Program-made: the position numbers and the translations under genes
Notes under the pieces: model-generated
What the model was told of the DNA's origin: nothing
The model's database searches: none
What the model saw: the letters and a program-made list of their open reading frames with translations, nothing else
Shown here: positions 1 through 64,000 of the stretch, one piece after another
How positions within the stretch are numbered: the first letter of the stretch is position 1
Layout of the letters: each line of letters starts with the position of its first letter
Source of the DNA: Candidatus Omnitrophota bacterium
GTDB lineage: Bacteria > Omnitrophota > Gorgyraeia > Gygaellales > Profunditerraquicolaceae
DNA length: 64,000 nucleotides
Direction: 5' to 3'
Assembly (NCBI GenBank): GCA_003598025.1
Contig: QZKH01000002.1
Location: forward strand, 10,133-74,132

Positions 1-668
1 TTGCTAAGCACATATTAACTAATTCTCATTTTTCCAGAAGCAATATAAATAAATGTTATGGCCGCCAGGCACAAGTTTGCTATCTTGGTGTAGATATGGA
101 ATTATTTAGGCCATTGAATTATGATAAGTCAAATTTTGTTATATCTGTAGGCAGGTGTACTCCGGCCAAAGGGTTTGATTTTATTATTAATTCCCTCGGT
201 TTAATAAAAAAAGAATACAGGCCCGATCTTATTATTGTATCGGATATAATAGCAGCATTTTGGAAAAAGTATTTAATAAGGCTTGCTGCAAAAAATAACG
301 TAAGTATTAAGATCAAAAGCAGGATCGGTGATTCAGAGCTTGTTAATCTTTATAACCGGGCAAGGTTATGCGTATATGCACCTTATCAGGAACCATTTGG
401 CTTAGCTCCTGTTGAAGCAATGGCTTGTGGTACGGCTGTTGTTGCAGTCAGAGAAGGCGGAGTCGCAGAAAGTATAATTAACGGCAAAACCGGATACCTT
501 GCTGAGCGCAATGAAAGTATTTTTGCTGACACAATTTTTAATGTTATTTCTGATTCCGGCCTTAGGGATAGGCTTGAAACCGCCGGCATCGCATCAGTAA
601 GAGAACGCTGGTCAAGTATTCATGCAGGCAGAAGAGTCGTTGAGTACGCCCAGGCTGCCTTTAAATAA
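1..668 (+). CDS. Glycosyltransferase family 4 (GT4/Glycos_transf_1), 5'-truncated at the window edge
   Basis: The reading frame stays open from the window start to the stop at 666-668. The translation has the GT4 C-terminal Rossmann region, including the EPFGLAPVEAMACGTAVVA (E-x7-E) signature and GRCTPAKGFD. The N-terminal half must lie upstream of the window. Confidence 0.7.
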   Translation, partial: AKHILTNSHFSRSNINKCYGRQAQVCYLGVDMELFRPLNYDKSNFVISVGRCTPAKGFDFIINSLGLIKKEYRPDLIIVSDIIAAFWKKYLIRLAAKNNVSIKIKSRIGDSELVNLYNRARLCVYAPYQEPFGLAPVEAMACGTAVVAVREGGVAESIINGKTGYLAERNESIFADTIFNVISDSGLRDRLETAGIASVRERWSSIHAGRRVVEYAQAAFK

Positions 669-684
669 ATAAGAGAACTATACC

Positions 685-1578
685 ATGTCTATATTCAAGC
701 CTTATATACCAAAAGTAAGCATTTGCATGCCTACTTACAACGGAGCCGAATATATTAACGAAGCCGTTAATTCTGTGTTGAATCAAAGTTTCGGGGATTT
801 CGAGCTGATAATAGTTGATGATGCCTCGCGGGATAATACGCTCGATATTTTAAATAAATATAAGGACCCGAGGATTCGTCTTTTTAGAAACAAAAAAAGG
901 GTCGGTCAGATTATGAATTATAATTTGAGCATTTCTCATTCAAGAGCAAAATATATAAAACCATTTCATCAGGATGATATCCTGGACAAAGAGAGTTTGT
1001 TGCTTAATACCCAGATAATGGATTCAAAGCCAGAGATAGGATTGGTTGTATCTCAAGCCTGCATTGTAGACAGCAATTCCGAAAAAGTGTCGTTAAGGCC
1101 GGTAACTTTTAAGCCGGGTATTATAGAAAAAAGAGCGATATTAAATAAATTCTTCTTTAATTTAAATTATAATTTTATCGGTGAGCCGTCTACGGTAATG
1201 TTAAGAAAAATAGCACTGCAAGAAATGGGGTATTTTGATGAGCGTATTCCCTCCAGCAATGATATAGAACTATGGAGCAGGATAAACACCAAATACAAAT
1301 GCTACTATATTGATAAGCCGTTAGCATCAATCAGGTATCATAGCAAGCAGGAGATGCATAAATACAGGAAAAGCTTAAAGTTGGCAATATGGGATCATTG
1401 CAGGTTGTTCTCTGCGTTGTCAAAATATAACAATCTTACAGTATTTTATAAATCAGCTTTGCTGGCTGAATTTATTTTCAGATTACCCATATTAGTGTTA
1501 GGCAGGTCGATAAAAAAGATATTAAATATACCTGATGAAAAATTAATAATAAATAATTATCTAAACCCAAGAGAATAA
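685..1578 (+). CDS. Glycosyltransferase family 2
   Basis: N-terminal GT-A motifs: ICMPTYNGAEYINEAVNSVLNQS...ELIIVDDASRDNT (DxD-like). It sits 17 nt after the previous stop, consistent with an operon. Confidence 0.8.
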   Translation: MSIFKPYIPKVSICMPTYNGAEYINEAVNSVLNQSFGDFELIIVDDASRDNTLDILNKYKDPRIRLFRNKKRVGQIMNYNLSISHSRAKYIKPFHQDDILDKESLLLNTQIMDSKPEIGLVVSQACIVDSNSEKVSLRPVTFKPGIIEKRAILNKFFFNLNYNFIGEPSTVMLRKIALQEMGYFDERIPSSNDIELWSRINTKYKCYYIDKPLASIRYHSKQEMHKYRKSLKLAIWDHCRLFSALSKYNNLTVFYKSALLAEFIFRLPILVLGRSIKKILNIPDEKLIINNYLNPRE

Positions 1579-1584
1579 GTTCAG

Positions 1585-2538
1585 ATGCCAAAAATATCCG
1601 CTTCCATAATTATCCCCACTTTTAATAAAGCAAATATTTTAAAGATGGTCTTATCAGGTTATCTTGCTCAGGCTAAAGATACTCCTGATTTTGAAATAAT
1701 TATATTGGATGATGCTTCAAAAGATAAAACAGGGGAAGTCGTGGCATGCTTTAGTGATAAGCTAAATATAAAATATATAAAACAAAGCCTCAACAGGGGG
1801 GCTAATTATAACAGAAATATCGGCATTGAGGCGGCAGTGGCAGAGTTGTTAATTTTTGCCGACCATGACCTTATTCCTTCTCCGGATATGGTCAAGCTGC
1901 ATGTTTATCAGCATGAATTGGATCCCTCCGAGTCTTTAGCTGTGTTAGGCAATGTAAAAACCCATCCTGAGATATCCGGGCACAAATTGAGTTTTCTTTT
2001 TATGGAAAGGGCGTGGCACGGGATTGATAATGTTACCCGCCTGACATGGAGGTATTTTATAACCTGCAATTTATCTATAAGAAAAAAATTTATAGAAGAA
2101 AATGGCAAATTTGACGAGAATGTCATGCATAATGATGATGTTGAGCTTGGATATAGATTGTTTAAGCACGGATTAGAGATTAAATATAATCCGGAGATAG
2201 CCGGATATCATTATCATCCTCTTGATTTTGACGAATATATGAATATTGCTCAGAGGGATGGGGCAGCCGTTGCTTATTGGCTGAAGAAATCACCGCAGGC
2301 CAAGGGCCAACTTCTTGATTATGGGATTTTTTCCTGGAGTAATAGGCCTGGAAAACTTATCAAGCACGCGCTGGTCATCGCTGTTTTTAACAAATTTACT
2401 TTCCGTTTTATGCGCAAGCTGGCGTTGCTATTAACCCCGCACGGGAATATCGCCAGGTATTTTTATGGCGGAATATATCTTCATAGAAGAAGAGAAACAA
2501 TAAAGAAATGTTTAAGGAATAATCAGACCTATGCCTAA
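1585..2538 (+). CDS. Glycosyltransferase family 2
   Basis: IIIPTFNKANILKMVLSGYLAQ...EIIILDDASKDKT, a GT-A fold. It overlaps the next GT by 8 nt. Confidence 0.75.
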   Translation: MPKISASIIIPTFNKANILKMVLSGYLAQAKDTPDFEIIILDDASKDKTGEVVACFSDKLNIKYIKQSLNRGANYNRNIGIEAAVAELLIFADHDLIPSPDMVKLHVYQHELDPSESLAVLGNVKTHPEISGHKLSFLFMERAWHGIDNVTRLTWRYFITCNLSIRKKFIEENGKFDENVMHNDDVELGYRLFKHGLEIKYNPEIAGYHYHPLDFDEYMNIAQRDGAAVAYWLKKSPQAKGQLLDYGIFSWSNRPGKLIKHALVIAVFNKFTFRFMRKLALLLTPHGNIARYFYGGIYLHRRRETIKKCLRNNQTYA

Positions 2539-3637
2539 AGTCGCGGTCATAGTCGTCAATTATAACGGGGCCAAGTTTTTAAAAGGGCTGATGAGCAGTA
2601 TCGAGAGCCAAACAATAACTCCTTCAAAGCTCATATTTGTTGATAATGGCTCTTCGGATAACTCGCTAGAGGTCTTGAAAGACTATCCCCATATAACAAT
2701 ATTGAACAACAGGGCTAATCTTGGATTTTCTGTTGCTAATAATCAGGCATTAGGCAGTATTTCCTCAGATATAGATTACGTATGCTTATTAAATAACGAC
2801 ACGAGAATTGAGCGCCGCTGTATCCAAAACATGATTTTCTGTGCAGAGAGCAATGTAAGGATAGGCGCGGTTGCGCCGCGGATACTTTTCTATAATCCAG
2901 TACTGGTCTTAAATACAGATAAGCCCGCAGAGAAAATCGAGATTAAATCAATCATAATAGATGGAGATGAGCCTTATAAGATAATACAGGACAAACAGGT
3001 ACGCAGCTTAGGAGAATTAAAATCATTAATGACCAAAATTTATGTTATGCCAAAAAGACCGGCTAAGACGGGGTCAATTGTGAAAATTGCTCTTGCTTCC
3101 GGCAATAAGCCGGTTGGGACGTTATTGCTTAATGGGAATAAGGCTGTTAAGCTCGAATATAAGCTTAAAATAACAGAGGCGTCTTTCGTACTGGATGAGC
3201 GATCTATACTGAACCAGAGATTCATAATAAATAATGCCGGTACTGATATCAGCCCTGCGGGATACCCTTTGGAATATGGTTTTGGAGAAGAAGATAGCGG
3301 AAAATATGATATGGCCAGGCATGTAAATGCATTTTGCGGTGCAGCGGTTCTAATCAAGAGGAAATTATTCAGCGATAAAATATTCGACGAGCGGTTTTTT
3401 GCTTATTATGAGGATATAGACTTATCAATCAGAATCAGGAAGAGCGGCTATAATATAATGTACTGTCCCGAAGCAGTTGCGTATCATTATCATACAGGAA
3501 GCAGCCTGACAAAAAAAGATGCGCTTAGTTTATTTAATAAAAGCAGGATAAAATTTTTATTCAAACATTACCCTTTCTGGTTCAGTTATATGGAATCGCT
3601 TAAATATGGCGTAAAGGCCTTCGTGTGCCGTAGTTAA
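2531..3637 (+). CDS. Glycosyltransferase family 2 (rhamnosyl/galactosyltransferase-like)
   Basis: VAVIVVNYNGAKFLKGLMSSIESQT...IFVDNGSSDNS..., and a C-terminal AYYEDIDLSIRIRKSGY motif typical of GT2 enzymes. Confidence 0.8.
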   Translation: MPKVAVIVVNYNGAKFLKGLMSSIESQTITPSKLIFVDNGSSDNSLEVLKDYPHITILNNRANLGFSVANNQALGSISSDIDYVCLLNNDTRIERRCIQNMIFCAESNVRIGAVAPRILFYNPVLVLNTDKPAEKIEIKSIIIDGDEPYKIIQDKQVRSLGELKSLMTKIYVMPKRPAKTGSIVKIALASGNKPVGTLLLNGNKAVKLEYKLKITEASFVLDERSILNQRFIINNAGTDISPAGYPLEYGFGEEDSGKYDMARHVNAFCGAAVLIKRKLFSDKIFDERFFAYYEDIDLSIRIRKSGYNIMYCPEAVAYHYHTGSSLTKKDALSLFNKSRIKFLFKHYPFWFSYMESLKYGVKAFVCRS

Positions 3638-3706
3638 ATCCGGCTAAAAGGCGTATAAATATTATCATCGGCAGAGCGTTAATCCGCTAAATAAAAAACA
3701 GGCAAT

Positions 3707-5647
3707 ATGTTAACCCTTCTATTTTTTTTGATACCATGCTTATTTAGTTTTTCTATGGCTTTTTGGCAGCCGCTGATCAGCGATGAATTTGAGACTTTGG
3801 CATCAGCAAAGATGATGTCTGACGGTAGTTTGATCTATAAGGATTTCTTCCAGCACCACGGGCCGCTCTCTTATTTGTTATACCTGCCGGTTTTTAAATA
3901 TATTAAAAGCATATTCCTGGCTCTTTTATTATCGAAACTGGTTGCCATATGCGTTCTTATCCTAATACTTTTATTGGTTTTTAAGATATCCGAGGCAATT
4001 ACTAAAAGTAAATTTATGGGCTTGTTGGGAGTGCTTATGGTAATCGCTGACCCATTATGGGCTCAATATGGAGCGCAGGTGCGTCCGGATGCAATAATGA
4101 CTGTTTTTGCGTTGGGTAGCTTGTATTTATTGCTTATTTACGATGAAGGCAAGCGTAATATGTTCTTATGCTGGGCAGGGGCCTGTTTTGGGCTAGCATT
4201 TTTTGCTAAACAGTCAGCAATAGTATCAATCTTTATCTTCGCGCTTATTTATTTACGGGGCAATTTTAGAAGATACCTGCATTACTTTTTGGGGTTTTTC
4301 ATAGTTGCCCTGCCGGTTTTTGTTTACTTCTTTGCGGCAAAAGCGGTAAATAATTTTTTGCGCTATTTTATCTTATTTAATTTAAGAGCACATCCTACGG
4401 CTGAATTTAATATCAGCGAGAGGCTATGGCTGTTTTTTTCGCCATTGATACCAGCAGGTTTAAGGATCTCATATGGGTTAATCACTTTTATCTTTATTTA
4501 TGCTGCTATAAGGGTTTACTTTGCAAAGGGTAAATCAGCCACGCGTTTTATAAACTCTCTTTTATTATCGTCATTAATCGGGATGTTTCTGACATTTCTA
4601 TACAAGACCCCATATCCTCAATACTATTTGGCAATCCATTTAATGTTTATAATTGTTATTATTTTTCACTTAAACGAGGCCCCTAAAAAATTAAAAAAAG
4701 CGATGATGTTTTTTCTGGCGGGGGTAAGCATTGTATTCGCTTTCGTGAAATTTGAAGCTATGATTAGAAAAAATGATTTCCTTGCGCAAAGCAGATGCCT
4801 CTCTTCAATATCGGATTTACTAAGATCTAAAAAAGCTATCGGGCCGAGTTACATGGTTTTGGCCGGAAATCGTGCCGGGTTCTATTGGTATTATCCACCT
4901 ATATTTTCCGATGTCGATTTGAAGCCTATGTTCAGAGCGTTAAAAGATGCCGATATTGTATTTTATGACCACTCGCTTTCTCTGCTGGCGCCGTTAGATT
5001 TTAAGAAAAAATTATTTACCGATTTTGAGTTTATTGGCAGGTACTCTCTGCCGTTTAATAATAATCTAAATTTTGATTATGTATCAGTATTCTCTAAAGA
5101 TAGGGATTTGGCTGAAAAAATGATAAGCCAGGATCGTTTGGCTTGCTGGAATTATGAAGACGGCGAAAGGGGGCTTCTTAAAGATCCGCTTTATATCCCT
5201 GTTTATTTTAAAGCCAGGCTGTCCGGCAATGGCGATTTAATAAACCTTCGGCCCGGCAAGAACTCATTTAGTTATAAGGTTAAGCAGGAGTTATATCTGA
5301 GTATGTTTATAAGCGCAAATAAGATGTTTTTTGATAGAAGCACGAACATCTTATACAACCTTAAGCCAAATATAAAATATTCAATAAAAAAAGCAGGTAT
5401 AGCTTTCGAATGCAGATATAGAGAGCCACTTTCCACAGATGGCTTATTAGGGCTAGGCTTAAGGACTCCCGGAGAAAACGGTGTAAATGTTAATGGGGTA
5501 ATCAGTATTAAATTCAGCCGCTATCCAGATAAAATTAAAATCCAAGAGGTCCCGGATGGGTATAAGGTAATGTCAGCGTTTAATACTGATAGCCTAACTA
5601 TAGATATTCATTGTTCGGAATCATTGTTAGGGCAGGCAAGCGATTAA
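3707..5647 (+). CDS. GT-C fold membrane glycosyltransferase (ArnT/PMT-like, GT39/GT83 family), with a C-terminal soluble domain
   Basis: The N-terminal ~330 aa are strongly hydrophobic with many predicted TM helices. The first loop has a DE..L..A..M..G motif (ISDEFETLASAKMMSDGSLIYKDFFQHHGPL) like PMT_2/ArnT. It ends a run of four GT genes. Confidence 0.55.
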   Translation: MLTLLFFLIPCLFSFSMAFWQPLISDEFETLASAKMMSDGSLIYKDFFQHHGPLSYLLYLPVFKYIKSIFLALLLSKLVAICVLILILLLVFKISEAITKSKFMGLLGVLMVIADPLWAQYGAQVRPDAIMTVFALGSLYLLLIYDEGKRNMFLCWAGACFGLAFFAKQSAIVSIFIFALIYLRGNFRRYLHYFLGFFIVALPVFVYFFAAKAVNNFLRYFILFNLRAHPTAEFNISERLWLFFSPLIPAGLRISYGLITFIFIYAAIRVYFAKGKSATRFINSLLLSSLIGMFLTFLYKTPYPQYYLAIHLMFIIVIIFHLNEAPKKLKKAMMFFLAGVSIVFAFVKFEAMIRKNDFLAQSRCLSSISDLLRSKKAIGPSYMVLAGNRAGFYWYYPPIFSDVDLKPMFRALKDADIVFYDHSLSLLAPLDFKKKLFTDFEFIGRYSLPFNNNLNFDYVSVFSKDRDLAEKMISQDRLACWNYEDGERGLLKDPLYIPVYFKARLSGNGDLINLRPGKNSFSYKVKQELYLSMFISANKMFFDRSTNILYNLKPNIKYSIKKAGIAFECRYREPLSTDGLLGLGLRTPGENGVNVNGVISIKFSRYPDKIKIQEVPDGYKVMSAFNTDSLTIDIHCSESLLGQASD

Positions 5648-5714
5648 AATTTATATAAGTCAATTTATTTGTCTGGAGGCCTAAATTATGTTAATATAAT
5701 TACTCAATCACTTT

Positions 5715-6050
5715 ATGTTTGGAGGAATTATGGCTACAATCGATGATTTTAAGAAGTTAGAGTTAAAAGTTGCTGAAATAAAAGAAGTTACAGATCATCC
5801 CAATGCAGATAAGCTATATGTCCTGACAGTAGATTTGGGGGATAAAACAAAACAACTTGTTGCGGGGATCAAGAGGTCTTACCAAAAAGAAGAGCTCATA
5901 GGTAAGCAGGTAATAGTTGTTGATAATCTGGAACCGGCGGTTCTAAGAGGTATCGAGAGCCAGGGGATGCTCTTGGCTGCTTCTGATGAAGACGGCGTAG
6001 CTATTATTTCCTGCCAGCGCAAAGTCAAGCTCGGCAGTATTGTTAAATAG
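5715..6050 (+). CDS. tRNA-binding domain protein (CsaA/EMAP-like OB fold)
   Basis: ELKVAEIKEVTDHPNADKLYVLTVDLGDKTKQLVAGIKRSY...GMLLAA is the tRNA_bind OB domain found in the CsaA/PheT N-terminus. It is a standalone 111-aa protein. Confidence 0.7.
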   Translation: MFGGIMATIDDFKKLELKVAEIKEVTDHPNADKLYVLTVDLGDKTKQLVAGIKRSYQKEELIGKQVIVVDNLEPAVLRGIESQGMLLAASDEDGVAIISCQRKVKLGSIVK

Positions 6051-6053
6051 CAT

Positions 6054-7358
6054 ATGAAAAATATTATAATCGGCGCAGGTTTATCGGGCCTATCCTGTGC
6101 ATACAAGCTCAAGGACGCAATAGTTTTAGAAAAGGATATCGCTATAGGCGGTTTATCTAAAACCTTGTCTTTTGAAGGTTTTAGTTTTGATATTGGAGGG
6201 CATAGATTTTTACCGGGTAAGCCGGGTATAGAAAAATTTATCCTTAGCCTTCTTGACGGCGAACTGATCAAGATGGAACGTAAGAGCCAGATATATAAGA
6301 ACAGAAGGTTTTTTAATTATCCTATAACTCCCGATATCGTTTTTCAGCTCAATCCTTTACAAATATTTGCTTCAGGCATGACCTTTTTATACCGTAAAGT
6401 AGCCGTCTTGGATGAAAATTCATTTAGAGAGAGGGTGATAAATAGATTTGGCGATTATCTATTCAATTATTTTTTTAAGGATTATACCGAAAAGGTATGG
6501 GGCAGGGATTGCTCTAATATATCGCTTGATTGGGTTGACGCTCGGATCGGCAATATGTCTTTATTTGACGTGGCTAGCTATATTTTTTCGAAGAAAAGCC
6601 GCCTTAAATCTTTCGCGGACATGTTTTATTATCCTAAAACCGGGATTGGTTCTATAGCGGGCAGATTGTCAAGCGGCATAGATGTAAGGACATCCAGCGC
6701 TGTCGTCGGACTGGGCTACTCGGGTGGCCATATAAATGAAGTTGTGACTGACGATAACAAACGATTGCCATGTGATAATCTTATTTCTACAATGCCTATA
6801 ACAGAATTGGCAAGCATGCTTAATCCTCCTGCCGATGTCAAAAGAGCAATTGATGCCCTTAGCTATAGGGACCTGATCTGCGTTTTTATAATTGTTGAAA
6901 AAAATAATTATTCTGATAACCATTGGATCTATTTTCCGAACAAGGAGGTATTTGGGCGTTTGGATGAGCCCAAGAATTGGAGCAGGATATTATCTTCTCA
7001 TCACCAAACTGGCCTTTGCCTTGAGATATTTACCGACAGAAACAGCGAATTGTGGCACAGGGATGATTTAGAGATCGCACATGCAGCCGTAAAAGATCTG
7101 CCTCTTATAAACGGAGTAGATATAAAAGACCATTATGTATTACGTGTCTTTGATGCTTATCCTGTATACGACCTCCATTATAAAAAGCATCTTGCCGTGG
7201 TCAGAAAATTCCTGTCCGGTTATAAAAACTTATATACATTGGGCAGGACAGGGGATTTTAAATATATGAATATGGATGATTGTATTGAGCAGGGGCTTAG
7301 CTTGGGGGAAAGATTACCCGGTTCCAGGGTCTTAGAGGAGGACCGTAAATGCAAATAA
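6054..7358 (+). CDS. FAD-dependent oxidoreductase (amine oxidase / UDP-galactopyranose mutase / protoporphyrinogen oxidase superfamily)
   Basis: N-terminal dinucleotide-binding motif IIIGAGLSGLSCAYKL...VLEKDIAIGG...GGHRF. It is 434 aa and adjacent to the glycosylation locus. Confidence 0.6.
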   Translation: MKNIIIGAGLSGLSCAYKLKDAIVLEKDIAIGGLSKTLSFEGFSFDIGGHRFLPGKPGIEKFILSLLDGELIKMERKSQIYKNRRFFNYPITPDIVFQLNPLQIFASGMTFLYRKVAVLDENSFRERVINRFGDYLFNYFFKDYTEKVWGRDCSNISLDWVDARIGNMSLFDVASYIFSKKSRLKSFADMFYYPKTGIGSIAGRLSSGIDVRTSSAVVGLGYSGGHINEVVTDDNKRLPCDNLISTMPITELASMLNPPADVKRAIDALSYRDLICVFIIVEKNNYSDNHWIYFPNKEVFGRLDEPKNWSRILSSHHQTGLCLEIFTDRNSELWHRDDLEIAHAAVKDLPLINGVDIKDHYVLRVFDAYPVYDLHYKKHLAVVRKFLSGYKNLYTLGRTGDFKYMNMDDCIEQGLSLGERLPGSRVLEEDRKCK

Positions 7359-7858
7359 AACAGTTTATTCCTCGCGATGTTTGTTTGTCCTGTAAAGGCT
7401 GCTGCAGGTTTTTACGGGCAGATTCAGTATGGTCGCCATGTCTTTTAGATGAAGAAATCCAGGACCTGCTGGGCAAAAATATCCCGGCGGCCAATATTTC
7501 TATCAACAAAAAACTGCTTCTCGTGCAAGCTCCTGATGGCCAGGGGTATTTATGCCCTTTTCTAAAGATAAAAGATAATAAGTGCAGTATTTATAATTTC
7601 AGGCCGTTTGAGTGTCAACTGTACCCTTTTTTGCTTAACCTGCGCCATGGTAAGATCATTTTAACAGTAGACCTTAATTGTCCTTACGTAAAAGAAAAAT
7701 TAAAAAGCAAGGAATTCAAAGAGTATGTTGATTATCTGAACGAGTTCCTTAATTCTCCTGCCCAATTGGAGATAATAAAGGATAACCCGCATATTCTTCA
7801 AACCTACGAAGAGGTCCTTGAGATAATCGAGCTTTCTCCTCCAGATGGAGCTAAATAA
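7349..7858 (+). CDS. YkgJ/UPF0153 family Cys-cluster (putative Fe-S/Zn) protein
   Basis: CLSCKGCCRF (CxxCxxCC) is the family hallmark. A second Cys pair lies near PFECQLYPF. Confidence 0.5.
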   Translation: MQIKQFIPRDVCLSCKGCCRFLRADSVWSPCLLDEEIQDLLGKNIPAANISINKKLLLVQAPDGQGYLCPFLKIKDNKCSIYNFRPFECQLYPFLLNLRHGKIILTVDLNCPYVKEKLKSKEFKEYVDYLNEFLNSPAQLEIIKDNPHILQTYEEVLEIIELSPPDGAK

Positions 7859-8735
7859 ACTAAGCATAAAAGATAAGCCGTTATTCAGCAAGTTTCTGAA
7901 GATTAAAAGGCATGAGCTTTCAGTTTATGCTTTTGAGAATATTTATCCCTGGTCCAGCTTATTTGAAATTAAATGGGGTATAATTAAGGGCAGCCTGTGT
8001 GTCTTCTTTTACGATAAGACAGGGTGTTTCTTATATATTGAGCCGTTAGCAAAAAATATCGATTACAAGGTCGTGGATAAATGTTTTGAGATCATGGATA
8101 GCCACAACAGGAATAAAGCGGTGTCCCGTATTGAGAATATAGAGCAGGACAACTGTAAGTTCTTTCATGACGCAGGCTACCGCCTCCTGGAAAAACCATG
8201 TGATTTTATTTTTCAGAAAAACAGTATCGCCGGGCTCAGAGGTAATGCCTATAAGTCAAAAAGAGCGAGCTTTAATTATTTTATTAAGCATTATAAATTT
8301 CATTCGCGGGATTTGGGAATAGAAGATATTGGCGCCTGCCTTAAGCTGTATTCCTCATGGGCTAAAAACAGAAGGCTCAGAGTTGAAGACCGGGCTTATC
8401 ATTGGATGATAGAAGATAGTTTTGCTTCCTTAAGGAGCGTATTGGAGAATTACCCATCTTTGGGTTATTCCGGCAGGGTAGTCGAGGTAGATGGTGATAT
8501 CCGGGCATTCACAATAGGGTACATGTTGAATAGCGATACCTTCTGTATATTCTTCGAGATAGCGGATCTGTCAATAAAAGGCCTGGCACAGTTTATTTTT
8601 AGTGATTTTTGTGCAGGGCTTAAGGCATATAAATATGTCAATGCGATGGATGATTCCGGGCTGGATAATTTAAGAAAAGTTAAGTATTCTTACCGGCCTC
8701 TAAAGCTGGTACCTGCGTACATCGCCGTCAGGTAA
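7845..8735 (+). CDS. Hypothetical protein, DUF2156-like (GNAT/FemABX-fold, possibly an aminoacyl-tRNA-dependent transferase domain)
   Basis: Size is ~296 aa. It has an SKRASFNYFIKHY motif resembling the K/R-x-x-x-N motif of the MprF C-terminal/FemX-like domain. I cannot assign it more firmly without an HMM search. Confidence 0.35.
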   Translation: MELNKLSIKDKPLFSKFLKIKRHELSVYAFENIYPWSSLFEIKWGIIKGSLCVFFYDKTGCFLYIEPLAKNIDYKVVDKCFEIMDSHNRNKAVSRIENIEQDNCKFFHDAGYRLLEKPCDFIFQKNSIAGLRGNAYKSKRASFNYFIKHYKFHSRDLGIEDIGACLKLYSSWAKNRRLRVEDRAYHWMIEDSFASLRSVLENYPSLGYSGRVVEVDGDIRAFTIGYMLNSDTFCIFFEIADLSIKGLAQFIFSDFCAGLKAYKYVNAMDDSGLDNLRKVKYSYRPLKLVPAYIAVR

Positions 8736-8743
8736 GGGTATTT

Positions 8744-9571
8744 TTGTTCATAGCTATGGATATAAATGATATAGAATTTACAATTTTTGATACCGAAACA
8801 ACCGGGCTTAACCCGCATTCCGGAGACAGGGTAGTTGAAATCGCCGCTGTCCGCATAAAGGGATTCCGGAAAATTTCAACATTTGAAAGCCTTATTAATC
8901 CAGGCAGAGGCGTATCTGAGGCGGCCTTTAATGTCAATCATATTGCTGAAAGCATGCTTCAAACAGCGCCGTTTCCGGAAAAAGTTTTTCCGGAATTCCT
9001 ATCGTTCATAAAAAACAGTTGCATCTGTTCATATAATGCAAGTTTTGATATTGCATTTTTGGATAAAGAGCTTGGATTGCTCGGCCAAAGATTAGACGAT
9101 AACGTTATTGTTATAGATATGCTGAAGATGGCCAGGCGCCTTTTGCCTGGTTTAGAGCGTTATGCCTTATGGTTTGTGGCAGACTATTTCGGCATAAAGC
9201 GCAAACAGGAACACAGGGCCTTAGCTGATGTGGAATTCAGCCTAGAGGTATTTTATAGGCTGATGAATATGTTAAAAGAAAGATCTATCGTAGAGATGGA
9301 TAATTTTATGCATCTTTTTGGAATAAGGTCTGAGGCGGTTTCCGGGATAAACAACGAAAAAATCGCCGAAATACAGGAAGCAATTGATCTTGGTGTTGAA
9401 ATAAAAATCAGATATATATCTGCGGTCAACGCTAAGGTTACAGAACGCAACGTCTTGCCGAAGCAGATTATACAGGATAAAGGGCAGGATTACCTGGTGG
9501 GGTATTGCAGCTTAAGGCAGGACCAGAGGACTTTTAGAATCGATGGCATACTGGATATCGAAATCTTATAA
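8744..9571 (+). CDS. DnaQ-like 3'-5' exonuclease (DEDDh) fused to a C-terminal WYL domain
   Basis: Exo I FDTETTG, Exo II YNASFDIAFL and Exo III HRALADV are present. The C-terminal 60 aa, IRYISAVNAKVTERNVLPKQIIQDKGQDYLVGYCSLRQDQRTFRIDGI, match the WYL-domain consensus (IxYxS...YLxGxC...RxFRxDRI). Confidence 0.7.
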   Translation: MFIAMDINDIEFTIFDTETTGLNPHSGDRVVEIAAVRIKGFRKISTFESLINPGRGVSEAAFNVNHIAESMLQTAPFPEKVFPEFLSFIKNSCICSYNASFDIAFLDKELGLLGQRLDDNVIVIDMLKMARRLLPGLERYALWFVADYFGIKRKQEHRALADVEFSLEVFYRLMNMLKERSIVEMDNFMHLFGIRSEAVSGINNEKIAEIQEAIDLGVEIKIRYISAVNAKVTERNVLPKQIIQDKGQDYLVGYCSLRQDQRTFRIDGILDIEIL

Positions 9572-10916
9572 ACTGGACTTTTCTTGCGCAGAGTTATTTT
9601 TGGCTCTGAGCCGGAAGAGGTCGCCGTTTTTCTTGGATAGCAGCCTTAATATGAATAATAAAGATGGGCGCTTTTCTTTCTTAGGTTGTGAGCCGTTTCA
9701 GTTTATCCAGGGAGATAAAATAAACCCTTTCCCGGCATTAAGGAAAATATTCCGCGATTACCGCATATCTGCCCCGGACATGAACGTGCCATTTTTCGCA
9801 GGAGCGGTCGGGTACTTTGCCTATGATTTGGGATTTGTTTTGGAAAAGAAAATTGCTTTAAATAAAAGAGCAGCAGGCAGTATCCCGCAGGTCTATTTTA
9901 ATTTTTATAATACCATTATTGCGATAGACCACATTAAGAATGAATTCCATATATTATCGGTCGGTTTTCCCGGGAGAAACTACCGGATGCAGAAAAAAAT
10001 AGCGACAGAGAATTTTAAGAATGCTTATAAAATGATACGGCGCGCTAAAGACGAGCGGGTTGACGATTGCCTTGGCATGAAACCAAAAAGAACAGATTTC
10101 CGTTCCGATTTTACTAAAAACAAATATATTGCGGCAGTCGTTAAAGCGAAGGATTATATTAAAAAAGGAGATATTTATCAGGTGAACCTTTCTCAGCGGT
10201 TGTCTTCTAAAAGCCGTGCCTCCGCGGTTAATATATATATGAATTTACGCAGGCTCAGCCCGAGTAATTTCTCTGCATATTTCGATACGGGAGATTTTCA
10301 GATTATTTCTTCTTCGCCGGAGAGATTCTTAAATTTATCCGGAGGACGTGTTGTAACAAAACCCATGAAAGGCACGCGAGCGCGCTCTTTAAATAGCGTA
10401 AAGGATATTAAGCTCAGAAATGAATTGATCCGCAGCCCTAAGGATAAGGCCGAGCTTTTAATGATAGTTGACCTGGAGAGGAATGATTTGGGCAGAGTTT
10501 GTGATTATGGTTCGGTAAAGGTCGATACTCTCAGGGAGATAGAAAAATATAATTCTGTCTTTCAGGCTACTTCCACAATAAGCGCTAAATTGCACCCTGG
10601 TAAAGACAGGTTTGATCTCCTGCAGGCATGTTTCCCAGGAGGTTCTATTACCGGTTGCCCTAAGATAAGGGCTATGGAGATAATCGATGAGCTTGAGCCG
10701 CTTGAGCGCTCCATTTATACCGGATGCCTGGGATATTTAAGTTTCTGCGGAAATATGGATTTTAATATTATGATACGCACCATACTTAAGCAAAAAGATA
10801 AGGTTTATTTGGGGGTTGGCGGAGGGATTGTAGCCGACTCAGAGCCTGTTAAGGAATATGAAGAAACTTTGGTTAAGGCCAAAGCTATGATTGAGGCTAT
10901 AGCTTATGCAGGGTAA
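9543..10916 (+). CDS. pabB: Aminodeoxychorismate synthase component I (chorismate-binding enzyme; PabB/TrpE family)
   Basis: Chorismate_bind motifs: SPERFL, KPMKGTRAR, DLERNDLGRVC, GAMEIIDELEP..RSIYTGCLGY. I call it pabB rather than trpE because a class IV aminotransferase-like lyase follows immediately and overlaps it. Confidence 0.7.
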   Translation: MAYWISKSYKLDFSCAELFLALSRKRSPFFLDSSLNMNNKDGRFSFLGCEPFQFIQGDKINPFPALRKIFRDYRISAPDMNVPFFAGAVGYFAYDLGFVLEKKIALNKRAAGSIPQVYFNFYNTIIAIDHIKNEFHILSVGFPGRNYRMQKKIATENFKNAYKMIRRAKDERVDDCLGMKPKRTDFRSDFTKNKYIAAVVKAKDYIKKGDIYQVNLSQRLSSKSRASAVNIYMNLRRLSPSNFSAYFDTGDFQIISSSPERFLNLSGGRVVTKPMKGTRARSLNSVKDIKLRNELIRSPKDKAELLMIVDLERNDLGRVCDYGSVKVDTLREIEKYNSVFQATSTISAKLHPGKDRFDLLQACFPGGSITGCPKIRAMEIIDELEPLERSIYTGCLGYLSFCGNMDFNIMIRTILKQKDKVYLGVGGGIVADSEPVKEYEETLVKAKAMIEAIAYAG

Positions 10917-11739
10917 AATGACGGTCTTTTTTAACGGTAAATTTGTAGACAGGCATGATCTGAAGGCTTCGGTCCTGGATGAAGGGTTTCTTTATGGATA
11001 CGGGCTATTTGAAACCATGCGTGCTTACAATAATAAAATATTATTATTAGACCAGCACATAGAAAGAATGTTTGTTTCTGCAGGATTGATATCTTTTGCA
11101 ATGCCTTATTCATCGGCAAAAACCAGGGATATAGTGGAATCAGCCGTTCTAAAATCCGGCTTAAAAGACGCCTTTGTAAGGTTGTCATGCTGGAGGTCAA
11201 AGAAGATAAACAGCATATTAGTCATTGCAAGAAAATACAAACCCTACTCTTCGAGGGTGTATAAAAAAGGTTTTTCTGCTATAATCTCAAGGTTTACTAA
11301 AGACCAGGATTCAATGTTAAGCAGAATAAAAAGCAATAACTATCTTTTATGCAGGTTGGCTTTTATGGAAGCCTTAAGCCTTAAGTCCGATGAAGCAATT
11401 TTGTTGAACAACGACGGATTAATCTGTGAAGGCAGCAGGTCGAATATTTTCTTTGTAAAAAACAGACGGATTTATACGCCTTCTTTAGAATGCGGCTGTT
11501 TATCCGGCATAACGAGGGAATTGATTATAAAGATGATTCTTAGATCAGGGCTGGATGTCAAAGAGGGTAAATTCGGGATTAACCAGTTATATGCAGCAGA
11601 TGAGGCTTTCTTTACCAATTCTTTGATGGGTGTTATGCCTTTAACTAAAATCGGCAAGCTCAGGATAAATAACTCTAATACCGGTAAGATAACCGAAAAA
11701 CTCATTTCCGATTACGATAACTTATTAAAAAACGCATGA
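10906..11739 (+). CDS. pabC: Aminodeoxychorismate lyase (class IV aminotransferase fold)
   Basis: GFLYGYGLFETMRAYNNK...LDQHIERM is a class IV (BCAT/ADCL) signature. The position after pabB and the size (277 aa) fit PabC. Confidence 0.6.
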   Translation: MQGKMTVFFNGKFVDRHDLKASVLDEGFLYGYGLFETMRAYNNKILLLDQHIERMFVSAGLISFAMPYSSAKTRDIVESAVLKSGLKDAFVRLSCWRSKKINSILVIARKYKPYSSRVYKKGFSAIISRFTKDQDSMLSRIKSNNYLLCRLAFMEALSLKSDEAILLNNDGLICEGSRSNIFFVKNRRIYTPSLECGCLSGITRELIIKMILRSGLDVKEGKFGINQLYAADEAFFTNSLMGVMPLTKIGKLRINNSNTGKITEKLISDYDNLLKNA

Positions 11740-12851
11740 CAATAATTAACCTTCCGTTTATTATGAAAAGTCCGGTGCTGGCTCTAGGCGCCAACAGCAA
11801 GAATAGAATCTGTTTTGCTAAAGGCAGTAAAGCATATTTAAGCAATATGCATGAGAATTTGGATAACATAGATGATCTATCCGAATTTGAAAAAAGTGCC
11901 AAGAGCGCATTAAGCAGAAAGCCAAAAATCATCGCCTGTGATCTGCACAGCGGATATTTATCCAGCAGATACGCTGATGAAATAAGCGAAGGCAATTTAT
12001 TAAAAAAGCCTATCCAGCACCATCACGCTCATATTGCTTCATGCATGGCCGAGAACCAATTTAAAAATGAATACGTTATAGGTGTTGCTTTCGACGGCAC
12101 GGGTTTAGGCGTTGACGGCAATATCTGGGGAGCAGAATTTCTTTTCTGTAATTATGCAAATTTCCAGAGGTTAATCCGCCTAGAATATATCCCGCTCCTG
12201 GGTTCGGAAAAGGCAATAACTGAACCGGCAAGATTAGCATATCTATGGTTGTACTTAATTTATAAAGATAGATTCTTGGATATAAAGATTAACCTGACCC
12301 AGGCTTTAAAGCCAAAGAAATGGGCGGTCTTTAAAAAGATGTATTCATCCGGCTTTAATTCTCCCAAAGCAAGCAGTATGGGACGTTTGTTTGATGCTGT
12401 CGCCAGCATAGTACTCGGCAAGCAAAAGGCAGAATTTGAGGCGGATTTAGCCATACAGCTTCAGAGGCTTGCTGAGAAAAGCAGTGATGTGCAGGCAGCT
12501 TATAAATTTTCATTTGTAAAACAGCCGCCTCTTTTTGTAATAGACCCAAGAGATATCTTTAAGGGTGTGGTTAAAGATACGACAAGCGGGCTGCCTGCCG
12601 GATATATTGCTAATCGGTTCCATTATACTATTGCCAGTATAATACTTGAGGGAGCAGAAAAAATAAGAAAGATAAAAAAGGCCAATAAAGTCGTGCTTTC
12701 AGGAGGGGTATTTCAAAATAGTCTTTTACTCCGCATGACTTTGGAATTATTATATAAGAAAGGCTTTAAAGTTTATACCCACAAGGCTTTATCCCCGAAT
12801 GACTCAAGTATAGCCTTGGGGCAGGCAGTAATAGCTAACTTCAAGGAATAA
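11736..12851 (+). CDS. hypF: HypF C-terminal Kae1/TsaD-like carbamoyltransferase domain, standalone (the acylphosphatase, Zn-finger and YrdC domains are absent)
   Basis: VLALGANSKNRICFAKGSKAYLSNMHENL...KIIACDLHSGYLSSRYA...IQHHHAHIASCMAEN...VIGVAFDGTGLGVDGNIWGAEF matches the HypF Kae1-like domain (HHHAH and DGTG(Y/L)G(D/V)DG motifs). At 371 aa it covers only about the C-terminal half of a canonical ~750-aa HypF. Confidence 0.7.
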   Translation: MTIINLPFIMKSPVLALGANSKNRICFAKGSKAYLSNMHENLDNIDDLSEFEKSAKSALSRKPKIIACDLHSGYLSSRYADEISEGNLLKKPIQHHHAHIASCMAENQFKNEYVIGVAFDGTGLGVDGNIWGAEFLFCNYANFQRLIRLEYIPLLGSEKAITEPARLAYLWLYLIYKDRFLDIKINLTQALKPKKWAVFKKMYSSGFNSPKASSMGRLFDAVASIVLGKQKAEFEADLAIQLQRLAEKSSDVQAAYKFSFVKQPPLFVIDPRDIFKGVVKDTTSGLPAGYIANRFHYTIASIILEGAEKIRKIKKANKVVLSGGVFQNSLLLRMTLELLYKKGFKVYTHKALSPNDSSIALGQAVIANFKE

Positions 12852-12852
12852 T

Positions 12853-13065
12853 ATGTGCTTAGCAGTCCCAATGAGAATAAAGAAGATTAATCAAAATTTC
12901 GCCAAGGTTGAAATCTCCGGTCTTATACGGCATGTAAACGTGCAGATGCTACCCGGGTTAAAAAAGGGAGATTATGTAATCGTGCATGCGGGTTTTGCGA
13001 TACAAAAAATAGACCCCCTGGAAGCCAAAAAAACATTAAAGGTGTTTAATGAAATATGTAGATGA
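12853..13065 (+). CDS. hypC: Hydrogenase maturation factor HypC/HupF
   Basis: The N-terminal MCLAVPMRI has the essential Cys2. The 70-aa OB-fold protein starts 2 nt after the hypF-like stop and overlaps hypD. Confidence 0.85.
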   Translation: MCLAVPMRIKKINQNFAKVEISGLIRHVNVQMLPGLKKGDYVIVHAGFAIQKIDPLEAKKTLKVFNEICR

Positions 13066-14152
13066 ATTCCGCAATAAAATACTTGTTGAGAAGATCGCAT
13101 CAGGGATCAAGGCCTTGAATATCGACGCAAAAGTTAACCTTATGGAAGTCTGCGGAACGCATACTCAAAGTTTTGCAAGGTTTGGCCTGAATAAATTCCT
13201 GCCTGAAAATATACGGCTTATACCGGGACCGGGATGCCCGGTTTGCGTTTCAAGCCCGCAGTATATAGATAGGGCGATTAGCTTGGCCAAAGACAAAAAC
13301 AATATAATTGTTACTTTCGGTGATATGCTGCGTGTCCCGGGTAGCGTATCATCTCTAGAAAAAGAAAGGATGCGTTTTGGCAATGTTATTGCCGTATATT
13401 CACCGCTGGATGCCTTAAGGATTGCCAAGGCGGATTCCGCAAAAAAAATATTTTTTCTTGCCGTTGGTTTTGAGACTACAGCCCCCACTATTGCTATAAC
13501 AGCAATGCTTGCCAAGAAGGAGAAAATAAACAATATTTTCTTTCTATCTTCCCTAAAGCTGATGCCGCCTGCGATGAGGTTTTTGTTAAAAGATAAGAGG
13601 CTTAATATAGATGGTTTTCTTTGCCCGGGGCATGTCTCCAGCATTATCGGTCTTAAGCCCTATGAATTTATACCGCGTAAGCATAAAATAGGTTGCTGTG
13701 TGGCAGGTTTTGAGCCGACGGATATCTTAGAAGGAATACTTATGCTTTGCCGGCAGATCGCAGACAATAAGCCCAGGGTAGATAATCAATACAGCAGGGT
13801 TGTAAAAAATAACGGCAACCCTAAAGCCCGGAAAATTATCCACAATGTATTTGAAACCTGCGATGCGCAGTGGAGAGGCTTAGGCGTGATTACAAATAGT
13901 GGCCTTAAATTAAGAAAAAAATACTCGGGTTTAGATGCCGAGTCAATCATGCATTTTGAGAGAAGAACAGTGTTCCATCCGGAAGAGTTTGCTAAGGGAT
14001 GCAAATGCGGCCAGGTTCTAAAAGGGCTGATTATGCCTAAAGACTGCCCGTTATTCTACGTGAAGTGCAAGCCGGATTCTCCCATTGGCCCATGTATGGT
14101 TTCCAGCGAAGGAGCATGCAATGCGTATTTCAGGTATAAAAGGCAGAAGTAA
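13049..14152 (+). CDS. hypD: Hydrogenase maturation factor HypD
   Basis: MKYVDEFRN N-terminus, the CGTHTQSF and PGPGCPVCV motifs, and the C-terminal Cys-rich CKCGQV...CPLFYVKC. Confidence 0.85.
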   Translation: MKYVDEFRNKILVEKIASGIKALNIDAKVNLMEVCGTHTQSFARFGLNKFLPENIRLIPGPGCPVCVSSPQYIDRAISLAKDKNNIIVTFGDMLRVPGSVSSLEKERMRFGNVIAVYSPLDALRIAKADSAKKIFFLAVGFETTAPTIAITAMLAKKEKINNIFFLSSLKLMPPAMRFLLKDKRLNIDGFLCPGHVSSIIGLKPYEFIPRKHKIGCCVAGFEPTDILEGILMLCRQIADNKPRVDNQYSRVVKNNGNPKARKIIHNVFETCDAQWRGLGVITNSGLKLRKKYSGLDAESIMHFERRTVFHPEEFAKGCKCGQVLKGLIMPKDCPLFYVKCKPDSPIGPCMVSSEGACNAYFRYKRQK

Positions 14153-14153
14153 A

Positions 14154-16523
14154 ATGCGTGGCAGCATTATTTTTATCCTTATCTTGTTTGGCGGAACGTT
14201 GTCGCTGTCATGCCAAAAGATAAGCGATTTTGATACAGCCAGGCATTATTCAGACCTTTCCGATATTTATTATCATCAGGCCGAACAAGGGTATAAGCGG
14301 CTTATAGAAAAAGAACCGGGTAACCAGGCAGTAAAGTTAGGCCTGGCAAAATTATACTATTCTCACGGCGAGTTAACCCTTGCTATAGATATACTGAAGA
14401 GCTTGAGCTTGCCGGAGGCAATGAAAATCCTGGCCATTTCTTATTATAAGTCAGGGGATTTTACCTTAGCCTTGGATGTATTCACTAAAAACAGTAAAAG
14501 TGCAGATGATGAATATTTATACTACTGGGGGTTAGTATGCGAGAACCTGAATCTTTTCGACCAGGCGCTTGATATATATTCGAAAGTAAGGGCCGGTGAG
14601 TTCTTACAACTGGCGCATAAACGTTTGCAACTAATCGAAAAAAGATCGCAAGCCGCAAATATAAAGGATTCCGACCCGAAATTATATAAAATACTTATAC
14701 AGAAAGCAAATCCGGATAAATACCCCCAGGCAGGTGCGCTGATCCTGCTTTCTGATGAGAAAGTAAAAATAAAAGAAGATAACAGCCAGTTAGAGGACTT
14801 ACATTACGTAATAAAGATTATTAATGAAAGGGGTAAAGAAACCTTTGCCGAGGCAAGCATTGATTATGATTCTACGTTTGAAAAAGTCGAGCTGGAATAT
14901 GCAAGGACCATAAAGCCAGATGGTAGCATAGTCGGGGTAGGCAGCCGCCATATTCGGGATGTATCAAAGTATCTTAATTTTCCTCTTTATAGCAATTCCA
15001 GGGTCTTTATAATATCTTTCCCCGAGGTTTCAGAAGGGTGTATTCTTGAATACAAGGTTAAAATACATAGCAGTAAGCTTATTAACGATAAAGATTTTGT
15101 TATCGCTTACCCTTTGCAAGCTCAGGAACCTATAGCAGAGGCAAGATTCCAGCTTAGCACTCCTTTGCGGCTTAAGCCCAACATTACTAAAATAAACGAG
15201 CAATATAACAATTTCTCGGCTAACCTTAATCCGGAAGTCACCCAGGCAGGCAATACAATGATTTATAGCTGGGTTTTTAAGGATATCCCCCAGTTGATTC
15301 CGGAAAATAATATGCCGGCAGTTGTTGATATTAATCCTGCTATTCTGCTCTCTACTTTTAATTCCTGGCAAAACGTCCATGAATGGTGGTGGAATTTGGC
15401 AAAAGATAAGATCGCCGCCGATAAAGATATAAAGCGGCAGGTCCGTTTGCTTACTAAAAGGTGTAAATCTGCCGAAGCCAAGGCCAGGGCAATTTATAAT
15501 TTCTGTGCGCAAAAGATCCGCTATGTTGCGGTTGAGTACGGCCAAGCCGGTTATGAACCGCACAGGGCAGAGGATATATACAGAAATAAATACGGTGATT
15601 GTAAAGACCAGGCTGTATTACTGGTGGCTATGTTAAAAGAAGCGGGTTTTGACGCCTGGCCGGTGCTTATTTCTACAAAAGGTTATTATAATCTGGATCC
15701 GGGCTTTGCTTCTTCTATGTTCAACCACTGTATAGCTGTATTGGAATTGCACGGTAAATTCATTTTTCTCGACCCGACTGCTGAAACCTGTTCATTCGGA
15801 GATCTGCCGGCAGTTGACCAGGAGAGAAAAGTTTTGATAATAAAACCGGACAAATACCAAATCGAGGATACTCCGTTATTTGACGCCGCACATAACCTGA
15901 TTCAGCAAAAGATAACAGCCAGGATAAACAAAAATGAGGGAATATCGGCAGAGAAAATAGTTGATACCCGCGGTATATATGACCAGCTGCAAAGGGCCTG
16001 GCTCTTATATACTCCCCCTGAAATGATATTGGATGCGATTAAGGAACGAATGCAGGATATTTCAATAGGAGCTAAATTGATTGATTATAAAATCCTTAAC
16101 GCAGATGATATTAACAAGCCGGTAGTATTATCTTATAAGTTCGAAGGCCCTGAGTACTTTACTCAGGCAGGCCCGCTTAGAGTTATGCCGCAGCTTGTAA
16201 GCCTTGATCCATCTCTTGTAGGCAAAGAAAAGCGTAAGTACCCCATAGAATTTCATATTTTAGACAAAAAAGAAATGGCATTTTATATTGAAATTCCGTA
16301 TAACTTTGTTATAAAATATGTTCCTGAAAGTATTATTGAAGACAGCCCCTGGATGAAATTACAGGTTGAGTACAGGGTCAATAAAAACAAGATATATGCC
16401 CGGCAACAGGTCGAGCTTAAGAAAAGGATTATACCTCAAGAAGATTATAATAAATTCCAATCTTTTTATACTAGTGTTGCTAAGAAGATTAAACAAAGGA
16501 TTATTTTGGAAAGGTTAAGATAA
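14154..16523 (+). CDS. Lipoprotein with TPR-like repeats, DUF3857 and a transglutaminase-like (Cys protease) domain
   Basis: I place the start at ATG 14154 (MRGSIIFILILFGGTLSLSC, a lipobox-like LSLSC) rather than the overlapping upstream ATG at 14085. The transglutaminase core YGDCKDQAVLLVAMLKEAGFDAWPVLIS is present, as is the DUF3857-like region. Confidence 0.65.
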   Translation: MRGSIIFILILFGGTLSLSCQKISDFDTARHYSDLSDIYYHQAEQGYKRLIEKEPGNQAVKLGLAKLYYSHGELTLAIDILKSLSLPEAMKILAISYYKSGDFTLALDVFTKNSKSADDEYLYYWGLVCENLNLFDQALDIYSKVRAGEFLQLAHKRLQLIEKRSQAANIKDSDPKLYKILIQKANPDKYPQAGALILLSDEKVKIKEDNSQLEDLHYVIKIINERGKETFAEASIDYDSTFEKVELEYARTIKPDGSIVGVGSRHIRDVSKYLNFPLYSNSRVFIISFPEVSEGCILEYKVKIHSSKLINDKDFVIAYPLQAQEPIAEARFQLSTPLRLKPNITKINEQYNNFSANLNPEVTQAGNTMIYSWVFKDIPQLIPENNMPAVVDINPAILLSTFNSWQNVHEWWWNLAKDKIAADKDIKRQVRLLTKRCKSAEAKARAIYNFCAQKIRYVAVEYGQAGYEPHRAEDIYRNKYGDCKDQAVLLVAMLKEAGFDAWPVLISTKGYYNLDPGFASSMFNHCIAVLELHGKFIFLDPTAETCSFGDLPAVDQERKVLIIKPDKYQIEDTPLFDAAHNLIQQKITARINKNEGISAEKIVDTRGIYDQLQRAWLLYTPPEMILDAIKERMQDISIGAKLIDYKILNADDINKPVVLSYKFEGPEYFTQAGPLRVMPQLVSLDPSLVGKEKRKYPIEFHILDKKEMAFYIEIPYNFVIKYVPESIIEDSPWMKLQVEYRVNKNKIYARQQVELKKRIIPQEDYNKFQSFYTSVAKKIKQRIILERLR

Positions 16524-16529
16524 GCCCCA

Positions 16530-18476
16530 ATGGCAAAAACAACTGATAATGAGCAAAACAGAAGAAGATATCATCGTATAAATACTGTATTACCGGTCCA
16601 ATTCAGGCTTGTTTCATTTGAAGGCAGGCATTTTTTATCTGGATGGCTCCAGGGTTTTACCAGCAACATCAGCAAGGGCGGGATTTGTCTGGCTGTCAAT
16701 AATCTTAATCCGGAGCTGGCGGCTTTGGTGATAAGCAAGGAGGTAAAAACCTCCATGGATATTGAGATGCCCGTATCAAGAAACCCTATATCTGCCTTGG
16801 CGCATATAGCATGGGTTAAAGAACAGATTTTGCCGACAGGTAATAAATACCTTATAGGATTAAGTTATGATGAAATAAACCCTGTCCACAACAGGCTGAT
16901 AATGCGTTATGTTTGGCTTAAAAAATTATTTTTTCCGATTTCCGCTTCCGTAATACTGTTGCTTGGCCTAGGCTTGGTTGTAAACAGCATAATGACTGCC
17001 AGGCTAATGGAGGGCAATAAATTACTTGTTGCTGAGCTATTAAAGAATGTGAATGATTCAAATTCTGCCAGGGCCAAAATTAAAGAAATGGATACCGAGA
17101 AATTAAAACTGGAATCCGAGTTAAGCCGGCTTCATGTGATGATAGGGTCTTTGGAGGCCGAAAGAGATTCATTAAACAGAAAAAATAATAAGGTTGAAGA
17201 GTTGGCATCACGTATTGAAGAGGTGACCCGCCAGAAAGAAGCATTACAAAAAGAACTTGCAGCCCTAAATAGCACCCAGAGTGCCGAAGTTAAGAAACTG
17301 GATTTATTAAGCAAGGAAAAATTAAAACTTGAAAAAGCCAATGTTTCTAAAATGTACGACTGGATTAGCGTACATCAAAACCCGAGCAATGGCCTGGTTA
17401 TGAGTTTTGAGGGCGATAGAGATATCCGCGGATGGTCGTTCATTTATGATCAGTCGCTGGCAGCGCAGGTTTTTATGATTTTTGCTGATTTTGACCGGGC
17501 AGCGATGATGTTGGATTTCTTCGATAGTAAAGCCCAAAGGATAGACGGCCTGTTTTTAAACGCCTATTATTTTAATGATGGTTCGCCGGCGGAATATACC
17601 GTTCATGCAGGGCCGAATATCTGGCTGGGTATAGCGGCATTGCAGTATACGCATAAGACAGGGGATACCAGTTTCCTGAGTATGGCTGAAGAGATAGCCA
17701 ACGGCATAATGCAATTACAAAATGAAGACGAAGAAGGAGGGATAAGGGGCGGACCGAATTTCGGCTGGTATTCAACTGAGCACAATCTTGATGCCTATGC
17801 ATTTTTTGATATGTTGCATATAATAACCGGAAAAGCTATTTATAAAACAGCCAGAGATAAAACATCTGCCTGGCTTAAAAAACATATTTATGATAAAGGA
17901 GATGTCCCCATAAGGCGCGGCAAAGGTGATTCGACGATCGCGACTGATACGTATGCCTGGGCAATAGCGTCATTCGGCCCTGAGACGCTGATAGATATGA
18001 AGATGGACCCGGACAAAATAATTGAATTTGCTGAAAATAACTGTGTGGTAGAAGTCCCCTTCTGCAGGTTAGACGGCCAAATAGTGAAAGTAAAGGGTTT
18101 TGATTTTGCTCCGGAAAGAGGCTTGGCAAGGGGAGGAGTGGTATCTGCGGAATGGACAGGACAGATGATTGTGACCATGAAGATTATGTCTGCGTATTAT
18201 TCTTCAAAAGGCATACCGGAAAAAGCAGCCCTTTATGCAAATAAGGCTGACGAATATTTGTCTGAACTCAGCAAAATGATAATTTCAAGCCCTTCTCCTT
18301 CTGGCCAGGGAGAAAGCTGCCTTCCTTACGCAACTCAGGATTTCGTTGATACAGGACACGGCTGGATGACACCTAAAGGTAAAGATACCGGTTCATTATC
18401 CGGTACTGCCTATGCTATATTCGCTTACTATAATCATAATCCTTTAAAGTTCAAGAAGGATGGCCAGAAAAATTAA
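16530..18476 (+). CDS. PilZ domain protein with a TM segment, a long coiled coil and a C-terminal ~380-aa α-rich domain (possible six-hairpin glycosidase-like)
   Basis: The N-terminus has the PilZ motifs RRRYHRI (RxxxR) and NISKGGICL (D/NxSxGG). There is a hydrophobic segment FFPISASVILLLGLGLVV. The repetitive LESELSRLH...LEAERDSL...EELASRIEEVTRQKEALQKELAAL stretch is coiled-coil. Confidence 0.6.
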   Translation: MAKTTDNEQNRRRYHRINTVLPVQFRLVSFEGRHFLSGWLQGFTSNISKGGICLAVNNLNPELAALVISKEVKTSMDIEMPVSRNPISALAHIAWVKEQILPTGNKYLIGLSYDEINPVHNRLIMRYVWLKKLFFPISASVILLLGLGLVVNSIMTARLMEGNKLLVAELLKNVNDSNSARAKIKEMDTEKLKLESELSRLHVMIGSLEAERDSLNRKNNKVEELASRIEEVTRQKEALQKELAALNSTQSAEVKKLDLLSKEKLKLEKANVSKMYDWISVHQNPSNGLVMSFEGDRDIRGWSFIYDQSLAAQVFMIFADFDRAAMMLDFFDSKAQRIDGLFLNAYYFNDGSPAEYTVHAGPNIWLGIAALQYTHKTGDTSFLSMAEEIANGIMQLQNEDEEGGIRGGPNFGWYSTEHNLDAYAFFDMLHIITGKAIYKTARDKTSAWLKKHIYDKGDVPIRRGKGDSTIATDTYAWAIASFGPETLIDMKMDPDKIIEFAENNCVVEVPFCRLDGQIVKVKGFDFAPERGLARGGVVSAEWTGQMIVTMKIMSAYYSSKGIPEKAALYANKADEYLSELSKMIISSPSPSGQGESCLPYATQDFVDTGHGWMTPKGKDTGSLSGTAYAIFAYYNHNPLKFKKDGQKN

Positions 18477-19092
18477 ACTTTTCTATAAGAAACTTTTTTC
18501 CGAATTTGGGCAGCAGTATTGGTGGCCTGCAGATTCGGCTTTTGAGGTAATGATAGGGGCTATCCTTACCCAGAATACCAGCTGGTCTAATGTAGAAAAA
18601 GCGATAGCAAATCTTAAGAAGAATAAACTGCTCTCCCCTAAGAAACTCCGCGCTCTTTCCAGGAAGAGGCTTGCTATTTTGATCAGGCCAGCAGGATATT
18701 TTAATCTTAAAGCAGCAAGGATATCAGCTTTCCTTGATTTTATCTTCAAAAGATACCGCGGCCAAATAAGCAAGATGCGGGCACAAAAAACCAGTGTTTT
18801 ACGAGATGAGCTGCTTGGGGTAAAAGGCATAGGCCCGGAAACAGCAGATTCAATGTTACTATATGCATTGAACAAGCCGGTATTCGTAGTTGATGCTTAT
18901 ACAAAGAGAATATTGCTTCGCCATGGCTTGATTTCCGACCAGTACACTTATGGGCAGATACAGGCTATGTTTATGAAAAACTTAAAACCAAGTTCAAAGC
19001 ACTTTAACGAATACCATGCCCTTTTGGTAAAGCTGGGAAAAGAATTCTGCCTAAAGTCGAGAAAAAAATGTATGATATGCCCGTTAAGATAA
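18460..19092 (+). CDS. HhH-GPD superfamily protein (endonuclease III / 3-methyladenine glycosylase-like)
   Basis: Helix-hairpin-helix motif LLGVKGIGPETADSMLLYALNKPVFVVDAYTKRIL. A partial C-terminal Cys cluster (C-x7-C-x2-C) is present. Confidence 0.6.
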   Translation: MARKIKLFYKKLFSEFGQQYWWPADSAFEVMIGAILTQNTSWSNVEKAIANLKKNKLLSPKKLRALSRKRLAILIRPAGYFNLKAARISAFLDFIFKRYRGQISKMRAQKTSVLRDELLGVKGIGPETADSMLLYALNKPVFVVDAYTKRILLRHGLISDQYTYGQIQAMFMKNLKPSSKHFNEYHALLVKLGKEFCLKSRKKCMICPLR

Positions 19093-19772
19093 TAAAGCCG
19101 GTATTTCTCAGTATCGTAGTCTGTCTTTTATGCCAGGGCAAAGCTGTAAGCGCACCTTGCTATGGAGCCAGAATGCCTAAAAAGAACGAGTTCCACGCGG
19201 GAGCCTCTAATTACTCAATACTGAAAAGGTATTTGGAGAATGAACAAGGCAAAATAAGAAGTTCTCAGAATTTTTTTGACCTCTCTTACGGTTTATATGA
19301 TTGGCTTTCTATCGATTTAAAAGGCGGCACAGGGAATATCAAACAGCATCCTGTGGGGGCCGATGAGCTTGATTATCCTTCGTCATTTGCTGGAGGGTAT
19401 GGTTTCAGGATAAAGTTTTTTGATAGAAATCAATTTAAAGCTGTCTGCGGATTCCAGCATATCAGCGTGCATCCGGAAAAAATTCGCGTCGGTCAAACAG
19501 GGCATGCTGCAATACTGGATGATTGGCAGTTTTCAGTATTAATATCCAGGCAGGTAGCAAATATTGATCCTTATATCGGTGTTAAATTATCAAGGACAGA
19601 TTATATACACAGGCAGGACGGCATAAGAGAGCGGTATATGTCAGACCTGACTAAGAATATCGGTCTTTTCTTAGGCATAGACCTGCCTATTACAGAAAGA
19701 TGCTGGTTTAATATTGAGGCGCAGTTTGTGGATGTCCAGGCATTTGCCGGCGGCATAAAATATTCCTTTTAA
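19068..19772 (+). CDS. Secreted protein, putative outer-membrane β-barrel
   Basis: An N-terminal signal peptide (VFLSIVVCLLCQGKAVSA), alternating hydrophobic β-strand patterns, and a C-terminal ...GGIKYSF ending in Phe. Confidence 0.4.
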   Translation: MYDMPVKIIKPVFLSIVVCLLCQGKAVSAPCYGARMPKKNEFHAGASNYSILKRYLENEQGKIRSSQNFFDLSYGLYDWLSIDLKGGTGNIKQHPVGADELDYPSSFAGGYGFRIKFFDRNQFKAVCGFQHISVHPEKIRVGQTGHAAILDDWQFSVLISRQVANIDPYIGVKLSRTDYIHRQDGIRERYMSDLTKNIGLFLGIDLPITERCWFNIEAQFVDVQAFAGGIKYSF

Positions 19773-19773
19773 G

Positions 19774-20907
19774 ATGATAAATAAAAAAAGAGTCGTAAAA
19801 TTATTGCGTGATTTAATCCGTATCGATTCGCAGAATCCGGGAAGCGATGAGCGCAGGATTGCATATTTCGTTAAGGGCCACCTTGACAAGCTTGGGTTTG
19901 TAACAAAAATATACGAGTTTAAGGGCAGGCGCTCTAATGTTATCGGGATTTTACGCTCCCAAAAGCCGGCAAAATCACTATTAATAACACCGCATTTAGA
20001 CACTGTCCCCTATGGCAAGAAATGGAAAGTCAATCCATTCGCCGGTTCCATAAAAAACGGCAGGATCTACGGGTTGGGTGCTACAGACTGTAAGGGCAAT
20101 TTGGCCTGTGCTTTAGAGGCAATAAGCAGCATTGTTGAAGAGAACGTAAAATTAGAATATAATTTGGTCTTTGCGGCTACTGCAGATGAAGAGTGCGGCT
20201 CAAGCCTTGGTTTATTGCCGTTATTAAATAAAGGCCTGCTTAGAAGTGATGCTGCTGTGATTCTTGATTCCGATGATTTCGGGATCGTAGTGGCACAAAA
20301 AGGATTGTTGCACCTGAAAATCAAGATTGAAGGCAGAAGGGCGCACGGCGCATATCCTTGGAGAGGCATTAATGCCATTGATCTATGTCTACAGGTGATT
20401 TCAGGTATAAAAAAGCATAAGTTTTCATACAAGAAAATAAAGTACCTCAGGCCGCCTACTGTAAATGTAGGCACGATAAATGGCGGGGATAAAGTAAATA
20501 TTGTGGCAGACTGGTGTGAATTTGAGCTGGATGTAAGGTTTTATCCGGGCATGTGTTCAGAGAGAGTGGTAAATGATATAAAGAAAATAATAGGATCCGT
20601 TTGCCCTAAATATATCTTTCAGATAGAGGCACTGCAGCAGCCATTTCAAATCAGCACCAAGCACAGCCTGGTTAATCATTTGAAGTCCGCTATGCTTAAG
20701 TCCGGTATTAAACCTGAATTCGTCGGCTCCGAAGGGGCGACGGTAATAACCTTTTTACATGAAAAGGGTATACCGGTTATTGCTACCGGATTTGGCGTAT
20801 CCGGTTGCGAACACACCTCTGATGAATATGTGACAATAAATAATTTACTCAAGGGAAGTTTAGTCATGGAATATTTTTTAAAAGATTTTAAATTCAACCA
20901 GCGATAA
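19774..20907 (+). CDS. M20 family metallopeptidase (ArgE/DapE-like deacylase)
   Basis: ITPHLDTVPYG, GRIYGLGATDCKGNLA and ATADEECGS are the M20 metal-binding and catalytic motifs. Confidence 0.75.
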   Translation: MINKKRVVKLLRDLIRIDSQNPGSDERRIAYFVKGHLDKLGFVTKIYEFKGRRSNVIGILRSQKPAKSLLITPHLDTVPYGKKWKVNPFAGSIKNGRIYGLGATDCKGNLACALEAISSIVEENVKLEYNLVFAATADEECGSSLGLLPLLNKGLLRSDAAVILDSDDFGIVVAQKGLLHLKIKIEGRRAHGAYPWRGINAIDLCLQVISGIKKHKFSYKKIKYLRPPTVNVGTINGGDKVNIVADWCEFELDVRFYPGMCSERVVNDIKKIIGSVCPKYIFQIEALQQPFQISTKHSLVNHLKSAMLKSGIKPEFVGSEGATVITFLHEKGIPVIATGFGVSGCEHTSDEYVTINNLLKGSLVMEYFLKDFKFNQR

Positions 20908-20927
20908 TAAATATAAGGAGAGCAATA

Positions 20928-21911
20928 ATGGCAAATAAAATAAAACTCTTAAAGAAACCAAAATTAAAAAACCCATACCTCATTGTGGCCTGGCCGGGTA
21001 TAGGGGAGGTAGCCTTTAAGGCGGCTACTTATCTTGTTGAACAGCTTAAAGCCACCGAGTTTGCAGAAATGGAGGCGGAGGAATTTTTTTATCTTACCGG
21101 CAGCGTAATACGTAACGGGATAATGGAGACGCCGCAGCTTCCTTACAATAAATTTTATTACTGGAAAAACAAAACAGGAAGTAACGACCTGATAATTTTT
21201 ATAAGCAATGCGCAACCCGACCTTTCCCGCGGGCAAGATTATTGCCAGGAAATAATTGACCTGGCCAAAAGTTTCAAGGTAAAAATGGTGATTGGCTTTG
21301 CCGCTATGCCCCAGCCCATAGAACACACCCAGCAGCCGGGTGTCCGTTTCGCCTGCACTTCCGCAAAATTGAACAATGAAATGAAAAAACACGGCTTTAC
21401 TACTTTGCCAGAAGGCCAAATAAGCGGGATGAACGGTTTATTTTTGGGGATCGCTAAAAGGGAAGGCTTAGAGGGGGTTTCATTTTTAGGAGAGGTACCC
21501 CTTTATACCATCCAGATTGAAAACCCCAAGGCCAGCTATGCAATATTAGATGCGTTAAACAGGATTTTAAGGATAAGCCTCGATTTCACCGCTTTAATCG
21601 AACAGATGCACGCCGTAGATGAGGAAATAAACAAACTCTTAGACTATCTTAAAATCGGCACGCAGGCTTCAGGCCCGATTAATGAAGACGAGATTGAAAA
21701 GATAAAAAAGACATTAGGCCAGCTTACAAAACTGCCTTTTTCCGTGAAGGAAAAAATAGATAAGTTATTCAGCTTGGCAAAAAATGATATTGCCAAGGCC
21801 CAGGAACTAAAGAATGAACTTGATAAGTGGAACGTCTATAAGGACTATGAAGACAGGTTTCTGGACCTGTTCAGGAAAGATTCGGGTGCAGATAAAGAGA
21901 AGGACAATTAA
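20928..21911 (+). CDS. PAC2 (proteasome assembly chaperone 2-like) family protein
   Basis: The N-terminal KKPKLKNPYLIVAWPGIGEVAFKAATYLVEQL matches the PAC2-family N-terminal consensus. The C-terminal half is coiled-coil-like. Confidence 0.45.
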   Translation: MANKIKLLKKPKLKNPYLIVAWPGIGEVAFKAATYLVEQLKATEFAEMEAEEFFYLTGSVIRNGIMETPQLPYNKFYYWKNKTGSNDLIIFISNAQPDLSRGQDYCQEIIDLAKSFKVKMVIGFAAMPQPIEHTQQPGVRFACTSAKLNNEMKKHGFTTLPEGQISGMNGLFLGIAKREGLEGVSFLGEVPLYTIQIENPKASYAILDALNRILRISLDFTALIEQMHAVDEEINKLLDYLKIGTQASGPINEDEIEKIKKTLGQLTKLPFSVKEKIDKLFSLAKNDIAKAQELKNELDKWNVYKDYEDRFLDLFRKDSGADKEKDN

Positions 21912-21913
21912 TC

Positions 21914-22528
21914 GTGATAAAAACAATAATATTTGACTTGGGCAGGGTGCTGGTAGATTTTAACCATCTGACTGCTGCCGATAAGATTTCAAAACTTTGC
22001 AAAAATAGCCCGCAGGAAATATTTGACCTTTTTTTTGATTCTCGCCTCACGGCAGATTTTGAGAGCGGGAAAATAAAGCCCCTTGAATTTTTTTCAGGAG
22101 TAAAAAATATTTTAAAGATTGATATCGGCTACGAGGAATTTAAGCAGATATGGAATGATATATTCTTCCGTACAGAAAGGAATATTGAAACATATGAATT
22201 AGCGCGTTATTTAAGAAGTAACTACAGGTTAGCCATGCTTTCCAATATAAATGTACTTCATTTTGAATATTTAAAAACCAGATTCCCTATTTTTGAAGCA
22301 TTTCATGATTTAATGCTTTCTTACGAGCTGGGTTTAAGAAAACCAGACCCCCGTATTTATAAAAAAGCCATAGAGATAGTCGCAGCTAGCTATCCGCATG
22401 AGATATTCTATACGGACGACAGGCCTGAGTTAATTGAGAGCGCAAGCTTATTAGGCATAAAAAGTTTCGTATTTGAGAATACAGAAAAACTAAAAAGCGA
22501 TCTTGCATCTTGCGGAGTGGTAGTTTAA
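21914..22528 (+). CDS. HAD-superfamily hydrolase (subfamily IA-like)
   Basis: Motif I IIFDLGRVLVDF and a distal TDD motif (IFYTDDRPE). Confidence 0.65.
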   Translation: MIKTIIFDLGRVLVDFNHLTAADKISKLCKNSPQEIFDLFFDSRLTADFESGKIKPLEFFSGVKNILKIDIGYEEFKQIWNDIFFRTERNIETYELARYLRSNYRLAMLSNINVLHFEYLKTRFPIFEAFHDLMLSYELGLRKPDPRIYKKAIEIVAASYPHEIFYTDDRPELIESASLLGIKSFVFENTEKLKSDLASCGVVV

Positions 22529-22576
22529 TCAAGGATGTAATCAGTTTTATGAAGTTATTAAAACTCAGAAGGGTTT

Positions 22577-23590
22577 ATGATTCTTAAAAATGACAAGATA
22601 ACTTTGGGCCACGGCGCCGGAGGAAGGCGCATGCACAGCCTTATAAGCGAACTCTTTCTCAAGGAGTTCAATAACCCTGTACTCTCTGAGTTAGGAGACA
22701 GTGCGTTAATTAATATCAAGGGCCGGATCGCTTTTTCCACAGATTCATTCGTTGTAGACCCGGTTATCTTTGAAGGCGGAGATATCGGTAAATTAAGCGT
22801 TTGCGGGACGATAAATGACCTTGTGGTGTCCGGGGCTATCCCTAAGTTTTTATCATTGGCTATCATAGCAGAGGAGGGCCTGGATATTCTATTGCTTAAA
22901 AGGATAGTTGCATCTATAAAAAAATCTTCCAAAGCAGCCGGCATTACGATAGTAACCGGTGATTTTAAAGTCGTGGAAAAGGGTGCCTGTGACAATATAT
23001 TTATCAATACTGCGGGGATAGGGATTTCGATTTCCGGCAGATTATTAGCTGCCGATAGGATAGTAAACGGCGACAAAATTATAGTCACCGGGAATATAGC
23101 CGAACACGGCTTAGCGGTATTAAGCAGAAGGATGGGTTTTTCTTTAGAAGGCCAGATAAGAAGCGATTGCGCAGCATTAAACGGCCTTATATTGCCTGTT
23201 TTAAGAAGGTTCAATAGCATAAAATTTATGCGCGACCCGACACGCGGCGGCCTGGCTACGACATTAAATGAGATTGCCAAATTGGCAAATGTAGGCTTAG
23301 TCATAAATGAAAAGGATATACCTGTCACCAGCAAGGTAAATGCCGGTTGCGAATTGCTGGGCATGGATCCTTTGTTTATTGCCAATGAAGGTAAAGCTGT
23401 AATAATAGCTGAGAGCAGGCAATCTTTGAGAATTGTGGATATGCTGCGCAGGCACCCTTTAGGCAAGAATGCAGCGATAATAGGCAGTGTTGTTAAAAAT
23501 CCGGCTCGAAAGGTTATAATAAAGACAATTACCGGTTCCAGGCGTGTATTAGATATGGCTCCGGATGAAATTACGCCAAGAATATGCTAG
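22577..23590 (+). CDS. hypE: Hydrogenase maturation protein HypE (AIR-synthase-related, carbamoyl dehydratase)
   Basis: N-terminal KITLGHGAGGRRMHSLI (HypE GHG(A/G)GG motif) and PurM-like N and C domains. It is 337 aa and ends in ...PRIC with the conserved terminal Cys. Confidence 0.8.
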   Translation: MILKNDKITLGHGAGGRRMHSLISELFLKEFNNPVLSELGDSALINIKGRIAFSTDSFVVDPVIFEGGDIGKLSVCGTINDLVVSGAIPKFLSLAIIAEEGLDILLLKRIVASIKKSSKAAGITIVTGDFKVVEKGACDNIFINTAGIGISISGRLLAADRIVNGDKIIVTGNIAEHGLAVLSRRMGFSLEGQIRSDCAALNGLILPVLRRFNSIKFMRDPTRGGLATTLNEIAKLANVGLVINEKDIPVTSKVNAGCELLGMDPLFIANEGKAVIIAESRQSLRIVDMLRRHPLGKNAAIIGSVVKNPARKVIIKTITGSRRVLDMAPDEITPRIC

Positions 23591-23748
23591 GGAGCAGATT
23601 AAAGCAAAGTTTTTGATAAAAATACCCCCAATTTTTAAAAAAACCTTGACAAACAAACAGCATTATGATTAAATTAATTAAATAGAAAAAAATTTTTAAT
23701 TTTTTTTGGAGGAAGAATAAAATAAATTGAAAAAAATAGTGTAAAACC

Positions 23749-23780
23749 AAGGGCTCTGATTTTACGGAGCCCTTTTTTAT
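23749..23780 (+). terminator. Intrinsic terminator-like hairpin (AAGGGCTC-N10-GAGCCCTT followed by a T6 run); possible attenuator in the leader of the ATP-grasp/kamA operon
   Basis: Directly visible: an 8-bp GC-containing stem 23749-23756 / 23767-23774, a 10-nt loop and a TTTTTT run. It lies only 10 nt upstream of the ATG at 23790 and about 100 nt downstream of a TTGACA box at 23646. Confidence 0.45.
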
Positions 23781-23789
23781 GTTTTTAAA

Positions 23790-24779
23790 ATGATATCCGT
23801 AGGATTAACATACGATTTAAAATCAGATTATACATTTAAAGAAGGCGACCCGCCCGACGCAAATGCCGAGTTTGACAGTCCTTCTACCGTTGACGTTATT
23901 GCAAATGCCATAAAGGCATGTGGGTTCAACGTTAAGAAGATCGGCAATGCCAGCAAGGTGCTGGAGAATTTCGGCAACCTCGATGTAGATATAGTGTTTA
24001 ATATTTCAGAAGGCCTTACCGGGCGCAATAGAGAATCCCAGGTACCTATACTTTTAGAGATGGCCGGCATTCCTTATGTGGGTTCCGATGCTTTTACTCT
24101 GGCACTTACATTGGATAAGGTAATGGCTAAGAAGATCTTTACTGCCGGAAATATACCCACCCCGAAATATTTCGAAATAAAAACCGAGGAAGAATTAATA
24201 AACCTTGACCATTGCAGGTTCCCCTTAATAGTGAAGCCGCGTTTTGAGGGCTCCTCAAAAGGATTAAGTGAAAACTCAAGAGTTGCAAATGAAAAAGAGC
24301 TTAAAGCCCAAGCCAGCCGTATAATAAATATTTACAAACAGCCGGCATTGGTAGAAGAATTTATAAGGGGTAAAGAGTTTACTGTGGCTGTCGTCGGTAA
24401 TGATAGTCCCGAGGTCCTGCCGGTTGTGCAGATAAAAATTGACGGCAACCTTGATTTAAAAGACCAGTTTTATACTTTTGCCCGTATAGCCAGCGATAAA
24501 CTTGAGTACGTTTGCCCGGCCAAAATAAGCAAAAAACTCGAGAATAAAATTTCTGAACTGGCCTTGATGACTTATAATGCGGTTGAATGCCGTGATTTTG
24601 GAAGAATTGATTTCCGGGTTGATGAAAAGGATAATCCCTATGTCTTAGAGATCAATCCTTTGCCGTCACTTTCCACCGAAGATGTATTTATGCTTCTTGC
24701 GCAGAATAAAGGCATGACTTATGCCCAGATGATCGGGAAAATACTTAACGGTGCATTTAAGAGGTACGGAATCGTATAG
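23790..24779 (+). CDS. D-alanine--D-alanine ligase family ATP-grasp enzyme (paralogue 1)
   Basis: Ddl N-domain (GIPYVGSDAFTLALTLDKVMAKKIF), a central ATP-grasp region (PLIVKPRFEGSSKGLS...ALVEEFIRGKEFTV) and a C-terminal EINPLPSLS. Confidence 0.75.
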   Translation: MISVGLTYDLKSDYTFKEGDPPDANAEFDSPSTVDVIANAIKACGFNVKKIGNASKVLENFGNLDVDIVFNISEGLTGRNRESQVPILLEMAGIPYVGSDAFTLALTLDKVMAKKIFTAGNIPTPKYFEIKTEEELINLDHCRFPLIVKPRFEGSSKGLSENSRVANEKELKAQASRIINIYKQPALVEEFIRGKEFTVAVVGNDSPEVLPVVQIKIDGNLDLKDQFYTFARIASDKLEYVCPAKISKKLENKISELALMTYNAVECRDFGRIDFRVDEKDNPYVLEINPLPSLSTEDVFMLLAQNKGMTYAQMIGKILNGAFKRYGIV

Positions 24780-25808
24780 ATGAAAATTGCGCTTGCGTGC
24801 AATTTGAAGAAGAAGGACAAGACTAAGCCGGTAGATTATTTCTCGGAATTTGACTCCGAGGAAACAGCGCAGGCGATAATTTCTGCTTTGGCTAAAAAGG
24901 GCCATAGCGTTGATTTTGTAGATTTGAATTATCCCGATATTTTGTCATATTTTCGGAAAAACAGGGTTGACATGGTATTTAATATCGCCGAAGGAAGATT
25001 CGGTAAATACCGTGAATCAGAGGTACCGGCAGTTTTGGATTATTTAAAGATCCCTTATACCGGTTCAAGGCCGTTTTCTCTGGCATTGGCGCTTAATAAA
25101 TCTCTGACAAAAAAGATACTTATTGCTGAAGGTATCCCTACTCCTAAATCACAGCTCTTTCTAAGAGGGGACGAGGAATTAAACCCGGAATTAAAATTCC
25201 CGTTGATTGTCAAACCTAATCGTGAGGGTTCGGGTAAAGGCATAGGTTTATCAAGCGTTTTTCTTAAAAGAGAGACGCTTTATGATAAGATTAGAGAGAT
25301 AATAAAAGTTTATAACCAGGAGGCACTGGTCGAAGAGTTTGTTGACGGCAAAGAATTGACCGTTGGTATATTGGGTAATAATAACCCGACGATCTTGCCT
25401 ATATTAGAAATAGATTTTTCTGATTGTGTTTCAAGCGGAGAATATTTTTACAGCTGGCGTATGAAAGAATTTCAGGGTAACAAAGATCTGGGGTTGACCC
25501 CGAAATTCTACTGCCCTGCAAGGTTAGACCAGGAAACGGCAAGCATAGTCAAGGCAGCTGCTTTAAAGACTCATAAAGCAATAGGGTGTTTTGATATATC
25601 GCGGACTGATATACGTTTAAATAAGGATAATACCCCTTATGTTTTAGAGATTAATCCTCTACCTGGGCTTAATCCCCGGGAATCAAACTTCCCGATGATG
25701 GCATATGCCGCAGGTATGAAGTATGAGGATATAATAGAGTCGATACTTATTAGCGCTTCAGAAAGAGAAAGGAGCAAAATTGGGCAACCAATTAGTAACC
25801 GAGAATAA
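24780..25808 (+). CDS. D-alanine--D-alanine ligase family ATP-grasp enzyme (paralogue 2)
   Basis: KIPYTGSRPFSLALALNKSLTKKIL, PLIVKPNREGSGKGIG, ALVEEFVDGKELTV and EINPLPGLN. It has the same architecture as the upstream gene and starts 1 nt after that gene's stop. Confidence 0.75.
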   Translation: MKIALACNLKKKDKTKPVDYFSEFDSEETAQAIISALAKKGHSVDFVDLNYPDILSYFRKNRVDMVFNIAEGRFGKYRESEVPAVLDYLKIPYTGSRPFSLALALNKSLTKKILIAEGIPTPKSQLFLRGDEELNPELKFPLIVKPNREGSGKGIGLSSVFLKRETLYDKIREIIKVYNQEALVEEFVDGKELTVGILGNNNPTILPILEIDFSDCVSSGEYFYSWRMKEFQGNKDLGLTPKFYCPARLDQETASIVKAAALKTHKAIGCFDISRTDIRLNKDNTPYVLEINPLPGLNPRESNFPMMAYAAGMKYEDIIESILISASERERSKIGQPISNRE

Positions 25809-26955
25809 AGCTGTAAATGAAGCTACCGCGCAGCCACGCTCTAGGAGATCGCAGGATTATCAGCAGATAAGCCTGTATAAAGACGTCAACCCTTTAGACT
25901 GGGAAGATTGGCATTGGCAACTCAAACACAGAATTTATTCCAAGGACGACCTTTCGCAAATAATAAAAATCACTTCAGAGGAAGAAGCGGCAATAAAAAA
26001 GGCTAGCGGCAGGTTATCTATGGCCATAACTCCTTATTGGGCTTCTCTAATCGACCCTGAAGACCCGGCATGCCCTTTAAGAAGGCAGGCAGTGCCAGTA
26101 TTGGCGGAATCAGAAATCGGCCCGCATGAAATGACTGATCCTTGCGCAGAAGACAGGGATTCACCTGCCCCGCACCTGGTACACAGGTACCCGGACAGGG
26201 TCCTGCTTTTAGCAACCGAGCATTGCGCTATGTATTGCCGTCATTGCACCCGACGCAGGCTAGTCGGCGAACATCCTGAGTCTAAAACCGATTCCAGGTT
26301 CGATCAGGCGATAGAGTATATAAAATCCAACCGTAAAATCAGGGATGTGCTTATATCGGGAGGGGATCCTTTGGTTATGGAAGACGAAGATATCGAGGAT
26401 CTGCTTAAAAAGATCCGCTCGATATCTCATGTAGAATTTGTCAGGATCGGCACGCGTGTGCCCGTGACCCTGCCTCAGAGGATAACGGAAAAATTAGTAA
26501 ATACCCTTAAAAAGTATTCTCCTGTTTGGATGAGCATACATTTCAATCATCCTAAAGAGATCACTAAACGTTGCAAGATGGCATGCGATATGCTTGCCGA
26601 TGCCGGTATACCGCTAGGCAGCCAGACAGTCCTGCTCAAGGGCATAAATGACAGGCCTTATATCATGCGTAAGCTTGTGCATGAACTCCTCAAAATAAGA
26701 GTCAGGCCGTATTATATATATCAATGCGACCCGGTAAAAGGCACTCAGCATTTCAGGACATCGGTCTCTGCCGGGATCAACATCATGGAGAAATTACGCG
26801 GGCATACCTCTGGATATGCTGTGCCGACTTATGTTATTGACGGGCCAGGAGGCGGAGGTAAGATCCCCGTCGGGCCTAATTATATCTTATCTCAGGCTAA
26901 AGGCAAGTTCGTCCTGAGAAATTACAAGGGCAAGATTTATACTTATTCAGAATAA
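25780..26955 (+). CDS. kamA: Lysine 2,3-aminomutase family radical SAM/PLP enzyme (KamA-like)
   Basis: Near-collinear with B. subtilis KamA: WEDWHWQLKHRI, ITPYWASLIDPEDPACPLRRQAVP, DSPAPHLVHRYPDRVLLLATEHCAMYCRHCTRRR (the CxxxCxxC radical SAM cluster). TTG start with an AAAGGAG RBS. Substrate (lysine, glutamate or another amino acid) is not resolvable by eye. Confidence 0.8.
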   Translation: MGNQLVTENKAVNEATAQPRSRRSQDYQQISLYKDVNPLDWEDWHWQLKHRIYSKDDLSQIIKITSEEEAAIKKASGRLSMAITPYWASLIDPEDPACPLRRQAVPVLAESEIGPHEMTDPCAEDRDSPAPHLVHRYPDRVLLLATEHCAMYCRHCTRRRLVGEHPESKTDSRFDQAIEYIKSNRKIRDVLISGGDPLVMEDEDIEDLLKKIRSISHVEFVRIGTRVPVTLPQRITEKLVNTLKKYSPVWMSIHFNHPKEITKRCKMACDMLADAGIPLGSQTVLLKGINDRPYIMRKLVHELLKIRVRPYYIYQCDPVKGTQHFRTSVSAGINIMEKLRGHTSGYAVPTYVIDGPGGGGKIPVGPNYILSQAKGKFVLRNYKGKIYTYSE

Positions 26956-27176
26956 TAAGTTATTTGTCTCCAGCCACATCCATTCCTCTTAAAATACTAT
27001 CTCCATATCTGTCCATTATATGGTGCTTTTAGCGCAGGATTATTAGTATGCCTGTTCATGATAGATTGTTAACCTATTAATAAATTTACAGAATTTTGCT
27101 GTTTAGAAGCGCTGGCTGATCTTTGCTAGGTTATGTGAACTGTGTTCTACGGGCTAAATCCACCCTTCTTTATTCC

Positions 27177-27205
27177 TTGACCCTTAAATAAGCCTATTAT
27201 ATAAT
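27177..27205 (+). promoter_or_regulatory. σ70-type promoter (TTGACC-N17-TATAAT)
   Basis: Read directly: TTGACC at 27177-27182, a 17-nt spacer, TATAAT at 27200-27205. It lies about 85 nt upstream of the EF-G-like ATG, which has the RBS AAAGGAG. Confidence 0.6.
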
Positions 27206-27291
27206 TCATATATTGCTTGATAAATCAGCTATGATCTTTGTCCTGCCTGCACAAGCCTTCTTTTTAAATATTTTAAAAAAGGAGTTGCGAT

Positions 27292-29247
27292 ATGGATGCA
27301 AAGAACAAGAGGAGTATTATCCTTTTAGGGCATGCTCAATCCGGTAAAACCAGCCTTGCCGAAAGCATGCTTTATTTTACCAAATCCAGCAGCAGAAAAG
27401 GCACAATAAATGACGGCACCACTGTCAGCGATTATAGCAGCGATGAGATCGAAAGAAAAAGTTCAATAAACTTAAGTTTCATGTTCTGTGATCATAAAGG
27501 GGTAAGGATCCAGATTGTTGATGCCCCTGGTTATGCCGATTTCCAAGGGGAAGTGTTTTCTGGAGTAAGGGCGGTAGATAATGCCGTTATAATAGTTGAT
27601 GCCTCTGGAGGGGTTGAGGTAGGGACAGAGAGGGCCTGGCAGCTGGCGGAAGAGTATGAGCTACCTGCCATTCTATTTATTAATAAGACAGATAAAGAAA
27701 ACTCCGGTCCGGAAAAGGTATTGACAGATATCCGTCAGAGGCTTTCTCCCAAGGCAATGGTTATAAATTCTTTGGAAGACCCTGAACTGGTTGAGGCGAT
27801 TGCAGAGAGCGATGATAAACTGCTGGAAAAATATCTTGAAGGCGCCAAGCTTACAAGTGAAGAATTGTCTTTAGGCCTTACCCTGGCAGTATCAAAAAGG
27901 AAAGTATTTCCCGTAATAGCAGGCTCAGCTTTGGCTGATAAAGGCATAGCAGAACTTTTAGATGCGGTTGTTAATTATTTGCCCAGCCCTTTAGAAAGAA
28001 AAGTAATGGCGCATGAGCCCTTAGGTAATACAGAAAAAGAAATCTCCTGTAAGCCCGATGAGCCGTTTTCTTCCTTTGTATTTAAAAGCTTTTCTGACCC
28101 GTATATAGGGCAATTAACGCTGTTAAGGGTTTTTTCGGGGGGGCTTGCTGCTAATACCGGATTTTATAATGTAAGCAAGAAGCTTAAAGAAAAAATCGGG
28201 CCTATTTATATGCTGCAGGGTAAAGAACAAAGGCCTGTTGATTCTGCTTCTTGCGGGGATATAGTTGCTATCGCTAAATTAAAAGATACCTTCACAAATG
28301 ATTCTTTGAGCGATGAGAAGCACCCCGTAGTATTTGATCCGATTGTTTTTCCCGAACCGGCGATATCAGCATCGGTTAAGCCAAAGACCAGCCATGATGA
28401 GGAAAAGATCTCCATAGCCCTGCATAAACTGGCAGCTGAGGACCCCACTTTTAAGTCAACGCATGACCCTCAGACGAAAGAATTGATTATTTCCGGATTA
28501 GGGGACCAGCATTTAGATGTAATGGTCGGGCGCATGAAAAAAAGGTTTCATGTTGAGGTAGATGTGGGCACTCCCAAAGTTTCCTACAGAGAGACGATTT
28601 CTAAGTCGGCTAAGGTACAAGGCAAATTTAAGCGTCAGTCAGGCGGCAGGGGCCAATATGGTGACGTATGGCTTGAGATACAGCCGCTTGAGAGAGGCGC
28701 GGGTTTTGAATTCGTTGATAAGATTTTCGGCGGAGCAATACCGAGAAATTATATCCCTTCGGTTGAAAAGGGCGTATTACAGGCTTGCCAGGAGGGAGCA
28801 ATAGCAGGGTATCCTATAGTTGACCTGCGTGTCATACTTTTTGACGGTTCCTATCATGAAGTAGACTCTTCTGATATGGCCTTTCAGATCGCCGGCTCCA
28901 TGGCTTTAAGGAAAGCAATACTGGCGGCAGGCCCGATTTTACTGGAGCCTTTTATGGATGCAGAGATTGTGATCCCCGAGGAATATTTAGGAGCGATATC
29001 CGGTGATATGAATTCACGGCGCGGCAGGATCATAGGCATGGAGATAAAAGGCAAGAAGCAAATAGTAAAGGCGCAAGTACCGCTTTCAGAGATGTTTAGG
29101 TATGCTAATGATCTGCGTTCAATTACCGGAGGAAGGGGCGTTTATACTATGCGCTTTTCGCATTATGGAGAAGTACCGCATAAAGTATCCGCTAATATAA
29201 TCGCACAATATCAGTCAACAAAGAAGCAGGAAGAAGCTACGGTTTGA
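27292..29247 (+). CDS. EF-G family translational GTPase paralogue with divergent G motifs
   Basis: EF-G five-domain architecture (651 aa), but G1 is [10 protein letters not shown] rather than AHIDAGKTT and G3 is DAPGYADF rather than DTPGHVDF. NKTD (G4) is conserved. The C-terminal domains IV/V are EF-G-like (e.g. GDQHLDV, GGRGQYG). Confidence 0.75.
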
Positions 29248-29257
29248 GGAGCCCTAC

Positions 29258-29959
29258 GTGAAAATATCTAACTTTTCAGTACCCAATATAAATATAGGTA
29301 AGCATAATATTAAAGACCAAAGGCTTGACCAGGTAGACAGTATTGTAAAAGCCAAGAAAAAAACGTATATACAGGTAGAGGTTATTGCCCCTGAGCTTAT
29401 GCTCGAGGCAGATGCTATAATTGTTCCCCGTGATCTTACAAGCGACCTTATATTAAAGGATTTGGAGTTCACTGAGACCAGGCTTTCAAGGAGCGCCGAC
29501 GAAAAAGAGAAGGCGCTGCTTGCTTTTATCAAGGCCCAGCTTGAGAAAGAAGTTTTTGTTTGTAACATGCAGCTGGATGCCGAACAGAAACAGCTTGTTT
29601 CAGGATACGGCTTGATTACAGGCAGGCCAGTAATCGTTGCAGAGAGCAGCGATTCGGATAACACCAACTCCTTTTTATCCAGGGCTGTTGCTGAAGGAGG
29701 CTTTATCAGCTTTTTTACTGCCGGAGAAAAAGATACCCGAGCATGGCTTATACGCAAGGGAACAACTGCCTGGCTTGCCGCAGGCGTAATCCATTCAGAT
29801 ATTCAGCGCGGATTCATACGCGCCGAGATAATAAGTTTCAATGATTTTATACAATTTGGCGGTGAGGTAAAAGCTAAACAGGCAGGTAAAATGAGGCTTG
29901 AGCAGAAGGATTATATTATGCAGGACGCAGATTTAGCAAATTTCCGTTTTAATAAATGA
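29258..29959 (+). CDS. YchF/OLA1-like protein lacking the P-loop G domain (helical and TGS domains retained)
   Basis: The C-terminal region [39 protein letters not shown]...[24 protein letters not shown] closely matches the YchF TGS/DUF933 domain. The N-terminus has no GxxxxGK[ST] motif and is only about 60 aa, where YchF has a ~150-aa G domain. GTG start with a GAGGAG RBS. Confidence 0.6.
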
Positions 29960-29981
29960 AATCGAAAGGAGAACATCAGCC

Positions 29982-31538
29982 ATGGCCCAGGTGAAGCGCG
30001 CTTTAATAAGTGTTTCCGATAAAACAGGCATATTGGATTTTGCAAAAGAGCTGGACAAAATGGGTATCGAGATTCTTTCTACGGGAGGGACAGCTAAACT
30101 CCTGCGCGAAAACAAAATATCCGTGAAAGATGTTTCGGATTATACGGGTTTTCCGGAAATACTTGATGGCAGGGTTAAGACATTGCATCCTAAGATCCAT
30201 GCCGGGCTTCTTGCATTAAGAGAGAACAGCCAGCATATGCTTACGTTAACTGACCTGGGTTTAGGATTGATAGACCTCGTAGTCGTAAATTTATATCCCT
30301 TTGAAAAAACAACCCAGAAGCCGGGTGTTACTATTGAAGAGGTAATCGAGAATATCGATATCGGCGGGCCGTCAATGCTTCGTTCCGCGGCTAAGAATGC
30401 CCATTCAGTAGTTGTGGTATGTAACCCCAGTCGTTATTCCCAGGTTATAAGTGAACTAAAGGCAAATAACGGCTCGATCCCGGAAGGGCTTATGCGCAGC
30501 CTGGGTGTAGAGGTATTCTTGCATACCAGCCGTTACGACAATGCGATATATAATTATCTGAGCAATTATTTTAGCGGTAAAACAGAAGATACCGCATTTC
30601 CTAGCGAAGTCAGTTTTACATTTGAGAAGATACAGGACCTAAGATATGGAGAAAACTCTCATCAAAAGGCAGCATTCTATAAGGAAAAAAACAAAAATAG
30701 GGGTATCATTAATTTAAAACAGCTCCAGGGCAAAGAGCTATCTTTCAATAATATCCTTGATTTAAACAGCTCATGGGAGCTTGTCAATGAATTTGAAAAT
30801 CCGGCAGCTGTAATAGTCAAGCATAATAATCCCTGTGGCGTTGCGCAAGATTATAGCCTTTCCAAGGCATATCTTAGCGCATGGAAATGCGACTCACTTT
30901 CGGCATTTGGCGGGATAGTGGCATTAAACAGAAAGCTTGATTTAACAACTGCGAAATTGATTGCAAAGAGCGGATTCCTGGAATGTATAATTGCCCCAGA
31001 TTATGATGAGCAGGCAAAAGGATATTTCAAGGATAAGAAAAATCTTAGGGTGCTTACGTTGAAGGATTCAGGCCCTATGCTTGATACCGATTTAAAAAGG
31101 GTCAGCGGAGGACTGCTTTTGCAGGATAAAGATGTAAAGACCATTGATTTGAAAGAGATTAAAATAGTTACTAAGAAAAAACCAAGCAAAGTTCAAATGC
31201 AGAGTTTAATTTTCGGATGGAAGGTGGCAAAGCACGTAAAATCAAATGCGATAGTCCTTACCAGGGGCAATAAAACCGTAGGCATAGGTGCCGGCCAAAT
31301 GTCCAGGGTAGATTCTGTTACTATAGCTAAAATTAAATCATCAGGCCAGATAAAGAACTCTTGTCTTGCTTCTGATGCCTTCTTTCCGAAGGCAGATGCC
31401 GTGGTGCTGGCGGCTAAATCAGGAGTGAAGGCGATAATACAGCCGGGCGGCTCGATTTCGGACAAGGAAATAATAAAAGCCTGCGATAAATATGGTATTT
31501 CTATGGTATTTACCGGTATCAGGCATTTCAGGCATTGA
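29982..31538 (+). CDS. purH: Bifunctional AICAR transformylase / IMP cyclohydrolase
   Basis: The MGS-like N-terminus MAQVKRALISVSDKTGILDFAKELDKMGIEILSTGGTAKLL and the AICARFT domain follow PurH over the full length (518 aa). Confidence 0.9.
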   Translation: MAQVKRALISVSDKTGILDFAKELDKMGIEILSTGGTAKLLRENKISVKDVSDYTGFPEILDGRVKTLHPKIHAGLLALRENSQHMLTLTDLGLGLIDLVVVNLYPFEKTTQKPGVTIEEVIENIDIGGPSMLRSAAKNAHSVVVVCNPSRYSQVISELKANNGSIPEGLMRSLGVEVFLHTSRYDNAIYNYLSNYFSGKTEDTAFPSEVSFTFEKIQDLRYGENSHQKAAFYKEKNKNRGIINLKQLQGKELSFNNILDLNSSWELVNEFENPAAVIVKHNNPCGVAQDYSLSKAYLSAWKCDSLSAFGGIVALNRKLDLTTAKLIAKSGFLECIIAPDYDEQAKGYFKDKKNLRVLTLKDSGPMLDTDLKRVSGGLLLQDKDVKTIDLKEIKIVTKKKPSKVQMQSLIFGWKVAKHVKSNAIVLTRGNKTVGIGAGQMSRVDSVTIAKIKSSGQIKNSCLASDAFFPKADAVVLAAKSGVKAIIQPGGSISDKEIIKACDKYGISMVFTGIRHFRH

Positions 31539-31583
31539 CAAGCCCGCTTTTTTAGTTTCCTGGCTGGAGAATAATCACAAGAA

Positions 31584-32936
31584 GTGACCTATCCCGAAGT
31601 TCTCAAGTATTTAGAATCCTTTATAAACTACGAAAAGATCCCGGTTTACCCGTATAAAGAATCTTGTAAACTTGAACGGGTCAAAGGCCTCTTGGATCTG
31701 ATCGGTAATCCCCAGCATAAATTAAGGTGTGTGCATGTTGCCGGTTCCAAGGGCAAGGGTTCGACTTGCTCTTTTGCCGCATATATTTTAAGGGCCTGCG
31801 GTTTTCAAGTAGGGCTATATACATCTCCGCATTTGAATGATTTTAGAGAAAGAATCAGAGTCTTAAGTTATCAGGCGTCAGCTTTCAGCCGCCAGTGTGA
31901 TTTTGAAGGGATGATAACTGAGCAGGAATTAACCGGGATAGTCACAGAATACAAAGCGGTTTTTGATGATTATTGCAGTAAATCGGAATATGGCCCGCTT
32001 TCTTTCTTTGAAGTCTATACTACGATAGCGTTTATTTATTATTTAAGGAAAAATGTGGATTTTGTCGTCCTTGAAACAGGGCTTGGAGGCAGGCTTGATG
32101 CTACTAATACGGTTTATTCTTTAGTCAGTGTAATCACCCCGATAAGTTATGAGCATACACAGAAATTAGGCAATACGCTTGGTGAAATTGCCTATGAAAA
32201 AGCTGGGATAATAAAAGGAATCAAGGAATCAAGGGGGCCGATAGTCATTTGTGCGCCTCAAGAAAAAGAAGTTACGGAAGTAATTAAGAAAAAATGCCAG
32301 GATACGGGGTCAAGGCTATACAGGGTAGGAGAGGATATCTTATATGGCCATAAGGCCGGGAAATTATGGATCAAAGGTATTTTCGGAGAATATCATGATT
32401 TGGAGATAAAGCTTGCCGGCGAACACCAATTAATGAATGCAGTTACTGCTGTTGCAGCAGTAGAAGCGCTGCATTTTCTTGGAATTCATTCCCGGCCTGA
32501 ATGCATAAGAGAAGGGTTAAAAAACACTTCTTGGCCAGGAAGGTGCGAGGTGGTCTCCAGGAAACCTCTTGTTGTCTTAGACGGAGCCCATAATGAAGCT
32601 TCGGCAAGAGCTCTCAGGGAGACGCTGTTAAATAACTTTAAATTTAAACGCGTGATCTCAGTGATAGGAATGTCCAATGACAAAGATATAGCAGGATTCT
32701 GCAGGGAGCTTGATAAAATTAGCGATATTGTAATTTTGACCAAAGCGGATAACCCCAGGGCAGTTGAACCTAACGAATTAAGCCTGTTTTTTAGGACACA
32801 ACACAAGTTTATTGCCTCCGATTTAAGATCCGCCAGACTTGAAGTTATCAATAACGCGGCTCAAGAAGACCTTGTAATTATAACCGGATCTTTATTTCTT
32901 GTTGGAGAGGCCAGGGTATTATCATGGGCAAGTTAA
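31584..32936 (+). CDS. folC: Folylpolyglutamate synthase / dihydrofolate synthase (Mur ligase family)
   Basis: P-loop VAGSKGKGSTC and the Mur ligase middle and C domains. GTG start. Confidence 0.8.
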   Translation: MTYPEVLKYLESFINYEKIPVYPYKESCKLERVKGLLDLIGNPQHKLRCVHVAGSKGKGSTCSFAAYILRACGFQVGLYTSPHLNDFRERIRVLSYQASAFSRQCDFEGMITEQELTGIVTEYKAVFDDYCSKSEYGPLSFFEVYTTIAFIYYLRKNVDFVVLETGLGGRLDATNTVYSLVSVITPISYEHTQKLGNTLGEIAYEKAGIIKGIKESRGPIVICAPQEKEVTEVIKKKCQDTGSRLYRVGEDILYGHKAGKLWIKGIFGEYHDLEIKLAGEHQLMNAVTAVAAVEALHFLGIHSRPECIREGLKNTSWPGRCEVVSRKPLVVLDGAHNEASARALRETLLNNFKFKRVISVIGMSNDKDIAGFCRELDKISDIVILTKADNPRAVEPNELSLFFRTQHKFIASDLRSARLEVINNAAQEDLVIITGSLFLVGEARVLSWAS

Positions 32937-34357
32937 AATATACCTCTGATACTATAGCAGCTATTTCTACTTCGTCGGGTGATTCGGGTATTGGAATAGT
33001 GCGTATAAGCGGTAGCGATGCTATCGCAATTGCCGATAGGATCTTTGTTTCCAAGGATAAGAAATTGCCCAGCGGTTTTAAGACATATACTATCCATTAT
33101 GGGTGGATAGTAGATAGTTCACAGTTAATAGTTCACAGTTCACAGAATAAAGAGAATGAGTTGCCTCGGAATAATATTGTGGATGAAGTCTTGCTTACTG
33201 TGATGCGTGCGCCCAGGTCTTTTACTAAAGAAGATATAATAGAAATAAATTGTCATGGCGGCCCAGTTGCTATGCGCGCAGTTTTAGATCTAGCCTTGGC
33301 TAATGGGGCAAGATTGGCTGAACCCGGCGAGTTTACAAAGCGCGCGTTTCTAAACGGCAGAATTGACCTGGCCCAGGCAGAAGCGGTGTTGGACGTTATC
33401 AGCGCAAAGACGGAGATGGCCCTTAGAGTAGGCGCCAGGCAGCTTGCCGGGGTTTTATCGGTCAAAATAGAGGACATAAGGAGCCGTATTTTAGAGATTT
33501 TGGCGTTGCTTGAGGCTAATATAGATTTTCCTGAAGAAGAGATTGGTTCGATTGATTTTGGCAGATTGTGCAAGGCAGCGGATGATATACGTTCACGCAT
33601 ATCCGGGATTCTCGACAGCGCAAATAAGGGTAAGATTATACGTGATGGAATAAAGGTTGTTATATGCGGCAAGGCTAATGTGGGTAAGTCTTCCCTTCTC
33701 AATGCATTATTAAAAGAAGAGAGGTCTATAGTCACTCATATTGCAGGTACGACCCGTGACACAATAGAAGAGATGATAGATATAAGAGGGATTCCTGTAT
33801 GCATAGTTGATACTGCAGGGATGCTGAAACCCAGGGATGTAATCGAAAAGAAAGCTTTGAAGCGCTCGAGAAAATATATACAATCAGCAGATTTATTATT
33901 GCTGTTATTTGATGCGGGAAAGAAATTGGATAAGCATGACAGGATGCTTATTAAAAAGCTTTCCAAAAAAGAATGCATTGCAGTAATAAATAAAATCGAC
34001 CTCAAGGCAAGGATCAGCAAGGAAGAGATAAAGAAGTATTTTGATAAAGTCATAGAAATATCAGTAAAGAAACACAAGAATATTAATATCCTTGAGGATA
34101 CTTTTACAGAATGGGCTTTTAAGGGTTCTTACGGTGCAGAATCTGTGCTAATCAGCAACCTCAGGCACATCGAAGCCTTAAAAAGCGCAAATAAACTTGT
34201 TGCTGAAGCCAGGGAATTAATGGATAATAAATTATCCGCAGAGTTGATTGCGCAAAGCCTTAGAGAGGCTATTTCCCAGTTGGACTTGATATTGGGGAAG
34301 AATTTTAACCAGGATTTAATAGATAAGATATTCAATGATTTCTGTATAGGTAAGTAG
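32924..34357 (+). CDS. mnmE: tRNA modification GTPase MnmE (TrmE)
   Basis: The N-domain, a G domain ([18 protein letters not shown]) and the C-terminal ...FCIGK tetrapeptide. It contains an in-frame low-complexity insert ([10 protein letters not shown]) encoded by a GTTCACAG tandem repeat. Confidence 0.85.
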
Positions 34358-34365
34358 GAGAGAAA

Positions 34366-34935
34366 ATGAAAGAAATGAATAAAAAGAAGATCGAAGATGC
34401 GGTAAGGCAGATACTGGAGGCAATAGGCGAGAACCCGCGTAAAAAAGATCTATTGGATACCCCCAGGAGAGTCGCCGAGATGTATGAAGAGATTTTTTCC
34501 GGTATAAGCCAGGACCCGAATAAAGAATTAGAAGTTATACTGGACCAGAAACATCATGAAATAATACTTCTCAAGAATGTGCCTTTATACAGCGTATGCG
34601 AGCATCATCTCTTGCCTTTTATAGGCAAAGCGCATATAGCCTACATACCGCGCAAGGGCAGAGTAACGGGGTTAAGTAAATTGGCAAGAGTGGTGGATAT
34701 TCTGGCAAGAAGGCCGCAGGTCCAGGAGAGGCTCACTACTCAAATAGTCGAGATCATTATGTCTAAATTGAGGCCTTTAGGAGCTATGGTAGTCATAGAG
34801 GCAGAGCATCTTTGTATGTCTATGCGTGGTGTAAGAAAGCCGGGTACACTTACTGTCACATCGGCAGTCAGGGGTATTTTTAAGGAAAACGAAAAGACTC
34901 GTGCAGAGACATTAGCGCTGATGAAAGATAGGTAA
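34366..34935 (+). CDS. folE: GTP cyclohydrolase I
   Basis: The CEHHLLPF active-site motif, the size (189 aa) and overall collinearity with FolE. Confidence 0.9.
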
Positions 34936-34967
34936 TAAGCGCAGAAAGCCATATCCAGGAGGGTAAA

Positions 34968-35516
34968 ATGAAGATAGAAGAAATTCAAATTAAGGCAAGG
35001 AGAGAATTTAATAATGCAATTTGCTTAATAGGCGTAATCCCGTTTTTGGTTTTTCTTTATTTATTGGTGGTGAAGGTCAGCTCGTTTAAAATACTCGTAG
35101 GCGATGTCGGTTATATAATGATTACCGCCATGGTTTTATTGCTTCTGGGTATTTTTATCGGCAGGAAGCTGCTTTGGGACCTGATATCTAATTTAATAGA
35201 GTTCAGCCGCCAGATAATGAATATGCAGCAGGAACTTGTAGAAAAGAAAAGATTGGCGGCGATAACAGAGACTGCCTTATCTTTGGGGCATGAAATAAAT
35301 AATCCTCTTTTAGTAATAAGGGGTAATTTGGAAATGCTTGAAAGCGATATGTCTCAATCTTCTTTCGATAATTCAATAAAAGAAAGATTGGTCCTGATCA
35401 AAAGTTATTTTAACCGCATAGGAGAAGTTACCCAGAAGATGAGCCGGCTTTCAAATCCTGTTTTGACTGATGTTTATGGCGATACAAATATGATAGATTT
35501 GGGCAATTCCGAATAA
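34968..35516 (+). CDS. Membrane protein with only a HisKA (DHp) domain: a histidine-kinase fragment lacking the catalytic ATP-binding domain
   Basis: Two hydrophobic TM segments, then the H-box LSLGHEINNPLLVIRGNLEML. The protein ends about 90 aa later with no N/G1/G2 boxes. Confidence 0.55.
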   Translation: MKIEEIQIKARREFNNAICLIGVIPFLVFLYLLVVKVSSFKILVGDVGYIMITAMVLLLLGIFIGRKLLWDLISNLIEFSRQIMNMQQELVEKKRLAAITETALSLGHEINNPLLVIRGNLEMLESDMSQSSFDNSIKERLVLIKSYFNRIGEVTQKMSRLSNPVLTDVYGDTNMIDLGNSE

Positions 35517-35528
35517 AAAGGAGATACC

Positions 35529-35738
35529 ATGAAATATTTGAGAAAAGACAAATTTAGCAAGCCTTTTACAGCAAGCGATATCCTGAATCTGGCGCTGGAA
35601 AAAGAAAAATCTTCCTATGAGTTCTACTCTAAGATTATAGAGCAGACAAAGAATGCATCCTTGCTTAAGCTTTTAAAACAGCTTAAAGATGCGGAGCTGG
35701 GCCATATACGCGCGATCAAGGCTTTAATCAGCAAGTAG
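35529..35738 (+). CDS. Small hypothetical protein (ferritin/rubrerythrin-like helix fragment?)
   Basis: A 69-aa ORF with a good RBS (AAAGGAG). ASDILNLALEKEKSSYEFYSKI weakly resembles the first helix of rubrerythrin-like proteins. It is weakly supported. Confidence 0.3.
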   Translation: MKYLRKDKFSKPFTASDILNLALEKEKSSYEFYSKIIEQTKNASLLKLLKQLKDAELGHIRAIKALISK

Positions 35739-35793
35739 CCTGAAACGAACTAAACACCCATTAAGCTAATTGAAAAGTTTTTGTCCGGAGATT

Positions 35794-35822
35794 TGACTTT
35801 TATCCCAAGGTTATGCTATATT
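35794..35822 (+). promoter_or_regulatory. σ70-type promoter (TTGACT-N17-TATATT)
   Basis: TTGACT at 35794-35799, a 17-nt spacer, TATATT at 35817-35822. It lies about 40 nt upstream of the PAS-GGDEF-HD-GYP ATG. Confidence 0.5.
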
Positions 35823-35860
35823 TTACTTACTGCTGCCGTTAAACCTAAATAGGGGTTTTT

Positions 35861-38383
35861 ATGGATAAACCTAAAGAAAAAACCGGATTATCTCTTCAAG
35901 AAAAGCTATTATCCTTCCAAAGTCTTATAAATAATTTCCCTATCCCAATATTTTACAAGGATTTAAAAGGCAATTATCTGGGTTGCAACCTGGCCTTTAA
36001 GCAATACCTCGGGTTGGATAAAAGCGATATTATAGGCAAGAGCGCATATGATATTTCTCCGGTTGATCTAGCGATTAACCATAAAGAGCGGGACCAGGAG
36101 TTATGTGAAAAAGGCGGGTCCCAGAAGTATGAAACAGCGGTTCTTGGCGCAGACGGCTTAAGGCATAATGTCGAATTCTATAAAGAGGTATTTTATGATG
36201 AAAAAGGGAATAAGGCCGGAATAATCGGGATAATATTTGATATAACCGAAAGAAAGAAGAAAGAAGAGTTATTAAAAGAGGCCCGCCAGGAATTAGAGAT
36301 AAGGGTTAAGGTGCGCACTGCAGAGATAGCCAAGATAAACGAGGATCTGCGTAAAGAAATCAATGAAAGGAAACGCGCAGAAGAAGCTCTGCGGGAAAGC
36401 GAAGAAACATACAGGGCGCTTGTTAATAACTCGCTGTTTGGTGCTTTTATTATTCAAGATGAGAAGATCGTATTTGTTAACCCAAAAATGATGGAGGTTA
36501 TGGGTTATTCCCAGCAGGAAGCGTTGAATGAGGATATTTTTGCATTTGTCCATCCCGAAGATAAAGAAAAGGTGAGAAATTATTATCACCTGCGTCTAAC
36601 GGGAAAAGATGCCCCGAGTGTTTATGAAGCCAGGGGTATAGCTAAAGATGGCAAGGTGATCTATTGGCAAGTGCAGGCATCGTTGATAAATTACCGGAAT
36701 AGGCCGGCGATTTTTGTGAACTTAGTAGATATAACGGCGAGAAAGGAATTCGAGGATAAGCTTGAAAAAAGCAAAGAAGAGATACGGATGTACCTGGATA
36801 TTGCGAATGTCATAATATTGATTATAGATAAAGATTCCAAAGTAAGATTGATAAATAAAAAGGGCTGCAACGTACTCGGCTATAATGATTATAAGGAGAT
36901 TATAGGCAAAGACTGGTTTAATACATTCTTGCCTAAGAAATACAGGAATAAGGTAAAAGAGGTCTTTGAGGAGCTGATGGCAGGCAAGGTTAAAGAATTC
37001 GGAGAGGCAGAGAATCCTGTTATAACCAGGGATGGCAAGGAAAAAGTTATACTTTGGCATAACAGCCTGATAAAAGATCCCGGAGGCAAGATAGTTGCCA
37101 CTATCAGTTCCGGGCAAGATATCACGGAGCGCAAAGCCGTAGAAAAGAAAATTGCCCATATGAACCTTGAACTCAATAGGACCAACAAGAAACTTAAACA
37201 GCTGGCTTTGCTTGACCTGGGTACAGGCGTATATAACCACCGTTATTTAACCGAAATTATCGAAGCTGAATTCTACCGCGCAAGAAGATATGCGCATCCT
37301 TTATCTGCGATAATGATGGACGTGGATTATTTTAAATCCATAAATGATGTGTACGGGCATAAATTTGGAGACATGGTCTTAAAACAGCTTGCAACCCAGC
37401 TTAAGAAGATGGTGCGTAAATATGATATCATCGTCAGGTTCGGCGGCGAGGAGTTTGTAATAATCTCTCCGGGGGCAGATAGGTCCACAGCCTTGGTTTT
37501 AGCACAAAGATTATTAGATGCTGTCAATTTGTATAATTTCGGCAACAAAATACATTCAGTTAAAATACGCATGAGTGTGGCTGTAGTCTCATACCCGGAA
37601 GATAAATCAGTAAAGGGGATGGACCTTATTGATGAAGCCGCAGAGATTGTAAATAAAATAAAAGAAAAAGGCGGTAATGCCGTTTCCTGCTCCCTGGATT
37701 TAAAAAAGGTAAAAACCAGGGTTAAGGTTAATCACAAGGCGCATGATAATGTCAAGTCTCTGCAGAGAAGGGTCAACCTTCTTAATAAAAGGTCCAAGGA
37801 AAATCTGATTGAAGCCGTTTTTGCTTTTGCTAAAACAATAGAAGTCAGGGATCATGGCACTGGTGAGCATACTGAGAGAACAGTAGGGTATGCCACGCAG
37901 ATAGCAAAGGCCATGAATCTGCCTCAGGAAGAAATCGAGCATATAAAACAGGCAGCGATACTGCATGATTTGGGAAAAATAGGCATAAGCGAGGACGTTT
38001 TAAACAAGAAAGATAAATTAACTAAGGAAGAATTTAAACAGATACAGAAGCATACCCAAATAGGCGTAGATATCATTCGCCCTATACAGTTCCTTCACCC
38101 CATAATCCCGCTGATACTTTACCATCATGAGAGATGGGATGGTAAGGGCTATCCGGGCGGTTTAAAGGGCGAAGAGATACCTGTAGGCGCAAGAATAGTC
38201 GCATTGGCAGATGTATACCAGGCTTTGACTTCGGACCGCCCTTACCGTAAGGCATTTTCTAAAGACAAAGCCATAGAAATCATCAAAAATGGCTCCGGAT
38301 CGCATTTTGACCCGCAGATTGTAAACATATTCCTGAATTTAATCAATATCAAAGAGAAAGTAACTAAGAAAAAGCGCCATTAG
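35861..38383 (+). CDS. Multi-PAS sensor with GGDEF diguanylate cyclase and HD-GYP phosphodiesterase domains
   Basis: At least three PAS-like repeats are present. The GGDEF active site is RFGGEEF. The HD-GYP motifs are ILHDLGKIGI and HHERWDGKGYPGG. Confidence 0.85.
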   Translation: MDKPKEKTGLSLQEKLLSFQSLINNFPIPIFYKDLKGNYLGCNLAFKQYLGLDKSDIIGKSAYDISPVDLAINHKERDQELCEKGGSQKYETAVLGADGLRHNVEFYKEVFYDEKGNKAGIIGIIFDITERKKKEELLKEARQELEIRVKVRTAEIAKINEDLRKEINERKRAEEALRESEETYRALVNNSLFGAFIIQDEKIVFVNPKMMEVMGYSQQEALNEDIFAFVHPEDKEKVRNYYHLRLTGKDAPSVYEARGIAKDGKVIYWQVQASLINYRNRPAIFVNLVDITARKEFEDKLEKSKEEIRMYLDIANVIILIIDKDSKVRLINKKGCNVLGYNDYKEIIGKDWFNTFLPKKYRNKVKEVFEELMAGKVKEFGEAENPVITRDGKEKVILWHNSLIKDPGGKIVATISSGQDITERKAVEKKIAHMNLELNRTNKKLKQLALLDLGTGVYNHRYLTEIIEAEFYRARRYAHPLSAIMMDVDYFKSINDVYGHKFGDMVLKQLATQLKKMVRKYDIIVRFGGEEFVIISPGADRSTALVLAQRLLDAVNLYNFGNKIHSVKIRMSVAVVSYPEDKSVKGMDLIDEAAEIVNKIKEKGGNAVSCSLDLKKVKTRVKVNHKAHDNVKSLQRRVNLLNKRSKENLIEAVFAFAKTIEVRDHGTGEHTERTVGYATQIAKAMNLPQEEIEHIKQAAILHDLGKIGISEDVLNKKDKLTKEEFKQIQKHTQIGVDIIRPIQFLHPIIPLILYHHERWDGKGYPGGLKGEEIPVGARIVALADVYQALTSDRPYRKAFSKDKAIEIIKNGSGSHFDPQIVNIFLNLINIKEKVTKKKRH

Positions 38384-38448
38384 TCCTTGCTTTTTTTATA
38401 AGTTAAAGTAGAATTAATTATAATAGTTTGTTAAAAAAGAGCTCAATT

Positions 38449-38772
38449 ATGACCGACAAAATTTATGTTGATATCGGGTATGGCCAGGGCAGTTATTGTA
38501 AGGGTTATATTCTGGATATCAGTAAGGCCGGAGCAGGGATCGCCTGCAGTTGCAGTATCCCTAAAGGAGAAAAAGTTGATCTTTTGCCTGCCGAGGGTTA
38601 TATTTTGCCTATGAAGGCAGAAGTTGTTTTCAGCGATAAACGTTCAGGCAGCCCTTATCCGTTTATTATCGGTGTAAAGTTTAATAAGCTGGATAAAGAG
38701 CAGAAGAATAAGCTTGAAAAGTTTATAGACGGCCTGGAGCAGAGAAAGATAAAACGCTTAAGTTTGACATAA
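38449..38772 (+). CDS. Small PilZ-like protein (degenerate)
   Basis: YILDISKAGAGIACS fits the DxSxxG PilZ motif, but the RxxxR motif is not evident. I prefer the ATG at 38449 over the TTG at 38428 used by the ORF track. Confidence 0.45.
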   Translation: MTDKIYVDIGYGQGSYCKGYILDISKAGAGIACSCSIPKGEKVDLLPAEGYILPMKAEVVFSDKRSGSPYPFIIGVKFNKLDKEQKNKLEKFIDGLEQRKIKRLSLT

Positions 38773-38774
38773 CT

Positions 38775-39164
38775 ATGGAAACAAGGATTACCCCCAGAGT
38801 AGATATAAATATTACCATTATTTCAACCATCCCTGCTGACCAGCAGCAAAAATTTGCTCTCACTTGCGGATCAAGGTTTGAAGCACACGCGCTGGATATA
38901 AGCGAGATGGGAATAGGGATAGTATCAAAGTATTACTTACCGAAGAAACTCATCATAGAGATGGAGATAGACGGAACGCTCTTCGGCTTAAAGGATAAAA
39001 TGATAACAATGGGGGAAATAAGGTATTGCGCTTTTGTCAGGACTCTGGGTTACAGGTGCGGAATAAAATTTGTTGACCCGCCGGAAGAATACAGAAAAGC
39101 AATCGCTAAATTTGTCTCCTTATATGAACGCAGGAAAGAACCGCGAGTAAGGCTAGCCGATTAA
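38775..39164 (+). CDS. Small PilZ domain protein
   Basis: The RITPR (RxxxR) and HALDISEMGIGIVS (DxSxxG) motifs are present. It lies 3 nt after the previous PilZ-like gene. Confidence 0.55.
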   Translation: METRITPRVDINITIISTIPADQQQKFALTCGSRFEAHALDISEMGIGIVSKYYLPKKLIIEMEIDGTLFGLKDKMITMGEIRYCAFVRTLGYRCGIKFVDPPEEYRKAIAKFVSLYERRKEPRVRLAD

Positions 39165-39268
39165 ACCCACCTCTTAAATAATTCAGGATTAAATAAAATA
39201 CCCGGTTAGATAATCATGTTTTTGGCGTCTTATATAGTGGTAATAAGACGTTAATGATAATTTAACCC

Positions 39269-40792
39269 ATGCTTTCAAAAGTATTTACATCTTATACATA
39301 TGGCACAGAAGCATCACTTCTTGAAGTCGAGGCTGATGTTTCCGGAGGGCTCCCTTGTTTTACTATAGTCGGCCTCCCTGATGAGTCTTTGAGGGAGAGC
39401 AGGGACAGAGTGAGGGCCGCGATAAGAAATTCAGGATATGATTTTCCCGTAAGCAGGATAACAATAAATCTGGCCCCAGCCTGCATTAAAAAAGAAGGTT
39501 CGTGTTTTGATTTACCAATTGCTTTAGGGATATTGGCTTCAAGCGGCCAGATACCCTTAGAACCCCTGGGAAGGTTTATGTTCCTTGGAGAGCTATCTTT
39601 AAATGGGTCGATCAAGCCGATAAAAGGAGCTTTGGCAATAGCTATGTTTTTAAAGAAGCTAAGCTCAGTGGATAATATAATCATACCTCCCGAAAATGCT
39701 TTTGAGGCAGCCTTAATAGAAGGGGTCAATGTTTACAAAGCAAGAGATTTAAAACAGGCAATAAACATATTATCTAATCCCGAGGTTATTGAACCCGTTA
39801 AGTCTGATTTGGATAAGTTTAATAAAAACAGTGATTACGGGCTGGATTTTTCTGAAGTAAAAGGGCAGTATTTCGCAAAAAGGGCTTTAGAAGTTGCAGC
39901 CTGCGGTTTTCATAATATTCTCATGTCCGGGCCTGCCGGTTCGGGAAAGACCATGCTTGCCAGAAGGTTGCCGACTATAATGCCATCCATGAGTAAAGAG
40001 GAGATTTTCGAGGTTACAAAGATCTATAGCGTACGGGGGTTATTGTCAATTGAAGACCCTTTGATTTCCAGGAGGCCGTTTCGTTCTGTGCACCACAGTG
40101 CTTCGGGAATTGCTCTTGTCGGTGGAGGCCAGGATCCTAAGCCGGGAGAAGTGAGTTTAGCACATAACGGAGTATTATTCCTTGATGAATTGTTGGAATT
40201 CCGCAGGGATGCCTTAGAGAGCCTTAGGGAGCCTTTGGAGGAAGGCAGGATTACCGTCGCCAGAGCAAATAATACGCTGACTTTCTTAAGCAGGTTTTTA
40301 CTTGTCTGCGCTATGAATCCCTGCCCCTGCGGTAATTTCGGAAACCCGGGCATTCCATGTACATGCACTTCATCAAGGATCGCGCATTATAGGGGCAAGA
40401 TGTCCGGGCCTCTGTTAGACAGGATAGATATATGTATTGATGTCCCAACGTTGCAATTTAACGAACTGGTTAAAAACAAACAAGCAGAGCCGTCTTCTGA
40501 GATAAAGAAGCGTGTTGAAGGCGCACGTTCTACGCAATTAGAGCGGTTTAAAAACGAAGGTATTTTTCATAATTCACAGATGAATGCCAAAATGATAAAT
40601 AAGTACTGCTATCTAGAAAAAGATGCTGAAGGCCTGCTTAAAACAGCTGTTTCGGAGCTGGCTTTATCCGGCAGGGCTTATGATAAAATATTAAGGGTCT
40701 CACGTACCATAGCTGATTTAGCGCAAGCAGAGGCTATTTCTTCAGAACACATATCCGAGGCTATCCAGTACAGGAGAATTGAAAGGCATTGA
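39269..40792 (+). CDS. yifB: YifB/ComM family Mg-chelatase-like AAA+ ATPase
   Basis: An N-terminal Lon-protease-like domain (ITINLAPACIKKEGSCFDLPIALGILAS), a Walker A GPAGSGKT motif, and the ChlI-like core VLFLDELLEFRRDALESLREPLEEGRITVARA. Confidence 0.85.
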   Translation: MLSKVFTSYTYGTEASLLEVEADVSGGLPCFTIVGLPDESLRESRDRVRAAIRNSGYDFPVSRITINLAPACIKKEGSCFDLPIALGILASSGQIPLEPLGRFMFLGELSLNGSIKPIKGALAIAMFLKKLSSVDNIIIPPENAFEAALIEGVNVYKARDLKQAINILSNPEVIEPVKSDLDKFNKNSDYGLDFSEVKGQYFAKRALEVAACGFHNILMSGPAGSGKTMLARRLPTIMPSMSKEEIFEVTKIYSVRGLLSIEDPLISRRPFRSVHHSASGIALVGGGQDPKPGEVSLAHNGVLFLDELLEFRRDALESLREPLEEGRITVARANNTLTFLSRFLLVCAMNPCPCGNFGNPGIPCTCTSSRIAHYRGKMSGPLLDRIDICIDVPTLQFNELVKNKQAEPSSEIKKRVEGARSTQLERFKNEGIFHNSQMNAKMINKYCYLEKDAEGLLKTAVSELALSGRAYDKILRVSRTIADLAQAEAISSEHISEAIQYRRIERH

Positions 40793-40894
40793 GAAACAAG
40801 GCTGCGGTTAAACCAATGCAAAATACATTTTCATTATTAGTTTTATTCCGGCGCGGATGAGCTGGATATTTTTACTTTAACCGGATTCTTGTGT

Positions 40895-41506
40895 TTAGGG
40901 AACAAAAGGAAGCCTTTCAAAAACAACAAATTTATTGTCACGGCATAATGCGTAGTTGTATTTTTTAAGCAGCATATCAAAAATATTACTGATTACTGTC
41001 TCTGAGCCAAGGAAGTTTTCTTCATAACAAAAGAGTATAATTTTGTTGCACTTATTTTTACTCAACAGCTTAATGATCAATGATTTGACCCTATCCCAAG
41101 GCTTATCGCTAGAAATAAATATAACTACCGTAGATATCTCCCTGATTTGAGTAAAATCAAACCTAAAGTAATCACCGTGAAAGAAATTAGCGCGGAATTT
41201 AGGATTGTTTTTTGCAGCCAAAGATATATTCTCCTGGCTTAAATCTATGCCGTAAGGGATTATTTTTGAAGGGGAGAATAAATAGATAAACTTACAGAGT
41301 ATCCCTGTACCGCATCCTAACTCAAAGTAATTTCCGCCTTCTATGTGCGGCAAAAGGGATAAGAAGATATTTATTATGTAAGGAAGGTCTTTTTTAGAAT
41401 GCCCGTTCATTCTCCATTCTTTTTCGGAGAAAGAGCCTAAAAATCTTAACATTCTTATTTTTACGGCTTCGGATATCCTCATAACATTATTTTGGCACCA
41501 TAACAA
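40895..41506 (-). CDS. Class I SAM-dependent methyltransferase
   Basis: Motif I ELGCGTGIL. This is the only convincing – strand gene in the window, and it is convergent with yifB. Confidence 0.6.
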   Translation of the reverse strand: MLWCQNNVMRISEAVKIRMLRFLGSFSEKEWRMNGHSKKDLPYIINIFLSLLPHIEGGNYFELGCGTGILCKFIYLFSPSKIIPYGIDLSQENISLAAKNNPKFRANFFHGDYFRFDFTQIREISTVVIFISSDKPWDRVKSLIIKLLSKNKCNKIILFCYEENFLGSETVISNIFDMLLKKYNYALCRDNKFVVFERLPFVP

Positions 41507-41695
41507 GTTACCAGTAAGCTATAACTATATCATATTTCTGTGTTCATAGGTAATCTTAAATAGACAGGTAAGCTTTTAATATTATGATAATAAATTTGAT
41601 TTTAACATCTAAAGATGCTTAAAATCGGGTTTATACCAAAAAAGCCTTGCTTTTTAGGTTGTCTATTATATAATCTTAATAATAAAGGGAGCTCC

Positions 41696-42301
41696 ATGAA
41701 ACGAGTTAATGGCGTTTTTTTTGCTTTTTTGGCAGGAATAATCCTCTTTGCCGCTTATAGGTATGTCGCCCTTTTTGTTGAGAACAGGCAACTGCATAAT
41801 ACTTTAGCAGAAAAAGAACAGCAGATAGTATCTCTTAATGAGGAGAAGCAAAACCTCTTGCAAACACTGGAGAAAGAAAAAGAAGCCAGAGAAAAGCTCA
41901 TTAAGGAAAGTGCAGGGCTAAGGGATTATCTAAGGGCTAGTAAACAGCGGCTTTCAAGATTATTCAGTGCTTATACTAAGAAAGAAAACGAATTAGATAC
42001 TCTTAGCTCGCAATTTTCCATTCTCAAGGTTGAAAGAGACGCTCTGCAGGCCAAGAACACGGAAATTATCTCTGAAAACAGCCAGCTCACGGCAAAATTA
42101 AGCTCAATAGTAGAGTTAAAAAAGGCTATCAGGGAATTAAAAAGGCATAGGCGTTTGTCGCGGAAATTAGGTAAGGACGCGTCTGTTAACAAGCAAACAG
42201 ATTCAGATGGCAACCAGGGGTTTGTAATAAAAGATGGGGTGCCTTCCGTAACTCAAAAGACCAGGGTGGAAGTATCGCCTGCGGCACAGGATAGTAGATG
42301 A
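41696..42301 (+). CDS. Membrane-anchored coiled-coil protein (hypothetical)
   Basis: ATG at 41696 preceded by GGGAG. An N-terminal TM helix (GVFFAFLAGIILFAAYRYVALFV) is followed by heptad-rich sequence. The annotated upstream start at 41615 lacks an RBS. Confidence 0.4.
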   Translation: MKRVNGVFFAFLAGIILFAAYRYVALFVENRQLHNTLAEKEQQIVSLNEEKQNLLQTLEKEKEAREKLIKESAGLRDYLRASKQRLSRLFSAYTKKENELDTLSSQFSILKVERDALQAKNTEIISENSQLTAKLSSIVELKKAIRELKRHRRLSRKLGKDASVNKQTDSDGNQGFVIKDGVPSVTQKTRVEVSPAAQDSR

Positions 42302-42747
42302 TAAAAGATATATTTTATGAATTTTTCAGTAACAAAATATTCATGACTACGCTTTCGGCCTGGGTAATCGCCCAGACTATAAAGGTCACAATCGGCGTGG
42401 TGCGTACAAGAAGATTTGATTTCCGGTGGTTCGTTGGTACCGGCGGCATGCCGTCAAGCCATGCCTGCGGGGCATCATGCCTTGCCACAGCCATAGGCTT
42501 GCAGTACGGTTTTAATAGTGTATTTTTTGCCTTAGCAGCTTCTTTTGCTGTAGTGGTGATGTTTGATGCGCAGGGAGTGCGCCGCTCTACAGGCAAGCAG
42601 GCGAGGATTTTAAACAAAATAATGGATGATATTTATTGGCAAGGAAGAATCCAAGAGATACGCCTACGTGAGTTAGTCGGGCATACCCCGGTAGAGGTAA
42701 TAGCCGGTTTTTTCCTTGGCATTGCTATAGCATTCGTAGCCAAATAG
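42298..42747 (+). CDS. Divergent PAP2 (DUF212) family membrane protein
   Basis: The GGMPSSHA motif and a multi-TM profile typical of the acid phosphatase / vanadium-haloperoxidase-related DUF212 family. Confidence 0.6.
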   Translation: MIKDIFYEFFSNKIFMTTLSAWVIAQTIKVTIGVVRTRRFDFRWFVGTGGMPSSHACGASCLATAIGLQYGFNSVFFALAASFAVVVMFDAQGVRRSTGKQARILNKIMDDIYWQGRIQEIRLRELVGHTPVEVIAGFFLGIAIAFVAK

Positions 42748-42759
42748 GAGGATAGATAC

Positions 42760-43581
42760 GTGAATAAGAAGTTAGTAATCAGTATATCTGTTGTTATAAT
42801 CTTGATAATTGCGATTATTTTCTTGCTGGCCAGAAAAGGCTCAGGAACAACACTCGGATTTAGGGGCAGGATATCGCCCCAGGCAGCATCATTGATAGCC
42901 CAGGCAAACGGCTTTGAAGCGGATAAAGATTTTGTTCAGGCAAAACTGATTTATCAAAAACTTATAGCTGATTTCCCCAGTTCCAGGGATTTGGCTGGCT
43001 GGCAGAGAAAAATAGACAGCCTTAATGTTGGAGCCATTGCTTCACCTAACCAGGTGGAAGGCTGGAGCGTTGCTTACGAGATTAAACCCGGAGACAGTTT
43101 GTTCAAAATAGCAAAAAAGTTTAATACTACAGTAGAGCTGATAAGAAAATGTAATAATTTCGCCTCGGACAGGATTGTCCCTGGGCAAAAGATCAAAGTA
43201 GTTAATATGCCTTTTAAAATATTTGTAGACAAGTCTCAGAATATACTGCTTTTAAAATCGAATGACGAAGTAATCAAAACCTATATTGTTTCTACTGGCA
43301 AGAATAATAGCTCGCCCGTCGGTACATTTAAAATAACCACCAAACTAGAAAATCCTACCTGGTTTAAGGCAGGAGCCGTAATACCAGCTGACAGCCCCGA
43401 AAATATACTGGGTTCCCGTTGGATGGGCTTTGATTTGGCCGGATACGGTATCCACGGCACTACCGAACCCAATAACCTCGGCAAACAGGTTACACAAGGG
43501 TGCGTCCGTATGGCTAATAGCGATGTTGAAGAGCTGTATATGATCGTACCTGCCGGAACCGAGGTCACAATAGTAGATTAA
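42760..43581 (+). CDS. LysM domain + L,D-transpeptidase (YkuD) protein
   Basis: LysM: [25 protein letters not shown]-transpeptidase catalytic region: [24 protein letters not shown] (His and Cys). N-terminal TM anchor. GTG start with an AGGAGG RBS. Confidence 0.75.
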
Positions 43582-43591
43582 TCCTTATAAG

Positions 43592-44542
43592 ATGAACGGA
43601 CTAGATTTTGAAAAACCGATTATCGAGTTAGAGAAAAAGATCCAGGAGTTAAGAAGCTTTAATTCCGGCAAGAAAGTCAATATATCTTCAGAGATAAAGC
43701 AGCTGGAAGATAAACTCGCTCATCTTAAGAAAGAAACTTACAGTAATTTATCAGCTTGGCAGAAAGTGCAGATAGCCAGGCACCCTCAAAGGCCTTACAC
43801 CCTGGATTATATAAGGATGATAGCCACCGATTTTATTGAGTTGCATGGTGACCGTTTATTCTCTGATGATAAGGCTTTAATCGCAGGGTTTGCTAAAATA
43901 GATAACTATAAAGTTATGGTTATGGGCCACCAGAAGGGCAGGGATACAAAAGAAAACCTTAAAAGGAACTTTGGTTGCGCTCATCCGGAGGGCTACCGTA
44001 AAGCCCTAAGGATCATGCAAATGGCAGAAAAATTCGGCTTGCCGGTTGTAATATTTATTGATACTCCTGGTGCATACCCAGGCATAGGGGCTGAAGAGCG
44101 GGGCCAGGCTCAGGCGATAGCTTTAAATTTAAGGGAGATGATGAATATAAATACCCCTTTAATTGCAACTGTTATAGGCGAAGGCGGTTCAGGAGGAGCC
44201 TTGGGCATAGGGATAGCCGACAGGGTTTTCGTGCTTGAGAATGCCTACTATTCAGTTATATCTCCTGAAGGGTGCGCTGCCATATTATGGAAAGACGGCT
44301 CAAAAGCGCCTCTTGCCGCAGAAGTGCTTAAACTTACTGCTCAGGATCTGTTGAGGATGGGATTGATCGACGATATAATCCCTGAACCTGTAGGCGGCGC
44401 CCATCGTGACCCGGGGAAAGCAGCAAAGGATATAAAAGACACACTGTTGAAAGCACTTAAAGAGCTAACCCAGGAAGATAATGCTCAGCTATTGAAAGAG
44501 CGCTATAAGAAATTTCGAAGTATCGGGGCGACAGAAAAATGA
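43592..44542 (+). CDS. accA: Acetyl-CoA carboxylase carboxyltransferase α subunit
   Basis: Full-length collinearity with AccA: [36 protein letters not shown] and [17 protein letters not shown]. Confidence 0.9.
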
Positions 44543-45063
44543 TAGAACAGGAATTACTATTATTAGGCCTCCTTAAAGAAAGGCCGAGGCATGGTTACGA
44601 AATAAAGACTAAGATAATAGAGCTGTTGAAATATTTCGCCGGAATTGATATCAAATCCATATATTACCCTCTCAGAGTCATGGAGAAGAAGGGCCTTTTA
44701 ACTAAGCATACCGATAAGCACGGGAAGCGTCCAGCCCGCATAATATATTCTCTTACCCCAAAGGGACAGCGCAGATTTGATGAGTTATTAGACAAAAGTT
44801 TCTTCCATTTTAAGAGGCCGCAGTTTAGTTCCGACGTGAGCCTGTATTTTTTAAATTATGCCCGGCCTGATACGGCAAAACGCAAATTAAGGGCAAGGCT
44901 TTTTATACTTAGGAAGATATCCAAAGAACTTAGCAATGTCCTCAAAAGCCAGGAATTAAGAAAACTTCCTGGTAACCTTTCTTTGATACTGAGGCATAAT
45001 TTGGAGATGCTGGAAGCAGAGTCTCAGTTTTTATCCAGCCTGATGTCCGCAGTAAAAACTTGA
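44539..45063 (+). CDS. PadR family transcriptional regulator
   Basis: The N-terminal winged helix [17 protein letters not shown] is the PadR signature. It overlaps the accA stop by 4 nt. Confidence 0.7.
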
Positions 45064-45181
45064 ATTCCCGCCCCCTTTTATTTTAGCCGATAAGTTATAG
45101 CATATTAACCCAAACAAATATTAAAAAAGCCGATTGACAGGCCCTATGAACAATGGGGTATGAACTACGAACTATTTTATA

Positions 45182-45241
45182 TTGACAAACCAGATTCTAA
45201 GATATATACTTTACTTAGTTAATAGTTAATATACTTAACTA
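45182..45241 (+). promoter_or_regulatory. σ70-like promoter (TTGACA-N17-TATACT) followed by a TAGTTAA direct/inverted-repeat operator, probably autoregulatory for the marR-efflux operon
   Basis: TTGACA at 45182-45187, a 17-nt spacer, TATACT at 45205-45210. Immediately downstream: TTAGTTAA / TAGTTAA direct repeats (45215-45229) and the inverted repeat TAGTTAA-N5-TTAACTA (45223-45241), ending 15 nt before the marR ATG. Confidence 0.5.
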
Positions 45242-45256
45242 TTTAGGAGGTAAGAT

Positions 45257-45706
45257 ATGCCTGATATATCAATCAACGAGTTTGCAGATAAAATAACGAA
45301 AATTATGCCGGTATTAGTCAGGGAGTTTTCCAGGCACAGCTCAGATGAATTAATGAAAGGCAAAGTCTCGCTGCCGCAGTTTTTAATTATGTGTTATCTT
45401 AACGAAGATAAAGAGGCTAAGATGAAAGATTTAGCCGCCTACATACATGTGACGACTGCCGCGACTACCGGTATAGTCCAGAGGCTGGTCAGGGAAGGAT
45501 ATGCCTTGAGGGTATATGAACCGAATGACAGGCGGATAATAAAGATCAGGCTCACTGATAAAGGCAGGGAGCTGGTAAAAAAAATCTCCGAGCAGCGCAA
45601 GAGGGCTGTAATAAGGGTATTCGGCAAAATCTCCGGTAGCGACCGGGGCCAATATTTAAAAATACTGGAGAAGATAAAATCAGCTGTTTTAAAGGACACA
45701 AGTTAA
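45257..45706 (+). CDS. MarR family transcriptional regulator
   Basis: Winged HTH: LPQFLIMCYLNEDKEAKMKDLAAYIHVTTAATTGIVQRLVREGYALRVYEPNDRRIIKIRLTDKG. It is the first gene of the efflux operon. Confidence 0.8.
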   Translation: MPDISINEFADKITKIMPVLVREFSRHSSDELMKGKVSLPQFLIMCYLNEDKEAKMKDLAAYIHVTTAATTGIVQRLVREGYALRVYEPNDRRIIKIRLTDKGRELVKKISEQRKRAVIRVFGKISGSDRGQYLKILEKIKSAVLKDTS

Positions 45707-45710
45707 TAAA

Positions 45711-46976
45711 ATGAAAAAAAGCTTATTAGTTATATTAATATTACTATCAGTTTTCTCTATGTCATACGCGCAGGGCATGGATTTAACTCTGGATGATGTT
45801 CTTGTTATTGCACTTCGCGATAATCCAGATATACTGCTTGGCATCGAGGATGTTAAAAAGGCGCAGGCTAAAGTGCGGGAGGCAAAAGCATCTCTTCTGC
45901 CGAGTGTTAATTTCTCAGGGACATGGTCTGACACAAGGGGGCTTTATTCAAAAGACATACCTCAAAATGCGACTCAAACTACCTTGAAGCAGTATTTATT
46001 TAAAGGAGGCAGAATACTTAATTCTATCGCTGAGAGCAAATATAATCTTGATTCGTCTGAGGCTGCATTAGATGTAGCCAGGCTGGAAGTCGGGCTAAGC
46101 GCAGAAAAAGCTTTCTATACTTTATTGCTGGCTAAAGAATTGGTCAGCCTTAACAGAATAATAGTTGATAACACCCAGGAACATTTAAATTACATAAAAG
46201 AGCGCTATAATAGCGGAGAGGCATCTGAATCAGATATGCTTAACCTGGAATCTTCCCTAGATTCTGTTAAACAGGCTTATGAAGAAACAATAAGCCAGTT
46301 TGAGGCAGCAGACATTTTATTAAAGGATATATTAAATATCGATAGAGATACAAATATAAATCCTGTAGGAGAATTTAGTTATTCACCGCAGGAGTTAGCT
46401 TACGATGAAGCCTTTGTCAAAGCCATGAAAGACAGGCCGGAAATCAGGGAATACGAGGCTAAGGTAAAAGCGAATGAGAAATCAGTTGCCATAGCAAAAG
46501 GGGAGAGTTTGCCTACTGTTTATGCCTCATGGGATTATTATACCAAGTCCACATCATCCTTAAGTTTTTCCCCCACAAAAGGATGGCAGGATTATAATAT
46601 CATAGGTCTTACCCTTTCCTGGCCGGTATTCGATGGGTGGGCGACTAAGGCCAAGGTCCAGCAGGCATTAGCAGATTTAAAGACAGCAAGAATAGAGAAA
46701 TCACGTATGATAAGTGACATAATTTCTGAAGTCAGGACTTCATATTTATCGCTTAAGGATTCTATGCTGCAGATAAAAACATCAGAGTCACAATTAGCAG
46801 TATTTAAGGATAATCTTTCAACAGCTCAGGATAAATTCGAACAGGGGATTGTAAGTTCCCTGGATTTAGATGATGCCAAATTGAAACACGATATATCAAT
46901 GTTTAATAAAAAACAATCTGTTTATGATTATTTTATGGCCAAGAGCAGTTTTGAGAAAGCAACAGGAGGAATATAA
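45711..46976 (+). CDS. TolC-like outer membrane efflux protein (OEP family)
   Basis: A signal peptide and two OEP repeats with typical LTLDDVLVIALRDNPD... / ...SLLPSV... patterns. 421 aa. Confidence 0.75.
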   Translation: MKKSLLVILILLSVFSMSYAQGMDLTLDDVLVIALRDNPDILLGIEDVKKAQAKVREAKASLLPSVNFSGTWSDTRGLYSKDIPQNATQTTLKQYLFKGGRILNSIAESKYNLDSSEAALDVARLEVGLSAEKAFYTLLLAKELVSLNRIIVDNTQEHLNYIKERYNSGEASESDMLNLESSLDSVKQAYEETISQFEAADILLKDILNIDRDTNINPVGEFSYSPQELAYDEAFVKAMKDRPEIREYEAKVKANEKSVAIAKGESLPTVYASWDYYTKSTSSLSFSPTKGWQDYNIIGLTLSWPVFDGWATKAKVQQALADLKTARIEKSRMISDIISEVRTSYLSLKDSMLQIKTSESQLAVFKDNLSTAQDKFEQGIVSSLDLDDAKLKHDISMFNKKQSVYDYFMAKSSFEKATGGI

Positions 46977-47869
46977 TGTTTAACATATTGAGGAGACCTT
47001 TAATAATTTCGATATTTGTTTTGTTTATATGCCTGCAGTTTATCACCGGGTGCAGAAGTAAGCCGAAGCAGGAAAAAATAAACGGGATCATCCCGGTAAA
47101 AATCAATAAGATAGAGTTAAAGAGCGTTAACGAGTCTATTGATTATGTGGGCGATATAAAAGCCAGGGATGAAGCGCTTATTTATCCCAAGGTAAGCGGT
47201 AAGATAGCTGAGAAGAAAATTGCCGAAGGCTCTAACGTAAAAAAAGGCGAAGCGATTGTTTATATTGACAGGGATGAAGTAGGCCTGAAATTCCAGAGCG
47301 CACCTGTTGAAAGCACAATAGATGGAGTTGTCGGAAGGGTATATGTAGATATAGGAGAGAACGTAGACCAGCAGACGCCTGTAGCTTTGGTAGTCAATAT
47401 GGATCAGGCAAAAATCAATCTTGACGTACCGGAAAAATATATATCCAGGATTTTGATAGAGCAGGAATCCAGTATAAAGGTCGATGCTTATCCGGATAAG
47501 GTATTTACCGGAAAAGTGACCAAGATCAGCCCAGTGGTAGACATTTCTACAAGGACAGCGCCCGTTGAAATTTTGGTGGATAACCCCGGACATGAATTAA
47601 AATCGGGGATGTTTGCCAGGGTAAACCTGGTAATAGACACAAAGGATAACGTGCCAGTGCTATTAAAGGAAGCGGTAATGGGTAAAGACCCCAATTTGTA
47701 TGTTTATATCATCGAGAACGGTAAAGCCGTACTAAAACAGGTCACAACAGGCATCAGGCATGGGCCATTTTATGAGATTAAGACCGGGTTAAAGGAGGGC
47801 GATTCAGTCGTTGTGGTTGGCCAACAAAAGTTGTATGAAGGGGCAAGCGTTGCAATAGAGAGGGAATAA
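46976..47869 (+). CDS. RND efflux periplasmic adaptor (membrane fusion protein)
   Basis: A lipobox-like N-terminus (FITGC), a biotin-lipoyl-like hairpin and a β-barrel pattern. It sits between the OEP and the RND pump. Confidence 0.75.
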   Translation: MFNILRRPLIISIFVLFICLQFITGCRSKPKQEKINGIIPVKINKIELKSVNESIDYVGDIKARDEALIYPKVSGKIAEKKIAEGSNVKKGEAIVYIDRDEVGLKFQSAPVESTIDGVVGRVYVDIGENVDQQTPVALVVNMDQAKINLDVPEKYISRILIEQESSIKVDAYPDKVFTGKVTKISPVVDISTRTAPVEILVDNPGHELKSGMFARVNLVIDTKDNVPVLLKEAVMGKDPNLYVYIIENGKAVLKQVTTGIRHGPFYEIKTGLKEGDSVVVVGQQKLYEGASVAIERE

Positions 47870-47870
47870 T

Positions 47871-50800
47871 ATGAAATTAGCTGAATTCGGAGTAAAAAGA
47901 CCGGTCGCAAACCTGATGATTTTTACAGCTATTATTGTATTGGCCTTTTACAGCCTTACCAGATTAGGCGTAGATTCCTTTCCCGAGATAGAGCCCCCGT
48001 CCATAAGCGTTATATCTTCTTATCCCGGGGCAAATCCTGAAGATGTGGAGATCAAAGTTACAGAAGTGCTTGAGAACCAGCTTGCCACTACCCCGGGAAT
48101 CGAAAAGATTACTTCGCACTCTTCAGAAGGTTCATCTGTTGTTACCTTAAAATTCAGCTGGGGCACAGATCTGGACGCTGCTTCTAATGATATACGAGAT
48201 CGTATAGAGATAGCCAAACGTTCTCTCCCCGATATACCTGATGAGATGGACAATCCATTTATATTTAAATTCAACACATCCAATATTCCCATATTGTTCA
48301 TGGGTATTACTGCCACACAATCTTATACCGAACTTTATGATTTGCTAGATGACAGGATTGCTGATCCTTTAAGGCAGTTGCCAGGTGTAGGCACTGTCCA
48401 GTTTCAGGGCGGAGGGTTAGAGAGGCAGATTAATGTATGGATAGACAGGGAAAGGCTCCAGGGGTATGGTTTTTCAATCCTTGATATTAAAAACGCAATC
48501 AAGGCTGAAAATATTACTCAGCCCGTCGGTAATATAAAAGTCGGACTCACCGATTATTCGATAAGGCTGCCCGGAGAATTTACAGACCCCGGGCAGATCA
48601 ATTCAGTTGTATTAGGCAAGCGTAACGGCAAGATAATTTATCTGAGGGATGTAGCACGGGTAGAAGATGGTTTCAAGGAAGTGACCACTATTGCCCGCGT
48701 GGACGAGGGCCGGGCAATAATAATGATGGTCCAGAAGCAGAGCGGAACTAACACCGTAGAAGTAGCAGACAGGGTCAAGAAAAAGCTGGAAGAATTAAGG
48801 TATACATTGCCGCCAGATGTCAAGATGAGGCTGATGTTCGATAACTCCGAAGATATCAAGACCTCTTTGAGTTCACTTAAGGCCACAACCTGGTTTGCGA
48901 TACTTTTAGTCATTGTTGTTGTATGGTTTTTCCTGAGGCAATTCGCAGCAAGCATGATTGTTGCTTTGACTATACCATTTTCGCTCTTGATAAGTTTCAT
49001 ATATTTATTTCTTAGCGGTAAGACTATAAATGTAATCAGCCTCTCTTCGTTAGCTATAGCCTCCGGAATGGTTGTGGATAATGCTATCGTTGTGGTTGAT
49101 AATGTCTGGCGCCGCATAGAACACGGGCAAAGGACAAGCGAAGCATCCATATTCGGGACATCGGAAATATTTTTAGCAATCGCCGCCTCGACCCTTACTA
49201 CAATAGTCGTGTTTATGCCGCTTTTGTTTCTAACCGGAGTAGTGGGGAAGCTCTTTGGCGAACTGGCAGCTATAATAATCGTAACATTGTCAGCCTCTCT
49301 TTTTACAGCAGTAACATTTAGCCCTATGCTTTGTTCCAAATGGCTAAAGCCGGATCACAAATCATTAAAGGCAGGATTATTTAACAGGATGTATGCAGTA
49401 TCTGAGCAATGGTTTAAAAGCATGGAGAATACATACTCGAATATGCTTGCCTGGTGCCTTAAGTATAAGAAAATGGTAATTTCCATCTCTTTAGGGATAC
49501 TTATCTTTGTAGGCTTACTTACACGTTTTGTAGGCAATGAATTTATACCTGAAGAAGATACGGGCGATTTGCGTATAAGCGCGCACCTTCCGATAGGAAC
49601 GCGCGTTGAGGAGACCGATGGTTTAGCTAGAAAGATTGAGCAGATTTTTAAAGATGAAATCCCCGAAGCGAAATATTTTTACGTTAGGAGCGGCCAGCTT
49701 TCCGGCATCGGCAGGGCTTTTGGGAATGTTTCCGGTACGCATATAGTCTCAGCCGGCATCAAATTAGTCCCTAAGACAGAAAGAAAGCTTTCGGTTAAAG
49801 AGACAGCGGAAGTTGTAAGAAATAGGATCACCGCAATACCCGGGGTAATGAAAGTTGATATTACAACAGGAAACCCTATGGGTCGGCTGATTACCGGAGG
49901 AGGCAAGAGCATACAGGTAGAAATTATCGGCCATTCCTTTGAAGAAACAGATGCATTGGCTTTAAAGATCAAGGGTCTTATAGAAGGAATACCCGGTGCT
50001 GTAGAGGTGAGTATTTCCCGCGAAGCAAACCGGCCCGAGCTTAAGATTGATGTTGACCGCCAAAAATCTTCGGCATTGGGATTAGATATGAGCACTATAG
50101 CAGATACGGTTAACACTTTTATCCAGGGATCAGTTGCCAGTAAGTATAGAGAATCCGGGGATACATATGATATTTATGTAAGGGCAGATGATTTTTCGCG
50201 TTCGGACATAGAAGATATCAAGAACATACCTGTAGTGCCAGCAGATTCCGCATTTTCATTATCTTCCGGTAGCAACCCCAGGTTATCTCAGGATCTGAGA
50301 AAAACACAGATTACTTTGTCAAATATTGCTGAGATACGGCAGGAAAATATCCCGCAGGAGATAGAGCGTAAAAACCGGGAAAGAATAGTCAAGGTTGAAT
50401 GTAATGCCTATCGCCGCTCGACTGGTAAGATAGTGGAAGATATAAATAAAGAACTTAAGAACATGATAATACCGGCAGGTATACAGGTTATTATCGGCGG
50501 TGAGGCTGAAGAACAGGCTAAAGCTTTTAAGGACTTGTTTTTGCTGCTGATATTGGGGATCTTGTTAGTTTATATGGTTATGGCTGCTCAATTTGAATCA
50601 TTACTGGATCCATTTATTATAATGTTTTCCATACCTTTTACTTTCATCGGAGTAATCCTGGCATTTATTATCACCGGTACTAACTTAAGCGTTATAAGTT
50701 TTCTGGGTATAGTTATGTTGATGGGTATAGTCGTCAATAATGCTATAGTACTTATCAGTTATATAAATATTCTGCGCGCCAGAGGTTATTCTATGCATGA

Positions 50801-51044
50801 AGCAGTAACAACCGGCGGCAGGGACCGCTTAAGACCTGTGTTAATGACTACTATTACTACTCTCGTAGGCCTTCTTCCGCTGGCTTTATTTCAGGGGGAA
50901 GGGTCTGAATCCTGGCAGCCTTTAGGTATTACCATGATAGGAGGCCTTACCGTTTCGACGCTGATTACGTTATTGTTTGTCCCGACGCTTTATGCTATAT
51001 TTGAATCCAGGGTCAAGAAGAATAAGAGGAAAACCAATGCATAA
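47871..51044 (+). CDS. RND superfamily efflux transporter (AcrB/HAE1-like)
   Basis: 1057 aa with a 12-TM, two-large-periplasmic-loop organisation. Conserved TM4 and TM10 regions are present (e.g. SLSSLAIASGMVVDNAIVVVDNV, GIVMLMGIVVNNAIVLI). Confidence 0.9.
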   Translation: MKLAEFGVKRPVANLMIFTAIIVLAFYSLTRLGVDSFPEIEPPSISVISSYPGANPEDVEIKVTEVLENQLATTPGIEKITSHSSEGSSVVTLKFSWGTDLDAASNDIRDRIEIAKRSLPDIPDEMDNPFIFKFNTSNIPILFMGITATQSYTELYDLLDDRIADPLRQLPGVGTVQFQGGGLERQINVWIDRERLQGYGFSILDIKNAIKAENITQPVGNIKVGLTDYSIRLPGEFTDPGQINSVVLGKRNGKIIYLRDVARVEDGFKEVTTIARVDEGRAIIMMVQKQSGTNTVEVADRVKKKLEELRYTLPPDVKMRLMFDNSEDIKTSLSSLKATTWFAILLVIVVVWFFLRQFAASMIVALTIPFSLLISFIYLFLSGKTINVISLSSLAIASGMVVDNAIVVVDNVWRRIEHGQRTSEASIFGTSEIFLAIAASTLTTIVVFMPLLFLTGVVGKLFGELAAIIIVTLSASLFTAVTFSPMLCSKWLKPDHKSLKAGLFNRMYAVSEQWFKSMENTYSNMLAWCLKYKKMVISISLGILIFVGLLTRFVGNEFIPEEDTGDLRISAHLPIGTRVEETDGLARKIEQIFKDEIPEAKYFYVRSGQLSGIGRAFGNVSGTHIVSAGIKLVPKTERKLSVKETAEVVRNRITAIPGVMKVDITTGNPMGRLITGGGKSIQVEIIGHSFEETDALALKIKGLIEGIPGAVEVSISREANRPELKIDVDRQKSSALGLDMSTIADTVNTFIQGSVASKYRESGDTYDIYVRADDFSRSDIEDIKNIPVVPADSAFSLSSGSNPRLSQDLRKTQITLSNIAEIRQENIPQEIERKNRERIVKVECNAYRRSTGKIVEDINKELKNMIIPAGIQVIIGGEAEEQAKAFKDLFLLLILGILLVYMVMAAQFESLLDPFIIMFSIPFTFIGVILAFIITGTNLSVISFLGIVMLMGIVVNNAIVLISYINILRARGYSMHEAVTTGGRDRLRPVLMTTITTLVGLLPLALFQGEGSESWQPLGITMIGGLTVSTLITLLFVPTLYAIFESRVKKNKRKTNA

Positions 51045-51048
51045 TAAA

Positions 51049-51333
51049 ATGTTGATGATAATATATAATGAGGCTTTGGATGAAGAAGTCATGGAATTAT
51101 TCCAGGGTTGCCAAGTGCAAAGCTACACCAAAGTAACCGGCGTATTCGGCAAAGGCGTACTTTCAGGCCCTCATCTTGGGAATGATATATGGCCCGGGAA
51201 AAACAATATACTTTATATAGTGAGTGATGATGAACAGTCAAAGTGTATGCTCGGCCGTGTAGCAGAACTAAGGAAGAAACTCGGGCATGAAGGTATCAAG
51301 GCCTTTGTTCTGCCGGTAGAATATACCACCTGA
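51049..51333 (+). CDS. Small protein downstream of the RND pump (possible GlnB/PII-like fold, DUF3240-like)
   Basis: About 95 aa, overlapping the RND stop. Small PII-like proteins often accompany RND operons. The start codon is ambiguous (ATG at 51037, 51049 or 51055). Low confidence. Confidence 0.3.
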   Translation: MLMIIYNEALDEEVMELFQGCQVQSYTKVTGVFGKGVLSGPHLGNDIWPGKNNILYIVSDDEQSKCMLGRVAELRKKLGHEGIKAFVLPVEYTT

Positions 51334-51351
51334 CATTAATAACCTTCCGTT

Positions 51352-52341
51352 ATGTTAATAATCAAAAACCTGAAACTTTCAAAGCCGTATATTTTGGCTC
51401 CTATGGCAGGGGTAAGCGATCTGCCGTTTAGGATGTTGAACCGAAAGTTTGGCTGCGAGCTGGCTTTTATTGAGATGATTAACTGCCGTTCTCTAACTCA
51501 CAAGAGCAAAAAAACCAAGCACATGCTATCAAGCAGCCAGAAAGACAGGCCTCTAGGTATACAGATACTTGGAAGCGATCAAAAGTTTATAATGCGTTCA
51601 TTGGACGTGCTTGCTGATTATAAATACGATCTTTTAGACTTTAATGCAGCGTGCCCGGCAAGAAAAGTCGTGCGCAGGGGCGAAGGTTCTGCCTTGTTGA
51701 AAGAACCCAAGAAATTGGAAAAGCTGCTCTCCGCTTTAGTTAAGAATTCCGATAAGCCGGTGAGCGTAAAAATAAGGATAGGGTGGGATAAGAATTCAAT
51801 AAATGCTGATGAGGTAGCTTGTATTGCTGAGCAGGCCGGCGTGAGTGCGGTCTTTATACACGGCAGGACTGCTTTGCAGGGATATGACGGAGATGTAAAC
51901 TATCCAGCCATACTAAAGGCCAAATTAAAAACCAGGATACCTATTATCGGTAGCGGAGATGTATTTAGCGCAGAGCTGGCTAAGAAAATGCTTGCCGAAA
52001 CAGGATGTGATTGCGTTGCTGTAGCCAGGGGTGCGATTGGCAATCCCTGGATATTTAAAGAGATAGATTCTTCTTTTGGCGTGTCAAAGATTTATAAACC
52101 TCCGAGCCCCGATGAAGTCTGTAAAGTCATGTTAGAGCATATGAAAATGTGTGTTGATTTTTACGGTGAGAGGGTCGGTGTGGTGATTTTCCGTAAATTC
52201 TTTTCTTGCTATACTAAAGGAATGCGTAAAGTAAGGCTGTTCCGCGAAAGGTTCTCTCGGGTAAAAACACTTATAGAGGCATCTCTCATAATTCAAGAAG
52301 CATTCTCTCCGGATCAACTAAGGAAAAGCCAGCGAAGGTAA
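51352..52341 (+). CDS. dus: tRNA-dihydrouridine synthase (Dus family, TIM-barrel flavoenzyme)
   Basis: ILAPMAGVSDLPFRML N-terminus. The catalytic Cys lies in the NAACPARKV context. The C-terminal helical domain is present. Confidence 0.8.
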   Translation: MLIIKNLKLSKPYILAPMAGVSDLPFRMLNRKFGCELAFIEMINCRSLTHKSKKTKHMLSSSQKDRPLGIQILGSDQKFIMRSLDVLADYKYDLLDFNAACPARKVVRRGEGSALLKEPKKLEKLLSALVKNSDKPVSVKIRIGWDKNSINADEVACIAEQAGVSAVFIHGRTALQGYDGDVNYPAILKAKLKTRIPIIGSGDVFSAELAKKMLAETGCDCVAVARGAIGNPWIFKEIDSSFGVSKIYKPPSPDEVCKVMLEHMKMCVDFYGERVGVVIFRKFFSCYTKGMRKVRLFRERFSRVKTLIEASLIIQEAFSPDQLRKSQRR

Positions 52342-52352
52342 GCTATTTTTTC

Positions 52353-52389
52353 TTGACAACAGTAAATTTTAATAGTAAAATTTTACTAT
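52353..52389 (+). promoter_or_regulatory. σ70-like promoter (TTGACA-N17-TAAAAT) whose -10 is overlapped by a perfect 16-bp palindrome TAGTAAAATTTTACTA, a putative operator at the head of the PKS cluster
   Basis: TTGACA at 52353-52358, a 17-nt spacer, TAAAAT at 52376-52381. The self-complementary 16-mer at 52374-52389 is read directly from the sequence. Confidence 0.5.
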
Positions 52390-52435
52390 ATTTTAATTTC
52401 AGAATATAACATACTATTAATATTGAGGTTAAGTT

Positions 52436-52738
52436 ATGGAATGGGATAAGAATACAGAAGATAAATTTAAACTTTTTATCTCAAAAATACCTATTTTTCA
52501 CCGCGGGATAACGGAGATAGCAGTAAGAAAGAGGGCTGAAGAAAACGCGATTTCCAGGAAATCAGCAATTATCCAGGAACAGGATGTATTAAGCGCTTTT
52601 TTTTCGGATGTTCCTTCGCCTTTCTACAGCATGATGGTCAGGGTTATGGAACAGTCGGGGTTTGATTACAAGAAATACGGTTTTCCCAAGAGTACTAATC
52701 CGTTGGTAGGCAATAGCAGCAATAAACCAATTAAATGA
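52436..52738 (+). CDS. PCP_red-like small protein (protochlorophyllide reductase 57-kDa subunit C-terminal domain family)
   Basis: KLFISKIPIFHRGITEIAVRKRAEENAI resembles the PCP_red motif (IPxFxR...E..A...G). It is 100 aa and the first gene after the cluster promoter. Confidence 0.4.
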   Translation: MEWDKNTEDKFKLFISKIPIFHRGITEIAVRKRAEENAISRKSAIIQEQDVLSAFFSDVPSPFYSMMVRVMEQSGFDYKKYGFPKSTNPLVGNSSNKPIK

Positions 52739-53739
52739 AAATTGCAGTTGTCGGCTCGGGAGCAATAGGCGGCCTGGTAGCCGGTTATTTGAGCCTTAAG
52801 GGCAAAGATGTAGTTCTTATCGGCCGCAGCAATTCCGTTGCAGCAATAAACAGCAAGGGTTTGTTTATAAGCGGGGTAAGGGGAGATTTCAAGGTTAATA
52901 TCCCTGTTAAGGATAAGCTAGTTTCGGATGTTGATTTAGCTATATTTTGCACAAAGAGCCAAGACCTGGAGCAATCGATATCACAGAACATAGATTTTAT
53001 TAAGCAAGCCCAGATTCTAACGACTCAGAACGGCATCCGTTCAGAGGGTATTGCGTTAAAGTACGCGGATAAAGCAAGTATCATCTCCAGCATTGTCATG
53101 TTTGGCTCTACAAATTTAGAGCCGGGCAGGATTGTACATAATTTCGAGGGTAATTGGATACTCGGCAGGCCTTTTATAGAAAACGACCGTACGCTTATAG
53201 ATGTTAGCCTGGTATTGAATGAAATATTTCCTACCGTAATAAGCCATAATATCAGGGCAATGAAGTTTTTAAAGATTTTTGTCAATGCTAATAATTGTAT
53301 CCCGGCGATACTGGGATTAAGCATGCAGGAAGCTTTTAGTGACACGGATACCAGCCGGATCAGTGTTGCCATCTGGCGCGAAGGTTTTGATATTGTCAAG
53401 AGGTCGGGCATCAATCTTGTATCTTTGCCTGATTTTCCTCTTGAGCGCTTGACCGGCATTATCAGCATGCCGATGGAAAGCGCTGCTAAAGTGATCTCAG
53501 GTATAATGTCCGGTTTAAGCAAAGAGCCATTATACGGCTCTATACTCCAGAGTATAAAAAGAGGCAAGGATACGGAGATAGATTATATTAACGGTGAATT
53601 TGTAAAGCTCGCTGCTGAAAACAAGCTCGCCGCACCGTTAAATAAACGCCTTGTTGAAATGGTGCATATAGTCGAAAAAAACGGAAAATTTTTTAGCAGA
53701 GAGCAGTTGATTGAGGAAACGAAAGGTTTGTTAGCTTGA
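52735..53739 (+). CDS. Ketopantoate reductase (ApbA/PanE) family NAD(P)H-dependent oxidoreductase
   Basis: MKIAVVGSGAIGGLVAGYL Rossmann N-terminus and the C-terminal SILQSIKRGKDTEIDYINGEF (ApbA_C signature). Its placement in the PKS cluster suggests a ketoreductase role rather than pantothenate synthesis. Confidence 0.7.
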   Translation: MKIAVVGSGAIGGLVAGYLSLKGKDVVLIGRSNSVAAINSKGLFISGVRGDFKVNIPVKDKLVSDVDLAIFCTKSQDLEQSISQNIDFIKQAQILTTQNGIRSEGIALKYADKASIISSIVMFGSTNLEPGRIVHNFEGNWILGRPFIENDRTLIDVSLVLNEIFPTVISHNIRAMKFLKIFVNANNCIPAILGLSMQEAFSDTDTSRISVAIWREGFDIVKRSGINLVSLPDFPLERLTGIISMPMESAAKVISGIMSGLSKEPLYGSILQSIKRGKDTEIDYINGEFVKLAAENKLAAPLNKRLVEMVHIVEKNGKFFSREQLIEETKGLLA

Positions 53740-53740
53740 T

Positions 53741-54340
53741 ATGGAAAACATAAATTCGCCGTTCCCACGCCTCAAATTAACCGTGATGAATGTTTATGGG
53801 CATTGTTATCACGGATATAAGAAAGGTGACGAATTAATTTTAGAAGATTTTACCCATCCTCCAAAATTTTTCTGCCTAGGCCTGGCGCATGCGCTTTTTC
53901 CTGTCATATATGCATTAAGTTTCGGGGCAAAGTTTCCATTTAGAGATAACCAGCGTTCACTGCTGGTAACCTGTCCTGACGGAGGGAAGTTAGAATTTAT
54001 GGCCGAGGTGCTTGATAAGCAGGGCAAAATTGAGAAGTTACCTAAAGCCCCTGATTTTAAAGGGCCTAACCCTAAAAAGATGGTTATAGAAGTAGTGCAG
54101 GCAAAAGGTAAATGTACCTTTGGTTATAAGGTAGGGGATAAATGGGAGACAAGCGGCTTGAAATGCATCCCCGGTTTTTGCGGCGCAGCTTTTCATTGTG
54201 CGTTTCCTGCGCTTTTTGCTTTAAATTTCGGCGCAAAGTTTTTATTTATGGAAAATCCGGATTCAATCGATACTGTTACTTGCCCGGATGGCGGCAATAT
54301 AGTATTTAAGGTTTCGCGGGTTAAGGAGAATAAGAAATAA
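53741..54340 (+). CDS. Tandem duplicated Cys/His-rich domain protein, TIGR04076-like (two ~90-aa repeats)
   Basis: Two repeats are visible directly. Repeat 1: GHCYHGYKKGDEL...FCLGLAHALFPVIYALSFGAKFPF...TCPDGG. Repeat 2: GKCTFGYKVGDKW...FCGAAFHCAFPALFALNFGAKFLF...TCPDGG. From memory, this motif set matches the TIGR04076 family of ~90-aa proteins, some of which are duplicated. Confidence 0.5.
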   Translation: MENINSPFPRLKLTVMNVYGHCYHGYKKGDELILEDFTHPPKFFCLGLAHALFPVIYALSFGAKFPFRDNQRSLLVTCPDGGKLEFMAEVLDKQGKIEKLPKAPDFKGPNPKKMVIEVVQAKGKCTFGYKVGDKWETSGLKCIPGFCGAAFHCAFPALFALNFGAKFLFMENPDSIDTVTCPDGGNIVFKVSRVKENKK

Positions 54341-54341
54341 T

Positions 54342-55604
54342 ATGAAAAAGAGAAGGGTAGTTATTACCGGCGTAGGGGTAATTTCGCCTAACGGCATAGG
54401 CAAAGAAAATGCATGGAAAGCTTTCACCGGCGGAAAATCAGGAGTAAAAAGGGTTGATGGTTTTGATGTGTCGGTATTTAATACTAAGATCGCCGCCGAA
54501 GTGAGAGATTTCAATCCGTTTAAGCTTGGGTTGACTCATGAAGAAGCTACGCGCATGGATAGGTATGTCCAATTTGGAGTGGTTGCCGCAGATATGGCTT
54601 TTAAGGACAGCGGGCTTGTGCTTTTAAACGAGGACCCTGAGCGTATCGGGGTATGCCTTGCAAACGCTATATGCGGCACAAAGTATATGGAGGAAGAATT
54701 TGCCCTTGTCACCGAAGACGGAAAGAAGCCGATTGACCCTTCAAAGGTCAGGCCGGATCTTTATGATGCTGCAATGTTTAATACCCCTTCGATTGAAATA
54801 TCTGCGAAATATAAATTGAGAGGGATCTGCGATACTTTATCTACGGGATGCACCGCAGGCACTGATTCACTTGGTTTCGGGCTTGAAACTATACAGGATA
54901 ATGGACACGATATAATGGTCTGCGGAGCTGCAGAAGCGCCAATTACGCCGATAACATTCGGGGCATTCGATGTGGTCAGTGTCTTATCAGCCAGAAACGA
55001 TGAGCCTGAACGGGCCAGCCGGCCGTTTGATAAAAAAAGAGACGGTTTTGTCCTGTCTGAAGGAGCAGGTATCTTGATCCTGGAAGAATTGGAGCATGCG
55101 CGCAGGCGCAATGCGAGGATCTACTGCGAAGTGTTGGGTTTCGGTACCAGCTGTAATGCCTATCATATGACAGACCTTCCTTCCGACGGCGCTGCCATGG
55201 CCAGATGTATAAGCCTGGCACTCTCCGACGCTTATTTAAAGCCCAAAGATATAGACCATATTAACGCGCACGGTTCATCGACGCGTATGAACGATATATT
55301 TGAGACAAATGCCTACAAGACCATATTCGGCGATTATGCATATAAACTACCCATCAGTTCCTTAAAGTCTATGATCGGGCATCCTTTGGCTGCTGCGAAT
55401 GCGGTTGAGCTTACGATGTGTTCGCTGATGTTCCAGTATAATATTTTACCACCAACGATAAATCAAGAAGAGAAAGACCCTTTGTGCGACTTAGACTATA
55501 TTCCTAACGTTGCGCGCAGCAAGAAAATAAACACAATATTAAAAACCAGCAGCGGTTTCTCGGGGATCCATTCTTCATTGGTATTAAGGAGATTCGATGA
55601 ATAA
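54342..55604 (+). CDS. Type II polyketide synthase ketosynthase α (KSα)
   Basis: RRVVITGVGVISPNGIGKENAWKAFTGGKSGVKRVDGFDVSVFNTKIAAEVRDFNP is close to the actinomycete KSα N-terminus (e.g. TcmK/ActI-ORF1). The active-site Cys is in STGCTAG. Both His are present (AYHMTD, NAHGSST), as is the GHPL motif. Confidence 0.8.
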   Translation: MKKRRVVITGVGVISPNGIGKENAWKAFTGGKSGVKRVDGFDVSVFNTKIAAEVRDFNPFKLGLTHEEATRMDRYVQFGVVAADMAFKDSGLVLLNEDPERIGVCLANAICGTKYMEEEFALVTEDGKKPIDPSKVRPDLYDAAMFNTPSIEISAKYKLRGICDTLSTGCTAGTDSLGFGLETIQDNGHDIMVCGAAEAPITPITFGAFDVVSVLSARNDEPERASRPFDKKRDGFVLSEGAGILILEELEHARRRNARIYCEVLGFGTSCNAYHMTDLPSDGAAMARCISLALSDAYLKPKDIDHINAHGSSTRMNDIFETNAYKTIFGDYAYKLPISSLKSMIGHPLAAANAVELTMCSLMFQYNILPPTINQEEKDPLCDLDYIPNVARSKKINTILKTSSGFSGIHSSLVLRRFDE

Positions 55605-56826
55605 GATCGCGATCACAGGATTAGGGATAGTCAGCCCTTCAGGGATAGGCAAGCGCCAGTTTTGGGCCAATGTTAAATCCGCAAGGTCATTTGTCAAAAA
55701 GATCACCCGTTTCGACGCTTCCAGGTACCCGTCGCATATCGCCGGCCAGATTGACGACCTTGATAAATACAGTAATTTTTCTGAGAGGCTGCTTAAGAAG
55801 ATTGATGCATTTTCGCATATGGCTTTAGTCGCCTCTGAAATGGCGATGCAGGATGCCGGTATAGATATAAAGAATGAAGACCCGAACTTAGTAGGTATAT
55901 TCTTAGGTAATGCTATCGGCGGCTGGCTTTATGCGGAGACCGAATTACGCGACCTATATATTGAAGGAAGGGAAGGAGTCTCTCCATATATGGCTTCAGC
56001 ATGGTTTCCTGCTGCGCCTCAAGGTCAGGTCTCCATTTATTATGGAATAAAAGGTTTCAGTAAAACTGTCGTTGCTGACAGGGCAAGCTCTTTGATGGCT
56101 TTAGGCTATGCCAGGAGCACTTTAGCCAAGAATAAATTAAATATGATTATTTCCGGAGGCATGGAAGCACCGGTTACGCCTTATGCGCTTCTCTGTTGTA
56201 ATACCTATGGAGCGCTCTCTAGAAATAATGAGCGTCCTGAAACTGCCTACAGGCCTTTTGACAGAGATAGGTCCGGTTTTGTTATCGGCGAAGGCGCAGG
56301 TATCGTAGTTATGGAGCCTATTGAACGGGCAAAAAAGCGAAATGCCAATATAATGGCCTTAATTTCAGGATACGGCACAACCTGTGACGGTTTTGACAGG
56401 ATAAATCCATCTTCCGATGGCAGAGAGTTAGCCCGGGCGATAAATATGGCTTTGGAAGATGCGCAAATCAGCGCCGACGAAATTGATTATATAAGCTTAG
56501 ATGGTTTAGGAGTAAGTTTATGGGATGATAGCGAAGTAAGGGCGATAAAAACCGTTTTCAAAGATAATGCGGCAAGAATACCCGCCAGCTGTCCTAAGTC
56601 GATGTTCGGTAATTTATTAGGCGCCTCCGGGGCAGTGGATTTGATAGCAACAGTTCTTAGCATGGAGAATAATTTGATCCCGCCTATACTTAACCTGGAA
56701 AACCCCGATCCCAAAGGTTTAAATTACGTACAGGGGCAGGCAAAGGACTATAAGGTCGGCAGGGCGCTGGTAATTTCACGCGGCAGGGGCGGGATTAACT
56801 CAGCGCTTGTTGTAGAGAAGCCGTAA
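55597..56826 (+). CDS. Ketosynthase β / chain-length factor (catalytically inactive KS partner)
   Basis: Overlaps the KSα stop (ATGA coupling). KS fold, but the active-site Cys position reads VVADRASS (Arg, not Cys or Gln). Both catalytic His positions are lost (GTTCDGFD, ISLDGLGV). Confidence 0.7.
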   Translation: MNKIAITGLGIVSPSGIGKRQFWANVKSARSFVKKITRFDASRYPSHIAGQIDDLDKYSNFSERLLKKIDAFSHMALVASEMAMQDAGIDIKNEDPNLVGIFLGNAIGGWLYAETELRDLYIEGREGVSPYMASAWFPAAPQGQVSIYYGIKGFSKTVVADRASSLMALGYARSTLAKNKLNMIISGGMEAPVTPYALLCCNTYGALSRNNERPETAYRPFDRDRSGFVIGEGAGIVVMEPIERAKKRNANIMALISGYGTTCDGFDRINPSSDGRELARAINMALEDAQISADEIDYISLDGLGVSLWDDSEVRAIKTVFKDNAARIPASCPKSMFGNLLGASGAVDLIATVLSMENNLIPPILNLENPDPKGLNYVQGQAKDYKVGRALVISRGRGGINSALVVEKP

Positions 56827-56861
56827 TAAGGCAAGCCAATGAAAATAACAACGGAGGATTT

Positions 56862-58322
56862 ATGAAAATATTATTTGTTATGCCTAAGGTGGGTGCGTGG
56901 GCAACCCATGGAATACACAGGTCGCCAAACCAGCTTTATGCACATTGGGCTGCCTATGTGCGCCAGAGAGGTTATGAAGATGTGGCTGTAATTGACGGAA
57001 AAGCCGACCAGATTTCTATGGACCAGTTGATTGAGCTTGTCAAAGAGAGAAATCCGGATGTCGTGGTAATGGGGGAGCAGCTGCATGGTTATGGCGGATA
57101 TGGTGTGTTACGCCATTTCAAAGATGCCGCAGCAGGAATAAAGAAGGCGCTTCCCGGCACAAAGATAATCCTCGGCGGGTTGTGGTATTCGGCAATGCCG
57201 GTCCCCACATTAGAAGAGAATCCGGGGGTCGATTTTGTGGTTATGGGGGAAGAGGAATCATTCGGAGATCTGATAGAAGCAATAGATAAAAATAAGCCAG
57301 TCAAAGACGTAGGAGGAGTGGCTAGCCGTATTGATGGTAAGGCTGTAATGGGGCCGCATAAGCCGTTATTGAAAGATTTGGATTTGTTGCCGTTACCGGC
57401 ATACGATCTTTTTCCAATGGATAAATATGTGGGCCATACTTATTGGAAACCATTTGTTGATATGGTTACATCACGCGGGTGCCCTTCGGCATGCACATTC
57501 TGTTACGAGTGGGATCAGTATGATCCGCGCCACCCCGGGGATTTTCTTACCTGGAGGGCGAAATCACCTGAAAGGGTAATGGAAGAGTTGAATCTCTTGC
57601 ATAATAAGTATGGAGTAAAAGTAGTGGTTATTCAGGACGATAATTTTAATGTTGACCCCGAGCGGGTGCAGAAATTTTGCGAACTTAAAAAAGCATCAAA
57701 CAACCCTATTAAATGGGTCTCTTTGGGCCGGGCAATAGACTGGGTGAATTGCGAATCCATTCTGCCGTTAATGAAAGAAAACGGCCTGTTTATGGGTGTT
57801 TTCGGGATTGAGGTTACGACACAGTCGGAGCTTAAGAAAATAGCCAAAGGCATAACCATCGAACAGATCCAGAAAACAATCGATATCCTGCGTAAAAATG
57901 ATATCGCCATTGTTGCCGATATAATGATGGGTTTTGATTATGATACCGAGGCAATCATAAAGCAGAGATTTGAGTTTACCGATGCTGTAGACCCGGATAT
58001 CCTTTGGGTCGGCTATGTTACTCCTGCGCCTAATTCACCGATGTGGAGGATCTCTATGAAGAAGGGATGGATTGATCCAAAAAAAGTAGATTTTAGCACT
58101 TGGGATTTTTTGCATCCAGTTATACCTACCGACCACCTTAGTATCGAAGATCTGGGGAGGTTAGGATCATGGTGCATGCGCGAATTCTTCTCTAAACCAG
58201 GGAGGATCAACAGGATTATGGAAAGTAATTTTGATACCCTGGCTAAACTCTGCTTTCAGGATGTTATGGCAGGCATCAATAAATGGGAAGCAGCCGCGAC
58301 TAAGGGAGAAGTACAGATATAA
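56862..58322 (+). CDS. B12-binding class B radical SAM enzyme
   Basis: An N-terminal cobalamin-binding-like domain, then SRGCPSACTFC (CxxxCxxC). The 486-aa size is typical of BchE/HpnP-like class B radical SAM methyltransferases and cyclases. Confidence 0.8.
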   Translation: MKILFVMPKVGAWATHGIHRSPNQLYAHWAAYVRQRGYEDVAVIDGKADQISMDQLIELVKERNPDVVVMGEQLHGYGGYGVLRHFKDAAAGIKKALPGTKIILGGLWYSAMPVPTLEENPGVDFVVMGEEESFGDLIEAIDKNKPVKDVGGVASRIDGKAVMGPHKPLLKDLDLLPLPAYDLFPMDKYVGHTYWKPFVDMVTSRGCPSACTFCYEWDQYDPRHPGDFLTWRAKSPERVMEELNLLHNKYGVKVVVIQDDNFNVDPERVQKFCELKKASNNPIKWVSLGRAIDWVNCESILPLMKENGLFMGVFGIEVTTQSELKKIAKGITIEQIQKTIDILRKNDIAIVADIMMGFDYDTEAIIKQRFEFTDAVDPDILWVGYVTPAPNSPMWRISMKKGWIDPKKVDFSTWDFLHPVIPTDHLSIEDLGRLGSWCMREFFSKPGRINRIMESNFDTLAKLCFQDVMAGINKWEAAATKGEVQI

Positions 58323-58403
58323 ATTAGTTCATAGTTCATGGAAAACTGGGACACAAAGACACACGTCACAAGGTCACAAGAGAATCAAGTTCATGGTTCA
58401 TGG
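58323..58403 (+). repeat. Two copies of the short element (A)TTAGTTCAT(A/G)GTTCATGG, flanking a GACACA/GTCACAAG low-complexity tract, in the radical-SAM/ACP intergenic region
   Basis: Copy 1 at 58323-58341 begins immediately after the TAA stop. Copy 2 is at 58388-58403. Between them lies GACACAAAGACACACGTCACAAGGTCACAAG. The same element recurs at 59785-59802. Confidence 0.5.
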
Positions 58404-58423
58404 TAATGATGGAGGATAAATAA

Positions 58424-58660
58424 ATGGAGACGAAGGCAAAAATAAAGGAAGTTATAGTAAATCTGCTCAGGATCAAACCCGAAGAGCTTAAAGACGGAAT
58501 GAGCCTGCAGGATAGTATCGGCGTTGATTCTACAGAGATGGTCGAAGCCGTAATTGCCCTTGAAAAGGCTTTTGGCGTAAAGTTAAGCGCTAAGGAAATA
58601 ACAAAAAGCTTGACCCTGGATGAGATCAGCAGCATCGTCGATTCTAAAATAGGCAAATAA
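58424..58660 (+). CDS. Acyl carrier protein
   Basis: A 78-aa protein with the GVDSTEMVE phosphopantetheine-attachment motif (Ser in DS) on a four-helix ACP scaffold. RBS GGAGG. Confidence 0.8.
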   Translation: METKAKIKEVIVNLLRIKPEELKDGMSLQDSIGVDSTEMVEAVIALEKAFGVKLSAKEITKSLTLDEISSIVDSKIGK

Positions 58661-59457
58661 TGAAGATAGTCGATTTAAGTTTACCAATTGATGAGAAGGC
58701 ATTTGAAGTCCATCATGTTGATATTGAGCGCATAACTCATGCTGGAGGGGTGGAAAAGTTTAACCGTGTTATTATGGGCAAGACCTTGTCTGGGAAGATA
58801 AAATATGCCCTAGGCGTGCGCTTAGTAAAAAAAGAAGATTTGCCGGATAAGGAATTTTTATCGCTTGAGATAGTGCATGCGCCGGTACATGTAGGCACAC
58901 ACCTGGATTATTCCTTTCATTACGGCTCAAAGTCAGAAAATCGTCCCTCCAAAACCGCAGAGGAGATCCCTCTTGAGTGGTGTTATTCGGAGGGAGTCAA
59001 ATTAGACCTGACCTACAAAAAGCCCAATGAAGTAATTGCAAGGCAGGATATTGAAGAGGCTCTGCGCAAAATAAATTACGCGCTTAAACCAGGTAATATC
59101 GTGTTTTTACAAACAGGGGCTGATAAATTATACGGTTCTCCCGGGTATTTTACTGATTATCCAGGAGTTGATATTTCAGCAATCGATTATTTGCTGGATA
59201 AGGGGATAAAAGTTTTTGGCACAGATACTATGGGCATTGACCGTCCGTATAGATTTATGCTCAAAGAATTTTTGGATACAAAAGACCCTAAAAAATTATA
59301 CCCTGCCCATTTCTACGGCAGGATAAGAGAATTTATTCATATTGAACGGCTGGCGAACCTGGATAAACTTCCTGGCTTCGGATTCAAGGTATCATGTTTT
59401 CCGGTTAAGATTAAGAAAACCGGAGCCGCCTGGGCCAGGGTAGTTGCTTTTGTTTGA
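58660..59457 (+). CDS. Cyclase family protein (PF04199-type metal-dependent hydrolase/cyclase fold)
   Basis: The HAPVHVGTHLDYSFH (HxGTHxD) signature, GTDTMGID, and the 265-aa size. Confidence 0.7.
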   Translation: MKIVDLSLPIDEKAFEVHHVDIERITHAGGVEKFNRVIMGKTLSGKIKYALGVRLVKKEDLPDKEFLSLEIVHAPVHVGTHLDYSFHYGSKSENRPSKTAEEIPLEWCYSEGVKLDLTYKKPNEVIARQDIEEALRKINYALKPGNIVFLQTGADKLYGSPGYFTDYPGVDISAIDYLLDKGIKVFGTDTMGIDRPYRFMLKEFLDTKDPKKLYPAHFYGRIREFIHIERLANLDKLPGFGFKVSCFPVKIKKTGAAWARVVAFV

Positions 59458-59469
59458 AAGGAGCAATTT

Positions 59470-59784
59470 ATGAGCCTTCCTTTATGGAAAGATTTGGAAG
59501 GGATGATGGAATTCCCCAGAGAAGGAGTTTTTAGCAAGGTTTTAGTTAAAACTCCCGAATCTAATCATACCCTGATGTGCCTTGCGCGGGGTAGCGATAT
59601 TTCAGAACATACATCTACGCGGGAAGCAGTGGTTACTGTATTAAAAGGCGAAGGTATTTTTATCCTTGAGGGTAAAGAAATAAAAATGAAGCCGGGAGTG
59701 TTTATATATATGCCGAAGAATGCCCCGCATTCATTAAGCGCAGATTCGGACTTAGCGATATTATTGAGTTTGTTTGGAAAATAA
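59470..59784 (+). CDS. Cupin domain protein (TcmJ-like, single cupin)
   Basis: 104 aa. Cupin motifs G(x)5HxH/E...G and PKNAPHSL. Its position between the cyclase and the ARO/CYC genes matches tetracenomycin-type clusters. Confidence 0.6.
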   Translation: MSLPLWKDLEGMMEFPREGVFSKVLVKTPESNHTLMCLARGSDISEHTSTREAVVTVLKGEGIFILEGKEIKMKPGVFIYMPKNAPHSLSADSDLAILLSLFGK

Positions 59785-59802
59785 TTAGTTCATGGTTCAT
59801 GG
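59785..59802 (+). repeat. Third copy of the TTAGTTCATGGTTCATGG element, immediately after the cupin TAA stop
   Basis: Exact match to copy 2 at 58388-58403 over 16 nt. The element appears to be confined to the PKS cluster. Confidence 0.5.
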
Positions 59803-59837
59803 TTTGCGGTCAGTAACCTTTATTACAGGAGGGATCC

Positions 59838-60278
59838 ATGGGGCACACATGTAATTCTATAGTTATCAATGCTCCTTACGAGCTGGTATTTGATATCTCT
59901 AATGATATCCCGAGATGGACAGAGTTATTCGGCGGCGAATACAAGAAGGCAGAAGTTGTAAAAAAAGAAGCAAATAAAATCATATTCCGCTTAACTGACG
60001 ATGAAGATAAGAGCTGGCAGTCGTGGAGGCTGTTATTTAAGGACAAATATTTTGCTTACGCAGAGCGCGAAGAACCGAAATTCCCTTTTAAGTTTATGAA
60101 AATAATCTGGCTTTATACGCCAAGGGGCAGGGGCGTTGAACTTACCTGGATACAGCATTTTGAAATGGATGAAAAAGCAAAATTTAACGACCAGCAGGTA
60201 GAAGGCTTTATTAATAAACATTCCAAAGATAACTTGGAGATTTTTAAGCGTATCATTGAAAAAGAAGCGGGCAAGTGA
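59838..60278 (+). CDS. SRPBCC polyketide aromatase/cyclase (TcmN N-terminal-domain-like ARO/CYC)
   Basis: From memory, NSIVINAPYELVFDISNDIPRWTELFG...WIQHFEMDEKAKFNDQQ...IFKRIIE aligns with the TcmN ARO/CYC domain ([25 protein letters not shown]...WVQEFDM...FDN...IKKIIE). Confidence 0.75.
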   Translation: MGHTCNSIVINAPYELVFDISNDIPRWTELFGGEYKKAEVVKKEANKIIFRLTDDEDKSWQSWRLLFKDKYFAYAEREEPKFPFKFMKIIWLYTPRGRGVELTWIQHFEMDEKAKFNDQQVEGFINKHSKDNLEIFKRIIEKEAGK

Positions 60279-61396
60279 AGAAACTGACTTTTTTCCTCCT
60301 TTGTCTGGAGGGTGCAGTGTTATCATTCAATGTGGCGGCAACCGCGGCGATCGTGCCGTCTGTTGCTAAAGATTTTGCTCTTTCTCAATTCTTAGCAGGT
60401 AAAATAGTCTGGCTCTATATGCTCCCTTATGGGCTGGCGGCACTTATTTACGGTCCTCTAGTCAGGCTCATCGATGCAAAAAAGATAGAGTTGTTCTGCC
60501 TTTTCTTTTTTTCGCTGGCAAATTTGCTCGCAGGCCTCTCCGGGAGTATATACATGCTTTTTGCCTGCAGGTTGATGATGGGGATTTTTGGCGCATCTGT
60601 TATACCATTGGCTTTAATACTCATTGCCAGGCATATTGAACCGGATAAACGAGGCAGGCTTATCGGTATTTTTTTTAGCGCAACCTTTATCGCTTCGCTT
60701 TTAGGCCTGCTTTTAAGCGCTGTTATTCCCTGGAGGATGATTTATATTATCCCCGCAATTTTAGGGTTTATTACATGGGGGATTGTTTATTTTTATTTAC
60801 CGAGCTTTAAAACGGACGTTTCAAAATTCCAGCTAAGTTATATTGCTGCCTTTAAGGACAAAGCAGTATTATTTATATTCCTTTATATATTTTTAGTGAG
60901 TTTTATTTACCATGGGATACAGCAGTGGCTGGGGGTATATTTCTCGACACAGTATTCGTTTACCCAGTTTGTGATAAGCATGCTTATCACGCTGACCAGT
61001 TTAAGCGGGATTTTTGGAGAAGTTATCGGCGGAAGGCTTGCAGATAAGCTTGGCAGAATAAAGACTATAGACATAGGCTTAATTCTGATGCTGATTATAG
61101 TTTTAGGGCTGATTGCCAGGACGAATTTATTTGTTTTGGCTTTACTTATGATTGCCTGGGGTTTTGGCTGGACTTTAAACCATGCAGGCCTGTCAACCGC
61201 CCTTACTGATTTACCGGATAAATTCTTAAATGAAGCTGCAAGCCTTAACAGCTCGGTCCGTTTTCTTTCAGGCGGCATAGGTGCAGCAGCCGGCGGCGCC
61301 CTGATGCAGAGAAGCTTTAATTTCGGTTTCATAGTCTTTGCTATCGGCCTTATAGCATTGCTTTTTTTAAGCAGGGAAATTATAATTTCAAAGTAG
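60275..61396 (+). CDS. MFS transporter
   Basis: 373 aa and about 12 predicted TM helices. The conserved loop 2-3 motif is GPLVRLIDAKK and there is a DKxGR-like motif (ADKLGRIK). GTG start overlapping the previous stop. Confidence 0.7.
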   Translation: MKKLTFFLLCLEGAVLSFNVAATAAIVPSVAKDFALSQFLAGKIVWLYMLPYGLAALIYGPLVRLIDAKKIELFCLFFFSLANLLAGLSGSIYMLFACRLMMGIFGASVIPLALILIARHIEPDKRGRLIGIFFSATFIASLLGLLLSAVIPWRMIYIIPAILGFITWGIVYFYLPSFKTDVSKFQLSYIAAFKDKAVLFIFLYIFLVSFIYHGIQQWLGVYFSTQYSFTQFVISMLITLTSLSGIFGEVIGGRLADKLGRIKTIDIGLILMLIIVLGLIARTNLFVLALLMIAWGFGWTLNHAGLSTALTDLPDKFLNEAASLNSSVRFLSGGIGAAAGGALMQRSFNFGFIVFAIGLIALLFLSREIIISK

Positions 61397-61408
61397 AGGA
61401 GGTAACAG

Positions 61409-62182
61409 ATGTCAGATTTAAAGGGAAAAGTAGCAATTGTAACTGGGGCCAGCCGTGGCATAGGCAAGGCGCTTGCATCCACAGCAGCATCTTTGGGGAT
61501 AAACTTGGCTATTGCAGCAAGAAACGAAGCGCCCCTGAAAGAGACAGCAGAAGAATTGTCAAAAAAATATAAGGTTCAAATCTTGCCTGTTGCCTGTGAC
61601 GTTACAAAGCTTTCGGACCTTGAAAACCTGGTAAATAAAACAAAGTCTAAATTCGGTGGAATAGACATTCTTATTAATAATGCCGGAGTGTCGAGCCAAT
61701 ACCCTTTTGAGAAACAGCCGATCGAGGATTTTGAGAAGCTTGCGCATACCAATTATCTGGGTTATGTGCGCCTAATACGACTTGTGATAAATGATATGAT
61801 AAATAATAAATACGGAGCAATAATCAATATGGTTTCAGGCTCAACATTGGTTGACCCTGTTCCAAGAAGCTTTATAGTCTACAGTTCATTAAAAGTCGGT
61901 TTGCGTGCTTTTTCAAAAGGTCTGTTTTGGGAGCTGCGTGATTACGGGATCAAAGTCACTTCAATATTACCGGGAGTGACCGATACTGATTTAACCGGTA
62001 AATTGGATAATATAACGGGGGACACATCGCGCCTTATGACAACAGAGGCTATTGAAAATGCCCTTAAATTTGCTTTAACTGTTCCGGCAAATGTATGTCC
62101 GCTGGAAATTTCAGTTATTAACCAGCAGACGCCGTGGGTTAAGCCGGTGATTCCGTTTAAGCAGGAGCATCCGAACAAATAG
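61409..62182 (+). CDS. Short-chain dehydrogenase/reductase (polyketide ketoreductase-like)
   Basis: KVAIVTGASRGIGKALA (TGxxxGxG), NNAG, the catalytic S...YSSLK (YxxxK), and the 257-aa size. Confidence 0.85.
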   Translation: MSDLKGKVAIVTGASRGIGKALASTAASLGINLAIAARNEAPLKETAEELSKKYKVQILPVACDVTKLSDLENLVNKTKSKFGGIDILINNAGVSSQYPFEKQPIEDFEKLAHTNYLGYVRLIRLVINDMINNKYGAIINMVSGSTLVDPVPRSFIVYSSLKVGLRAFSKGLFWELRDYGIKVTSILPGVTDTDLTGKLDNITGDTSRLMTTEAIENALKFALTVPANVCPLEISVINQQTPWVKPVIPFKQEHPNK

Positions 62183-62187
62183 AATTA

Positions 62188-62214
62188 GTTTACAGTGCAC
62201 AGCGCACTGTAAAC
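62188..62214 (+). other. Perfect 11-bp stem / 5-nt loop hairpin (GTTTACAGTGC-acagc-GCACTGTAAAC) right after the SDR stop, related to the TTAGTTCA element
   Basis: Read directly. The preceding AATTAGTTTACAGTGCACAG resembles the AATTAGTTCATAGTTCATGG element. It is followed by AGAAAAAGGAG (the RBS of the next gene), not a T-run, so it is not a classical terminator. Confidence 0.45.
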
Positions 62215-62231
62215 AGAAAAAGGAGAAGAAG

Positions 62232-62831
62232 ATGAAAAAAACAATATTGTTTGCTGTGGCGTTTGCCGTGTTTTTTACAGGGATTTCTTACGCGGAAAGC
62301 TTGTTGATCGATGATTTTGAGGGTGTTATTTCCGGCGGGGCGCAAGGTACGGTTGATTTTGGTTCAGGCAACGGTTCAAGCCTGAATGTAAGCGCTTCCA
62401 CAGGCACAAAGTATTCTGGTAACCAATCTTTAGAGCTTAAATATGATGCGATTAGCGGTGGATATATGTGGGCTGCCCGCGGTTCCAGTTTAGACGCAGC
62501 TGGCGCCGGATGGTTGATTAAACCCGAAGATATTGAATGGGGTGGTTACAGCAAAATAAGTTTTTATATGTTCGGCAGCAATTCCGGGGCAATGGTTGCT
62601 TTTGATATAAAGGATAGCGGCAGTGAAATCTGGAGATTCCTGATTGAAGATAATTTTACAGGCTGGAAGCAGATAGTCTGCGAGTTTAATAAGTTTATGG
62701 CAAGGGATGATTGGCAGCCGCAGGATGCAGATAATAACTTGGAGCTTGATTTTCCTCTAAAGAGCTTTCAGTTTGAGGTTTTGCCTGAAGCAAAAGGCAC
62801 GGTCTATTTTGATAAGGTTGAGCTGGAATAA
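62232..62831 (+). CDS. Secreted protein, possibly CIA30/CBM11-like β-sandwich
   Basis: Signal peptide (ILFAVAFAVFFTGISYA), then LLIDDFEG, which resembles the start of CIA30/carbohydrate-binding β-sandwich domains. Weak support. Confidence 0.35.
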   Translation: MKKTILFAVAFAVFFTGISYAESLLIDDFEGVISGGAQGTVDFGSGNGSSLNVSASTGTKYSGNQSLELKYDAISGGYMWAARGSSLDAAGAGWLIKPEDIEWGGYSKISFYMFGSNSGAMVAFDIKDSGSEIWRFLIEDNFTGWKQIVCEFNKFMARDDWQPQDADNNLELDFPLKSFQFEVLPEAKGTVYFDKVELE

Positions 62832-62905
62832 ATAATAATGGGGGGCACTTCTCTGGTCAATGAGAGAAACGGTCCCTGATGAGTTGAAGAAACGGACCTA
62901 AAGAT

Positions 62906-63298
62906 ATGGATAAGAAGGATATTCGTAATTTGAAAAAAAGGTATCTTATCTGGTTTTATAAAATGGCTAAAGAAGCCTTAGATAAGGTGGAGAGGAAGTT
63001 TACCCAGCTTGAGGTTGACGGTATCGTTCTTAGAGAGTTAAAGATGCTGGACAAGGGCAGAATGGTCCAAACTAAGATCGCTGAGTTTGAAAAATACATT
63101 GATAATAAGAAGAAGGACGGGATAGGCCTTAAATACAACGGCAAGGAATTGCGGGATGAGTATTTATATCTGGTTTTAAGGTTAAAGGCTGTAGAAAAAA
63201 CAATAGTAATAGAGTTGGGCAAGAAGGCCCTTAGCGAAATAAAAAGCTTATATGAAGACGAAATGACTGAACGCATCATAAAAAGCACAGAGCATTAA
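62906..63298 (+). CDS. Hypothetical protein
   Basis: A 130-aa basic, helical ORF in the + strand operon context. No motif recognised. Confidence 0.35.
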   Translation: MDKKDIRNLKKRYLIWFYKMAKEALDKVERKFTQLEVDGIVLRELKMLDKGRMVQTKIAEFEKYIDNKKKDGIGLKYNGKELRDEYLYLVLRLKAVEKTIVIELGKKALSEIKSLYEDEMTERIIKSTEH

Positions 63299-64000
63299 TA
63301 TGATTATCGACGCACACAGCCACTGGTTGCCGGAAGAGATTATAAACAACGCCCATTTTTTCCATAAGGGATGGGGCGATATTGAATCCCAGCTTAAGAT
63401 GATGGATGAAGCGGGGATTAAGAAGTCAGTGCTTACATATCCTACCTCTGATGCTCATCTTAAGCTTGGCAGCATCAGCGAGGTAGCGCATATCTATAAT
63501 GATAATGTAGGTAAGATCATTAAGAGATATCCGGGAAGATTTATCGGCGCAGCGATATTGCCCGTCGACAACAGCCAGGATACCCTTGATGAATTAAAGC
63601 GCGCCAGGGAAAAACTTGGGTTTAGAGCGATTTCATTGGCTTCAAGTTATAACGGCCATTATTTGGATGAAAGTATATTCATCCCGGTTTATAAGACAGC
63701 GCAAAAAGAAAATATTCCTATCTTTATTCATTCCCAGATTGTGCATCCTATCGGGTTTGAGAGAGTAAATGACCCGCTCCTTACCCCGGTAATAGAATAT
63801 GTCTTTGATTCCACGATATCTGTCGGTAAATTACTTATGTCAGGTATTTTAAAGGATTTTGCGGATGTAAAATTTATCTTCGCGCATTTTGCCGGAGTAA
63901 TACCGTTTTTAAAACATCGTTTTGACACGACTTATGCTATGCTGCGCGGTATGGATTTCGTCAAAGATTTAGGGAGCGCACCTTCAGAATTGCTTAGAAA
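63299..64000 (+). CDS. Amidohydrolase-2 family (ACMSD-like metal-dependent hydrolase/decarboxylase), 3'-truncated at the window end
   Basis: ATG at 63299 overlaps the previous stop. The translation MIIDAHSHWLPEE... carries the amidohydrolase_2 N-terminal HxH-like motif. The frame stays open to the end of the window. Confidence 0.6.

Follow-up and report, generated by a model that had tools for sequence, protein, structure and literature searches.

An EF-G2-subfamily gene followed by a YchF derivative without nucleotide-binding motifs, conserved in order across Omnitrophota

Elongation factor G is found as the canonical EFG I, encoded by fusA in the str operon, and as a paralogue, EFG II or EF-G2. 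The EFG II signature, with a P-loop that begins with Gly and ends with Leu, RGITI replaced by xxxSx and the catalytic His replaced by Tyr or Phe, is that of a subfamily described in 2007-2011 (PMC3150367). In the P-loop, of the form GhxxxGKT, the two residues are Gly at position 16 and Leu at position 25 of 1WDT, where EFG I has Ala and Thr/Gly, and a further hallmark is the extra positive charge (Lys/Arg-rich) of loop I in domain IV, 1WDT 469-472 (PMC3150367). EF-G2 of Bacteroides thetaiotaomicron has a reported role in slow translocation (bioRxiv 10.64898/2026.05.25.727771), and its gene, fusA2, is strongly induced on carbon limitation. Mycobacterium smegmatis EF-G2 has Tyr98 in place of the His and is without ribosome-dependent GTPase activity. 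Genes for the known EF-G2s lie outside the str operon and accompany a canonical fusA.

YchF is an Obg-family ATPase and not a translational GTPase, so that the sequence-only reading of the locus described here erred in grouping its YchF-like protein with translational-GTPase relatives. YchF occurs in 99.4% of non-CPR genomes. The E. coli protein binds the 50S subunit at uL14/bL19/H62, chiefly through its helical domain, and K149, K152, K156 and K159 of the helical tip contact H62 of 23S rRNA (PMC11814078).

The window (the whole 64-kb stretch of Omnitrophota DNA that was analysed) contains relatives of both proteins in adjacent genes. The genes and sites of this locus all lie on the plus strand. 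The first gene (27292-29247) encodes a protein of 651 aa in which all five EF-G Pfam domains (GTP_EFTU, EF-G_D2, EFG_III, EFG_IV and EFG_C) scored above cut-off, the same five-domain body as in T. thermophilus EF-G-2, M. smegmatis EF-G2 (PDB 9K0Z/9K10) and B. thetaiotaomicron FusA2. Its G1 motif or P-loop (aa 13-22, 27328-27357) has the EFG II hallmarks of Gly at the first and Leu at the last position. This motif had been described as altered; it does differ from AHIDAGKTT of canonical EF-G, yet it still fits the Walker A consensus, and it is near-invariant among 120 homologues and in 45 Omnitrophota species. In switch I (G2) the sequence ERKSSI (aa 54-59, 27451-27468) replaces RGITI and places Ser at the Mg-binding Thr position, and KSSI is kept across the 45 species. 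G3 reads DAPGYADF (aa 77-84, 27520-27543), and Tyr81 (27532-27534) stands at the position of the catalytic His, as the earlier reading had noticed. DxPGY was present in 116 of 120 close homologues, the remaining 4 having no motif match, and in every Omnitrophota locus that includes the region. G4 is NKTD (27682-27693; read in the protein and its homologues), retaining guanine specificity, and it is intact together with G5, GSAL. T. thermophilus EF-G-2 (PDB 1WDT, 2DY1), with GHAGSGKTTL and DAPGYGDF, shares the P-loop pattern and DAPGY with the window protein. Features common to this protein and the known EF-G2s are the loss of RGITI, Ser at the Mg-binding position, Tyr after DxPG, and the retained NKxD and SAx.

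The overall architecture is that of canonical EF-G, and domains III-V are highly similar to it, including the GGRGQYG and SYHEVDSS tip loops. The domain IV tip (28621-28872) is near-invariant over 45 species; loop I (28621-28662) contains GKFKRQSGG, compared with GKFIRQTGG in T. thermophilus EF-G, and loop II (28849-28872) is identical to that of canonical EF-G. The G' subdomain is about 42 residues short relative to T. thermophilus EF-G and about 40 residues shorter than in known EF-G2s, its beta-sheet part missing and its acidic helix kept. The remnant formed three helices in an AF2 model, which had a mean pLDDT of 63 from a shallow alignment and was used for the G-domain part alone.

Among NCBIfam models, the generic 'elongation factor G' subfamily NF009381 gave 840 bits and TIGR00484 was marginally passed (678 against 659), and the named EF-G2 equivalogs remained below cut-off (NF009377, 578 against 890; NF058620, 503 against 1000). 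The protein is extremely unlikely to belong to the ribosomal protection proteins of the Tet(M)/Tet(O) type, or to be a non-EF-G translational GTPase of another kind such as BipA, LepA or RF3. It is shorter than EF-G, its G' is reduced as in the protection proteins, and Tet proteins appeared among the weaker matches; however, scores against the corresponding cut-offs were 309.8 against 775 for tet_protect, 156 against 757 for TypA, 123 against 534 for LepA and 153 against 473 for RF3, and in domains III-V the similarity to T. thermophilus EF-G is about what is seen between one EF-G and the next.

The residue at the catalytic-His position was surveyed in the 150 nearest 50%-identity cluster representatives. 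In the 139 that could be scored it was Tyr in 73 and Phe in 30 (103/139), and His in 9. Eight of the 9 His sequences carry AH[IV]DAGKTT and DTPGH[VI]DF; the remaining one is of EFG II type. A neighbor-joining tree with 100 bootstraps, in which canonical EF-G was defined by AHIDAGKT plus RGITI, separated EFG I by a split present in 100/100 replicates. The window protein fell among the non-His sequences, in an Omnitrophota EFG II clade of its own (92/100). The His-bearing sequences were not found as a single split in this tree, and an EFG II-type Zixibacteria protein (P0376, DCPGHTDF) keeps the His. The protein combines the sequence features of EFG II, namely five domains, the P-loop, xxxSx in G2, DxPG/NKxD/SAx, a basic loop I and a tree position outside EFG I. 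AHIDAGKTT, RGITI and DTPGH of canonical EF-G are all changed, the gene lies outside a str operon, and identity to an Omnitrophota fusA product was 37%. The proposal that it is an EF-G paralogue and not fusA therefore stands, and judged by its sequence it is a typical member of EFG II, a family already known and widespread. The G motifs, switch I and the domain IV loops are near-invariant in 45 Omnitrophota species, which argues that the gene is under purifying selection and not in decay. The term "degenerate" used for it earlier is hence misplaced, as its G1/G2/G3 pattern is the defining signature of EFG II. Taken alone, the EF-G half of the locus is nothing new; it is an ordinary EF-G2.

The sequence-only reading had further suggested that loss of the His may impair GTP hydrolysis. 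The EF-G2 of M. smegmatis, which lacks ribosome-dependent GTPase activity, agrees with this. T. thermophilus EF-G-2, with the same DAPGY, is reportedly active both as a ribosome-dependent GTPase and in translocation. Because this protein has the same Tyr, loss of hydrolysis is not assured, and by this comparison Tyr at the catalytic-His position alone does not predict loss of GTPase activity.

A second EF-G was not found in the 64-kb window, and the only DxPGH-type GTPases among all open reading frames of 80 fetched loci were encoded by IF-2 genes. An open reading frame at 47871-51044 (1057 aa), considered as a long-form EF-G, proved to be an RND-type transporter. It is very unlikely that the window EF-G is the only or principal translocase of its genome with substitutions spread through the phylum, a scenario that had been named as one that would overturn the paralogue assignment. 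The substitutions are indeed phylum-wide, the tip loops of domain IV are preserved, a strong and conserved promoter is present, and the TIGR00484 cut-off is passed marginally. However, Omnitrophota MAGs carry canonical EF-G (AHIDAGKTT/RGITI/DTPGHVDF) in rpoBC-rpsL-rpsG-fusA-tuf (str) operons, which places the canonical gene at the level of the phylum; the window gene lies elsewhere, and among 305 surveyed genomes, every EF-G gene that occurred alone was EFG I (PMC3150367).

The second gene (29258-29959) starts with GTG and encodes a 233-aa YchF derivative, here called mini-YchF, with a remnant G-domain core, a helical hairpin and a TGS domain (aa 150-232). G1, G3, G4 and G5 motifs are missing from it. 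Its only Pfam domain is PF06071 (YchF C-terminal, TGS-like), matched over the full domain length at aa 150-232 with 119 bits, and the score for TIGR00092 was 131.2 bits, under the cut-off of 279.2. The TGS domain is 60% identical to that of E. coli YchF over 82 aa and as conserved as in bona fide YchF. An AF2 model (pLDDT 91.6) placed the helical hairpin at helices 58-78 and 82-96, so that the claimed retention of helical and TGS domains was borne out. Foldseek matched the model over its whole length to YchF/OLA1 structures (1JAL, 5EE3, 2DWQ, 8KIE and 2OHF; TMq 0.69-0.79). In common with YchF/OLA1 (TIGR00092; PDB 1JAL, 2DBY, 2OHF, 8KIE), mini-YchF has the three-lobed fold with the helical hairpin insertion and the TGS signatures FTAGxKExRAW and IHxDxxxGFIRAE. 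It differs in being 130 residues shorter, in its position directly after an EF-G2 gene, and in a helical tip that is shorter (by about 9 residues relative to E. coli) and less basic. R75, R78 and K85 are conserved in this region, which is also acidic, and the Lys-rich tip is not clearly conserved.

Alignment to E. coli YchF mapped the deletions to the P-loop plus alpha1, switch II and the G4-G5 segment. The matching parts of the E. coli sequence used as reference agree with a retrieved YchF comparison. The segments for DxxG of G3 and for the YchF-specific G4, N(M/L/V)xE, are deleted or substituted. GxxxxGK[ST] was absent from the window protein and from its orthologues in all 44 species, and G1, G3 and G4-G5 are lost in 44/44 species examined. 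Since the P-loop, DxxG, N(M/L/V)xE and G5 are all missing, mini-YchF cannot be an ATPase.

The start of the gene is not mis-called, because the first 47 residues of the protein are conserved among homologues. The DNA upstream is filled by the EF-G gene, and a tblastn search with a YchF query found no YchF G domain elsewhere in the 64-kb window, the sole weak match being the G domain of mnmE. The earlier description of a YchF-like protein that has no P-loop and is not mis-started was therefore confirmed. The idea that either gene, or both, is in decay or is an artefact of annotation can be dismissed almost entirely. Motifs are missing, and the NCBI call for the YchF-like gene in this MAG is only 186 aa, but conservation refutes both possibilities: intact frames of near-constant length with strong column conservation occur in 44-47 species, the conserved N-terminus backs the GTG start, and the fold of mini-YchF is confidently modelled. 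Orthologues are 225-234 aa long in 41 of the 44 species, and their alignment has 60 invariant columns. On sequence and modelled fold together, mini-YchF is a YchF by descent and under selection.

A sigma-70-type promoter lies at 27177-27205, with TTGACC (-35, 27177-27182), a 17-nt spacer and TATAAT (-10, 27200-27205). It is near consensus, as had been stated, matching 11/12 positions. It is not the best such match in the window, as had also been stated; three more sites (45182+, 52353+ and 7618-) equal this score. What distinguishes the EF-G2 promoter is its conservation: in 35 of 42 loci from Omnitrophota species, the orthologue is preceded by the same hexamers at the same spacing. Spacer and 5'UTR vary in sequence among these loci despite the kept hexamers. 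A ribosome-binding site, AGGAG (27280-27284), was read from the sequence 7 nt before the ATG of the EF-G2 gene, and a site of this type occurs at the same place in most related loci. A riboswitch or other leader in the 5'UTR was ruled out, because an Rfam search found no RNA family in the window and the 5'UTR sequence is unconserved. A near-consensus, conserved promoter of this kind points to expression that is strong and may be constitutive, and away from a stress switch.

The promoter is located in a 336-nt spacer that separates the EF-G2 gene from its upstream neighbour, a KamA-family lysine 2,3-aminomutase gene (kamA, 25780-26955; Pfam), which stands outside the unit. Between the EF-G2 and mini-YchF genes there is a 10-nt gap that contains the ribosome-binding site of the latter, GGAG (TGAGGAGCCCTACGTG, 29248-29251), directly after the EF-G2 stop codon and 6 nt before the GTG. 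By Pfam, the next genes are purH (AICAR transformylase/IMP cyclohydrolase; 29982-31538), 22 nt downstream of mini-YchF, and a folC-like gene of the Mur-ligase family (31584-32936), a neighbour in Omnitrophota loci. They are followed by mnmE (tRNA-modification GTPase; 32924-34357), which overlaps the folC stop, and folE (GTP cyclohydrolase I; 34366-34935; annotation in the window). No terminator-like site was found between mini-YchF and purH, and purH probably belongs to the same transcription unit. The two-gene operon proposed earlier was right in that both genes share a real promoter and a tight junction; the unit appears longer, running on into purH, folC, mnmE and folE.

The arrangement kamA/promoter-EFG II-miniYchF-purH-folC is conserved across the phylum. 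Of 47 Omnitrophota species loci, 44 have the order EFG II-miniYchF, with identities as low as 50% for EF-G2 and 27% for mini-YchF; kamA is upstream in most loci and purH adjacent in nearly all. In the three exceptions, EF-G2 is followed by purH without mini-YchF (L037), or an EFG II-type gene stands elsewhere, alone (L039, L041). Because adjacency to purH and folC is as conserved as adjacency to mini-YchF, synteny alone does not single out a partnership of EF-G2 and YchF. The two proteins may instead be passengers in a conserved housekeeping operon with no functional relation to each other, an explanation that we consider rather unlikely. EF-G2 would then act alone as in other phyla, and mini-YchF would be a reduced, possibly the only, YchF of Omnitrophota, arisen by streamlining of genome and cell size and keeping a nucleotide-independent role in subunit anti-association or RNA binding. 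No YchF-like gene stands next to the EFG II relatives in the loci examined from Bacillota and other phyla, the TGS domain of mini-YchF is conserved to the same degree as that of bona fide YchF, and ribosome-biogenesis factors are reportedly few in Omnitrophota (PMC12641178), all of which agree with passengers. Against this stand the tight junction with its own ribosome-binding site and the fact that very deeply diverged members of the phylum have retained the pair; moreover, given how widespread YchF is, loss of its ATPase would itself be exceptional.

The explanation that we prefer, and regard as probable, is that the region forms the start of an operon conserved across Omnitrophota and driven by the conserved sigma-70 promoter, in which a GTP-binding alternative translocase or ribosome factor is co-expressed with a nucleotide-independent YchF scaffold. 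EF-G2 would keep GTP binding (G1, G4, G5), switch I and the tRNA-mimicking tip of domain IV, and would be without the hydrolysis machinery that relies on the His and is activated by the SRL (Tyr for His, Gln for the P-loop Asp, RKSSI for RGITI), with G' reduced. By analogy with the Bacteroides and Mycobacterium EF-G2s, it may occupy the ribosomal factor site in its GTP form and carry out slow translocation with little or no hydrolysis, or modulate elongation in another way, beside canonical EF-G. In mini-YchF, internal deletions would have removed every nucleotide-binding element and left the fold, the helical hairpin and the highly conserved TGS domain. It may serve as a nucleotide-independent ribosome-binding accessory that docks via its helical domain and TGS domain, in the manner of E. 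coli YchF on the 50S subunit. Purine, folate and GTP-linked enzymes (purH, folC, mnmE, folE) would be produced along with both proteins. The analysis shows what the two proteins are, their family placement, conservation, synteny and promoter; we infer their activity, their ribosome binding and any physical or functional coupling between them. A ribosome-associated role remains the sensible interpretation, as first proposed; nothing specific favours a hibernation or protection module (tet_protect, 310 against a cut-off of 775).

A more speculative and improbable extension is that Omnitrophota have a dedicated ribosome factor made of two proteins, EF-G2 and the NTPase-dead YchF. Mini-YchF, docked at the 50S/30S interface near the factor site (uL14/bL19/H62, 16S h5), would position or retain an EF-G2 whose G' is reduced and whose catalytic His is missing, translocation would proceed without GTP hydrolysis, and this, with expression driven by the strong conserved promoter, could be the default low-energy mode of elongation in ultra-small, energy-limited cells and not a stress back-up.

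A literature search on YchF, DUF933 or EF-G in Omnitrophota brought up nothing specific, and neither the dead YchF nor its pairing with EF-G2 across the phylum appears to have been described. The locus indicates that, where an EF-G homologue lacks the catalytic His, membership of EF-G2 is the first reading to consider. Both EF-G2 and YchF are widespread and associated with the ribosome, and their physiological roles are still poorly defined. The fact that a YchF has shed all nucleotide binding yet keeps its fold, hairpin and TGS domain argues for a nucleotide-independent function of those parts, and the near-obligate position of mini-YchF behind EF-G2 offers a concrete, testable hypothesis that links both factors.

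The EF-G-like ORF is located at 27292-29247 on the forward strand and encodes a 651-aa protein with all five EF-G domains (Pfam); the public record lists the identical protein as 'elongation factor G [Candidatus Omnitrophota bacterium]'. The motifs quoted in the sequence-only reading were all found: the P-loop (aa 13-22, read from the sequence), the G3 motif DAPGYADF (aa 77-84), with Tyr81 in the His position, and the G4 motif NKTD. The best-scoring solved relatives overall were canonical EF-Gs (EFG I) because domains II-V are very similar; compared with these structures, the G domain is far more divergent than domains II-V. About 42 residues present in solved relatives are absent from the G' subdomain. 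The AF2 model, which was poor outside the G' remnant, showed this remnant as three helices (164-173, 175-182 and 189-201; pLDDT ~90).

The protein is an EF-G2 (EFG II) paralogue, that is, a member of a known family. The defining features of EFG II are a P-loop that starts with Gly and ends with Leu, an RGITI motif that is lost and has Ser in place of Thr, retention of G3, G4 and G5, and a more basic loop I of domain IV (Margus et al. 2011, PMC3150367); every one of them was present. T. thermophilus EF-G-2 (PDB 1WDT) has VGHAGSGKTTL ... DAPGYGDF, where the window protein has DAPGYADF. The nearest relatives outside Omnitrophota (~690 aa, ~46% identity; Bacillota, Bacteroidota and others) all have Tyr or Phe after DxPG. 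Among the best 150 representatives of 1.84 billion 50%-identity clusters, 139 could be scored at this position: Tyr was found in 73, Phe in 30 and His in 9. Eight of the nine His-bearing sequences carried canonical AH[IV]DAGKTT and DTPGH[VI]DF, with RGITI also in all seven of these eight that were taken into the tree. The ninth (P0376 / P0391, candidate division Zixibacteria) is EFG II-type by tree position and keeps His in DCPGHTDF; the change of His to Tyr or Phe is therefore typical of EFG II, not universal. In a neighbour-joining tree of 80 sequences, the window protein lay in an Omnitrophota EFG II clade (bootstrap 92/100) apart from canonical EFG I (100/100), and the canonical EF-Gs of Omnitrophota themselves were grouped (100/100). 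Model scores for Tet(M)-type proteins, BipA, LepA and RF3 were far under cut-offs.

An alternative was that this gene is the only EF-G of its genome, with substitutions shared throughout the phylum. The substitutions are indeed phylum-wide, but EF-G2 is not the sole EF-G at the level of the phylum Omnitrophota. With a canonical EF-G from Omnitrophota as query, many 697-700-aa proteins named Omnitrophota were matched, and two canonical genes (loci L081 and L084) lie within rpoBC-rpsL-rpsG-fusA-tuf-rpsJ operons. No second EF-G was found within the 64-kb window. Genomes with a single EF-G gene invariably had EFG I in a 305-genome survey (PMC3150367).

A third kind of EF-G, 990-1185 aa in length, was found in Omnitrophota outside the window (locus L083, 6001-9114, ENA ERZ21869516 contig_29; proteins P0295, P0327 and P0399-P0424). 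These proteins have an N-terminal transmembrane helix (27/30) and a Glu/Lys-rich, coiled-coil-like linker of 300-500 aa, contain a complete canonical EF-G with AHIDAGKTT, RGITI and DTPGHVDF intact, and group with Omnitrophota fusA (support 100/100). The L083 gene is placed after priA-fmt, and its contig also has an ordinary fusA within the str operon (L084). The same slot in a complete Omnitrophota chromosome (L039, CP070837.1, 9992-12049) is occupied by a 685-aa EFG II-type protein with AHSGAGKTSL and DTPGYADF; different EF-G paralogues therefore hold one genomic position across lineages. A canonical EF-G tethered to the membrane seems unusual; the long form may merit separate study.

EF-G2 had been described as degenerate. 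However, the P-loop with its unusual Gln, the switch I segment SDYSxDEIERKxSI, DxPGY, NKxD, GSA and the domain IV tip loops (a 14-residue stretch and SYHEVDSS) were near-invariant in 45 Omnitrophota species, which marks a specialised protein, not a degenerate one. The EF-G reading comes down to a protein of a known family. This near-invariance indicates that GTP binding and the nucleotide switch are very probably kept; judged from its motifs, the protein lacks the canonical His mechanism. Published data on relatives conflict on what this means for activity. M. smegmatis EF-G2, in which Tyr98 replaces His, is without ribosome-dependent GTPase and works under stress; B. thetaiotaomicron fusA2 is the most strongly induced gene on carbon limitation, and slow translocation was reported for its product (bioRxiv 10.64898/2026.05.25.727771); intrinsic and ribosome-dependent GTPase as well as translocation were reported for T. 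thermophilus EF-G-2 (PMC3150367).

The downstream ORF (29258-29959, forward strand) encodes the 233-aa mini-YchF from a GTG start 6 nt after a GGAG, which sits immediately 3' of the EF-G stop codon. Its sole Pfam domain is the YchF C-terminal domain (PF06071, aa 150-232). As had been read, it is a YchF relative without a P-loop: no Walker A motif was found in it or in 44 species-level orthologues. Foldseek aligned YchF/OLA1 structures with its whole AF2 model (pLDDT 91.6, pTM 0.82) at TMq 0.69-0.79, the next-best folds being only ubiquitin-like/TGS fragments. Compared with E. coli YchF, internal deletions have removed the P-loop with alpha1, the region of switch II and the stretch from G4 to G5, and the helical hairpin is slightly shorter; the TGS domain, at 60% identity, is complete. 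Since the missing parts lie inside the protein, the gene is neither a fission product nor mis-started. The NCBI record for the MAG gives a 186-aa 'DUF933 domain-containing protein' from an internal Met; the JGI call is the 233-aa GTG-start product. Over the first 47 residues, forty homologues align gap-free and share many invariant positions, so the 233-aa form is real and the NCBI call too short. As 41 of the 44 orthologues are 225-234 aa long, including lineages at only 27-34% identity, and none has a P-loop, the loss is an old one and the protein has been kept ever since. Elsewhere, YchF occurs in 99.4% of non-CPR genomes and in 97% of CPR genomes.

The order kamA / EFG II-miniYchF-purH-folC was found in 47 Omnitrophota species genomes with three exceptions, one with EFG II joined directly to purH and two in which an EFG II-type gene stands by itself in different surroundings; no YchF-like neighbour was found beside the non-Omnitrophota EFG II genes fetched. 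The two genes had been taken for an operon of two. Their co-transcription is supported, but in the window the unit carries on past folC into mnmE, folE and a small HisKA-domain ORF, with gaps of at most 45 nt and no terminator-like site found within it; the pair is therefore the head of a longer operon in which translation-factor genes stand beside those for purine, folate and GTP-linked enzymes. After a 345-nt gap, an 840-aa multi-PAS/GGDEF/HD-GYP-type (HD_5) signalling protein (35861-38383) opens a new unit, with a promoter-like site at 35793 (TTGACT-18-TATATT, upstream TG). On the 5' side of the operon promoter, 22577-26955 (forward strand) encodes an AIR-synthase-family protein, two D-Ala-D-Ala-ligase-like ATP-grasp proteins and a KamA-family lysine 2,3-aminomutase, which may form a beta-lysine-peptide or modification pathway; kamA is next to the EF-G2 operon in most Omnitrophota loci. 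Contigs with the kamA-to-folC order titled 'Planctomycetales bacterium' (L001, L003, L005, L014, L025, L030, L033, L034 and L041) and one mini-YchF labelled Margulisiibacteriota are probably misassigned Omnitrophota bins.

The sigma-70-type promoter TTGACC-17-TATAAT was found at 27177-27205. At 35 of the 42 loci compared, the orthologous gene is preceded by TTGAC(C/G/T)-17-TATAAT, which mostly follows a T-rich stretch, with spacer and 5'UTR sequences unrelated among these loci. By a rough uniform-composition estimate, an 11/12 match is expected by chance well under 0.01 times per 400-nt region. This conservation argues convincingly for a real promoter. It is not the single best match in the window, as had been claimed, since three more 11/12 matches exist: 45182 (+, TTGACA-17-TATACT), 52353 (+, TTGACA-17-TAAAAT) and 7618 (-, TTGACA-17-TATAAA). 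Its strength and conservation would be less expected of a tightly repressed stress gene than of a system with high and perhaps constitutive expression.

The observation as a whole was confirmed. As far as the searched literature shows, neither a YchF without a P-loop nor its pairing with EF-G2 has been described. E. coli YchF contacts the 50S subunit at uL14/bL19/H62, chiefly by the helical domain; a reach of the TGS domain as far as 16S h5 has been proposed (PMC11814078). Co-transcription, the tight gene junction and phylum-wide pairing suggest that EF-G2 and mini-YchF act together. Mini-YchF would be a ribosome-binding scaffold independent of nucleotide, and GTP-bound EF-G2 would occupy the ribosomal factor site, where it may drive slow translocation while hydrolysing little or no GTP, or tune elongation alongside canonical EF-G.

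Follow-up and report, generated by a model that had tools for sequence, protein, structure and literature searches.

A conserved operon of Candidatus Omnitrophota encoding a probable type II aromatic polyketide synthase

Identification of the Operon

The 64-kb stretch of DNA analyzed here (the window) very probably carries a functional type II aromatic polyketide synthase (PKS) operon of Candidatus Omnitrophota, part of a conserved cluster family whose hosts, we are fairly confident, are strictly or mostly anaerobic uncultivated bacteria. The tightly packed operon occupies the + strand from position 52436 to beyond 64000, and its genes follow one another as listed in Table 1, from a 100-aa protein to an Amidohydro_2 gene truncated where the window stops. 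The genes named in the first-pass annotation were all found as co-directional open reading frames, and profile matches upheld their family assignments, among them those of the MFS, SDR, and PF04199 proteins. The non-actinobacterial host suspected there was also confirmed, the proteins of the locus matching those of Candidatus Omnitrophota MAGs at 100% identity. KS-CLF pairs of Ca. Omnitrophica already figure in a published catalogue (PMC10132072).

The label "tetracenomycin-like" given earlier was right as to an aromatic type II PKS but overstated the likeness to tetracenomycin; the clostrubin/dendrubin-type "ancestral" architecture is the closest characterized one. The combination of KS-CLF-ACP with a TcmN-type and an OxyN-type cyclase is that of the published "ancestral" non-actinomycete type (PMC7693217).

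Table 1. Features of the operon and its surroundings (window coordinates)
Feature	Position	Strand	Basis or remark
TolC-like OEP, HlyD-type adaptor, AcrB-type RND pump, PII-like protein	45711..51333	+	upstream of cluster
Sigma-70-like promoter match, TTGACA-17-TAAAAT	52353..52381	+	11/12 positions; gap between dus and first cluster gene
100-aa protein, first operon gene	52436..52738	+	stop overlaps start of next gene
ApbA/PanE-family NAD(P)H-dependent reductase	52735..53739	+	ApbA E 4e-31, ApbA_C E 1e-19
Tandem TIGR04076 protein	53741..54340	+	100.7 bits vs cutoff 33; two repeats
Ketosynthase alpha (KSα)	54342..55604	+	ketoacyl-synt; intact Cys170-His310-His347 triad; scores, alignment, tree
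Chain length factor (CLF, KSβ)	55597..56826	+	ketoacyl-synt; Arg/Asp/Asn replace Cys/His/His
Class B (B12-binding) radical SAM enzyme	56862..58322	+	B12-binding + Radical_SAM; CX3CX2C at C207/C211/C214
Acyl carrier protein (ACP)	58424..58660	+	PP-binding; GVDST motif, Ser36
PF04199 "cyclase" family protein	58660..59457	+	E 6e-28
Cupin_2 protein, accessory	59470..59784	+	E 1.6e-12; in 12/80 related loci
Monodomain TcmN-type aromatase/cyclase (SRPBCC)	59838..60278	+	Polyketide_cyc2/Polyketide_cyc; PDB sequence matches
MFS transporter, accessory	60275..61396	+	MFS_1; in 45/80 related loci
Classical SDR reductase, putative tailoring or keto-reductase	61409..62182	+	adh_short E 2e-51
Palindromic hairpin, 12-bp stem	62188..62214	.	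between SDR and next gene
CBM_11-like protein, hydrophobic N-terminus (secreted)	62232..62831	+	E 9e-24; in 39/80 related loci
130-aa protein, no family match	62906..63298	+	in 54/80 related loci, mean identity 51%
Amidohydro_2 (LigW/ACMSD-type non-oxidative aromatic-acid decarboxylase family)	63300..64000	+	PF04909 E 1e-17

The Ketosynthase Pair

The core had been read correctly in the first pass: KSα has its triad intact, the CLF has lost all three residues, the two genes overlap (by 8 nt), and the ACP carries GVDST. The two highest scores of KSα were those with actinorhodin KSα (383 bits) and Photorhabdus AntD (373 bits), every FabF lying at or below 353.5 bits. The alignment revealed a 5-residue insertion common to type II PKS KSα proteins and absent from FabF and CLFs. 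In a neighbor-joining tree whose reference set comprised few FabF sequences and neither aryl-polyene nor ladderane proteins, KSα fell into a clade with the Streptomyces, Clostridium, Azospirillum, and Bacillus KSα proteins (99.5% bootstrap), and the CLF into the CLF clade (100% bootstrap). The scores and insertion of KSα and the tree placement of both proteins favor an aromatic type II PKS over FabF.

Among 1.8 billion representative proteins, the closest single-domain relatives of the CLF are other inactive KS partners, the nearest being the CLFs of a Deltaproteobacteria MAG (58% identity), an unassigned MAG (46%), Clostridium beijerinckii/puniceum (43%), and Ktedonobacter (39%). Arg occupies the Cys position in most of the nearest CLF representatives: the ADRASS motif seen here also occurs in CLFs of Bacillus and Azospirillum plasmid type II PKSs, and the Clostridium (ADRASG) and Ktedonobacter (SDRASG) versions share the Arg. 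The Gln that serves decarboxylative priming in actinomycete CLFs is absent. For KSα and CLF alike, the nearest characterized relative is the pair of the clostrubin-producer Clostridium, at ~42-47% identity.

Cyclases and Decarboxylase

The earlier grouping of the SRPBCC protein with ARO/CYC was borne out, since each of its significant PDB matches is to a TcmN ARO/CYC or a WhiE-type polyketide cyclase (E 1.6e-24 to 3.7e-21), the next ones appearing only at E >= 0.38. Its alignment retains the residues at what we take to be W28, F32, Y35, W65, S67, and R69 of TcmN. The PF04199 protein, whose homologues adjoin KS/CLF in Clostridium, Bacillus plasmid, and MAG clusters, is probably a second/third-ring cyclase in the OxyN-type position of the ancestral architecture (PMC7693217). 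Between it and the ARO/CYC gene, the cupin gene shows a clean presence/absence pattern across related loci; its product, called TcmJ-like in the first pass, was assigned at the level of Cupin_2 and is a candidate TcmJ homologue.

Only the 5′ 233 codons of the Amidohydro_2 gene lie inside the window, the rest extending beyond its end. In the PDB, a full-length orthologue is closest to the decarboxylases of 5-carboxyvanillate, ACMS, and gamma-resorcylate (E 1e-23 to 1e-19), and the gene follows that of the 130-aa protein in all 49 of the 49 related loci that reach far enough. The first-pass annotation was right about the gene but not its location: it starts one base past the end coordinate given there. 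The CBM_11-like and 130-aa reading frames lie within the earlier coordinates yet went unmentioned.

Radical-SAM Enzyme, Reductases, and Small Proteins

Profile matches also uphold the three unusual extras noted previously, the B12-binding radical-SAM enzyme, the ApbA-family reductase, and the tandem TIGR04076 protein. The radical-SAM enzyme appears closest to the BchE (197 bits vs. a cutoff of 481) and HpnJ (154 vs. 578) families and a member of neither, all its matches, including that to the ladderane-type TIGR04072 (72 vs. 360), falling below the curated cutoffs. The ApbA-like reductase passes the TIGR00745 cutoff (171.6 bits vs. 141), and the TIGR04076 repeats are Cys/His-rich and 37.5% identical to each other. 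The best model match of the SDR is 3-ketoacyl-ACP reductase (152 bits vs. a cutoff of 286); no PDB match below 1e-30 was found for it. The roles of these four proteins are predictions from family resemblance only.

The first reading frame, called "PCP_red-like" before, is a real gene, found at the same position in 56 related loci (mean identity 65%), but the family label is a faint hint: both PF08369 (PCP_red, E 0.044) and DUF2621 (E 0.0024) fall below curated cutoffs.

Conservation of the Cluster

Relatives of the radical-SAM enzyme were found in at least 265 species-representative genomes, and the best 80 were examined, all of them Omnitrophota-type loci. The core of these 80 loci is strictly collinear over the length that each contig covers; with the order unchanged in every one, the gene set goes far beyond chance. 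The radical-SAM enzyme is 84-92% identical across the 80 genomes (mean 89), and mean identities are 84 for the SDR, 82 for TIGR04076, 81 for the ARO/CYC, 78 for the CLF, and 76 for the cyclase; that of KSα is ~81 among true orthologues, or 77 when a few contig-end cross-hits are counted. The flanking genes are less conserved (RND 64, PII 57). Such near-unchanged retention may point to a product central to the cell and not to an antibiotic made now and then.

The same gene set occurs in other orders in Deltaproteobacteria MAGs and in unassigned metagenome contigs, the latter with at least four different orders. Identities to a Deltaproteobacteria MAG are 52% for the radical-SAM enzyme, 48-49% for ApbA, 57% for TIGR04076, 65% for KSα, and 58% for the CLF. 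The ApbA-like, TIGR04076, radical-SAM, and SDR genes are co-inherited with the PKS in this phylum and in others, despite changes in order; for the ApbA-like reductase, co-conservation with KS/CLF was seen in Omnitrophota, Deltaproteobacteria MAGs, and an unassigned MAG.

In sister genomes, a nucleoside phosphorylase, an MtnA-like isomerase, and a class II aldolase-SCP2 fusion are encoded just past the point where our window ends, so that this trio was observed in orthologous loci only. The three are present in 41/42, 40/42, and 39/42 related loci, respectively, as well as in a Deltaproteobacteria MAG and rearranged metagenome loci. The trio most likely disposes of 5′-deoxyadenosine made by the radical-SAM enzyme; such salvage is the simpler reading because the order phosphorylase, isomerase, class II aldolase matches the established 5′-deoxyadenosine/MTA DHAP shunt (PMC6079011, PMC10986504).

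Alternative Explanations

A lipid pathway making an unusual fatty acyl or polyene chain without aromatic rings, be it a variant of FAS-II or a system of the ladderane, aryl-polyene, or highly-reducing type II PKS kind, appears highly improbable. Matches to the FabF model are strong for the two KS proteins (462 and 377 bits), yet they stay below its equivalog cutoff of 493.75; FabF structures are the best PDB matches of the CLF (299 bits, above actinorhodin CLF at 245), but the tree places both proteins inside clades of aromatic PKSs, and scores far under that of actinorhodin KSα were obtained with the ishigamide KS (239 bits) and with 9s5h, an unnamed heterodimeric KS pair (283 and 204 bits). 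In ladderane clusters, too, radical-SAM enzymes accompany a FabF pair of which one member is active and the other inactive (bioRxiv 10.64898/2026.05.19.726425), and Omnitrophota clusters have been labeled "ladderane" in surveys of the antiSMASH type (PMC9902471), but the radical-SAM enzyme here falls short of the ladderane-type cutoff. The SDR is akin to 3-ketoacyl-ACP reductases and a membrane lipid would fit housekeeping-level conservation; however, neither a dehydratase (FabZ/FabA) nor an enoyl reductase was found in this cluster or the related loci, and the TcmN-type ARO/CYC, the PF04199 cyclase, and the phenolic-acid decarboxylase are co-conserved. It is also doubtful that this is an ordinary niche-specific antibiotic or pigment cluster of the clostrubin or dendrubin kind, spread horizontally and with non-PKS genes that are roleless neighbors. 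The closest characterized relatives do make antibiotics or pigments (the clostrubin producers; dendrubins, PMC7693217), occurrence in at least two phyla implies transfer, the MFS and cupin genes are variably present, and efflux genes adjoin. Against this, the same gene order is found in 80 species-level genomes, with flanking genes less conserved than the cluster enzymes; the GC content (0.428) barely differs from that of the window remainder (0.407), the cluster borders showed no mobile-element genes, and the "extra" genes keep their linkage to the PKS in rearranged loci and in different phyla.

The trio and the radical-SAM enzyme might instead be biosynthetic, the 5′-deoxyadenosyl radical being added to the polyketide, which we regard as unlikely. 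In that case the phosphorylase would remove the base, the ribosyl unit would be isomerized, and aldolase cleavage would leave a short carbon side chain, with SCP2 holding the hydrophobic aromatic core. HpnH adds adenosyl to diploptene and MqnE acts in futalosine synthesis, with base removal by HpnG and MqnB. To our knowledge, neither HpnH nor MqnE is B12-dependent, and the cluster enzyme, unlike them, carries a B12-binding domain. The trio stays linked to the radical-SAM and PKS genes through several rearrangements, adjoining the former in several metagenome contigs, and its wide occurrence among Omnitrophota loci, along with its presence in the Deltaproteobacteria MAG, fits such a role. The phosphorylase matches the hopanoid-associated HpnG model (E 8e-15), as the radical-SAM enzyme does HpnJ, but all model matches are below equivalog cutoffs. 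We know of no SCP2 fusion described for a 5-deoxyribose salvage aldolase, and the Deltaproteobacteria version of the cluster includes aldehyde:ferredoxin oxidoreductases. Against a biosynthetic role, the enzyme order is that of the established shunt, and the genes lie outside the window.

Proposed Pathway and Product

For the aromatic PKS reading, KSα/CLF would join malonyl units on the ACP into an unreduced poly-beta-keto chain, whose first ring would be closed and aromatized by the TcmN-like enzyme and whose further rings would be closed by the PF04199 cyclase. Amidohydro_2 could then take the terminal carboxyl off a phenolic acid intermediate. Oxygen-independent tailoring might comprise C-methylation, BchE-like anaerobic oxidation, or ring formation by the radical-SAM enzyme and keto/aldehyde reductions by the reductases, the trio disposing of 5′-deoxyadenosine. 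Given the near-invariant gene content and enzymes more conserved than their neighbors, a strain-specific antibiotic seems a less likely product than a hydrophobic polyphenol or quinone of physiological importance, such as a pigment or a redox-active compound of the envelope.

Flanking Genes and Regulatory Signals

The upstream OEP/HlyD/RND set is possibly an export system and a candidate member of the cluster; among related loci, 15 have an RND gene and 14 a PII gene directly upstream of the cluster. The hairpin is possibly an internal terminator or attenuator. The promoter-like site at 52353 is the best in 51000-64000, but the match is at most suggestive because the total number of sites is not above shuffle expectation. 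Its first base coincides with the start coordinate chosen in the first pass.

Gene Content and Organization of the Cluster

Fifteen plus-strand ORFs were called back to back from position 52436 to the end of the window, several with overlapping stop and start codons, and were assigned to families with Pfam and NCBIfam (see table). These assignments and motif checks bore out the packed polyketide synthase (PKS) cluster described in the first-pass annotation, with small corrections. The active ketosynthase (KSα) has the intact triad claimed for it (C170, H310 and H347, aligned with the KSα of Streptomyces, Clostridium, Azospirillum and Bacillus and with E. coli FabF), and its inactive partner (CLF) indeed lacks all three residues, with Arg, Asp and Asn in those columns. 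The ACP has the expected GVDST motif, and the B12-binding class B radical-SAM enzyme (rSAM) was rightly recognized, having an N-terminal B12-binding domain and a radical-SAM core with the CX3CX2C motif. The terminal amidohydrolase-2 gene is also real but starts one base outside the interval 52353-63298 first proposed for the cluster. The PCP_red-like identity of the first ORF was rejected on its E value.

Genes of the type II PKS cluster, in window positions
Gene product	Position	Strand	Assignment or remark
100-aa protein	52436-52738	+	no significant family: DUF2621 E 0.0024, PCP_red E 0.044
ApbA/PanE-type reductase	52735-53739	+	Pfam/NCBIfam
Tandem TIGR04076 protein	53741-54340	+	two repeats; 100.7 bits, above the family cutoff of 33
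KSα (ketoacyl synthase)	54342-55604	+	Pfam/NCBIfam
CLF (ketoacyl synthase)	55597-56826	+	gene overlaps KSα by 8 nt
B12-binding radical-SAM enzyme (rSAM)	56862-58322	+	PF02310 E 1.2e-11; PF04055 E 9e-20; CX3CX2C at C207/C211/C214
ACP	58424-58660	+	PP-binding E 1.5e-8; GVDST with phosphopantetheine-attachment Ser36
PF04199 (OxyN-type) cyclase	58660-59457	+	PF04199 E 6e-28
Cupin_2 protein	59470-59784	+	Pfam/NCBIfam
SRPBCC polyketide cyclase (TcmN-type ARO/CYC)	59838-60278	+	Pfam/NCBIfam
MFS transporter	60275-61396	+	Pfam/NCBIfam
SDR	61409-62182	+	Pfam/NCBIfam
CBM_11-like protein	62232-62831	+	Pfam/NCBIfam
130-aa protein	62906-63298	+	no family
Amidohydro_2	63300 onward, runs off the window end	+	PF04909 E 1e-17 for the partial copy in the window

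Promoter and terminator scans of the region gave overall counts not above shuffle expectation. Only two sites were noteworthy: at 52353-52381, between dus and the first cluster gene, the sequence TTGACA-17-TAAAAT, which resembles a promoter more closely than any other in the region, and a hairpin with a 12-bp stem at 62188, 3′ of the SDR gene.

The Ketosynthase Pair and the Choice between Aromatic and Lipid Pathways

The best PDB relatives of KSα are the actinorhodin KSα (383 bits) and Photorhabdus AntD (373 bits), all FabFs scoring at most 353.5 bits and both the ishigamide KS (239 bits) and the heterodimeric KS pair 9s5h (283 and 204 bits) well lower. A 5-residue insertion is common to the window KSα and the type II PKS KSα of Streptomyces, Azospirillum and Bacillus, and is absent from FabF and from all CLFs. 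On plasmids, tblastn likewise gave its best matches in clusters annotated as type II PKS, to the KSα genes of Azospirillum (52%), Bacillus (49%) and Streptomyces (46-47%), the last adjoining genes for a TcmI cyclase, a "ketosynthase chain-length factor" and an aromatase/cyclase. A tree built by neighbour joining from 411 columns (200 bootstraps, E. coli FabF as root) puts KSα inside the type II PKS KSα clade with 99.5% bootstrap and CLF inside the CLF clade with 100%; each has as its sister the corresponding sequence from a Deltaproteobacteria MAG.

The CLF was less straightforward. Its raw PDB score is higher against FabF (299 bits) than against the actinorhodin CLF (245 bits), and it lacks the Gln found at the former Cys position in actinomycetes, the residue of decarboxylative priming (VADRASS vs. 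VADQAGG in the Streptomyces CLF). Searched exhaustively with HMMER against 1.8 billion cluster representatives, the window CLF has its nearest single-domain relatives in the Deltaproteobacteria MAG (58%), an unassigned MAG (46%), the clostrubin producers Clostridium beijerinckii and C. puniceum (43%) and Ktedonobacter racemifer (CLF, 39%). Most of the nearest relatives are without the catalytic triad, and most have Arg at the Cys position. Since the CLFs of Clostridium, Ktedonobacter, Azospirillum and Bacillus also have this Arg, and the ADRASS motif is identical in the last two, the alignments identify it as a feature of the non-actinomycete branch, not as evidence against wider type II PKS membership.

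A lipid pathway, with the KS pair in FabF or lipid clades and a cyclase unrelated to ARO/CYC proteins, had been named at the outset as the outcome that would overturn the aromatic interpretation; the tree, the PDB ranking, the insertion and the SRPBCC matches all point the other way. The two KS proteins score 462 and 377 bits on the FAS-II FabF equivalog TIGR03150, below its cutoff of 493.75, and no dehydratase (FabZ) or enoyl reductase was found in the cluster with Pfam/NCBIfam, so membership in FAS-II was rejected. Of the ladderane-type lipid clusters, the anammox "Cluster I" (amxFabF2/amxFabFmut, amxACP, amxFabZ, radical-SAM) shares with the window an active plus inactive KS heterodimer, a dedicated ACP, radical-SAM enzymes and an anaerobic host of the PVC group. 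The window cluster, in contrast, has no FabZ, its rSAM scores only 71.8 bits on the ladderane-type model TIGR04072 (cutoff 360), it encodes aromatic cyclases and a putative phenolic-acid decarboxylase, and its KSα groups with those of aromatic PKSs. An aromatic type II PKS is thus the supported interpretation of the sequence comparisons, the tree being one with few FabFs and without aryl-polyene or ladderane/anammox references.

Two of the plasmid matches belong to cultivable non-actinomycetes with a plasmid-borne type II PKS, Azospirillum brasilense (L081) and Bacillus bombysepticus (L082), whose KSα are 49-52% identical to that of the window. These clusters are possible tractable comparison systems.

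Cyclases and Accessory Enzymes

The SRPBCC protein was correctly called TcmN-like: its significant PDB matches are TcmN ARO/CYC and WhiE-type polyketide cyclases only (E 1.6e-24 to 3.7e-21). It aligns with TcmN over the full length and keeps Tyr35 and Arg69, pocket residues essential in TcmN. The label "tetracenomycin" itself did not hold up, as the cupin occurs in only 12 of 80 orthologous clusters and neither TcmI (a TcmI/TcmH-type late enzyme) nor ABM-type proteins were found in the cluster with Pfam/NCBIfam. A full-length orthologue of the Amidohydro_2 protein is closest in the PDB to LigW (5-carboxyvanillate), ACMSD and γ-resorcylate decarboxylases (E 1e-23 to 1e-19). This similarity fits a predicted step in which a phenolic polyketide acid would lose its terminal carboxyl, as proposed for the dendrubins and pyxidicyclines (PMC7693217).

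Among named families, the best matches of the rSAM are BchE, the anaerobic Mg-protoporphyrin monomethyl ester cyclase (E 4.5e-58), and HpnJ, the hopanoid cyclitol-ether radical SAM (E 4.3e-45), class B methyltransferases following at 1e-31 or weaker. All three proteins combine a B12-binding domain with a radical-SAM core and are O2-independent. By profile score, the rSAM is outside both families (197 vs. 481 bits for BchE and 154 vs. 578 bits for HpnJ, equivalog cutoffs second), though nearer to them than to the class B methyltransferases. It differs from both in having no tetrapyrrole or hopanoid context, and its substrate is presumably an ACP-bound or free polyketide. In strict anaerobes, such an enzyme could stand in for the O2-dependent anthrone-type oxygenases or could close a ring; alternatively, it may carry out a C-methylation.

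No PDB match of the SDR was found at E <= 1e-30, so it is not a close relative of FabG or ActKR. This distance and the monodomain TcmN-type cyclase together suggest that the SDR performs a reduction in tailoring and not the canonical C-9 ketoreduction. For TIGR04076, the literature yielded incidental mentions only. Our confidence in any specific tailoring chemistry is low.

Distribution and Conservation in Omnitrophota

Searching rSAM peptide patterns against GTDB representatives (one genome per species) led to at least 265 relatives, of which the best 80 are all Omnitrophota-type MAGs with 84-92% identity. Some of these 80 are TPA assemblies labelled "uncultured Planctomycetales bacterium", which carry the same cluster with rSAM 87-92% identical to the Omnitrophota one (related loci L007, L010, L011, L022, L027, L034, L035, L037, L046, L065, L069 and L078); these labels probably reflect a coarse PVC-level classification.

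According to tblastn of every window protein, the core is strictly collinear in these best 80 of at least 265, as far as the contigs reach, in the order 100-aa protein, ApbA, TIGR04076, KSα, CLF, rSAM, ACP, cyclase, ARO/CYC, SDR. The cupin (12/80 loci) and the MFS transporter (45/80) are each a clean insertion/deletion. Mean tblastn identities among the related loci are 89% for rSAM, 84% for SDR, 82% for TIGR04076, 81% for ARO/CYC, 78% for CLF and 76% for the PF04199 cyclase, and for KSα about 81% among true orthologues (77% as tabulated, cross-hits at contig ends included), compared with 64% and 57% for the flanking RND pump and PII-like protein. With a non-catalytic CLF at 78% and rSAM at 89%, vs. 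neighbours at ~60%, the values indicate strong purifying selection on the cluster, unusual for secondary-metabolite clusters.

The Same Gene Set in Other Lineages and the Downstream Trio

The families of the window recur in a different order in a Deltaproteobacteria MAG (L085). There, we found an MMPL transporter, DUF1329, rSAM (52%), a tungsten-type AFOR (4851-6824), ApbA, TIGR04076, KSα (65%), CLF (58%), ACP, cyclase, ARO/CYC, MFS, a second AFOR (14177-16156), Amidohydro_2, an amine oxidase, a phosphorylase, two isomerases and an aldolase-SCP2. A metagenome scan with the CLF of this MAG revealed at least four arrangements of the same families. In one, the downstream trio described below and rSAM precede the 100-aa gene, and a second rSAM paralogue closes the cluster; in others, rSAM has moved to a place after the cyclase or after the SDR, and a further version has the amine oxidase, rSAM and AFOR. 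The rSAM is present in 15/15 contigs of at least 15 kb that carry the Deltaproteobacteria-type CLF. The unassigned MAG encodes ApbA, two single-repeat TIGR04076-sized ORFs (one tblastn-matched), KS, CLF, ACP, cyclase and ARO/CYC, as well as an FMN reductase, Amidohydro_2 and amine oxidases; no rSAM was found on its contig.

The part of the cluster beyond the window is known from orthologous loci alone, as look-ups of the 130-aa protein, SDR and CLF by exact sequence matched no record. Amidohydro_2 lies 3′ of the 130-aa gene in 49/49 loci reaching far enough, and is followed in 39-41 of 42 by a PNP_UDP_1 nucleoside phosphorylase, an IF-2B/MtnA-type isomerase and a class II aldolase-SCP2 (L047:18340-21055 in a sister Omnitrophota and 38-42 other related loci; L085:18447-21242 in the Deltaproteobacteria MAG). 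The isomerase passes TIGR00524 (205.6 vs. 185.85), and the phosphorylase and aldolase are under all equivalog cutoffs. The phosphorylase resembles the uridine/DeoD type more than MtnP, and we know of no SCP2-fused aldolase described for the 5′-deoxyadenosine/MTA "DHAP shunt". That shunt consists of a phosphorylase (or kinase), an MtnA-type isomerase and a class II aldolase (PMC6079011, PMC10986504). Three adjacent genes of these families, in this order and beside a radical-SAM enzyme, are what we see in the sister loci, so that, from family membership, the trio looks like a DHAP shunt, differing in the type of phosphorylase, in the C-terminal SCP2 domain of the aldolase and in being embedded in a polyketide cluster.

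The linkage of these genes has outlasted rearrangement and interphylum transfer, and is therefore good evidence for one shared pathway, in which the PKS acts with the ApbA-like reductase, TIGR04076, rSAM, SDR, Amidohydro_2 and the trio. We consider an aromatic type II PKS cluster with functionally linked accessory genes to be the likely identity of the locus.

AFOR and an amine-oxidase/phytoene-desaturase-like flavoprotein occur in Deltaproteobacteria MAG loci (L085, L095, L128) and in unassigned metagenome versions (L106, L107, L111, L115), and are absent from the window. In one rearranged type (L114, L117, L119, L121, L122, L124, L125, L158), a second rSAM paralogue, ~50% identical, follows Amidohydro_2 at the 3′ end of the cluster.

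Comparison with Known Type II PKS Systems

A KS-CLF-ACP set with a TcmN-type and an OxyN-type cyclase is the published "ancestral" non-actinomycete architecture (PMC7693217), and the window conforms to it, encoding a monodomain TcmN-type ARO/CYC and a PF04199 cyclase with the minimal PKS. The group considered here comprises clostrubin (Clostridium beijerinckii / C. puniceum), dendrubin, anthraquinone (Photorhabdus Ant) and pyxidicycline. The clostrubin-type clusters share with the window the KSα-CLF pair followed by the PF04199 cyclase and the monodomain TcmN-type ARO/CYC, a discrete ACP, an Amidohydro_2 gene, Arg at the KSα Cys position of the CLF and an anaerobic host, yet identity is only 42-43% for CLF and 47% for KSα. 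Nothing beyond KS, CLF, cyclase, ARO/CYC, ACP and Amidohydro_2 is held in common: the Clostridium locus gave no tblastn match or Pfam-annotated counterpart for the B12 radical-SAM enzyme, ApbA or TIGR04076, is without the 5′-deoxynucleoside trio, and has PPTases, FabH and hydrolases of its own. It is also limited to a few species, whereas the window type is kept in at least 80 species genomes (at least 265 rSAM relatives).

With the actinomycete systems (actinorhodin, tetracenomycin, WhiE), the window shares the minimal PKS logic, KSα identity of 46-47% with the KSα-specific insertion, and the full-length alignment of ARO/CYC to TcmN (E 1.6e-24). It differs in its CLF, which has Arg instead of Gln and is nearer to FabF than to the actinorhodin CLF, in its low-GC Gram-negative host from a candidate phylum, and in having no oxygenases (ABM, FAD monooxygenases); a B12-rSAM is found instead, with tungsten-type AFOR in relatives.

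Possible Product and Significance

The SCP2 fusion, the MMPL/DUF1329 genes of the Deltaproteobacteria MAG, a TP_0789-like gene (related locus L089) and the upstream RND system suggest that the product is hydrophobic and is dealt with at the cell envelope. A bolder proposal, which we regard as unlikely, is that the cluster makes, without oxygen, a polyketide-derived polyphenol or quinone that many Omnitrophota and some Desulfobacterota would use as a core redox-active component of the envelope or as an electron carrier in the membrane. In that case, the BchE-like B12 radical-SAM enzyme would take the place of the oxygenases that actinomycete pathways run with O2, and the cluster would contain its own module dedicated to 5′-deoxyadenosine disposal. 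Mycobacterial type III PKSs reportedly make "polyketide quinones", of which the window product would be the type II counterpart. Such a core metabolite would account for both the housekeeping-level conservation and the patchy isoprenoid-quinone pathways of the phylum; the latter are described in the main phylum-level study, in which ketosynthases and secondary metabolites are unmentioned (PMC10066038). "Candidatus Omnitrophica" KS-CLF pairs are already in a 2023 catalogue, without further analysis (PMC10132072). Our literature search on Omnitrophica/Omnitrophota and type II PKS found no description of the cluster, of its extended gene set, of its housekeeping-level conservation or of a PKS link to rSAM or a 5′-deoxynucleoside module.

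Research on type II PKSs has dealt with them almost exclusively as sources of actinomycete antibiotics. In this uncultivated nanobacterial phylum, one has become fixed, with hardly any change, in at least 80 species genomes (at least 265 rSAM relatives) and travels with oxygen-independent enzyme types, namely the B12 rSAM, TIGR04076 and the ApbA-like reductase, with AFOR and the 5′-deoxynucleoside module in relatives. Should the product be a core metabolite, this would alter current ideas about the purpose of aromatic polyketides, give a first functional context to TIGR04076 and to the BchE/HpnJ-like rSAM subfamily, and point to anaerobic solutions for steps done with O2 in known pathways. Under the ordinary reading, this is still an untapped, well-defined family of anaerobe polyketide clusters. 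Because the cluster is compact (about 12-15 kb), expression tests are realistic.

Host and Remainder of the Window

The suspicion of a non-actinobacterial host was justified, the CLF and TIGR04076 proteins being 100% identical to "MAG: Candidatus Omnitrophota bacterium" proteins. The window has a GC content of 41%, and (nearly) every long ORF is on the plus strand. GC skew is positive in 32/32 two-kb bins, with cumulative skew rising monotonically, so that a strong strand bias extends across 1-64000. A recent horizontal acquisition of the cluster is unsupported, as its GC is 0.428 vs. 0.407 and no mobile-element genes were noticed at its borders.

Directly upstream (45711-51333), a TolC-like OEP, an HlyD adaptor and an AcrB-type RND pump are encoded, together with a small PII-like protein whose called ORF overlaps the 3′ end of the RND gene by 68 nt. 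Synteny with the cluster was seen for RND in 15 related loci and for PII in 14. A Dus (dihydrouridine synthase) gene at 51352-52341 separates the PII-like gene from the cluster. It is missing at that place in 80/80 related loci, RND-PII there abutting the cluster directly, and looks like a lineage-specific insertion. AccA (acetyl-CoA carboxylase carboxyltransferase alpha, E 7e-152; 43592-44542) is encoded 8 kb upstream of the PKS and is a possible source of malonyl-CoA, though it is probably just housekeeping.

No homologues of the AFOR, amine oxidase, phosphorylase, isomerase or aldolase of related clusters were found elsewhere in the window; an Amino_oxidase ORF (6054-7358) is unrelated to the amine oxidase linked to those clusters. 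Other genes encode glycosyltransferases, PabB/PabC-like enzymes, HypF/HypD/HypE, EF-G, PurH and MnmE. The hydrogenase maturation genes, at 11736-14152 and 22577-23590, comprise HypF (C-terminal Kae1-like domains only, 371 aa), HypD and a HypE-like AIR-synthase-family protein, and between them lie genes for an 812-aa transglutaminase/DUF3857 protein and a 648-aa protein without a family. Two D-Ala-D-Ala-ligase-like ATP-grasp genes, then a lysine-2,3-aminomutase-type radical-SAM gene (LAM_C and Radical_SAM), occupy 23790-26955. Finally, an 840-aa signalling protein with multiple PAS domains, GGDEF and an HD-GYP-type HD domain is encoded at 35861-38383.

What the first reader, a model, noticed from the sequence alone, without database searches (positions are those of the whole stretch)
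53741..54340. Fused tandem TIGR04076-like Cys/His-rich domains at the head of the PKS cluster
The 199-aa protein is an obvious internal duplication. Each half has G-(H/K)-C-x-x-G-Y-K-x-G-D, F-C-(L/G)-x-x-H/A, FGAKF-x-F and TCPDGG. From memory, this looks like the TIGR04076 family, which has no assigned function. Its position, translationally coupled between an ApbA-type reductase and KSα, suggests a role in polyketide assembly. Possibilities include a metal-binding starter-unit or ACP-interacting factor, or a new cyclase or chaperone. No such role has been described for this family.
Basis: partly seen in the sequence, partly recalled or inferred. Interest (0 to 1): 0.6.

Follow-up and report, generated by a model that had tools for sequence, protein, structure and literature searches.

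The report
Tandem TIGR04076 protein tied to polyketide synthase
A small two-domain, cysteine-bearing protein of an uncharacterised family is a fixed part of a polyketide-synthase operon in more than 80 Omnitrophota species. In another phylum it is fused to the acyl carrier protein, so it is a real but biochemically unexplained extra component of these anaerobe-type synthases.

Summary
Window 53741-54340 (+) encodes a 199-aa protein whose halves are 38% identical (E 4e-18). It scores 100.7 bits against TIGR04076 (cutoff 33) with two domain matches. AlphaFold gives two beta-beta-alpha-beta-beta domains (pLDDT 89, pTM 0.84). Foldseek found no significant match in the PDB. Each domain keeps three invariant Cys.

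The gene sits 1 nt after an ApbA/PanE-type reductase gene and 1 nt before KS-alpha. The organism is a Candidatus Omnitrophota. All 80 genome loci returned, out of 273 relatives detected, keep the same gene order. The protein is as conserved as the core enzymes (83% against 81% for KS-alpha).

Three independent links tie it to the synthase:
- A Bacillota MAG has a homologous cluster in which one TIGR04076 domain is fused to the ACP.
- Some Omnitrophota fuse ApbA to the tandem protein (536 aa).
- A GC-rich contig without ApbA still has the order T4076x2-KS-KS.

The wider family is not PKS-linked. It shows single to quadruple repeats, fusions to flavin reductase and to DUF362 plus ferredoxin, and stand-alone genes. 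A comparably related PKS on a Bacillus plasmid lacks it.

Best reading: a Cys3 metal (probably Fe-S) accessory module working beside the ACP in anaerobe-type type II PKSs. The chemistry is not determined. No paper in the searched library gives this family a tested function or links it to a PKS.

The parts
53741..54340 (+). Tandem TIGR04076 protein (T4076x2), 199 aa
   Evidence: The ORF is. TIGR04076 scores 100.7 bits with two stretches. The halves are 38% identical, E 4e-18. The AF2 model has pLDDT 89 and pTM 0.84. It is 83% conserved over 83 orthologues.
53765..54016 (+). N-terminal TIGR04076 domain (about aa 9-92). Cys22, Cys45 and Cys78 are invariant. The motifs C-Y-H24 and D36-F-T-H39-x-P are specific to this subfamily.
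   Evidence: Secondary structure is E10-18, E31-34, H46-60, E73-77, E84-91. Residues conserved at 98% or more across 226 tandem proteins are listed.
54071..54325 (+). C-terminal TIGR04076 domain (about aa 111-195). Cys125, Cys147 and Cys181 are invariant. This half is closer to the generic single-domain family.
   Evidence: It is the best HMM stretch, residues 112-195. Its own AF2 model has pLDDT 90.
52436..52738 (+). Small protein 's100' (100 aa) with weak DUF2621/PCP_red similarity. It is the first gene of the conserved block.
   Evidence: Pfam DUF2621 E 0.0024, below threshold. PCP_red/DUF2621 is weak in L003. It is present in 74 loci. It is fused to the C-terminus of the B12-rSAM in L086.
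52735..53739 (+). ApbA/PanE-family NAD(P)H reductase, 334 aa
   Evidence: TIGR00745 scores 171.6 bits against a cutoff of 141. PF02558 and PF08546 both match. It is naturally fused to T4076x2 in P0503, 536 aa.
54342..55604 (+). KS-alpha (ketosynthase with the Cys-His-His triad)
   Evidence: PF00109/PF02801 match. The motifs STGCTAG, AYHMTD and NAHGSST are read from the translation.
55597..56826 (+). KS-beta / chain-length-factor-like subunit. The active-site Cys is replaced by Arg (VADRASS) and both catalytic His are missing.
   Evidence: Translation. It is 37-38% identical to annotated Streptomyces chain-length factors. The same ADRAS motif occurs in L096, L097 and L098.
56862..58322 (+). B12-binding radical SAM enzyme (BchE/HpnJ-like), 486 aa
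   Evidence: PF02310 and PF04055 match. It scores below every NCBIfam equivalog cutoff.
58424..58660 (+). Acyl carrier protein, 78 aa (IGVDSTEMVE)
   Evidence: The ORF is. The orthologue in L001 carries PF00550.
58660..59457 (+). PF04199 (OxyN/DpsY-type) cyclase
   Evidence: Pfam E 5.7e-28.
59470..59784 (+). Cupin_2 protein, present in only 8 of the related loci
59838..60278 (+). SRPBCC (TcmN-type) polyketide cyclase/aromatase
   Evidence: PF10604 and PF03364 match.
60275..61396 (+). MFS transporter
   Evidence: PF07690 matches.
61409..62182 (+). SDR ketoreductase
   Evidence: PF00106 and the KR domain match. Mean identity is 84% across loci.

Best explanation
The gene encodes a compact pseudo-dimer of two TIGR04076 domains. 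Each domain carries a three-cysteine site that most likely binds a metal centre. I favour an oxygen-sensitive Fe-S cluster over structural zinc.

The protein is a dedicated accessory component of an 'ancestral'-architecture type II polyketide synthase found in anaerobes. That synthase comprises KS-alpha, an Arg-type KS-beta, ACP, an OxyN-type cyclase and a TcmN-type cyclase.

I propose that it sits next to the ACP, in contact with the KS heterodimer and the ApbA-type reductase. There it would perform or support an oxygen-independent redox or Lewis-acid step on the ACP-tethered starter or nascent chain. Homologous clusters of aerobes would cover that task with flavin/O2-dependent enzymes.

**Shown:** family membership, the tandem fold, invariant Cys, operon membership, the fusions to ACP and ApbA, and absence from one aerobic homologue.

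**Inferred:** metal binding, physical contact with KS and ACP, and any redox chemistry.
For: **Family and fold**
- TIGR04076 scores 100.7 bits with two domains.
- The confident two-domain model (pLDDT 89, pTM 0.84, well-modelled linker) implies a fixed packing of the domains.
- Three Cys per domain are invariant in 30 diverse single-domain members and in 226 tandem proteins. The third Cys lies in a C-P motif.

**Operon membership**
- The order s100-ApbA-T4076x2-KSa-KSb-rSAM-ACP-cyclase is identical in 83 loci. Conservation is 83%, equal to KSa (81%), rSAM (84%) and SDR (84%), and far above ApbA (58%).
- Third codon positions are nearly saturated at 0.45.
- Spacers are tight or overlapping.
- Divergent orthologues at 48-61% identity are still directly 5' of KSa. 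These include a 63% GC contig without ApbA (L085) and a complete genome in which ApbA is truncated and no rSAM or SDR is nearby (L087).

**Fusions within PKS clusters**
- P0168 and P0162 are TIGR04076 plus PP-binding (ACP).
- P0168 lies in a Bacillota MAG cluster: KS, KSb(ADRAS), [T4076-ACP], PF04199 cyclase, SRPBCC. A second stand-alone T4076 lies next to a KSIII gene.
- P0503 is ApbA plus T4076x2, 536 aa.

**Hints of redox function from the wider family**
- Fusions to Flavin_Reduct (28-member cluster) and to DUF362 plus 4Fe-4S ferredoxin.
- A DUF362 gene also lies in the Bacillota cluster.
- Arrays of 2-4 repeats.
- Named sources are anaerobic lineages.

**Aerobic counterpart**
- The Bacillus bombysepticus plasmid cluster has KSa at 49% identity, KSb at 42.5% with ADRAS, and the cyclase at 45%. 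It has FAD-dependent oxidoreductases and no T4076.
Against: - No metal or cofactor has been measured.
- There is no ferredoxin or rubredoxin motif and no Pfam match.
- An electron carrier fused to an ACP is unusual.
- ApbA-type enzymes are hydride-transfer enzymes without flavin. The ApbA fusion therefore does not by itself support one-electron chemistry.
- The aerobe/anaerobe contrast rests on a single aerobic cluster.
- One Omnitrophota clade (P0389/P0121) has the tandem gene away from KS genes.
- Net charge and pI show no consistent ACP-docking signature.
Confidence: 0.35

Rival explanations
1. It is a non-redox structural adaptor. A zinc- or otherwise stabilised pseudo-dimeric scaffold tethers the ACP, and in Omnitrophota the ApbA reductase, to the KS-alpha/KS-beta heterodimer. 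This would resemble the way small Zn-ribbon DUF35/PhlB-type proteins scaffold thiolase-fold enzymes.
For: - It is always directly 5' of KSa with coupled spacing.
- It is fused to ACP and to ApbA.
- It evolves at the same rate as KSa.
- The domains are small, with no recognisable catalytic motif or cofactor-binding Pfam match.
- Fusion partners across the family are varied, as expected for a generic interaction module.
- The family's tendency to occur in even-numbered tandems fits a domain that works as a dimer.
Against: - A comparably related KSa/KSb(Arg)/ACP system in Bacillus works without it.
- The family appears restricted to anaerobes. Its partners are mostly oxidoreductases.
- There is no homology to DUF35.
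- There is no basic, ACP-docking charge pattern.
Confidence: 0.3
2. It is the dedicated electron donor, a ferredoxin substitute, for the B12-binding radical SAM enzyme of the cluster. It would reduce that enzyme's [4Fe-4S] cluster or its cobalamin.
For: - A B12-rSAM gene is in the same cluster in the window and in L001, L086, L088, L089 and L097.
- In the unlinked clade, the tandem gene lies 1.8 kb from another B12-rSAM.
- The family shows fusions to flavin reductase and ferredoxin domains.
Against: - The gene tracks KSa, not the rSAM. The rSAM moves within the cluster (L086, L088, L089) and is absent within 10 kb in a complete genome (L087) and in the Bacillota cluster L096.
- The rSAM near the clade-B gene is only 24% identical to the window enzyme.
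- A different small protein (s100) is the one found fused to the rSAM.
Confidence: 0.12
3. It is an enzyme that uses its cysteines directly. It could be an acyl-relay or priming factor that hands a non-acetate starter to KS-alpha, compensating for a KS-beta that has Arg instead of the decarboxylating Gln. Alternatively it could be a new cyclase or dehydratase acting on the ACP-bound chain.
For: - KS-beta lacks the canonical Gln.
- Relatives carry an AMP-binding ligase upstream.
- The second T4076 gene of the Bacillota cluster sits directly before a KSIII priming ketosynthase.
- The fusion to ACP places the domain at the substrate.
Against: - The Bacillus cluster has the same Arg-type KS-beta and no T4076.
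- Single-domain relatives occur far from any ACP or KS.
- There is no similarity to known cyclases, hotdog dehydratases or acyltransferases.
Confidence: 0.15
4. It is a cofactor-handling chaperone related to the N-terminal domain of XdhC/CoxI proteins.
For: The only recurring structural hits are XdhC-family entries. 3on5 is the top hit for the full model. For the single domain, 2we7_A scores probability 0.92, TM 0.56, rmsd 3.1 A over 86 columns, and 3on5 is second.
Against: - The E-values, 0.25 to 0.7, are not significant and identity is 10-15%.
- There is no PF02625 match.
- No molybdenum-enzyme genes lie in the cluster.
Confidence: 0.05

Closest known systems
TIGR04076 family (NCBIfam), named 'uncharacterized repeat protein' in JGI/IMG
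   Same: Both halves match the model well above the cutoff. The domain size, the three invariant Cys and the C-P-D motif are the same. Tandem repeats are a known habit of the family.
   Different: This is a distinct tandem subfamily. Its N-domain carries its own invariant residues (C-Y-H, D-F-T-H-x-P). Unlike the bulk of the family, it is locked into a type II PKS operon.
'Ancestral' non-actinobacterial type II PKS clusters with the architecture KS-CLF-ACP-TcmN-OxyN, such as the den (dendrubin) and clr (clostrubin) clusters (PMC7693217). KS-CLF pairs from Candidatus Omnitrophica are catalogued in PMC10132072.
   Same: The core set is the same: KS-alpha, KS-beta, ACP, an SRPBCC (TcmN-type) cyclase and a PF04199 (OxyN-type) cyclase, with a ketoreductase and an exporter.
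   Different: The text I read on the den cluster lists no TIGR04076 component. Here there are also an extra tandem TIGR04076 gene before KS-alpha, an ApbA-type reductase, a B12 radical SAM enzyme, and Arg instead of Gln in KS-beta.
DUF35/PhlB-type Zn-ribbon scaffold proteins of thiolase-fold enzyme complexes (from my own knowledge, not tested here)
   Same: Both are small cysteine-bearing proteins encoded next to condensing enzymes, and both are thought or shown to hold such enzymes together.
   Different: There is no sequence or Pfam relationship. The fold is different, and no binding has been demonstrated for the present protein.
Small Fe-S or rubredoxin-type electron carriers fused to flavin reductase domains
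   Same: A TIGR04076 domain occupies the C-terminal position after a Flavin_Reduct domain in P0220. It precedes DUF362 plus 4Fe-4S domains in P0169. The family seems confined to anaerobes.
   Different: It has three conserved Cys rather than four, no CxxC pairs, no Pfam match, and no measured metal.
N-terminal domain of XdhC/CoxI (PDB 2we7, 3on5)
   Same: These are the best and only recurring Foldseek matches, with TM 0.51-0.56 on the single domain.
   Different: The matches are statistically insignificant (E 0.25-0.7) at 10-13% identity. There is no shared motif and no molybdoenzyme context.

Membership tests
TIGR04076 | Whole-protein HMM score above the curated cutoff of 33 bits | tested here: met
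   100.7 bits, E 5.1e-29.
TIGR04076 | Each repeat matches nearly the full 91-position model | tested here: met
   There are two stretches. The best covers residues 112-195 on profile positions 2-90. My own HMM built from 30 members finds two domains in this ORF.
TIGR04076 | Three invariant cysteines per domain (G-x-C, [FM]-C, C-P-[DE]) | tested here: met
   They are invariant in alignment A1. They are present as C22/C45/C78 and C125/C147/C181, and conserved at 98% or more in 226 tandem proteins.
Type II PKS (minimal PKS plus cyclases), as the context of the gene | KS-alpha with a Cys-His-His triad, followed by a KS-beta that lacks the catalytic Cys | tested here: met
   KSa has STGCTAG, AYHMTD and NAHGSST. 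KSb has VADRASS and no catalytic His. KSb is 37-38% identical to annotated Streptomyces CLFs.
Type II PKS (minimal PKS plus cyclases), as the context of the gene | Canonical chain-length factor has Gln at the position of the KS active-site Cys | tested here: not met
   Arg occupies that position here and in L096, L097 and L098.
Type II PKS (minimal PKS plus cyclases), as the context of the gene | A discrete ACP and aromatic-polyketide cyclases in the same operon | tested here: met
   ACP at 58424-58660. The PF04199, Cupin_2 and SRPBCC proteins are.
Ferredoxin / rubredoxin-type electron carriers | A CxxCxxCxxxCP or paired CxxC motif, or a Pfam Fer4 or rubredoxin match | tested here: not met
   No Pfam family at E 0.01 or better. 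The sequence has no CxxC pair.
Ferredoxin / rubredoxin-type electron carriers | A bound, redox-active iron centre | not testable with these tools
   This needs anaerobic purification followed by ICP-MS, UV-visible spectroscopy and EPR.
XdhC/CoxI N-terminal domain (PF02625) | Pfam match or a significant fold match | tested here: inconclusive
Known polyketide cyclases (SRPBCC, SnoaL, TcmI, cupin, PF04199) | A profile match to any of these families | tested here: not met
   No Pfam match for the 199-aa protein. No structural match in the PDB.
DUF35/PhlB scaffold proteins | A match to PF01796 or PF12172 | tested here: not met
   No Pfam match.

The most novel reading that the evidence does not exclude
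TIGR04076 is a previously unrecognised class of small three-cysteine Fe-S domain that docks on or is fused to acyl carrier proteins. It would give type II polyketide synthases of strict anaerobes an oxygen-independent redox step on ACP-bound intermediates. That would make it a fourth core component of the oldest type II PKS lineage, lost when aerobes adopted flavin/O2 tailoring.
Probability: 0.15. Interest if true: 0.8.

Novelty: new variant of a known kind. Interest (0 to 1): 0.6.

Why it matters
Type II PKS enzymology rests on a three-protein minimal system, worked out mostly in aerobic actinomycetes.

Here an extra protein of unknown fold and function is as conserved as the ketosynthase across the 80 Omnitrophota genome loci examined (273 relatives were detected). 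It is fused to the ACP in a Bacillota MAG, and it is missing from a homologous cluster in an aerobic Bacillus.

That gives TIGR04076, a widespread family with no assigned function, a concrete and testable biochemical context. It also points to a step in anaerobic polyketide assembly that current models do not contain.

The operon is a near-universal, syntenic feature of a large Omnitrophota clade. Its product is therefore more likely a core metabolite or lipid-like compound than an occasional antibiotic.

Tried and rejected
- **PDB sequence searches.** The protein and the family profile found nothing significant. The best hits, ASH2L zinc-finger regions at E 0.17, are at chance level.
- **Foldseek against the PDB.** No hit reached E 0.001 for the full model or the single domain.
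- **Contig look-up.** The exact window protein P0001 is not on record.
- **Genome scan.** It was saturated by close Omnitrophota relatives, so it gave no census outside the phylum.
- **Metagenome scans.** The scan with the two T4076-ACP fusions returned only one locus, an ordinary Omnitrophota cluster.
- **Plasmids.** The collection holds no TIGR04076 relative.
- **False positive.** P0151 (1501 aa) in the representative search is an ankyrin-repeat protein.
- **ApbA fusion as a frameshift artefact.** I considered this because the genes are 1 nt apart and none of the 83 loci shows the fusion. Two separate NCBI records carry it, one of them full length at 536 aa, so I keep it as moderate evidence.
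- **Charge and pI.** These gave no consistent basic, ACP-docking signature.
- **Ladderane-type lipid cluster.** Rejected. The rSAM scores 72 bits against a cutoff of 360 for TIGR04072, and aromatic-polyketide cyclases are present.
- **Chance neighbour of the PKS.** Rejected on synteny and the fusions.

Full report
**1. The observation**

The ORF at 53741-54340 (+) exists and encodes 199 aa. Its two halves align at 38% identity over 88 residues, E 4e-18.

NCBIfam TIGR04076 matches at 100.7 bits against a cutoff of 33, with two stretches. Pfam has no matching model.

The ORF lies 1 nt after the stop codon of an ApbA/PanE-family gene and 1 nt before the ATG of a ketosynthase gene.

**2. Organism and conservation**

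The identical protein is annotated in NCBI as 'TIGR04076 family protein [Candidatus Omnitrophota bacterium]'. More than 120 clusters at the 90% level are 78-88% identical to it.

A scan of one genome per GTDB species found 273 relatives. The best 80 are all Omnitrophota MAGs, some labelled 'uncultured Planctomycetales', at 79-87% identity.

I ran tblastn with the window's proteins against the 83 loci then in hand. All loci long enough show the same order: s100, ApbA, T4076x2, KSa, KSb, B12-rSAM, ACP, PF04199 cyclase, (cupin), SRPBCC, (MFS), SDR, (CBM11-like), u130.

Mean identities were:

| Protein | Mean identity |
|---|---|
| T4076x2 | 83% |
| KSa | 81% |
| KSb | 78% |
| B12-rSAM | 84% |
| SDR | 84% |
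| ACP | 66% |
| s100 | 66% |
| ApbA | 58% |

The flanking genes differ between loci, so this block is the conserved unit. Codon-position identities of 0.83 / 0.92 / 0.45 show strong purifying selection. The gap to KSa is usually between -4 and +5 nt.

**3. The cluster**

- KSa has the Cys-His-His motifs.
- KSb has Arg where KSa has the active Cys (VADRASS) and lacks both catalytic His. It is 37-38% identical to annotated Streptomyces chain-length factors.
- A 78-aa ACP at 58424-58660 was missed at first because its motif is GVDST.
- With the PF04199 (OxyN-type) cyclase, the SRPBCC (TcmN-type) cyclase, a cupin, an SDR and an MFS exporter, this is the 'ancestral' non-actinobacterial type II PKS architecture described for the den and clr clusters (PMC7693217).
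- KS-CLF pairs from Candidatus Omnitrophica have been catalogued but not studied (PMC10132072).
- It is not the ladderane rSAM system. TIGR04072 scores 72 bits against a cutoff of 360.

**4. How far the PKS link extends**

More divergent tandem orthologues (45-61% identity) are again mostly from Omnitrophota, where sources name them.

- In L086, L087 (a complete 1.82 Mb genome), L088, L089 and L097, the gene is directly 5' of KSa-KSb-ACP-cyclase.
- In those loci the B12-rSAM moves to the end of the cluster or, in L087, is absent within 10 kb. ApbA is truncated in L087.
- A 63% GC contig (L085) has s100-T4076x2-KSa-KSb-ACP with no ApbA.
- The tightest partner is therefore the KS pair, not ApbA or the rSAM.
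- One clade (P0389/P0121, 21 sequence clusters) has the tandem gene away from any KS. It lies next to a TPR protein and 1.8 kb from a non-orthologous B12-rSAM at 24% identity.

**5. Fusions**

Among the 150 best representatives of the family:

- P0162 and P0168 are a TIGR04076 domain followed by a PP-binding (ACP) domain.
- P0168 comes from a Bacillota MAG. Its locus L096 (34% GC) reads as follows:
  - KS (46% identical to the window KSa), KSb (42%, also ADRAS), then the [T4076-ACP] fusion.
  - PF04199 cyclase, SRPBCC, ACPS, CMD, DUF362, DUF169, ACP and hydrolases.
  - A second stand-alone T4076, then KSIII, ACPS, Amidohydro_2 and a thioesterase.
- In Omnitrophota, P0503 (536 aa) is a natural ApbA-T4076x2 fusion. 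A second, partial record exists.
- Elsewhere in the family, P0220 is Flavin_Reduct plus T4076, with 28 members in its cluster. P0169 is three T4076 domains plus DUF362 plus 4Fe-4S ferredoxin.

**6. The family at large**

- Repeat number: 105 single-domain, 21 double, 6 triple and 9 quadruple proteins among 150 representatives.
- The three Cys and one Gly are invariant. The Pro and Asp after the third Cys are nearly so.
- Single-domain members examined sit alone in unrelated contexts. The Bilophila gene lies beside the isethionate lyase cluster.
- The family as a whole is therefore not a PKS family. The tandem Omnitrophota subfamily and the Bacillota fusion are.
- The tandem subfamily has extra invariant residues in its N-domain (C-Y-H24 and D36-F-T-H39-x-P).

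**7. Structure**

- AlphaFold2 gives pLDDT 89 and pTM 0.84 for the whole protein. There are two beta-beta-alpha-beta-beta domains and a confidently modelled linker. The C-domain alone gives pLDDT 90.
- Foldseek against the PDB finds nothing with E below 0.2.
- The only recurring hits are XdhC/CoxI-family entries: 3on5 and 2we7, with TM 0.51-0.56 for the single domain.
- Sequence and profile searches of the PDB are empty.
- The three Cys lie just after strand 1, at the N-cap of the helix and at the end of strand 3. This is compatible with one metal site, but I could not measure distances.

**8. A counter-example**

A Bacillus bombysepticus plasmid carries a cluster about as closely related as the Bacillota MAG cluster L096:

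- KSa is 49% identical, KSb 42.5% with ADRAS, the cyclase 45% and SRPBCC 39%.
- It also has FAD-dependent oxidoreductases and methyltransferases.
- It has no TIGR04076 domain by HMM over the 23 kb around it. No plasmid in the collection has a relative.

The protein is therefore not required for chain assembly by this KS type.

**9. Interpretation**

With high confidence (about 0.85), this is a dedicated accessory component of an anaerobe-type type II PKS that works close to the ACP.

The chemistry is uncertain. Several observations favour a Cys3 Fe-S redox or Lewis-acid module acting on ACP-bound intermediates (0.35):

- three invariant Cys, with a C-P motif;
- a distribution confined to anaerobes;
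- oxidoreductase and ferredoxin fusion partners;
- poly-repeat arrays;
- absence from the aerobic homologue, which has flavoenzymes.

A purely structural adaptor is almost as likely (0.30). Less likely are a Cys-based priming or cyclising enzyme (0.15), a donor for the B12-rSAM (0.12) and an XdhC-like chaperone (0.05).

No paper in the searched library assigns a tested function to the family. One guesses 'redox or iron cluster' and another 'fimbriae-associated', neither with evidence.

**10. Verdict**

The finding is real. The family assignment is correct and the PKS association is strongly supported and, as far as I can see, undescribed. The mechanism remains open but is now directly testable.

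Noticed in passing
window 52436-52738; L086 16649-18376: The 100-aa protein that opens the conserved block has weak DUF2621/PCP_red similarity. In L086 it occurs a second time as a C-terminal extension of the B12-binding radical SAM enzyme (575 aa; 38% identity at L086 18125-18361). It is therefore probably a partner of the rSAM.
   Followed up: partly
window 55597-56826 (KS-beta); L096 8730-9959; L097 7374-8609; L098 9001-10242: The chain-length-factor-like subunit has Arg (motif A/S-D-R-A-S) where canonical CLFs have Gln and ketosynthases have Cys. The motif is shared by Omnitrophota, a Bacillota MAG and a Bacillus plasmid cluster. This suggests a distinct CLF type, possibly without decarboxylative priming.
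   Followed up: partly
window 58424-58660: The ACP gene (78 aa) has the unusual motif GVDST instead of GxDSL. It falls below the usual ORF length cut-offs.
   Followed up: yes
L086, L088, L089, L097 (genes upstream of ApbA): In relatives the PKS block is preceded by PadR, an AMP-binding ligase, PNP_UDP_1, IF-2B-family isomerases, a class II aldolase and an aldehyde dehydrogenase. This set looks like 5'-deoxyadenosine / methylthioadenosine salvage. Amidohydro_2, Aminotran_4 and an aldehyde:ferredoxin oxidoreductase lie downstream. The window clade lacks these genes at this position.
   Followed up: no
window 62232-62831 and 62906-63298: A CBM11-like protein and an unannotated 130-aa protein travel with the cluster in 26 and 39 of the related loci. 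I found no obvious role for them in polyketide synthesis.
   Followed up: no
L084 (P0389 clade): One Omnitrophota clade keeps the tandem TIGR04076 gene with the same N-domain motifs, but away from KS genes. It lies between a TPR protein and a PilZ protein and near an unrelated B12-rSAM.
   Followed up: partly
L096 12561-13643; P0169: DUF362 appears twice with TIGR04076: as a gene in the Bacillota PKS cluster, and fused after three TIGR04076 domains and before 4Fe-4S ferredoxin domains in P0169.
   Followed up: no
window 47871-51333: An RND transporter followed by a PII-like 'PG0541 family transporter-associated protein' lies upstream. It accompanies the cluster in only about 17 loci, so it is probably not part of it.
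   Followed up: partly
P0061; L008 1845-2606; L070 10001-10759: P0061 carries a 15-residue insertion in the inter-domain linker. In L008 and L070 the match to the query spans about 760 nt instead of about 600, which may be the same kind of insertion; I did not inspect those two loci. If so, the linker tolerates length changes while the domains do not.
   Followed up: no
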